Virus record (IMG/VR): IMGVR_UViG_3300032245_000717
Coordinates: 1 to 25,148 of that record
DNA: 25,148 bases
Direction: 5' to 3' (one strand)
Origin: a virus
Taxonomy: Duplodnaviria; Caudoviricetes
Shown: piece by piece, positions 1 to 25,148 of the stretch
How positions within the stretch are numbered: the first letter of the stretch is position 1
How the letters are laid out: each line of letters starts with the position of its first letter
Position numbers and translations under genes: made by a program
The notes under the pieces: generated by a model
The model's input: only the letters and a program-made list of their open reading frames with translations
The model's database searches: none
Told to the model about the DNA's origin: nothing

Positions 1-1
1 C

Positions 2-1198
2 TTTACAGCAACTTCATCACCTGGTGGATTTACTGGAAGCGGAGCTGAGTCACCAGTTACTGTACCAGGGTTACAGTCAGGAGTTTCATATACATTTACT
101 GTAACTGCAACTAATAGCTACGGAACTTCAGACCCATCAGCAGCATCAAATTCAGTTACTACTACAACAAAACCAGCTATTATGTCAGCCCCAACTGCAA
201 CAGCTCAAACAAATCAAGATTATGTTGAGTGGACAGCACCAAATAATGGTGGATCAGCAATAACTGGATATGTATTAACATCTTCTGATGGCCCAACCTA
301 TACAACAACAGCATTAAATTATACTGTTCCAGAAACAGCAAATACATCACAGACTTATAGAGTTCAAGCAGTCAACGCAAACGGTACGGCAGACTATTCT
401 GGCAACTCTAATCAAGTTACAACACTAGCACCGTTCTTCCCACCATTCTTCCCTCCAAGCTTCTTCGCCCCACCAGGGTTCTTCGCCCCACCAGGGTTCT
501 TCGCACCTCCAAGCTTCTTCGCCCCACCAGGGTTCTTTGCACCTCCAGGGTTCTTCGCCCCACCAGGGTTCTTCGCCCCACCAGGGTTCTTCGCACCTCC
601 AAGCTTCTTCGCCCCACCAGGGTTCTTCGCCCCACCAGGGTTCTTCGCCCCACCAGGGTTCTTTGCACCTCCAGGGTTCTTTTCACCACCAAGATTTCGG
701 GCATGTATTGACCAAGATACTTTAGTTGCAACTATGGACGGAGAATTCATAGTTTATGTACCAGCCAAGGATATTAAAATTGGAGATACTGTAGCTGGAG
801 TTACATGGACAGAATTAACATCTGAATCAGAACAAGATCCATTTACTTGGTCTACCACTGCTTTAACTGAAATGACAGTTGTTCCAACATCAATCAGAGG
901 AATAATTGAATCAGTAAAAGATATAACAATGTATTTCAACGGAGATACTACAAAGAGATTCTCTCTTGAGCAGACAGTGCTTGCAAAAAGAGATGACAAG
1001 TATATGTTCATGACAACAGGAACAGTACAAGTTGGAGACATTCTTGTAGAAAAGGTTGAAAACCAAGGCTTTATAGAGGTACCAGTCACAGCAGTAGACA
1101 CAATTGATGAAACAAGAAATGTTTATCAGCTAGATGCAGACCCAGTAGACGTATTGCTTGCAGGCAATATTGTAGTACACAACTACAAGATATTCTAA
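2..1198 (+). CDS. 5'-truncated fibronectin type III domain protein with a C-terminal (FFAPPG)n repeat and Hint/intein-like domain; probable virion surface protein
   Basis: The frame is open from position 2 (FTATSSPGG...VPGLQSGVSYTFTVTATNSYGTS), so the ATG at 182 is probably internal. FN3 signatures are GLQSGVSYTFTVTATN and WTAPNNGGSAITGY...YRVQAVNANG. These are followed by the repeat and CIDQDT...VVHN. Confidence 0.85.
   Translation, partial: FTATSSPGGFTGSGAESPVTVPGLQSGVSYTFTVTATNSYGTSDPSAASNSVTTTTKPAIMSAPTATAQTNQDYVEWTAPNNGGSAITGYVLTSSDGPTYTTTALNYTVPETANTSQTYRVQAVNANGTADYSGNSNQVTTLAPFFPPFFPPSFFAPPGFFAPPGFFAPPSFFAPPGFFAPPGFFAPPGFFAPPGFFAPPSFFAPPGFFAPPGFFAPPGFFAPPGFFSPPRFRACIDQDTLVATMDGEFIVYVPAKDIKIGDTVAGVTWTELTSESEQDPFTWSTTALTEMTVVPTSIRGIIESVKDITMYFNGDTTKRFSLEQTVLAKRDDKYMFMTTGTVQVGDILVEKVENQGFIEVPVTAVDTIDETRNVYQLDADPVDVLLAGNIVVHNYKIF
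434..694 (+). repeat. Coding 18-bp tandem repeat: 12 x FFAPP[G/S] plus FFSPPR (461-694), preceded by FFPP-FFPPS
   Basis: Units read directly: ttcttcgccccaccaggg, ttcttcgcacctccaagc and ttctttgcacctccaggg. Confidence 0.98.
704..1183 (+). other. Hint (intein-like/BIL-type) autoprocessing domain, 160 aa
   Basis: It starts with Cys (CIDQDTLVAT, block A-like), contains AKDIKIGDTV and VQVGDILV, and ends in VYQLD...LLAGNIVVHN (block F/G-like). Only YKIF-stop follows. Confidence 0.85.
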
Positions 1199-1213
1199 GA
1201 AAATACTTGAAGA

Positions 1214-1921
1214 TTGTCTATCTATCATCTACATATACCTAGGACGTCTGGCGCATATATTAGAAATAATATATTACCTGACCTGATATCTAAAGATATA
1301 GAACACTTTGCCTCTAATAGAAGCATAATTGATGTTGATCAAATATCAAGAAGTAAACTTGTAATAGGACACTTTGGGAGAATGCCATTGAAATATATGG
1401 ATTCCCCCAAAGTTTTCTGTTTACTTAGAGATCCCGTGGAAAGATATATAAGCTATTTTAAATATACTACTGGTTTTGTGACGGGTCAAGAAAAGGCAGA
1501 AGAGAACCTTGAGCAGTGGCTGTATAAAGATCAGTCTAAAGTTCAGGGGAACCTACAGTCAAAATTTTTAACTGGATCAACTGATGTTAGCCTATTTAAT
1601 AGCTACATAAAAGACTCTCAAGATCCATTTATAGATAACCTATGGCACCTACAAGACTATTCTTTAGATATTGATAAGATAAAAGAGTCAATGTCTGAAA
1701 TGAATGTGTACACTATGGAAAACTATGATAAGTTTAAGTTTGATTTTAGCGAAGAGATTAAAAAGCAGTTTGGGTTCAATGCGTTTAAACACTCAGACAA
1801 AGCCAACGAATCCCCAGCAGTTAGAGTTGAAATAAATGAATCACACAAAAAGATAATTAAAGATTTAAACCAAGTAGATTGCGAGATATACGACTATGTA
1901 CGAAAAACTGAAAAAAGATAG
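1214..1921 (+). CDS. PAPS-dependent sulfotransferase (Sulfotransfer_2-like)
   Basis: N-terminal HLHIPRTSG (5'-PSB loop), LLRDPVERYISYFKY (3'-PB motif) and a C-terminal LNQVDCEIYDY helix. TTG start. Confidence 0.8.
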   Translation: MSIYHLHIPRTSGAYIRNNILPDLISKDIEHFASNRSIIDVDQISRSKLVIGHFGRMPLKYMDSPKVFCLLRDPVERYISYFKYTTGFVTGQEKAEENLEQWLYKDQSKVQGNLQSKFLTGSTDVSLFNSYIKDSQDPFIDNLWHLQDYSLDIDKIKESMSEMNVYTMENYDKFKFDFSEEIKKQFGFNAFKHSDKANESPAVRVEINESHKKIIKDLNQVDCEIYDYVRKTEKR

Positions 1922-2486
1922 CACATGGACAATAATAGAAAGATCAGCATTTGAAATAGATCAGATTAAAAAAGAATTTTTGTCTTACGATGAAGAATGG
2001 TTTTTGGACACATCCAGACAAGAAAGAACATATAGCCATACAAATACACAATGCTATTCAATACTTGAGTGGTCATACACTTGGGAGCCAAGCCAAAAGC
2101 CAGAATCTATAAAAAAGTATAGTTTAAAAACATCAGAGGCCCAGGCACAGCTAGATAAAATATGTAAAGATTTAGAAGACTTTTACAGCGGAAAAGTAAT
2201 GAGATTAGAATTTATTAAGCTTTTGCCATATAGGAATATAAATAAGCATGTTGATGGCGGATCATCTCTAGGATACGCAAGAAGGTGCCATATACCAATT
2301 ATAACAAATGAAAAAGTTTTATTTAATGTTAAAGACAATTCCATGAATATGAAAGAAGGAATTTGTTATGAAATTAATAACGTTTTACTACACTCTGTTG
2401 AGAACCCCACCTCACTAGATCGAGTCCATTTAATTATTGACATCCTGCCAGACAGCATGTTACAATATAACAAAACAGGAGAATAA
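1896..2486 (+). CDS. Aspartyl/asparaginyl beta-hydroxylase-like 2OG-Fe(II) oxygenase
   Basis: IKLLPYRNINKHVD (HxD), RCHIPIITN, YEINNVLLHSVEN (distal His) and DRVHLIID match the Asp_Arg_Hydrox-like pattern. Confidence 0.78.
   Translation: MYEKLKKDSTWTIIERSAFEIDQIKKEFLSYDEEWFLDTSRQERTYSHTNTQCYSILEWSYTWEPSQKPESIKKYSLKTSEAQAQLDKICKDLEDFYSGKVMRLEFIKLLPYRNINKHVDGGSSLGYARRCHIPIITNEKVLFNVKDNSMNMKEGICYEINNVLLHSVENPTSLDRVHLIIDILPDSMLQYNKTGE
2437..2466 (+). promoter_or_regulatory. Sigma70/SigA-like promoter inside the 3' end of the preceding gene
   Basis: TTGACA (2437-2442), 18 bp spacer, TGtTACAAT (-10 at 2461-2466). AGGAG at 2477-2481 precedes ATG 2487. Confidence 0.65.
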
Positions 2487-3173
2487 ATGACTATAAGTAT
2501 TGAACCTAATTGGTCTTCAAAAGAGATGCTATTCCCAGGACTATGGGTTTATAGAAATGTTATGCCACAAAGCATCATGGACAGGACAAAAACCTTTATC
2601 GATTCAAATCAAGAAGACTATAGCTGGGCAGACGCAACAGTTGGTTATGCAGAAACAAAGTTAGACTATAGAGACTGTCAAGATTTTAAAATTGGAGAAA
2701 TAAAAAACCCAAAGAATATACAAGAGTTTACACTATCAGAAATATGGGAAAGCGCATACGCAGCACAAATTCCCGCCGTTGAGGATTACTGCGGTAAATA
2801 TAATGTAAGAATGAATTACTGGGAAGTTATGAATTTTATTCAATATGGACCTGGCCAACACTTTAAAGAACACGCAGATCACGGATTCTCCTATAGCGCC
2901 ACAGTTTCTTTAGTTGCATATCCAAATGATAATTATGAAGGCGGAGAACTTACTTTTCCAAAACTAGATATTTCTATTAAGCCACAAGCTGGAGACCTAT
3001 ACGTATTCCCATCAACATATCTATTCTCACACATAGCAGAACCAGTAACATCTGGAAGAAAGTATTCTATTGTTACAATGTTAGATTATAATGATCATGC
3101 ACATTGCCAAGAGTTTATGCAAATGAGAGCAGAAAGAGTTGAACGTGAAAAACATAAAGGTATACAAGACTAG
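2487..3173 (+). CDS. Prolyl-4-hydroxylase-like 2OG-Fe(II) oxygenase
   Basis: YGPGQHFKEHAD (HxD), YPNDNYEGGELTFP, KPQAGDLYVFPS and SHIAEPVTSGRKYS (His; Lys at the 2OG-binding position). Confidence 0.88.
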   Translation: MTISIEPNWSSKEMLFPGLWVYRNVMPQSIMDRTKTFIDSNQEDYSWADATVGYAETKLDYRDCQDFKIGEIKNPKNIQEFTLSEIWESAYAAQIPAVEDYCGKYNVRMNYWEVMNFIQYGPGQHFKEHADHGFSYSATVSLVAYPNDNYEGGELTFPKLDISIKPQAGDLYVFPSTYLFSHIAEPVTSGRKYSIVTMLDYNDHAHCQEFMQMRAERVEREKHKGIQD

Positions 3174-3843
3174 AGAAGGTTTTGGACGGGTATCACCACT
3201 GACAGCAAAAAGGTCATGGATGGATGAGACTTATAAAGCACATGCTTATAAATGTTTCCCAGTTAGCCTAACAAATCAGCTTGGCTGGGGAATATCTTTC
3301 CCAGAAGATATTTCTTTTATTTGGGACGGCGTATCAGACTCAACTTCAGAACATGTTAAAATTTTATCTGGAGAAAAATATGTCTATTCAGAGCGTGGTA
3401 ATGCAACTATAAGCTTTAACACAGGACTCATGTTCGTAACAGAAAAAAATGAAACACTGCTCTCTATGCCAGTGCCAAATCAATTTCTAGACGGTGCTGT
3501 TCCATTTACAACGCTTTTATCAACATCATTCTTTAGAGGCGACCTACCAGTTGCCTGGAGGATAACAAAGCCTAATGTTGAAATAACAATTAAGGCAAAT
3601 ACACCAATAATATCTATAGTCCCAATAAATTTAGATGAACTGCAAAATTCAGAAATGACTGAGCTTCCTATACACCAGGTTCCAAGATCAGAATTTTTAA
3701 CAAAAGAATATTCTGAAGCGGTAGCCAAAACAAATGCTGCTGGAGAATGGACTAATTTTTATCGAGATGCAACAGATGAAAAAGGCAAAAAGATTGGTGA
3801 ACACCAAATAAAAGCAATAAGACTAAAGGGTGGGACCGAATAA
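3139..3843 (+). CDS. DUF6065-like protein
   Basis: RSWMDETYKAHAYKCFPVSLTNQLGW resembles the DUF6065 N-terminal pattern, recalled from memory rather than searched. The start (TTG 3139) is uncertain. Confidence 0.6.
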   Translation: MNVKNIKVYKTREGFGRVSPLTAKRSWMDETYKAHAYKCFPVSLTNQLGWGISFPEDISFIWDGVSDSTSEHVKILSGEKYVYSERGNATISFNTGLMFVTEKNETLLSMPVPNQFLDGAVPFTTLLSTSFFRGDLPVAWRITKPNVEITIKANTPIISIVPINLDELQNSEMTELPIHQVPRSEFLTKEYSEAVAKTNAAGEWTNFYRDATDEKGKKIGEHQIKAIRLKGGTE

Positions 3844-3852
3844 AATGTTTAA

Positions 3853-3861
3853 TGGTAGAAT
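3853..3861 (+). promoter_or_regulatory. Extended -10 promoter element
   Basis: TGgTAGAAT lies in the 45-bp gap before ATG 3889, with an AAGGA Shine-Dalgarno-like sequence downstream. Confidence 0.5.
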
Positions 3862-3888
3862 AGATACTATACAGAATAAGGACTAAAA

Positions 3889-4566
3889 ATGAAGCCAGCA
3901 AATCAAGATATGAAATTACATGCCCCAAAGTCAATAACGCCATCTGGGTTTTTTGGTAAATCTTCAGATAATATTGTTGAGCTAGAAAACTTTTTAACCA
4001 CAGAAGAAAGAACTAGGTTAATTACATTTGCACTAAATAATAAAATATGGGATCACACAGAGACTCACGTAGATGAAGATGGTCTTGTTTTATATGATGC
4101 GGATATATGGAAAGACCGTGTGTGCACGTACTTTTCACTTATGGCCTCAGACCCAACAATATTAGAATTAATTAATAGCATGATTGCAAGATTAAAAATT
4201 GAAGTAGATAAATTTTTTAATGTTGATGCAAAAGAGACAGGTCCAGCAATTGTTAGGTGGCCAGTTGGAGCAAGACAAGAACCACACGCCGATAAAGAAT
4301 TCCATACTGGAATTGAAAAGGGAAGAGCAAACGATTTTCCTCATTATGATTTGGCTGGCTTATTTTATTTTAATGATGACTATGAAGGCGGAGAACTATA
4401 TTTCCCACAACACGGCATAGAGTTTAAGCCAAAAGCAGGAGCAGCTTATTTTTTCCCAGGTGATATGTATTACACACATGGGGTAAGACCAGTAAAATCT
4501 GGCAACCGATTTACATCTCCATTTTTTTGGACGATAATGAAACATACAGGAGAAAGACAACCATGA
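3889..4566 (+). CDS. Prolyl-hydroxylase-like 2OG-Fe(II) oxygenase
   Basis: LENFLTTEE, QEPHAD, YFNDDYEGGELYFP, KPKAGAAYFFPG and THGVRPVKSGNRFT. Confidence 0.88.
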   Translation: MKPANQDMKLHAPKSITPSGFFGKSSDNIVELENFLTTEERTRLITFALNNKIWDHTETHVDEDGLVLYDADIWKDRVCTYFSLMASDPTILELINSMIARLKIEVDKFFNVDAKETGPAIVRWPVGARQEPHADKEFHTGIEKGRANDFPHYDLAGLFYFNDDYEGGELYFPQHGIEFKPKAGAAYFFPGDMYYTHGVRPVKSGNRFTSPFFWTIMKHTGERQP

Positions 4567-5384
4567 GTGATTTAGAGTATATAGAATTATATCCAAAAGT
4601 AGATGTATATAGAAATGTTTTGGCTGACCCACAAAAACTATATCAAACAATGAAAAAGTCAGAGCAGTCTTCTGAAGGAAATTATTATCTAAAGAAATGG
4701 GATCCTTGGGCGCATTTTGGAACCTACACTCAAATAAAGGACTCGTCAGAAAGAAATGATGCAAATGAGGATCCAATGTTTATTGAAGAAAAAGATTTTG
4801 CAACCCAAGTACAGCAAGCATATGACTTGGTATTAAATGATTATATAAAAAGACATAATATAGAGTTAAAGCCAGGATGGCATTTTAGCGGATGCTCTTT
4901 TTCTAAATACTTTGATCAAGTTGATGTTCTAAATAATAAAATGACAATGCAGTACCACACAGACTTTATTATATCTGAAAGAGATATGCCTGGCTCTAAA
5001 TTCCAGATCACATGCACTATGTATATAAATGATGACTACCAAGGTGGAGATATCGAGTTTTTTGTTGATGGCAATTTAATTAATCACAAGCCACAAGCAG
5101 GCGATATATTAGTTTTCCCATCAGACCAGCCATACTTTCATGGAGTTAAAACAATTCACGGTGGAGAAAAGTTTTTTGTTAGAAACTTTGTCATGTACCC
5201 ATATGATGGACACCCAGACTGGATTGCAAAGCAAAAACAAATGGGTGCAGCCAACTGGATGAAAAAAGAATTTAAAAGATTAGAATACGATAATCCAAGA
5301 AATATGAAATACCTACAAAATGGTGTCCCTACAGAATATGATAATTTAACAGGGGATAAATCTGGACCAGAGAAGGGCATGTAA
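4563..5384 (+). CDS. Prolyl-hydroxylase-like 2OG-Fe(II) oxygenase
   Basis: MQYHTD, YINDDYQGGDIEF, KPQAGDILVFPS and FHGVKTIHGGEKFF. The start is moved from 4527 to ATG 4563, which gives an ATGA overlap with the upstream stop. Confidence 0.85.
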   Translation: MSDLEYIELYPKVDVYRNVLADPQKLYQTMKKSEQSSEGNYYLKKWDPWAHFGTYTQIKDSSERNDANEDPMFIEEKDFATQVQQAYDLVLNDYIKRHNIELKPGWHFSGCSFSKYFDQVDVLNNKMTMQYHTDFIISERDMPGSKFQITCTMYINDDYQGGDIEFFVDGNLINHKPQAGDILVFPSDQPYFHGVKTIHGGEKFFVRNFVMYPYDGHPDWIAKQKQMGAANWMKKEFKRLEYDNPRNMKYLQNGVPTEYDNLTGDKSGPEKGM

Positions 5385-6148
5385 TGAAACTAACTAAACT
5401 AGCAGACGACATACATCTTTATGAAGACTTTATATCTATAGATGAATGTAAAAAAATTATTAAGCTATTTGATGTAATGATAGAAAAGTACCCAGATTAC
5501 TGGAAGTCAATATCTTTTTATGAGTCATACTCTGGCATGTATCCAGAACCAAATGATCCAATGCTGGAAGAGGTTGGCCTTCCGCCAACTTTTTTTGCTG
5601 ATACAAGAGCTAGATTTAAACACGCAGCGGGGGTACTGGCAAACCAAGATACAGAAAAAATGTCAAGAATTAGTTTTCATATGCAAAGATGGCTACCAGG
5701 GGCATTTGCGCCAAAGCATTCTGATAACACTTCTAATGATGGAGTTTATGGTGCATTTACAAGAAGTAGGTATGCTGGATTCTTATACCTAAATGATGAT
5801 TTTGATGGAGGGCTTTTAAAGTTTTATGCAGACAATGAAAAAAATATTTTTGAAGTGACTCCAAAAGCAGGATCATTTTTAATTTTTCACGGTGGCCACA
5901 AGAACATGCATGAAGTTACACCAGTCCTAAATGCACCTAGATATACAATTGGTTCATTCTGGGATGATAGAGAAGAATCTGACTATCCACAAGAAGTTAG
6001 AGATGCTTGGGCAAAAGAATTAGCTGAAGTAAGAGCGATGCAAGCAGAGCAGGCAGTAGAGTGGACAGACGTTCGTAAGCAAGGGCTAAGGCTTACCCCC
6101 TACGGTGCACCAGTCCCAGCAGCAGAAGTTGGCGCAGAAGATGAGTGA
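5384..6148 (+). CDS. Prolyl-hydroxylase-like 2OG-Fe(II) oxygenase
   Basis: YEDFISIDEC, APKHSD, YLNDDFDGGLLKF, PKAGSFLIFHG and MHEVTPVLNAPRYT. TAATG coupling to the upstream gene. Confidence 0.88.
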   Translation: MKLTKLADDIHLYEDFISIDECKKIIKLFDVMIEKYPDYWKSISFYESYSGMYPEPNDPMLEEVGLPPTFFADTRARFKHAAGVLANQDTEKMSRISFHMQRWLPGAFAPKHSDNTSNDGVYGAFTRSRYAGFLYLNDDFDGGLLKFYADNEKNIFEVTPKAGSFLIFHGGHKNMHEVTPVLNAPRYTIGSFWDDREESDYPQEVRDAWAKELAEVRAMQAEQAVEWTDVRKQGLRLTPYGAPVPAAEVGAEDE

Positions 6149-6794
6149 AGATTCATTTAACCCAGAAGACATGTATCACATGTTTATTCCGCAGAGGCTT
6201 TCTCATCATATATGGTATTTTAAAAATGTTTTAAGTTATCCAAAAGAGCTATTAGAATTTATCAATGAAGTTGATAAAGATAGCAGAAGCCATGAAATTA
6301 TAACTGAATGGCATGACTGGACGGCAAGCGACAATAAGTCTTTTGTGTATGGCAAGAACAAAGTGATTTTAACAAACAACATTAAAACTAAGATTGACAA
6401 TGGAAGACTTGATCAAAAAATACTATATATTAAAAATAGTATTGAGATGGCTTTTGAGATGTGCCTGAATCAATACTTAGCATCACACGGATTGGACTCT
6501 AGCCATTATAATCTTATGACTTCAGAACTGCCAATTAGAAAATGGGTTGGTCCAGGAATGGGTCCACATTGCGATAGCTATGACGGAGATACAGACCTTG
6601 CATTCTCAATGATATCTTATTTGAACAATGGCTATAGCGGTGGAGAGATCGTCTTCCCAGACCATAACATTTCTATAAAACCAGAAGAGGGAAGCTTATT
6701 GATATTCCCAAGCCAGGAGCCTTACTTGCATAAGGTAAATGATATAGTTTCAGGAGAAAGGTATACCTGCCACTTATCAGTATATAAAAAGTAA
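6141..6794 (+). CDS. Prolyl-hydroxylase-like 2OG-Fe(II) oxygenase
   Basis: MGPHCD, YLNNGYSGGEIVFP, KPEEGSLLIFPS and LHKVNDIVSGERYT. The start is moved from 6105 to ATG 6141, which overlaps the upstream stop. Confidence 0.85.
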   Translation: MSEDSFNPEDMYHMFIPQRLSHHIWYFKNVLSYPKELLEFINEVDKDSRSHEIITEWHDWTASDNKSFVYGKNKVILTNNIKTKIDNGRLDQKILYIKNSIEMAFEMCLNQYLASHGLDSSHYNLMTSELPIRKWVGPGMGPHCDSYDGDTDLAFSMISYLNNGYSGGEIVFPDHNISIKPEEGSLLIFPSQEPYLHKVNDIVSGERYTCHLSVYKK

Positions 6795-6796
6795 AG

Positions 6797-6805
6797 TGGT
6801 ATAAT
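6797..6805 (+). promoter_or_regulatory. Extended -10 promoter, probably giving a leaderless transcript
   Basis: TGgTATAAT ends 6 nt before ATG 6812. No Shine-Dalgarno sequence is present. Confidence 0.65.
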
Positions 6806-6811
6806 TAAAAA

Positions 6812-7981
6812 ATGGCAACAGTAGGCGTTAATGGATGGCACTTCCCAAGTTACTCGGACTCTCCCGACGTTCCTAGGGATCTTGGCATCTTGGGAACAGA
6901 CATAGCGACATTCATTGCAGCAAATCCTGGCCCGCAGGGAGCAACAGGACCTTCAAACGTCATTACAGTTGCCGCAACAAATACTATTAGTCCTGGACAA
7001 AACGCATCAGTTACTATTAGCGGAACATCTCCTTCTCAAGCATTAACTTTTAATATACCAAGAGGAGTAGATGGTGTTCTCGGAGGACCAGGTCCAGCAA
7101 ATGTATTAAGTGTTGGAACAGTTGCATCAGGAGCCGCTGGTACGCAACCAATAGTAACAATAACTGGAACCGCTCCTTCACAAACAATAAACTTTACAAT
7201 TCCTTCTGGCCCAGCGGGCGCAACTGGTGCAACAGGTACTACTGGTGCTACTGGACCTAAAGGTGACGCAGCAGCAACGATATCAGTATCTCCAACAGTT
7301 GTTACGGGTGCTGCTGGAACAAATGCAGCAGTAACAAATTCTGGAACATCTAGCGATGTAGTTTTAAACTTTACAATTCCTCGTGGAGCAGATGGAGCCC
7401 CAGGCGCAAAAGGAGATACAGGAGCAACAGGAGCAGCTGGAACAAATGCAAACATAGATCCAATTGCTACAAGAATTTCCCTGCAGTCTATGATATCTTC
7501 ATCCACTGGAGTAAACTCAAACTGGTATCCACTTTCTAATAATTTATATTCAATAGGTCAACCTATAGATGTTGCCGTAAATGCTACTTCAAATAGATTT
7601 TGGAAAACAATATATTCAAATACTGGAACAATAAATAGTTCTGATGAAAGATTAAAAACTGAAATTGCAAACTCTAACCTAGGACTTGATTTTATCAATA
7701 AACTAAATCCAGTCAGTTACAAATTTATAGAAGGCGGAAAAAAGATAGTTGATGAAGAGATTATATCCGTACCAGGAACTAGAATACACTATGGATTAAT
7801 TGCACAAGAAGTAAAATCTGTTTTAGATGAAGCTAATGTTGAAGATTTTGGTGGGTGGGTACTAATAGACAAGGACAGCCCAGATTCAGAACAGGCGTTA
7901 AGATATGAAGAATTTATTTCTCCTTTAATTAAAGCAGTACAAGAGCTTACAGCAAGAGTAAAAATACTAGAAGAGCAGTAG
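6812..7981 (+). CDS. Tail fibre-like protein with collagen-like Gly-X-Y segments and a C-terminal S74 intramolecular chaperone
   Basis: GPAGATGATGTTGATGPKGD and GADGAPGAKGDTGATGAAG, three ~50-aa repeats ending in F[NT]IP[RS]G, and SSDERLKTEI...LNPVSY...HYGLIAQEV...LIKAVQELTARV. Confidence 0.85.
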   Translation: MATVGVNGWHFPSYSDSPDVPRDLGILGTDIATFIAANPGPQGATGPSNVITVAATNTISPGQNASVTISGTSPSQALTFNIPRGVDGVLGGPGPANVLSVGTVASGAAGTQPIVTITGTAPSQTINFTIPSGPAGATGATGTTGATGPKGDAAATISVSPTVVTGAAGTNAAVTNSGTSSDVVLNFTIPRGADGAPGAKGDTGATGAAGTNANIDPIATRISLQSMISSSTGVNSNWYPLSNNLYSIGQPIDVAVNATSNRFWKTIYSNTGTINSSDERLKTEIANSNLGLDFINKLNPVSYKFIEGGKKIVDEEIISVPGTRIHYGLIAQEVKSVLDEANVEDFGGWVLIDKDSPDSEQALRYEEFISPLIKAVQELTARVKILEEQ

Positions 7982-7988
7982 GTCCAGG

Positions 7989-9836
7989 ATGTCATACGCA
8001 AGAGTAGTCCTAAATGACCACCCAACATCATTTTATCTTTTAGACGAAGTAATATCTGGAACAACAGTTTCTTACGATGCACTTAAAACTCAATATGCCA
8101 CCTATGCTGATTTAAGAGATAATGGTGTTTCATATGCCAATCTTGGAGGAGCGGTTATATATGACTACTCTGGAAATTCTAATAATGGAGTTTCTTTTAA
8201 CTCCTCAAATGCAGTCCTAATGCCATTAGTTCCTGGATCTATATCTGGAACTAAAATGAATTCAGATACAAAAATTATATATGACACACCAGGAATGGCA
8301 ACATCTGTATACAAAAATAATCCGTTCTCTATAGATTTTTGGTTTAAGCCACCTCAAGTTTCAACGCAAGAAATACCATTAGTTTTTCATACATATACTT
8401 TAGATCAGAAAACCTATAAAGTTGGAGTAACATATAAAAATGGCAACGTGCTTTTTTATATTGGATCTTCTATTGCGATTGCTAAAATAGAAAAGACTTC
8501 AGTTTCTTATATTTCTGCTGTATACAACGGCTCTGCAATAATTCTATATGTAAATGGAATTGTTAAATCAACAAAATCTATTGATGAGACCTATCCATTT
8601 TCTAACCCAAATGTATCTTTTATGAGCGGTCCGTCTAATGAAGCAGAACCTTTTGTTATAGACTGTGTTGCATTTTATAGATACGTATTGTCTGAAGCAC
8701 AAATAAAAAATCATTATTTATCTGGATCATATGAATTAAATCATTTGCAAATTGTTGAACCTGACGGAGGAATTCTTTTTACATTAAACCATTCAAAAAT
8801 ATTGCCAGTAAAACAATACTATTATCCATCTTCAACAAAATGGTCAGATGTAATTAATGATAATGCCGTACTATCTACTGATCACGACTACATAACTTTT
8901 CAGAAAACTGACACTGAAGAGGCAGCGTCATTTAGCTTCACAGAAGAAATCCTAATACCGTCTGGCATTGGAATAAACAGCTCTCAGCTTACATACTACC
9001 CAGATATTGAAAACATATCTGTTAAAATTAGCCTTGACGGATTAACTAACTGGAGGCAATGTGAAAATAATAAATCTCTTCCGTATATAACAAAAGATGA
9101 TTTGACAACAAGCGAACGTGTCTATATTAAAGTCACTATGTCATCAGATGATACTTCCTTTGATATCCCTAGATTGGAGACACTATCAATAGATCTTTTT
9201 AATAACATAGACTATTATGCAGACAATTCTGGAGATAGAATATACTCAGACAAAGACTATGATCTATCTAGGTATAATGAAAGAATCCTTTCGTATAACA
9301 ATAATAATGGACTTTCAATGCATAGCACTGGCGGATTTAATATTGAGTCATCTACCTCATCAAAAACCATAGAAATGATATATACCCCAGGCTCTGGCAA
9401 AAATGTACTATTTGCAAATGGCTCCAAGATATTTGAATGGTCAGCGGATGGTACTATTAATAAAAGCGGAATCTCAAGCGTATACGTAAATGGGAATAAT
9501 GTTACATCCCAGACAAATTGTTCAAGTTTTTTCACGGTAGGATTCCCACACCATGTAGTAATAGTTCTATCATCCAGTACTTCTGGGATAATTAAAATTA
9601 ATCAAAATGTGGCTGGAACATCTTATGGGGTAGGATCTAAATATAATAATTTAGCTATATACCAAAACGACCTTACTCAGGCCAAGATATTAAACCACTA
9701 CAACTACTATATTGGCAATTGGTCAAATTCTGTAGGGTCAGAAGCCCTTTCAATTCAGGAATCTGCATCTGGAAATGACCTAACAGCATACTCAATCTAT
9801 TCTATTGAATTGTCTGGTTCAAATATAACCATTTAG
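7989..9836 (+). CDS. LamG/concanavalin A-like lectin-fold virion protein (two LamG-like domains)
   Basis: DYSGNSNNG, FSIDFWFKP, YISAVYNGSAIILYVNG and IDCVAFYRYVLSEAQIKNHY. A second copy has HHVVIV...NNLAIYQNDLTQAKILNHY. Confidence 0.72.
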   Translation: MSYARVVLNDHPTSFYLLDEVISGTTVSYDALKTQYATYADLRDNGVSYANLGGAVIYDYSGNSNNGVSFNSSNAVLMPLVPGSISGTKMNSDTKIIYDTPGMATSVYKNNPFSIDFWFKPPQVSTQEIPLVFHTYTLDQKTYKVGVTYKNGNVLFYIGSSIAIAKIEKTSVSYISAVYNGSAIILYVNGIVKSTKSIDETYPFSNPNVSFMSGPSNEAEPFVIDCVAFYRYVLSEAQIKNHYLSGSYELNHLQIVEPDGGILFTLNHSKILPVKQYYYPSSTKWSDVINDNAVLSTDHDYITFQKTDTEEAASFSFTEEILIPSGIGINSSQLTYYPDIENISVKISLDGLTNWRQCENNKSLPYITKDDLTTSERVYIKVTMSSDDTSFDIPRLETLSIDLFNNIDYYADNSGDRIYSDKDYDLSRYNERILSYNNNNGLSMHSTGGFNIESSTSSKTIEMIYTPGSGKNVLFANGSKIFEWSADGTINKSGISSVYVNGNNVTSQTNCSSFFTVGFPHHVVIVLSSSTSGIIKINQNVAGTSYGVGSKYNNLAIYQNDLTQAKILNHYNYYIGNWSNSVGSEALSIQESASGNDLTAYSIYSIELSGSNITI

Positions 9837-9857
9837 TGTAATTCTTTGTACAAAATC

Positions 9858-9886
9858 TGGACTTTGGTATCAGATAATGGTATGAT
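9858..9886 (+). promoter_or_regulatory. SigA-like promoter for the head module
   Basis: TGGACT (9858-9863), 17 bp spacer, TATGAT (9881-9886) with an extended TG. ATG 9895 lies 8 nt downstream with no SD. Confidence 0.55.
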
Positions 9887-9894
9887 TATGGTCT

Positions 9895-10233
9895 ATGGAT
9901 ATCTTAAAGAAAAATACTAAGATTGTCGAAGAGACGACCTTGGGCATATATGTGTGGATGATGCCAGACGGCAGATGGATTGGAGATGACGATGGTAATT
10001 TTCTTTCGATCACGTCAATCAAAGGCAATAGATCCAGAATCGATGCTTTGGCTAGAGAAGTTCGCTCATATGGTATTTATGAGGGCGAACCCAAATTTCT
10101 ATCTGGGCGCAGAAAAATCAATGACGAAGAGCTCGCAGAGCAAGAGCAAAGACTTAAGTGGGGACTCCCACCAGACCCATACGATATCGGAGTCTACAAA
10201 GACTCAGTCCTCAGAGGCGGTAATGTACAATGA
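9895..10233 (+). CDS. Hypothetical protein coupled to the portal gene
   Basis: 112-aa ORF with an ATGA overlap into the portal gene. No family recognised. Confidence 0.7.
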   Translation: MDILKKNTKIVEETTLGIYVWMMPDGRWIGDDDGNFLSITSIKGNRSRIDALAREVRSYGIYEGEPKFLSGRRKINDEELAEQEQRLKWGLPPDPYDIGVYKDSVLRGGNVQ

Positions 10234-11819
10234 CACGCAAAGTTGAATTTATGGAAGATGAAAACTCATCAAATACAATTGATATCTCAAATACCTCAGA
10301 CTGGTTTCATTTTCAAAAAGCAGAGGAAACAGAAGATCCATTTAAGATAGGCTTAGAAGAAATTAAAAAGCTTAGAGGATTAGGTACAAACTTTAAGCGC
10401 AAAATTAATCGTGATTTCTCAAAAGCGTTTGTTGGAATATCTGGAGTGGGCACACAGCAGAATCTGCTACAGCAAGCAATTAGTGGATATGCATTATTTG
10501 ATCTAGTAGAACCAACATATAACTTAGAATACCTTTCAAAAATTTATGAAGTCTCTACGTACAACTATGCAGCAATTAATGCTAAGGTTTCAAACATTGT
10601 TGGTCTAGGATATATGTTTACAGAAACATCAAAAGCAAAAGATGCAATGGATGCTATAACTGATCAAAAGCAGGCAGATAGAGCTCGTTCAAAAATTGAT
10701 AGAATTAAAACTCAACTAGATAAATGGTTGGACGATTGCAACGAAGAGGAATCATTTACAGAGACCCTGATAAAGGCCTACACAGACCTTGAGGCAACTG
10801 GAAATGGGTACATAGAGATAGGACGTACCACTGCTGGAGATATAGGCTATATCGGCCATATACCAGCTAAAACAATGCGTGTACGCAGATTCCGTGATGG
10901 ATTCATCCAGCTTCTTTACGGAAAAGCAGTCTACTTCCGTAACTTTGGAGATCTTGAAACACCAAGCCCAATTGCTGGACAAGAAGATCGACCAAATGAA
11001 ATTATACATTTAAAGAAATATACTCCTATGAATAACTATTACGGGGTCCCAGACATTATTGCAGCGCAACAAGCACTGGCAGGAAATGAATTTGCTGGAA
11101 GATATAACTTAGACTATTTTGAAAATAAGGCGGTGCCAAGATATATTATTACAGTAAAGGGAGCAAAACTTTCACCAGAGTCAGAAAGAAAGCTTCTTGA
11201 ATTCTTCCAAGTTGGACTAAAGGGTAAAAATCATAGATCCCTATATATCCCACTTCCAGCAGATACACCAGACTCAAAGACTGAATTTAAGATGGAGCCA
11301 ATTGAAGCAGGCGAGCAAGAATCTTCATTTAATATCTATCGTAAATCTAATAGAGATGAAATTCTTTTGGCTCACCGTGTTCCAATCAGCAAAATTGGTA
11401 TACCAGAAGGAATTAACCTTGCTGCTGCTAGGGATGCTGATAAGACATTTAAAGAGCAGGTTTGCCGTCCATCACAAGATAGACTTGAAAAGAAATTGAA
11501 TTATTTAATTGCAGAAAAGACAGATGTTGTGCAATTAAAGTTTAACGAATTAAGTCTTACTGATGAGGAAACTCAAAGCCGTATTGATGAAATTTATTTG
11601 AGAATGCAGGTTATTACCCCTAACGAAGTTCGTCTTAGAAAGAATATGACAACTGTTGAAGGCGGAGACGAAATGGTGGATTTAAAGCCCCAGCAAGTAG
11701 CCGATCAAAAAGCAAAGTCAACTGGTAATAAAAAGCGAGACCAACAAAGGTCCGCAAATGCCCCAGATAAAAGCGGAGAAGCCAGAAACCCCAAGGGCGA
11801 CGGTCCAAAAGTCAAATAA
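10230..11819 (+). CDS. Portal protein (HK97/PBSX-like)
   Basis: DLEATGNGYIEIGR, HIPAKTMRV, NEIIHLK...YYGVPDI, YFENKAVPRYII, EILLAHRVPISKIG and VITPNEVR, located upstream of the protease and capsid genes. Confidence 0.92.
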   Translation: MTRKVEFMEDENSSNTIDISNTSDWFHFQKAEETEDPFKIGLEEIKKLRGLGTNFKRKINRDFSKAFVGISGVGTQQNLLQQAISGYALFDLVEPTYNLEYLSKIYEVSTYNYAAINAKVSNIVGLGYMFTETSKAKDAMDAITDQKQADRARSKIDRIKTQLDKWLDDCNEEESFTETLIKAYTDLEATGNGYIEIGRTTAGDIGYIGHIPAKTMRVRRFRDGFIQLLYGKAVYFRNFGDLETPSPIAGQEDRPNEIIHLKKYTPMNNYYGVPDIIAAQQALAGNEFAGRYNLDYFENKAVPRYIITVKGAKLSPESERKLLEFFQVGLKGKNHRSLYIPLPADTPDSKTEFKMEPIEAGEQESSFNIYRKSNRDEILLAHRVPISKIGIPEGINLAAARDADKTFKEQVCRPSQDRLEKKLNYLIAEKTDVVQLKFNELSLTDEETQSRIDEIYLRMQVITPNEVRLRKNMTTVEGGDEMVDLKPQQVADQKAKSTGNKKRDQQRSANAPDKSGEARNPKGDGPKVK

Positions 11820-11836
11820 GTTTAATCAACTGTTAT

Positions 11837-11865
11837 TTGCGTTATAGTAGATAAACCACTAAAAT
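11837..11865 (+). promoter_or_regulatory. SigA-like promoter, probably leaderless
   Basis: TTGCGT (11837-11842), 17 bp spacer, TAAAAT (11860-11865). ATG 11873 lies 7 nt downstream with no SD. Confidence 0.6.
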
Positions 11866-11872
11866 TAACCAT

Positions 11873-13237
11873 ATGAACATTGAAAAAGGCCATTGGTCTA
11901 GTAATGGCGACAACTTACATTTGTCGATTCCGTTTACTAAGGTCAACCGAGAAAATAGAACTGTATCTGGTTTTGCAACATTAGATAATGTTGACCAGAC
12001 AGGAGATGTCGTCACAGCAGAAGCAAGCATAAAAGCTTTCGAAAACTTTAGAGGCAATCTCCGTGAGATGCATCAGTCAATTGCAGTTGGTAAAGTTGTT
12101 TCATTTAAGCCAGAAACATACTACGATCAAAAGTCTCAAACTTTTTACAATGGAGTTTATGTAACTTCATACATTTCAAAGGGTGCACAAGATACTTGGG
12201 AAAAAGTTCTTGACGGCACTCTTTCTGGTTTTTCAATCGGCGGAAAGATTAAAGAGTCTGATAATGAAGTTAACAAAGCAACAGGAGAGGCAGTAAGATT
12301 TATCAAGGACTATGACCTTGTTGAACTTTCAATTGTCGACTCACCAGCAAACGAGCTATGTAACATTTTTTCAATTGAGAAAGTTAATGGAAAGATGATA
12401 TACAAGGGTCTTGCTACAAATATAGTAACAGAAAATATTTTTTATTGCGAAGACAGCGACTCAGTGTTTATGTCTACAGAAAAAACTTTTGATTCACCAA
12501 TATCTGGAAAACCAACTGCGCTAATCGGTTGGGTAGAAAGTTCAGACATTAATAAGTCAAAAGAAATAGATAAAATTCTTGCTTCATTTAAGAAGTCAAG
12601 ATTACCGTTGCCTGAAACACAATTAGCAAAACAGGCAAACGTAGAAGGAGGTAATGACATGGAAAAACTTAATGTAGGTAATGATGTTGAAGTAGCTGCA
12701 GAAGCAGTTGTTGAAGCACCAGCCGAAGTTACTCCAGAAGTTGAGGAAGTCGTAGCAGAAGCTAACGATGACTCAAATGTCAATCTTTTTGACAAATCAT
12801 TGGAAGCTGTAGATTCTACAGTTGAAGATACCTCTGCCGACAACGTTGAAAAAGCAGCCGATACAGTAGAAGTTATGGTTGATGAACCTGATTTTGCAAA
12901 AATGTTAGGCGATCTCAAAGGCTTTTTCGCAGAGACACTCACAAAGGCTACAGAAGCAAATGCTGCACAAGTTACAGAAATTAAAACATCTGTTGAAGCT
13001 TTCAGCAAGAGCGTTGATGATAGAATTTCTGAGTTGGCAGAAAAGCACAGCGCACTTAGTGCAGCTGTGACAGAAATAAAGGGCACCATTGAAGGTGTTC
13101 AAAAGCAGGTTGATGCCGTAGAAGGCGATACCGCAATTAAGAAGTCCTCTGACCTTGGCGGGTCTGAGGTATTTACCAAATCAAAATCAAAATGGTCAGG
13201 AGCTTTCCTCGGTTCCGTAAATGAAATCTTTAACTAA
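11873..13237 (+). CDS. HK97-type prohead protease fused to an acidic, coiled-coil scaffold region
   Basis: VSGFAT..VDQTGDVV, LREMH (His), LSGFSIGG (Ser) and LVELSIVDSPAN. The C-terminal half is E/A/V-rich and coiled-coil-like. Confidence 0.88.
   Translation: MNIEKGHWSSNGDNLHLSIPFTKVNRENRTVSGFATLDNVDQTGDVVTAEASIKAFENFRGNLREMHQSIAVGKVVSFKPETYYDQKSQTFYNGVYVTSYISKGAQDTWEKVLDGTLSGFSIGGKIKESDNEVNKATGEAVRFIKDYDLVELSIVDSPANELCNIFSIEKVNGKMIYKGLATNIVTENIFYCEDSDSVFMSTEKTFDSPISGKPTALIGWVESSDINKSKEIDKILASFKKSRLPLPETQLAKQANVEGGNDMEKLNVGNDVEVAAEAVVEAPAEVTPEVEEVVAEANDDSNVNLFDKSLEAVDSTVEDTSADNVEKAADTVEVMVDEPDFAKMLGDLKGFFAETLTKATEANAAQVTEIKTSVEAFSKSVDDRISELAEKHSALSAAVTEIKGTIEGVQKQVDAVEGDTAIKKSSDLGGSEVFTKSKSKWSGAFLGSVNEIFN
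12659..13237 (+). CDS. Nested in-frame scaffolding protein (192 aa)
   Basis: AGGAGGT at 12646-12652 lies 6 nt before the in-frame ATG 12659 (MEKLNVGND...), exactly where the acidic region begins. Confidence 0.65.
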   Translation: MEKLNVGNDVEVAAEAVVEAPAEVTPEVEEVVAEANDDSNVNLFDKSLEAVDSTVEDTSADNVEKAADTVEVMVDEPDFAKMLGDLKGFFAETLTKATEANAAQVTEIKTSVEAFSKSVDDRISELAEKHSALSAAVTEIKGTIEGVQKQVDAVEGDTAIKKSSDLGGSEVFTKSKSKWSGAFLGSVNEIFN

Positions 13238-13258
13238 AATAAGGTAGGTGAAATAAAA

Positions 13259-14308
13259 ATGAGTAATGAATTATTAGAAAAGGCCGCAGCAGCTGGTGCA
13301 ACAGTATCAACAGGGTTCGGTTCTTCAACAGGTGGTTCAGGCGTTCATGTTGCTTCAGAAAATGGCAACGGTGGACTTCTAAACCCAGAACAATCAGCAC
13401 GATTCTTGGACTATATGTTCGATGCTACCGTAATTGGTAAGGTTGCACGTACAGTCCGTATGAAAGCTGACACAACAGAAATTGATCGTATGTCCGTAGG
13501 AGAGAAGCTTGTAAAGCTTGCATCCGAAGGCGAAAACACAGCTGCTAACAGCGGTGTTACTTTCTCAAAAATTTCTCTTTCAACAAAGAAACTCCGCATG
13601 GACTGGGAGCTTTCAACAGAGTCTCTAGAAGACAACATTGAAGGTGCAGATCTAGAAGATCACATTGCACGTATGATGGCAACACAGGCAGGAAATGACA
13701 TCGAAGATGTTATTCTTAACGGTGATACATCACTTTCAAGCGATGCACTATACAAGTCTTTTGACGGTGTAGTTAAGAAGGCAAAGACAAGCGGTCACGT
13801 TGTCGATGCTGCAGGTGCTGCAGTTTCTCGTGCAGTATTTAACTCAGCCCTTAAGGCTCTTCCACGTAAGTACAAGCAACGTCGTACAGACCTTCGCTTC
13901 CTTGCAGGATCAAACTTGATCCAAGATTACCTATACTCAAACTCACAGAACATCCAGAATGTTACTCCACAAGATATTGCTTCAGGCATCATCCGTGGCG
14001 ACGTTCCAGTTCTTGGAGGTCCAGCAGGATATGTAGCTCCATACGCATTTGGTATTCCAATCGTTGAAGTTCCATTGCTTCCTGAGACACAGACAGGTAC
14101 ATATGCAAGCCCATCAGGTTCACACGGAGATATCCACTTGACATTCCCAAATAACGTTGTTATTGGTATCAAGCGTGATGTTACTGTTTACCGCTTCTTC
14201 TGGCCACGTAAGGACTCAATCGAGTACACAATGTATACTCGTGTTGGTGTTCAAATCGAGCAGGCAGACGCTTGGGTAGTTGTAAAGAACGTTAAGGTTG
14301 CTTCTTAA
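13259..14308 (+). CDS. Major capsid protein (HK97 fold)
   Basis: GGLLNPEQSARFLD, LSTESLEDNIEG, DIEDVILNGDT and GIPIVEVP. It follows the protease/scaffold gene, has an AAGGTAGGTG SD and is followed by a terminator. Confidence 0.92.
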   Translation: MSNELLEKAAAAGATVSTGFGSSTGGSGVHVASENGNGGLLNPEQSARFLDYMFDATVIGKVARTVRMKADTTEIDRMSVGEKLVKLASEGENTAANSGVTFSKISLSTKKLRMDWELSTESLEDNIEGADLEDHIARMMATQAGNDIEDVILNGDTSLSSDALYKSFDGVVKKAKTSGHVVDAAGAAVSRAVFNSALKALPRKYKQRRTDLRFLAGSNLIQDYLYSNSQNIQNVTPQDIASGIIRGDVPVLGGPAGYVAPYAFGIPIVEVPLLPETQTGTYASPSGSHGDIHLTFPNNVVIGIKRDVTVYRFFWPRKDSIEYTMYTRVGVQIEQADAWVVVKNVKVAS

Positions 14309-14329
14309 TTAATTAAGAATTAAACTACC

Positions 14330-14361
14330 GAAAGGCCCCCAATTAATTTTGGGGGCTTTTC
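14330..14361 (+). terminator. Rho-independent terminator after the capsid gene
   Basis: GAAAGGCCCCCAA-ttaatt-TTGGGGGCTTTTC hairpin with a T-rich 3' side. Confidence 0.8.
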
Positions 14362-14376
14362 ATTTAAATTTAACAA

Positions 14377-14385
14377 TGCTATAAT
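14377..14385 (+). promoter_or_regulatory. Extended -10 promoter
   Basis: TGcTATAAT directly after the terminator. AGGAG at 14402-14406 precedes ATG 14416. Confidence 0.65.
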
Positions 14386-14415
14386 TAAAGGACCTAGAAA
14401 AAGGAGAAATAAAAT

Positions 14416-14808
14416 ATGTCGTTTGACACATTAAAGGTAGCTGAACTAAAGATAATTGCAACAGATTTTGCAGTCGATACAGAAAACCTAAAGAATAAAA
14501 AAGACATTATTGCGGCTCTAGCAGAAGAAGGCGTTACTTGGAGTGTATACCAAAGTACAGTAGAGGCAATCGAAAAAGACACAGAAGAAATTGAAATTCT
14601 TCCTAAGTTTGACCCGAAGGCTCAGCCAGAAGATACAGTCCTTGTCCGTATGACAAGAGACAACATGAGATACGATATCCATGGATATACATTTACAAAG
14701 GATCATCCTTTTGTGGCTATGTCAGAAGAAGATGCTCAAAAAATCTTTGACTCAGAGGAGGGTTTTCGTTTAGCGACACCAAAGGAAGTTCAAGACTTCT
14801 ATAACTAA
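14416..14808 (+). CDS. Small head-region protein with an N-terminal Rho-N/HeH-like helical motif
   Basis: LKVAELKIIATDFAVDTENLKNKKDIIAAL resembles helix-extended-helix motifs. Strong SD. Confidence 0.55.
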   Translation: MSFDTLKVAELKIIATDFAVDTENLKNKKDIIAALAEEGVTWSVYQSTVEAIEKDTEEIEILPKFDPKAQPEDTVLVRMTRDNMRYDIHGYTFTKDHPFVAMSEEDAQKIFDSEEGFRLATPKEVQDFYN

Positions 14809-14824
14809 ACGTTAACATAAGTTA

Positions 14825-15811
14825 ATGGCAGAAATATATAAAGATCAGACTTCACCAATAAAAACAAAAATATTTTGGGGTGGGGAACTAGTAGATGCAG
14901 ATGACGATGTTATAGCAGTAGTATATGATATTACTGAAGATAATACTATCTCACCAACAGTTAATCCAAATGTGCCAGTTGGTACATTTACTGCTACAAA
15001 ACTAGAGACCGATATGGGAACATATCAGGTTGTTTTGCCGTTATCACTATGCAGAAGAAATAGAAAATTTAAAGTAGAGTGGCGGTATGAGGTTGATGGC
15101 AATCAAGCCTCACACATATACTTCACAGATGTAGTAACTCCATATGCAAATTTATCGGACATTATTGATGATTTAAACTTTGGAACAGATACATCTGACC
15201 CAAATTATAAGTCATACCATGAATTACAGATGGCTGAGAAATATGCAAGAAAACTAATTGAGATATATACAAATCAAGTTTTTCATTTATACGATGACAG
15301 ACAAATTGTGTATGGCTCAGGTGCTGACATTTTGCCTATGCCATTTAAGATGAATCAGATACATGAGCTTTATGAAAATGATGTATTGCTAGTTGATAAT
15401 ATTAATAATATTAGTAACTGGACTTATGCGCCTATGATTTCTGAATCTGGTTTTGGAATTAGAGTCAATAGACAGCAACTAAATGATGGCATGGTCTATG
15501 TATCTAATGGGCTTGTTCCACCAACAATTAATGACTTAGGTTCTTCTGGCGCATTCAAGAAGGACTACAGATATTCTGTGCAAGGCCGATTTGGATGGTC
15601 ATCAGTACCAGACAATGTTGAAGAGGCATGCATTATATTAATTAAACAATTCTTTGATCAAGATCGTGCTTGGAAAGATAAGTACGTAAAGAACATAAGT
15701 ACATTTGACTGGAAGTTTGAGTTTATGGAAGACGCACATAGAGGAACTGGAAATCTGTACGCAGATCAGCTTCTATCACCATATGTATTGAATGGAATGG
15801 TAGCGTTCTAA
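14825..15811 (+). CDS. Head-tail adaptor (head completion protein) with an extra N-terminal domain
   Basis: PYANLSDI...AEKYARKLIEIYTNQVF and GRFGWSSVPDNVEEACIILIKQFF resemble gp6/gp15-type adaptors. Position after the capsid gene. Confidence 0.7.
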   Translation: MAEIYKDQTSPIKTKIFWGGELVDADDDVIAVVYDITEDNTISPTVNPNVPVGTFTATKLETDMGTYQVVLPLSLCRRNRKFKVEWRYEVDGNQASHIYFTDVVTPYANLSDIIDDLNFGTDTSDPNYKSYHELQMAEKYARKLIEIYTNQVFHLYDDRQIVYGSGADILPMPFKMNQIHELYENDVLLVDNINNISNWTYAPMISESGFGIRVNRQQLNDGMVYVSNGLVPPTINDLGSSGAFKKDYRYSVQGRFGWSSVPDNVEEACIILIKQFFDQDRAWKDKYVKNISTFDWKFEFMEDAHRGTGNLYADQLLSPYVLNGMVAF

Positions 15812-15812
15812 A

Positions 15813-16238
15813 ATGAGTTTAGCAACTTCATTAATGCCAATGAAGCTAGACATCTATCTTCAATTAGACACTCAAGATGAGAATACTGGAGCCATTAAAA
15901 AAGAATGGATACTTACCAGATCAGTCCCATGCTCTGCAAAAGGAATAGTTTCAAATTCTGGTTCTGGAAGAAGTGGCGACAAGCAGATATTTAATAATAA
16001 GTATTCAAATGAACAAATGCTTGAAATTAGAACCCCTGACCAAATAACATATAGAGAAAAGATTACCAATGTTAGAGATATGTCTGGCAACGTTGTTTGG
16101 AAAGAGATTAACTACCCAAATAATACACCGACAGTATTTGAGGTCATAAGCTCTACCCCGATTACCGATCCGTTTGGTAATGTTCTTGCATACAACTCTG
16201 TTGCAAAGAGATCGGAGAACCAGGAAATTGGATTCTAG
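15813..16238 (+). CDS. Head-closure/stopper protein
   Basis: 141 aa, beta-rich, with QDENTGAIKKEW. Syntenic position after the adaptor. Confidence 0.6.
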   Translation: MSLATSLMPMKLDIYLQLDTQDENTGAIKKEWILTRSVPCSAKGIVSNSGSGRSGDKQIFNNKYSNEQMLEIRTPDQITYREKITNVRDMSGNVVWKEINYPNNTPTVFEVISSTPITDPFGNVLAYNSVAKRSENQEIGF

Positions 16239-17016
16239 CGTAGCGTTAATTCAAACTGCCAGCGGACTTGAAAGATTAATGGCTGGATCAGCCCCAGGAA
16301 TTCTTAGGGATAGCACAGTAGCACAAGTTTCTGCATTTTTATATTATGAGGCAGCAGTCCTTTCTAAGCTAACAACAAATTCTGAGTTTAAGAATTTATT
16401 TAAAACAACAATATTTAATCAAATAGAAAAAGACTTTGGCGACTATATTGATTCACAAGCAAGAGTAAAGCCAAGATCTTTACATCATATATATGAATGG
16501 AATAAGGTTGGAGTTCCAACATCAAGACTATTTAAGCTATCAAGATTTGATATGGACGGCCTTTCTTTTAAAATTAATTATGACTTTAAATTATCTAAAT
16601 CCTCAGTCCCATCTAAAAATAAAAAACAAAAGAAAAAATATATATTTGCAAATAAAGCCTTTGTGATGGAAACTGGAATGCCCATAGTAATCCGTCCAAG
16701 GTCCGCTGAGCGCTTAGTATTTGAGCTAGATGGTGAAACTGTCTTCATGCCCAAAGGTACGTCAGTGACCGTTAAGAGGCCTGGTGGAGCACAGGCCACA
16801 AATCAATTCTCATTATCATATGGAAGATTTTTTGGTGGGCAGTTGGTAAACTCATCAATAAAATCATCTGGACTACAAAGAATATTTAATTCAAAAATGA
16901 CAAAAGCACTAAATCTTCCAATGAATATAAAGAAGGTGCAATATAGCTTCAGCCCTGGTAAAATAAGAACACAGGCGGACGCATCACTACAGGCAGCATT
17001 TGGAGGCTCACTATGA
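16228..17016 (+). CDS. Neck/tail-completion protein (putative)
   Basis: Basic protein lying between the stopper and tail terminator genes. The start is probably TTG 16228 (after GGAG/CAGGA) rather than 16174. Confidence 0.5.
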   Translation: MDSSVALIQTASGLERLMAGSAPGILRDSTVAQVSAFLYYEAAVLSKLTTNSEFKNLFKTTIFNQIEKDFGDYIDSQARVKPRSLHHIYEWNKVGVPTSRLFKLSRFDMDGLSFKINYDFKLSKSSVPSKNKKQKKKYIFANKAFVMETGMPIVIRPRSAERLVFELDGETVFMPKGTSVTVKRPGGAQATNQFSLSYGRFFGGQLVNSSIKSSGLQRIFNSKMTKALNLPMNIKKVQYSFSPGKIRTQADASLQAAFGGSL

Positions 17017-17522
17017 CGGTAGATTATAAAATAGACGCAATGTTCGAGCTTCGTAAATTTTTGTGGAAAGAGTTAAAAGATGCGGGAATATTTGATCCCT
17101 ATAATTACTATTCAGATAATCTCGGAAAAGAGATAATCCCAATCATCCCAGTACAGCAGTCACCAGAAATGGATCAATTCCTAAATGGTAAAAAGCATAT
17201 TGTGTACGATAAGATTGGAATGTCATTTGAAGACATCTGGCTAATAGCCTGCGAGAAGGTCCTATTTACAATTTACTCAACAGACATCACAGAGGTCTAC
17301 GAAATAAGAAACCTCATGATGGATCTATTCCGCAGAATGGATGAGTCAGCCAGAGATGCAAATGCAGTCAGGGACACAAATAAACTAATATTCCACAGTA
17401 TCCATGTGGTCGAGACATCACCCATAGAGCCTTCAGCAGAACTTCAGGGTTTTATATCCACAGATGTTATCCTAGAGGTCAAGTATTCAAGGACGACCGA
17501 TTCCAAGGGCAGATTCAACTAG
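17013..17522 (+). CDS. Tail terminator-like protein (putative)
   Basis: 169 aa, directly before the tail tube gene, with an ATGA overlap. Assignment is by synteny. Confidence 0.55.
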   Translation: MTVDYKIDAMFELRKFLWKELKDAGIFDPYNYYSDNLGKEIIPIIPVQQSPEMDQFLNGKKHIVYDKIGMSFEDIWLIACEKVLFTIYSTDITEVYEIRNLMMDLFRRMDESARDANAVRDTNKLIFHSIHVVETSPIEPSAELQGFISTDVILEVKYSRTTDSKGRFN

Positions 17523-17551
17523 TTGCTTTTAGTCTAGTTATCCAGTAAAAT
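17523..17551 (+). promoter_or_regulatory. SigA-like promoter for the tail tube gene
   Basis: TTGCTT (17523-17528), 17 bp spacer, TAAAAT (17546-17551). AGGAGG SD at 17632-17637. Confidence 0.6.
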
Positions 17552-17645
17552 TAGCTAAGAGGAAAAAGAGAGCCTAGCCAGCTTTGATTAGATTTAAAAT
17601 GTAAGTCAATATATATATATGTTTATTTAACAGGAGGTTTTACAC

Positions 17646-18407
17646 ATGGCAACACAGATTGCAGGTAATGCAAGAAATATTCTTGTTGGTGCGTCTCCAC
17701 TGTTTCTTTCAGTAACAGATATCACCGACTCAGATTATGTAGCAAACGCAGAAGCAGGTGTCGCAAAGGCATTCGTAGCTTCAAAGAACAAAGCTGTACC
17801 AGCTTTTGCTTCTGGTCTATCTTACACAGATTCATTAAATGATGTTTCAACAGAAACAGCACTTACAGATGGAACAGCACGTTCAGGTAGCACACCATCA
17901 ACATCAAAGGGTGCATTTTATCGTAACGTAGGTTACACAAACAACGGTCTTCAGGTTACATACAACCCATCATACGGTTCAGTAACAGTAGATCAGCTTC
18001 TTGATACAGCAAAGCTTTTCAAGGAGTCAATGGAAGTTATGATCGCAACAGAAATGGCAGAAGGTACTCTTGAGAACGTTCTTGCTGTATTTGGTCAGTC
18101 AGCATCAACATTAACTTCATCAGGAACAGGCCTAACAGCAACCGATAAGCTCGGACTTGCTGGTGGTGCACTTGGTGAGGCTCCAACAGAGCGTCAACTA
18201 ATTGCAGTAGGTCAGGCTCCAACATCTGAAGCAACAAAGACAGAGCGTGTATATTATGCACGTCGTGTTCTTTCTGTACAACAGTCACAGTTCTCTTTGG
18301 CTCGTAACGCAGCATCAACATTCCCAGTAACTTTCCGTTTGCTTCCAGACGGTGCATATGCTGGTCAGGAATATGGTTTCATCGTAGACCGTGTTCTAGC
18401 AATATAA
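17646..18407 (+). CDS. Major tail (tube) protein
   Basis: RNILVGASPLF, NVGYTNNGLQVTYNP...VDQLLD, TEMAEGTLEN and FPVTFRLLPD. Strong SD, own terminator, upstream of the chaperone and tape measure genes. Confidence 0.82.
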   Translation: MATQIAGNARNILVGASPLFLSVTDITDSDYVANAEAGVAKAFVASKNKAVPAFASGLSYTDSLNDVSTETALTDGTARSGSTPSTSKGAFYRNVGYTNNGLQVTYNPSYGSVTVDQLLDTAKLFKESMEVMIATEMAEGTLENVLAVFGQSASTLTSSGTGLTATDKLGLAGGALGEAPTERQLIAVGQAPTSEATKTERVYYARRVLSVQQSQFSLARNAASTFPVTFRLLPDGAYAGQEYGFIVDRVLAI

Positions 18408-18422
18408 TTAATATAATTAATT

Positions 18423-18460
18423 AATAGATTGCCCCCTAAGAAATTAGGGGGTTTTCTATT
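18423..18460 (+). terminator. Rho-independent terminator after the tail tube gene
   Basis: aatagattGCCCCCTAA-gaaa-TTAGGGGGTtttctatt hairpin. Confidence 0.8.
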
Positions 18461-18487
18461 GCTATGATATTTCCGATATGATACAAT
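18459..18487 (+). promoter_or_regulatory. SigA-like promoter for the chaperone and tape measure genes
   Basis: TTGCTA (18459-18464), 17 bp spacer, TACAAT (18482-18487) with an extended TG. AGGAGG precedes TTG 18517. Confidence 0.6.
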
Positions 18488-18516
18488 AATTAAGACGAAA
18501 TCCTAGGAGGATTAAA

Positions 18517-18849
18517 TTGGCAACTACAGTATATGATGTTGAAGAAATTCAACTACAAAATGGCGCAACAGTTAAACTCAAGCCTTTAACAATTAAAGAG
18601 CTTCGTGAGTTTATGAAAGTCATTCAGAGAACACAAGAAGTAACATCAGAAGATGAGACATTAACAATTCTTATTGAGGCATGCGGAGTGGCACTACAAA
18701 AGCAACTCCCAGACCTAGTAGCAGATAAAGACGCATTTGAAGACACACTTGACGTTCCAACTATCAATCGCATTCTAGAAGTTTGCGGCGGAATTAAGAT
18801 GGACGACCCAAACCTACTAGCGGCAGCAGTACTGGCTGGTCAGAACTAG
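18517..18849 (+). CDS. Tail assembly chaperone (gpG-like)
   Basis: 110-aa acidic protein between the tube and tape measure genes, with VKLKPLTIKELREF. AGGAGG plus TTG start. Confidence 0.8.
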   Translation: MATTVYDVEEIQLQNGATVKLKPLTIKELREFMKVIQRTQEVTSEDETLTILIEACGVALQKQLPDLVADKDAFEDTLDVPTINRILEVCGGIKMDDPNLLAAAVLAGQN

Positions 18850-19181
18850 ATCTAGCCGCTTTAGAAGGGGAAGTTTTTCTTCTTGGTAATTGGATAAATT
18901 ACGAACAATTAGAAGATAATCTTTCAATGCCAGAGTTAATCCAGACTTTTAAATCAATGCAAAAGACTGAATCGGAGAAAAGAAGATTCTTAGCTTCAAT
19001 TCAGGGAGTAGATTTAAATGAAAGCAGTAATGAAAATGAGGAGGGTTCCTCCTTCGAAGATGTTAGAAGAAGAGCGCTTGGTATAAATGCAGCAGCAGAT
19101 GATGTTGTTTCATTACAAGGATCTTTTGCCAGCGAAGCTGGTTTTGGCATCGGAGCAGGATTAGGATACCGAATAGAGTAA
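18517..19181 (+). CDS. Frameshift-extended tail assembly chaperone (gpGT-like, about 221 aa); includes the track ORF 18927-19181
   Basis: ...KMDDPN joins PTSGSSTGWSELDLAALEGEVFLLGNWINYEQLEDNLSMPELIQ... in the -1 frame. Confidence 0.72.
18807..18813 (+). other. -1 programmed ribosomal frameshift slippery heptamer C CCA AAC
   Basis: XXXYYYZ heptamer in the correct phase. The -1 frame is open from 18798 to the stop at 19179-19181. Confidence 0.75.
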
Positions 19182-19190
19182 TATAAGTAT

Positions 19191-22100
19191 ATGGCAGATA
19201 ATTTAATCACGACCAATATTACCGCCCACGCAGACTTCACGAGTTTAAGAACTCAACTAGCTGCGGTTACTGCCCAACTCGTAAAATTACAAGAAACAAC
19301 AGCGGGAACTAACGCCAAGCTTGCAAATCAAATTGCAGTGATGAACAAGTCGTTTGCAGAAACGATGCGTTCAACTGGACAGTTCTCTTCACACTTTGTA
19401 TCACTATCTTCAGACGTAGACAAGTTCGGCAAGAACTTAGATAGAGGCCGCTTAAAGCTCAACGATTATTATAATGCTTGGAACGGCCATACAAAGAAAA
19501 CTAGCACATTAATTAAAGACCTAGCAAAACAGCAAGTAATGCTTGAGCAGGCAATTATTCAGCCGATAGGCAAAAATGCACAAGGTCTAATGCAGTATAA
19601 CGTAATGGTTGCAAAAGGGCTTGATGAAGTAAAGAACAAGATGAACCTTGCTCGACAAGAAGCAGCAATTATGAACAAGGTTATGCTTGACGGATCAAAT
19701 CAACTTATTAACTGGGGTAAAAATACACAGTGGGCAGGACGCCAGCTAACTGTTGGCTTGACAGTTCCTCTTGTTGCATTTGGCGCAGCAGCACAAAAAG
19801 CATTTAGAGAAGCAGACGCAGAACTAGTAAGACTTACAAAAGTTTACGGAGGGCTTGCAGCCACATCTGCAGCAGACTTAGCTCAAGTTAGAAAAGATGT
19901 AAGCGCAACAGCAAAAGAAATTGCTGGTGCCTATGGAGTAGCGTACAAAGATACAATTTCATTAGCAGCAGATCTTGCAGCAACTGGAAAGCAGGGCAAT
20001 GATTTACTTCAAGCAACACAACAAACTACAAGATTAGCAGTGCTTGGAGAAGTTGATAGACAAGATGCAATGAAAGCAACTCTTGCTATTCAAAATGCAT
20101 TTAAGCAAAATACAGATGAGCTAACACAATCAATTGACTTCCTTAACGCAGTTGAAAACCAGACATCAACAAGCCTTGCAGATTTAACTGAAGCTATTCC
20201 AAAGGCTGGTCCAGTAATTAAAGCATTAGGCGGAGATGTAAAAGACTTAGCTTTGTACCTCACAGCAATGAAAGAAGGTGGTGTTAATGCTGCAGAAGGC
20301 GCAAATGCAATTAAGTCAGCAATGGCATCACTTATTAATCCGACTAAAGTAGCAACAGAACAATTTGCTTCATTTGGAATTGATTTAAAGGGTATAGTAA
20401 ATACAAATGCTGGAGATTTAACTGGCACAATAATGGCCTTACAGTCTGCGCTTGATCAATTAAATCCATTAGATAAATCAAGAGCCATTGAACAATTATT
20501 TGGAAAATTCCAGTTTGCAAGAATGTCTGCTCTATTTGAAAATCTTGGAAAGCAAGGATCACAGACTCTTCAGGTAATGGATCTTATGAAGGCAAGCGCA
20601 TCTGACCTTGCAAACATATCATCACGAGAATTAACAATGATGACAGAATCCGCTTCTGGACAATTTAAAAGAGCATGGGCCTCAGTACAGGCAGATCTAG
20701 CACAAACTGGAGAGCAGTTCTTAAAGATAAGCACAAAGGTATTAAAGGTAGTAGACTCAATAATTAAATTCTTCCAGCACTTGCCAGGACCAGTTAAAAC
20801 ATTCTTAAATGCATTGGGTGGAATTACAGCAATTGCTGGTCCTCTCATCATGATGGCTGGTGTAATGGGTAACTTTATTGGGTATGTTGTAAAAGGTATA
20901 TTCCATTTAAGACAACTTGCCAAGGGTGGTCAAGGATTTAAGTTACTCACACCAGAAATTATGGCTGCAGAAGCAGCTGCAAAGGGATTAGCAACATCAT
21001 TCTATTCTGATTCAGAAGCAACAATTGTTTTATCAAATGCAGTAAATACATTAACAGAATCATTTAACAACCTTGAGCTAAAAGCAAATGCAGCAAAAGT
21101 TGCAGTGCAGCCAGCGATATCTACAGTTGCAGGCGGAGTAATTTCTGCAGGCGGAGCAGGACAAAGAGTTGTAGATAAAAATAATCCATTAATTGGCGCA
21201 CCATATTCAAGAGATATGTCTCACCTTATACCTTCACAAAGCCCACAGATGGGAACAATATTTGGAACGGTTCCTGGAGCAGGCCCAGTAAATGTAAGAA
21301 TTGGAAAGAATCCGCAAGCATATATGAATCAAGATATGCCAAAGATTCCAGGAGTTACATCTGTTAATGGAACTTCAACTGGCATAGTTGCACAAGAGGC
21401 AGCAAAATGGCATGCGATGACAGCAGCAATTGCTATGCAGTCAGAAACAGAAATTAAAGCATTAAAGACTGAAGTGATGGCAACTGGAACAATTACATCA
21501 AGTTTGGCAGAATCGTATCAAGCACTTCTTCCACAATTTTCTGAGATTACTCAGCTAGCTGCAGCCGAAACACAAGCAATTGTTGCAGAGCTTCAAGCAA
21601 GCAAGATAACAGTAGATCAGGCTAGGGCAAAAGTTATTCAAATGAATGCAACAGTAGAGGCAATGCTTGCCGAAACTGCAGCAGCAACTGCAGCTGGTAT
21701 GGGAAGAGTTGCAAATCTAACTACAGTCCCACTGACATCGCAGCCAGTAGTAGACCCAATAACAGGCAAGTCTAATATGAAGGAAATGTTCCATAAAGGA
21801 ACAACAAAAGATATTGTTGATAAGATTGCAAGAGCACTTGGTGGAGTTAGAACATCAGGCGCAGGATATAATATTCAAACAACAAAACCTAAGTTTGCAG
21901 ATGGAGGAATAGTCCCTGGAACAGGAAATAGCGATACATACCATACAACAGCTGAGGCTGGATCATTTGTAATTAATAAAAAATCAACACAAGAAAATAT
22001 GCCAATCATAAGCAATCTTCTTGGCGGAACCCCAGCATTTGCAGATGGAGGTCAAGTACCAGTAGTTCTAACACCTGGCGAAGCAGTCATTCCAGCAGAT

Positions 22101-25100
22101 ATTGCACAGGACAATATGCCACTAATGCATGCATTAAATGGTGGGCCTGGAAATACATCTGGCCTTGGAAGAAATCTTGGAGGAGGACTTTCAGAAAACT
22201 TATTTACTGGATTAAAGGGCTGGCTAACAAGAAATTCAGATCCTAGCTATGACGCATCTTTAAAAAATAGAGTCATATTACACGATGCAGCAGTATTAAA
22301 TCATTTAGGATTTAGTGAAGACGAAGCAGTCTCTATGGCAAAAAGAGATTTTGAAGAAGCTATGCAAAGAACTAAAGATCCAAAAACTGGTCGGGTAGAT
22401 AGAAAAGCTTTTAATAGATTTAGAATAGAGCAGTCCAGACGCATGCAAGAGTATATTGACATGCAGGGAATGGGACGAACAGTAGTAAATAAAGATGGTT
22501 CAACCTCAAAAGCAAAATATAAAGATTTATTATGGCAAGATAAACCAGAAGAGCTAAAGCCTGGAGGAAGACCGTCAGCCAATGCAAGAATTCAACCTTC
22601 TAGAAGCTTGGTTGCTGCGCTCATGGCTAGAGCAGATATTGATCAGGTTTCTTTACAAAGAGTAATGAATACATTTACATCAAATGGAAAACTAGACTAT
22701 GCGTCAGAGCATTTAGATCAGGATAGAAATTTTTTTACTGAAGAAAACGGAAATGTAAAGAGTAATAGAACAAGAGGCAACGCATACTTAGCTATGGCTG
22801 GAAGCAGCAAAGTTAATAACTTTACAAACTGGCTGGCTTCTATGACACAAGGTAAATTTGTAGACAGAGTTCCTTTAACTGGAAATGCCGCAAGAGAGAC
22901 CGCAGACCTACTAGCCAAAGAGCTTAAGTACGGAAATGCACAAAACCTTATTAAGAGAATGCCTGTAATTCAAAGAGGTCATATGATTACTCAGATGATG
23001 AGACTTCTTCTTACAATAGGTAGAGCACTTCCATTAACAAGAGAAATTGCTGCAAATTCAGGTGGACAAATCCCTGGAAAATTTGCACAAAGACTATTTG
23101 GCGGAGGAAGAGCAATGTTCCTTGGTATGCCTAAAACAATTAAGCAGGTAGAACAACAAAGAGCAATGAAATTAGCAATGGAAAAAGCAGACATTGCAGT
23201 TAAAGATTCTAGATTTGCAAAGCACCCAGTAACAGAGTATGGCGATTTATTAGAGCCTACATCTGGAAGAAGTTTCCCAGTGCCTGGAATTGGCGGAGTA
23301 TATACAATAAATGGCGAAAAGGTTTTTGTTAAACCAATGCTTGATGAAAAGGCTGCGCTTGCAGAAATGAGAGCAACGCAAATTGCTCGTGAAGCGCATG
23401 GCTTAAAAGCTCCAAAACAAAGTATTAATGTAATGCGTGATCCAACAGACCCAAAGGGATTAAGAAAACTACTTGTGCTCGAATCTCCATTCGATAAGGC
23501 TCTCACAGTTCAAGATGGTAAATTTACTACTGATGAATACTTTAGACAACTTCTTGCATCATCTCTTCGTGGAGATAAAGATTTAGGCAGAGGAAACTTA
23601 TCTGGAAATGTATTATCAGATGTAGGAACTGCTGGAGTGTTTTCAACCGCATCTGGTCTAAGAGACTATTCTGGATTCATGCCTTCAGTTGGAGATCAAG
23701 CAATGATTAACCTACTTGGAATTAAGGGAAGCGGAGCAAAGAAGTTTTTTGCTGAATCAACAATGAACATTCCAAAGGGTATGACACCAGATGCTTATAA
23801 TTCAAGAATGCTTGAAGAGATTGAAGCAACTCTACCAAGACTTAAACAAACTATTGGTAGCTTTGATCTCAATCAGCAAGAAAAAGTTATTTATGCAAAA
23901 ATGATTAAAAGACTTGAAGACGCAAGAGATGTAAAGTGGAGAGAACTTCATGGAGTGCACTCTGCAGTAGTTCCTTCAAAAGAAACAAACCTAACGCCAG
24001 CAGCACTTGCTAAAATTGCGGCAGCTGAAGAATTAAAGAGAAGACAGTCTGGGCATATAGTTAGCCTCTCAGATGCTGGATTTAAATCATCTGCAAATGG
24101 ATTTGCAATTGGTGGAATGATTGGCAATGTATTAAAGGGTAAAGCAATGCATAGAATTGGCGCAGGGTTTGGACCAACTGGTGCACCAAAGCCAAGTATG
24201 TATGAGTCAGCTCCGTGGGGTGTAAATTCATTATCTATTGAAATGGCCAATACTTTATTTGCAAATACTGGATTAAGAAAGCACACTCAAAAATTATTCT
24301 ATGATAAGTTTGCTGCGGCACTTGCAAAAGAAAAGCCTTATGGTTATGTTAAGGATGCAAAAGGATCTTTAAAAAATGCACTTGAGCCAGATGTTTTAGA
24401 CTCCGTAGTAAGATCAGCTGCATCAGATTTGATTGGAGACAGGTCTGTATTAAAACAACTATCTCCAATAGATAAAGATATTTTAAGACAAAAGTACTTA
24501 AATTGGGAATCTAAAAAAGATACCCCACTTACAGAATCTTTAAAGAAGATTATATTTGGTTTAGAGGGAAGAGAAAAAGGTGGCCCAGTTAATGGAGGCC
24601 AAGCATATGTTGTTGGAGAAAAAGGACCTGAACTTTTTGTTCCTAGAGTTTCTGGCGGCATAGTTCCAAATAATAAATATGGAATTGGTGGACAGATTGC
24701 TGGCGGCATGGCAGTTGCAGCAGGAGCACAATTTATTGCTAGCAAGGTTGCAAACCCAATCATATCTATGATAATCCAGCAAGTTGGATTTATGCTGCCT
24801 ATGATGATGCAGTCTGCTGCAATGATGCAAGGAGGCGGAGGCAAGGGTAAGATCATGTCAAAAATACCTGCATCAATGAAAAGCCCAGTTGGAGTATTTT
24901 CAGAAAAAAGTGGGGGACTTACTAAGTACGGCCTAGCCCTAGATAAACTAAATACTAGCGGGAAGTTTCTCCCAGGAATACTTGGAAAAATTGGAATGGC
25001 TATGACAAGATTCAATTTAATAGCCACTGCTGGATTTTTAATAATAACAGGTGGACTTAAGCTATGGAAAATGCATCAAGAAAGCATGAGATTAAATGCA

Positions 25101-25148
25101 TTAGGATATGGCATGACAGCCGAAGGGGCACAAAAAGCTGGCTTAAAA
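19191..25148 (+). CDS. Tape measure protein, 3'-truncated (more than 1986 aa), with internal cargo domains
   Basis: ATG 19191 (MADNLITTNITAHADF...) is in the same frame as the open reading at the window end. No stop was seen in the stretches I translated, and the track shows no terminated + strand ORF here. It has an Ala/Leu-rich helical core (WGKNTQWAGRQLTVGLTVPL...) and the TMP motifs FADGGIVPG and GGPV...VGEKGPELFVP. Confidence 0.92.
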   Translation, partial: MADNLITTNITAHADFTSLRTQLAAVTAQLVKLQETTAGTNAKLANQIAVMNKSFAETMRSTGQFSSHFVSLSSDVDKFGKNLDRGRLKLNDYYNAWNGHTKKTSTLIKDLAKQQVMLEQAIIQPIGKNAQGLMQYNVMVAKGLDEVKNKMNLARQEAAIMNKVMLDGSNQLINWGKNTQWAGRQLTVGLTVPLVAFGAAAQKAFREADAELVRLTKVYGGLAATSAADLAQVRKDVSATAKEIAGAYGVAYKDTISLAADLAATGKQGNDLLQATQQTTRLAVLGEVDRQDAMKATLAIQNAFKQNTDELTQSIDFLNAVENQTSTSLADLTEAIPKAGPVIKALGGDVKDLALYLTAMKEGGVNAAEGANAIKSAMASLINPTKVATEQFASFGIDLKGIVNTNAGDLTGTIMALQSALDQLNPLDKSRAIEQLFGKFQFARMSALFENLGKQGSQTLQVMDLMKASASDLANISSRELTMMTESASGQFKRAWASVQADLAQTGEQFLKISTKVLKVVDSIIKFFQHLPGPVKTFLNALGGITAIAGPLIMMAGVMGNFIGYVVKGIFHLRQLAKGGQGFKLLTPEIMAAEAAAKGLATSFYSDSEATIVLSNAVNTLTESFNNLELKANAAKVAVQPAISTVAGGVISAGGAGQRVVDKNNPLIGAPYSRDMSHLIPSQSPQMGTIFGTVPGAGPVNVRIGKNPQAYMNQDMPKIPGVTSVNGTSTGIVAQEAAKWHAMTAAIAMQSETEIKALKTEVMATGTITSSLAESYQALLPQFSEITQLAAAETQAIVAELQASKITVDQARAKVIQMNATVEAMLAETAAATAAGMGRVANLTTVPLTSQPVVDPITGKSNMKEMFHKGTTKDIVDKIARALGGVRTSGAGYNIQTTKPKFADGGIVPGTGNSDTYHTTAEAGSFVINKKSTQENMPIISNLLGGTPAFADGGQVPVVLTPGEAVIPADIAQDNMPLMHALNGGPGNTSGLGRNLGGGLSENLFTGLKGWLTRNSDPSYDASLKNRVILHDAAVLNHLGFSEDEAVSMAKRDFEEAMQRTKDPKTGRVDRKAFNRFRIEQSRRMQEYIDMQGMGRTVVNKDGSTSKAKYKDLLWQDKPEELKPGGRPSANARIQPSRSLVAALMARADIDQVSLQRVMNTFTSNGKLDYASEHLDQDRNFFTEENGNVKSNRTRGNAYLAMAGSSKVNNFTNWLASMTQGKFVDRVPLTGNAARETADLLAKELKYGNAQNLIKRMPVIQRGHMITQMMRLLLTIGRALPLTREIAANSGGQIPGKFAQRLFGGGRAMFLGMPKTIKQVEQQRAMKLAMEKADIAVKDSRFAKHPVTEYGDLLEPTSGRSFPVPGIGGVYTINGEKVFVKPMLDEKAALAEMRATQIAREAHGLKAPKQSINVMRDPTDPKGLRKLLVLESPFDKALTVQDGKFTTDEYFRQLLASSLRGDKDLGRGNLSGNVLSDVGTAGVFSTASGLRDYSGFMPSVGDQAMINLLGIKGSGAKKFFAESTMNIPKGMTPDAYNSRMLEEIEATLPRLKQTIGSFDLNQQEKVIYAKMIKRLEDARDVKWRELHGVHSAVVPSKETNLTPAALAKIAAAEELKRRQSGHIVSLSDAGFKSSANGFAIGGMIGNVLKGKAMHRIGAGFGPTGAPKPSMYESAPWGVNSLSIEMANTLFANTGLRKHTQKLFYDKFAAALAKEKPYGYVKDAKGSLKNALEPDVLDSVVRSAASDLIGDRSVLKQLSPIDKDILRQKYLNWESKKDTPLTESLKKIIFGLEGREKGGPVNGGQAYVVGEKGPELFVPRVSGGIVPNNKYGIGGQIAGGMAVAAGAQFIASKVANPIISMIIQQVGFMLPMMMQSAAMMQGGGGKGKIMSKIPASMKSPVGVFSEKSGGLTKYGLALDKLNTSGKFLPGILGKIGMAMTRFNLIATAGFLIITGGLKLWKMHQESMRLNALGYGMTAEGAQKAGLK
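23283..23960 (+). other. HipA/PI3K-like atypical kinase domain within the tape measure protein
   Basis: PGIGGVY (Gly loop), KVFVKP (Lys 23331), ALAEMRA (Glu 23364), HGLKAP, RGDKDLGRGNL (catalytic loop, 23568-23600) and LSDVG (DFG-equivalent, 23619). Confidence 0.65.

Follow-up and report, generated by a model that had tools for sequence, protein, structure and literature searches.

The DNA analysed here, a 25,148-nucleotide stretch of the virus record IMGVR_UViG_3300032245_000717 (the window), comes from an uncultured lake phage and carries a locus that probably serves the post-translational hydroxylation, by phage-encoded enzymes, of a Pro/aromatic tail at the C-terminus of at least one predicted virion fibre protein. 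Thirteen FFxPPx units, a Hint domain with Cys1 and His-Asn and eight intact, tightly packed genes were confirmed in the window. The features, all on the + strand, are as follows.

2..430, +, a pair of FN3-like domains from a fibre-region protein (Pfam fn3); 5' end cut by the contig
431..703, +, Pro/Phe tract PFFPPFFPPS-(FF[AS]PP[GSR])13-FRA, predicted substrate (repeat search; covariation)
704..1198, +, BIL-A-like Hint cap, predicted to be self-cleaving, optional in the family (profile and Pfam matches)
1214..1921, +, sulfotransferase-like protein, accessory (HIPRTSG and RDPxxRxxS motifs)
1896..2486, +, Asp_Arg_Hydrox-family 2OG oxygenase, accessory (Pfam; nearest solved relative L-proline cis-4-hydroxylase)
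2487..3173, +, core oxygenase a, HAD...H...K (Bacillus anthracis P4H closest among solved relatives)
3139..3843, +, DUF6065, core gene, dUTPase-like fold in the model, invariant Y-x-C-x-P cysteine (Pfam; model)
3889..4566, +, core oxygenase b, HAD...H...R (P3H1 and BaP4H equally close among solved relatives)
4563..5384, +, oxygenase c, HTD...H...K (Pfam; motif)
5384..6148, +, oxygenase d, HSD...H...R (top sequence match human prolyl 3-hydroxylase 1)
6141..6794, +, oxygenase e, HCD...H...R (Pfam; motif)
6812..7981, +, tail fibre that has short G-X-Y tracts plus an S74 chaperone, flanking and outside the core (rival substrate)

The open reading frames and Pfam matches bear out the first-pass annotation, which had described a repeat and Hint gene followed 15 bp later by eight enzyme-like genes, most of them overlapping or abutting: from the Hint gene on, the spacings are 15, -26, 0, -35, 45, -4, -1 and -8 bp. 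Comparison with two relatives gave pN/pS of 0.06-0.52 for all genes, and the gene order was kept in 13/13 close loci. Promoter and terminator scans gave no excess over chance level, and one metatranscriptome contained short pieces only, at depth 2-3, which does not demonstrate expression.

The ORF at 2-1198, which matches FN3 in Pfam, is open at its 5' end, about 55 residues being absent relative to a 442-aa relative in locus L004. Its tail (nt 431-703), the sole tandem repeat of the window, consists of PFFPPFFPPS and 13 hexapeptides (10 FFAPPG, 2 FFAPPS and 1 FFSPPR), a copy number that no independent contig among those listed spans. In relatives, the FN3-tail gene comes directly after an Mtd_N tail-fibre gene; the Pro/Phe tract and the FN3 domains form one fused protein whose gene sits in the tail-fibre block, and tracts of the same type are also fused to fibre proteins of 700-1400 aa. 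A virion location of the FN3-tail protein is inferred from this gene context. X-Pro-Gly, from which prolyl hydroxylation had initially been argued, is not the conserved unit, since 49/76 Pro-Pro tails are without PPG yet keep the three core enzymes a, b and d, and Gly is at most each sixth residue of the phage repeat family and is often missing. In some relatives the protein terminates in a short Cys-rich peptide, accompanied by a specific extra gene (11/19 vs 1/96).

Relatives were collected using the FN3 part alone, which gave 79 complete cassettes, the core cassette being oxygenase a, DUF6065 and oxygenase b, usually with c, d and e. In this search DUF6065 adjoined 39/41 Pro-Pro tails and 0/35 others, and oxygenase d 40/41 and 0/35; under a strict rule, oxygenase d was found beside 76/76 Pro-Pro orthologues with a complete cassette. 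Oxygenase c adjoined 26/26 PPG-rich and 30/49 PPG-free tails. Among single-Pro tails, 25/28 carried a PF13759-like oxygenase family, for which profile comparison with the AspH-like family was negative. All (FGA)n tails (6/6) came with a DUF6065 paralogue only and no adjacent oxygenase, and the dUTPase-fold gene was absent from 16/35 non-Pro-Pro cassettes. A genome-wide search of five Pro-poor genomes (four at least 90% complete) found no orthologue of DUF6065 or oxygenase d (best 27 and 35 bits); Pro-poor phages have 2-5 other PF13640 genes elsewhere in the genome, indicating that such genes are common regardless of the tail. The covariation anticipated by the first-pass annotation was therefore recovered, the enzyme set varying with repeat composition and the genes co-occurring next to the repeat.

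The FN3 tree contained 6 changes of tail type and 7 of DUF6065, with agreement between the two in 3/3 well-supported independent pairs. A portal-based tree of 54 rows had just two changes of the Pro-Pro state. Only 2-6 independent switches lie behind the pattern, and sign tests for the tail-enzyme pairing were not significant (p 0.25 on the FN3 tree, 0.5 on the portal-based tree). Because tail and cassette are adjacent, a single recombination event moves both.

A second gene for a fibre protein, in most cases 4-9 kb upstream, was found to carry the tail type of its own genome (28 pairs), a median of 3% of other tails scoring higher. In 3/28 pairs the tracts were DNA copies (DNA-word sharing of at least 0.9); in 13/28 pairs at most 21% of the DNA words for shared peptides were shared, and the tail match therefore persists at the protein level. 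A distant lineage, with another N-terminal domain and another gene order, retains (PPFF)n together with a, b and DUF6065, which are 27-30% identical; some of its members are only 120-180 aa long. Since the enzyme set follows the tail type and the second fibre gene repeats it, sequence comparison indicates that the repeat is likely to be the substrate of the core prolyl-hydroxylase-like enzymes.

Five window genes matched 2OG-FeII_Oxy_3 (Pfam, E 5e-9 to 9e-14). HxD...H...R/K is intact in all six window oxygenases, and the iron triad and the 2OG-binding Lys/Arg of the five core-type enzymes are conserved across 50-138 orthologues each. Oxygenases a, b, d and the AspH-like protein were profiled against solved structures, and their nearest relatives were prolyl or proline hydroxylases. 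By sequence, b and d matched P3H1 first (b tied with BaP4H) and a matched a P4H, these matches covering mainly the catalytic core. Models of d and DUF6065 were compared with known structures using VIA-align. The four best-scoring folds for the d model, at Z 15.2-15.3, were all peptidyl-prolyl hydroxylases, AlkB-type enzymes reaching 11-12; P4H, P3H and PHD types tied, and neither substrate nor regiochemistry is fixed by such matches, PolD, an enzyme acting on a small molecule, lying within 1 Z unit. Sequence (a, b and d) and model (d) thus place these oxygenases nearest to peptidyl-prolyl hydroxylases among solved structures. Oxygenase b is the most conserved gene, and both a and b are retained in the distant lineage.

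DUF6065 was recognized by Pfam (E 3e-30), and its invariant residues are R17, W19, Y29, C31, P33, N38, G41, N106 and G212. The top 8 structural matches of its model (pLDDT 94.9) were dUTPases (Z up to 9.8 and rmsd 2.4-5.6 over 104-123 aligned residues, 10-14% identity); the protein had no match to the dUTPase Pfam family. The prediction for DUF6065 is thus a dUTPase-like fold, and its cysteine is invariant. A search for cultured members found no DUF6065 match in 50,697 GenBank phage records.

The C-terminal domain of the FN3 protein (nt 704-1195) had no Pfam match by itself and no significant match in a single-sequence PDB search. A profile of 50 homologues matched the bacterial intein-like domain 2lwy (E 1e-10), and 28/50 of these homologues matched Pfam Intein_splicing. 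In the window, Cys1 lies at 704 and His-Asn at 1178-1183, followed by YKIF, with no +1 Cys/Ser/Thr. Set against the available text on type A BIL domains (PMC4031507), the domain is alike in Cys1, the C-terminal His-Asn, the missing +1 nucleophile and the 2lwy profile match, and differs in having just four residues after His-Asn and Gln for the block-B His; moreover, about half of the Cys1-bearing relatives are without His-Asn, Cys1 or Ser1 being retained while His-Asn is often lost. The block-B segment reads Ser-Leu-Glu-Gln (nt 962-973, Gln at 971-973) and so departs from the Thr-x-x-His of type A BIL/Hint domains; the position is His in 4/7 aligned close sequences. This replacement had gone unmentioned in the first-pass annotation, where the Hint was presented as an integral processing domain. 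That status was not upheld: just 49/111 orthologues have a Hint, those without it stop right after the repeat, and an S74 chaperone motif occupies its place in two loci. Hint-less tails ended in [KR]-x-[FY] in 11/36 cases, vs 10/922 other genes.

The sulfotransferase-like gene matched Sulfotransfer_2 under the Pfam cut-off (E 0.003) and PHROG 3347 (E 3e-6). RDPxxRxxS is present, and the phosphosulfate loop region reads PRTSGAY, without the last Thr/Ser of the usual 5'-phosphosulfate loop motif. The AspH-like gene belongs to Asp_Arg_Hydrox (PF05118, E 1e-14), in keeping with its original label, although its top PDB matches by profile were proline cis-4- and 3-hydroxylases and not AspH. Single-sequence PDB searches with both genes found nothing significant. 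The sulfotransferase adjoins only 8/76 Pro-Pro tails, and the distribution of the pair follows the lineage of the Hint rather than the type of repeat, the pair occurring also next to non-Pro-Pro and Gly-rich tails. Sulfation of the repeat as a part of the system is accordingly not supported; we consider it unlikely that the pair sulfates the repeat once hydroxylated. A link of the sulfotransferase with tails richer in Ser/Thr/Tyr was unconvincing (0.134 in 8 tails, 0.102 in 68). An APS kinase gene is found elsewhere in some genomes, including one whose cassette is without the pair.

According to the model that we favour, both prolines of each Pro-Pro unit would become targets of the Fe(II)/2-oxoglutarate oxygenases during infection, the P4H-like a and c hydroxylating one and the P3H-like b and d the other, as in collagen 3Hyp-4Hyp, and Phe positions might be hydroxylated too. 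DUF6065 would be a cysteine-dependent partner acting on the same tail. The Hint, where present, would maintain the solubility of the hydrophobic tail and excise itself at Cys1; the fibre tip would carry the modified tail, which could serve adhesion, host recognition or fibre stiffening. Of the earlier proposal, hydroxylation of the repeat by the adjacent enzymes is thereby kept, backed by the covariation and the prolyl-hydroxylase relatives, while its X-Pro-Gly, integral-Hint, sulfation and RiPP components are dropped. Five oxygenases for two prolines per unit are more than proline hydroxylation requires, which counts against the model.

The nearest precedents are the chlorovirus P4H, mimivirus L230 and an in-silico proposal of 2010, each considered from the available text. 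The PBCV-1 enzyme (vCPH, PDB 5c5t) hydroxylates Pro peptides in vitro, and hydroxyproline was not detected in PBCV-1 virion proteins (PMC7019647), which counts against the model that we favour. The phage oxygenases resemble vCPH as virus-encoded P4H-type enzymes, with weak matches (sequence E 0.014 for a, fold Z 14.0 for d); unlike this algal virus with its one enzyme, the phages have five paralogues, a dUTPase-fold protein and a covarying, adjacent aromatic-rich repeat. L230, likewise a viral 2OG oxygenase, hydroxylates collagen, and the new hydroxyl group is then modified further; it differs in acting on lysine, followed by glycosylation, in G-X-Y collagen (PMC5802723). Iyer et al. 2010 (PMC2938197) described tandem 2OG oxygenases and a conserved-Cys dUTPase-fold gene in Synechococcus phage Syn9, as well as bacterial operons joining a beta-hydroxylase, a sulfotransferase and tail-collar/collagen proteins, for which hydroxylation and then sulfation were proposed in silico. 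The Syn9 array differs in its halogenases and JmjC gene and was interpreted as metabolite synthesis; the available text does not describe for it a Pro/Phe repeat, a Hint cap or tail-to-enzyme covariation. In collagen, P3H acts on Pro-4Hyp-Gly (PMC11012932). The window is reminiscent of the collagen P3H/P4H pair, Pro-Pro-Gly occurring 10 times in its repeat and b and d leading to P3H1 and a to P4H; unlike collagen substrates, the phage family does not conserve Gly after Pro-Pro and has no triple-helix periodicity. No paper describing this system was found by title or abstract start, in a search that covered few subscription papers; the supplements of Iyer et al. may list related neighbourhoods. 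Nor did the available literature assign a substrate to the 2OG-Fe(II) oxygenases abundant in these aquatic phages.

Linkage in a hypervariable block could by itself account for the co-segregation if the oxygenases acted on host proteins or small molecules. We regard this as unlikely, although the two tail-class changes on the portal tree, the unrelated PF13640 genes of Pro-poor genomes, the APS kinase lying elsewhere even where the pair is missing, the accessory pair that itself travels with the adjacent Hint, and the reading of the Syn9 array as secondary-metabolite genes (PMC2938197, available text) all speak for it. Mere passengers would not explain three tail classes with three enzyme sets, the matching tail on an unlinked second gene, the pairing that persists behind different flanks at such low identity, or the presence of oxygenase d at every Pro-Pro orthologue under the strict rule. 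Alternatively, the repeat would be incidental and the enzymes would act elsewhere on the virion, mostly on collagen-like G-X-Y tracts in adjacent tail fibres. The next gene of the window has such tracts with X-Pro-Gly, tracts of at least 5 triplets lie within 8 kb at 16/29 Pro-Pro loci vs 3/18 others, and L230 and the operons of Iyer et al. offer precedents; however, 13/29 full-cassette loci have no such tract within that distance and 3/18 cassette-less loci do, and we consider this explanation improbable.

A true RiPP, in which the modified repeat is cut from its FN3 carrier and the released peptide acts on the host or competitors, would fit the repetitive core, the adjacent tailoring-type enzymes, the self-cleaving-type domain, the Cys-rich ends with their extra gene and the short distant members. 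A ribosomal precursor does lie beside tailoring enzymes, as judged by the conserved gene order (13/13 close loci) and the covariation. Yet Hint cleavage frees the C-terminal side only, no protease, transporter or leader-binding family was present among the annotated cassette genes scanned, and the same tract is joined to large fibre proteins. With no sign of a released peptide and the repeat fused to FN3 within the tail-fibre block, the RiPP label was withdrawn as very improbable, and gene content points to a predicted virion-fibre modification system. There is a similarly slim chance that the dUTPase-fold proteins use the tail as a handle for assembly or sorting, the oxygenases acting on residues elsewhere: (FGA)n tails keep the DUF6065 paralogue only, one tail end is common to several fibre genes and [KR]-x-[FY] ends are enriched in Hint-less tails, but many non-Pro-Pro cassettes (16/35) do without a dUTPase-fold gene and the oxygenase family follows proline content.

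If fibre-tail hydroxylation is correct, a widespread lake-phage family modifies its own fibre proteins after translation, a role is found for DUF6065, and new enzymes for the peptidyl hydroxylation of Pro/Phe polymers become obtainable. The repeat is a defined, cheaply synthesised candidate substrate, and the three tail classes with their enzyme sets form a natural swap experiment. More tentatively, lake actinophages may share an exchangeable 'tag and tailor' fibre code of matched tails, enzyme sets, caps and chemically diversified tips. Each genome would equip two or three different fibre proteins with a single kind of low-complexity aromatic tail and serve it with a P3H/P4H-like battery and DUF6065 (Pro-Pro), the PF13759-like family (single-Pro) or a lone dUTPase-fold cysteine protein ((FGA)n), with sulfotransferase, glycosyltransferase-like and APS kinase genes as add-ons. 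A self-removing Hint or S74 cap would protect the tail, BIL-type splicing may restore the conserved [KR]-x-[FY] end, and the Hyp-Phe-Phe-like tips, possibly self-assembling, could set host range or evade defences.

A scan of 185,579 genomes for the repeat pattern returned 28 loci. A cellular version of the system was rejected, since each of the nine loci with cassette genes nearby or downstream lay in a metagenome bin with phage-type genes, and the single isolate match was without such an ORF. Among viral sequences, the repeat pattern occurs in about 1,800 IMG/VR stretches.

All the elements named in the first-pass annotation were found in the window at the positions it had assigned, including a tail of 13 FFxPPx units:

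431..703, +: repeat (Pro/Phe tail), fused to FN3 domains
704..1198: Hint domain
1214..6794, +: cassette of sulfotransferase, AspH-like, oxygenase a-e and DUF6065 genes
2487..3173, +: oxygenase a (a to e are 2OG-FeII_Oxy_3 genes)
3889..4566, +: oxygenase b
4563..5384, +: oxygenase c
5384..6148, +: oxygenase d
6141..6794, +: oxygenase e

Catalytic residues are intact in all six oxygenases of the window and conserved across orthologues. Purifying selection is seen on every gene, by values that are uncorrected and with synonymous sites close to saturation. In 13/13 loci retrieved with the Hint domain, several of them near-identical, the genes run sulfotransferase, AspH-like, oxygenase a, DUF6065. 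A DNA pattern for PFFPPFFPP matched about 1,800 IMG/VR stretches (the tool's estimate); 125 loci were among the matches listed, flanks were recovered for 80, and 62 of these had a repeat ORF with downstream room. Oxygenase a and DUF6065 lay downstream of the repeat ORF in 47 of the 62. The other 15 were mostly larger repeat proteins in a different gene context, or 3' of the cassette, or cut short; whole-record searches for five of them located the cassette elsewhere in one and did not find it in the other four, which are fragments (31-53% complete).

Covariation of repeat composition with the enzyme set, which had been put forward as a check, was borne out. The FN3 part alone was used as query, so that neither tail nor enzymes were selected on, and gave 95 distinct proteins, 16 of which were left out for an incomplete cassette. 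Among the remaining 79, Pro-Pro tails (41, counting L313, a related locus whose tail is non-Pro-Pro under a later, stricter rule) were accompanied by DUF6065 in 39/41 and oxygenase d in 40/41 cases, versus 0/35 for each with other aromatic tails; three tails were unclassed. In a 111-row set of orthologues, biased in that it also takes in loci retrieved via DUF6065 or motif, DUF6065 went with 75/76 Pro-Pro tails and 0/35 others. Among the 35 non-Pro-Pro tails, (FGFSP)n and other single-Pro types make up 28, and 25 of these come with a different family resembling PF13759; six are (FGA)n tails with a DUF6065 paralogue only, in a cassette without oxygenase, and one is (YYN)n. DUF6065 and oxygenase d orthologues were absent genome-wide from five Pro-poor genomes, which still contain 2-5 other PF13640 genes.

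Since tail and cassette adjoin each other, they might co-occur by hitchhiking, and change counts on trees cannot discriminate against this: the FN3 tree has six tail-class changes with three well-supported independent pairs, all agreeing (p 0.25), and a second tree, built from the portal and the gene beside it in the 54 of 111 rows that have both, shows two (p 0.5). Both counts are compatible with hitchhiking, but two observations go beyond linkage. In 28 pairs, three of them from a single locus, the tail type of a genome, odd units included, recurs in a second fibre gene of that genome that mostly lies 4-9 kb upstream. Near DNA copies account for three pairs; judging by these sequences, tail copying between fibre genes occurs, yet the match outlives synonymous drift, since 13 pairs have no more than 21% of DNA words in common for the shared peptides. 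In addition, a distant lineage in which N-terminal domain and flanks both differ has kept (PPFF)n with oxygenases a, b and DUF6065 (27-30% identity). Collagen-like tracts, which flank the cassette in the window, could instead be the enzymes' substrate; over 48 loci having 8 kb either side, however, tracts of at least five triplets were absent within 8 kb in 13/29 cassette loci and present in 3/18 loci without cassette. The repeat is thus probably the substrate of the core enzymes.

Solved-structure profile searches covered oxygenases a, b and d: a matched best the Bacillus anthracis P4H (1.6e-8), human P3H1 and the same P4H tied for b (4e-8), and d matched P3H1 (3.6e-9). With the model of d (pLDDT 93), Pseudomonas P4H, P3H1, algal P4H and a PHD tied (Z 15.2-15.3), and PolD reached Z 14.9. 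Collagen P3H is described as acting on Pro-4Hyp-Gly (PMC11012932), which fits a dependence on Pro-Pro; any assignment of the 3- and 4-positions to particular enzymes is one we infer. X-Pro-Gly did not hold up as the conserved unit: PPG is absent from 49 of the 76 Pro-Pro tails, all of which kept a, b and d, and the residue after Pro-Pro is usually Phe. DUF6065 has a predicted dUTPase-like fold (Z 9.8; identity 10-14%) and one invariant cysteine, matching the neighbour of the Syn9 dioxygenase array, a gene called 'conserved cysteine, dUTPase fold' (PMC2938197).

The tail may have a structural or adhesive role that hydroxylation could tune. The RiPP reading first envisaged is not supported; the locus is closer to cases in which a virus-encoded enzyme modifies a structural protein, a role proposed for PBCV-1 P4H (PMC7019647) and, on collagen, shown for mimivirus L230 (PMC5802723), the phage chemistry being predicted. 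No description of the repeat-cassette pairing was found in the literature, screened at listing level.

Other tails and cassettes were observed. Those of the distant lineage (L054, L076, L359, L365, L370, L372, and metagenome bins labelled unrelated bacteria) belong to small proteins that begin with another kind of domain, judged by eye to be PASTA-like, end in (PPFF)n-x-FK and are followed by oxygenases b, a and DUF6065. Alternative cassettes adjoin single-Pro tails at L250:10780-12689, L241:11315-18678 and L248:11389-16295, with a PF13759-like oxygenase family (H-x-H...H + Arg), DUF6065 paralogues (PHROG 7084), a short-chain dehydrogenase and a gene weakly resembling glycosyltransferases. Further types, at L345:10001-11483, L271:1137-6127 and L328:6165-7025, are (YYN)n, (PYYN)n accompanied by APS kinase and sulfotransferase, and (FCPFFP)n, in which cysteines recur regularly.

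The sulfotransferase and AspH-like genes, also proposed to tailor the repeat, are present, and it is in this pair that the window differs from most family members. The pair comes after 12/81 Hint genes with known neighbours: 10/11 of the window's Hint clade, many retrieved by the Hint search itself, plus L313, whose tail is non-Pro-Pro, and L349. It also adjoins a Gly-rich tail with APS kinase (L266). This distribution marks the pair as a mobile add-on, of which the repeat may or may not be the target. The nearest solved relative of the AspH-like protein is L-proline cis-4-hydroxylase (1e-10). For bacterial operons with such pairs, the tail-collar or collagen-like proteins that they also encode were proposed to be hydroxylated and then sulfated (PMC2938197); subsequent sulfation of the repeat modified by the core enzymes seems unlikely here.

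The window's Hint domain alone had no Pfam match, so its assignment needs a profile; a 50-sequence alignment matched BIL structure 2lwy at 1e-10. A general role as built-in processing domain is not supported, only 49/111 orthologues having Hint, with 16 changes on the FN3 tree. Cys1 is kept in 63/84 distinct ends and His-Asn is missing from 31 of those 63, a pattern suggesting that N-terminal cleavage is the function retained. An S74 chaperone motif lies 3' of the repeat in L325 and L118, and Hint and S74 therefore appear to be two interchangeable kinds of self-removing cap. At L325:324-1680 the S74-type chaperone, in place of Hint, is split across two frames; here the sulfotransferase is followed by a degenerate AspH-like gene that lacks HxD. 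In the window, as in many relatives, Gln replaces the block-B His, an assisting residue (PMC4031507), which makes the activity of this Hint uncertain.

A [KR]-x-[FY] C-terminus was found in 11/36 Hint-less tails (L030, L164 and L174 among them) versus 10/922 other genes. The residues after His-Asn in the window's Hint (1178-1195), YKIF, fit it, as does the window's clade; relatives have LKMY, LKMF, GKVY and AKAF, all matching. Type A BILs are able to splice such fragments (PMC4031507), and the end might, as a lead only, be a conserved C-terminal signal or a splice product. Among Hint-less tails with Cys-rich ends (L019:609-2079, L293, L297, L317, L343 and others), an unannotated 140-aa gene without PHROG match comes next in 11/19, versus 1/96 other tails, and is possibly another tail partner.

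The window comprises an entire IMG/VR record, which is linear and 23% complete. Its block of structural genes is of siphovirus type (portal, prohead protease, capsid, tail tube, tape measure). A freshwater actinobacterial host is likely, because the capsid protein shares 55-59% identity with those of Streptomyces phages (Sham, Faust and Mildred21, for example), WhiB, a marker for assigning actinobacterial hosts (PMC6802176), is carried by 3/3 complete relatives, and freshwater and lake metagenomes from other studies contain near-identical sequence; one 5.4-kb contig spans window 1366-6806 with 116 differences. The tape-measure protein (19191-25148) extends beyond 1,986 aa and has long non-helical-looking inserts without Pfam match past residue 900. 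The LamG-domain gene (7989-9836), only 44-45% identical to close relatives versus 73-94% for its neighbours, is a candidate receptor-binding protein.
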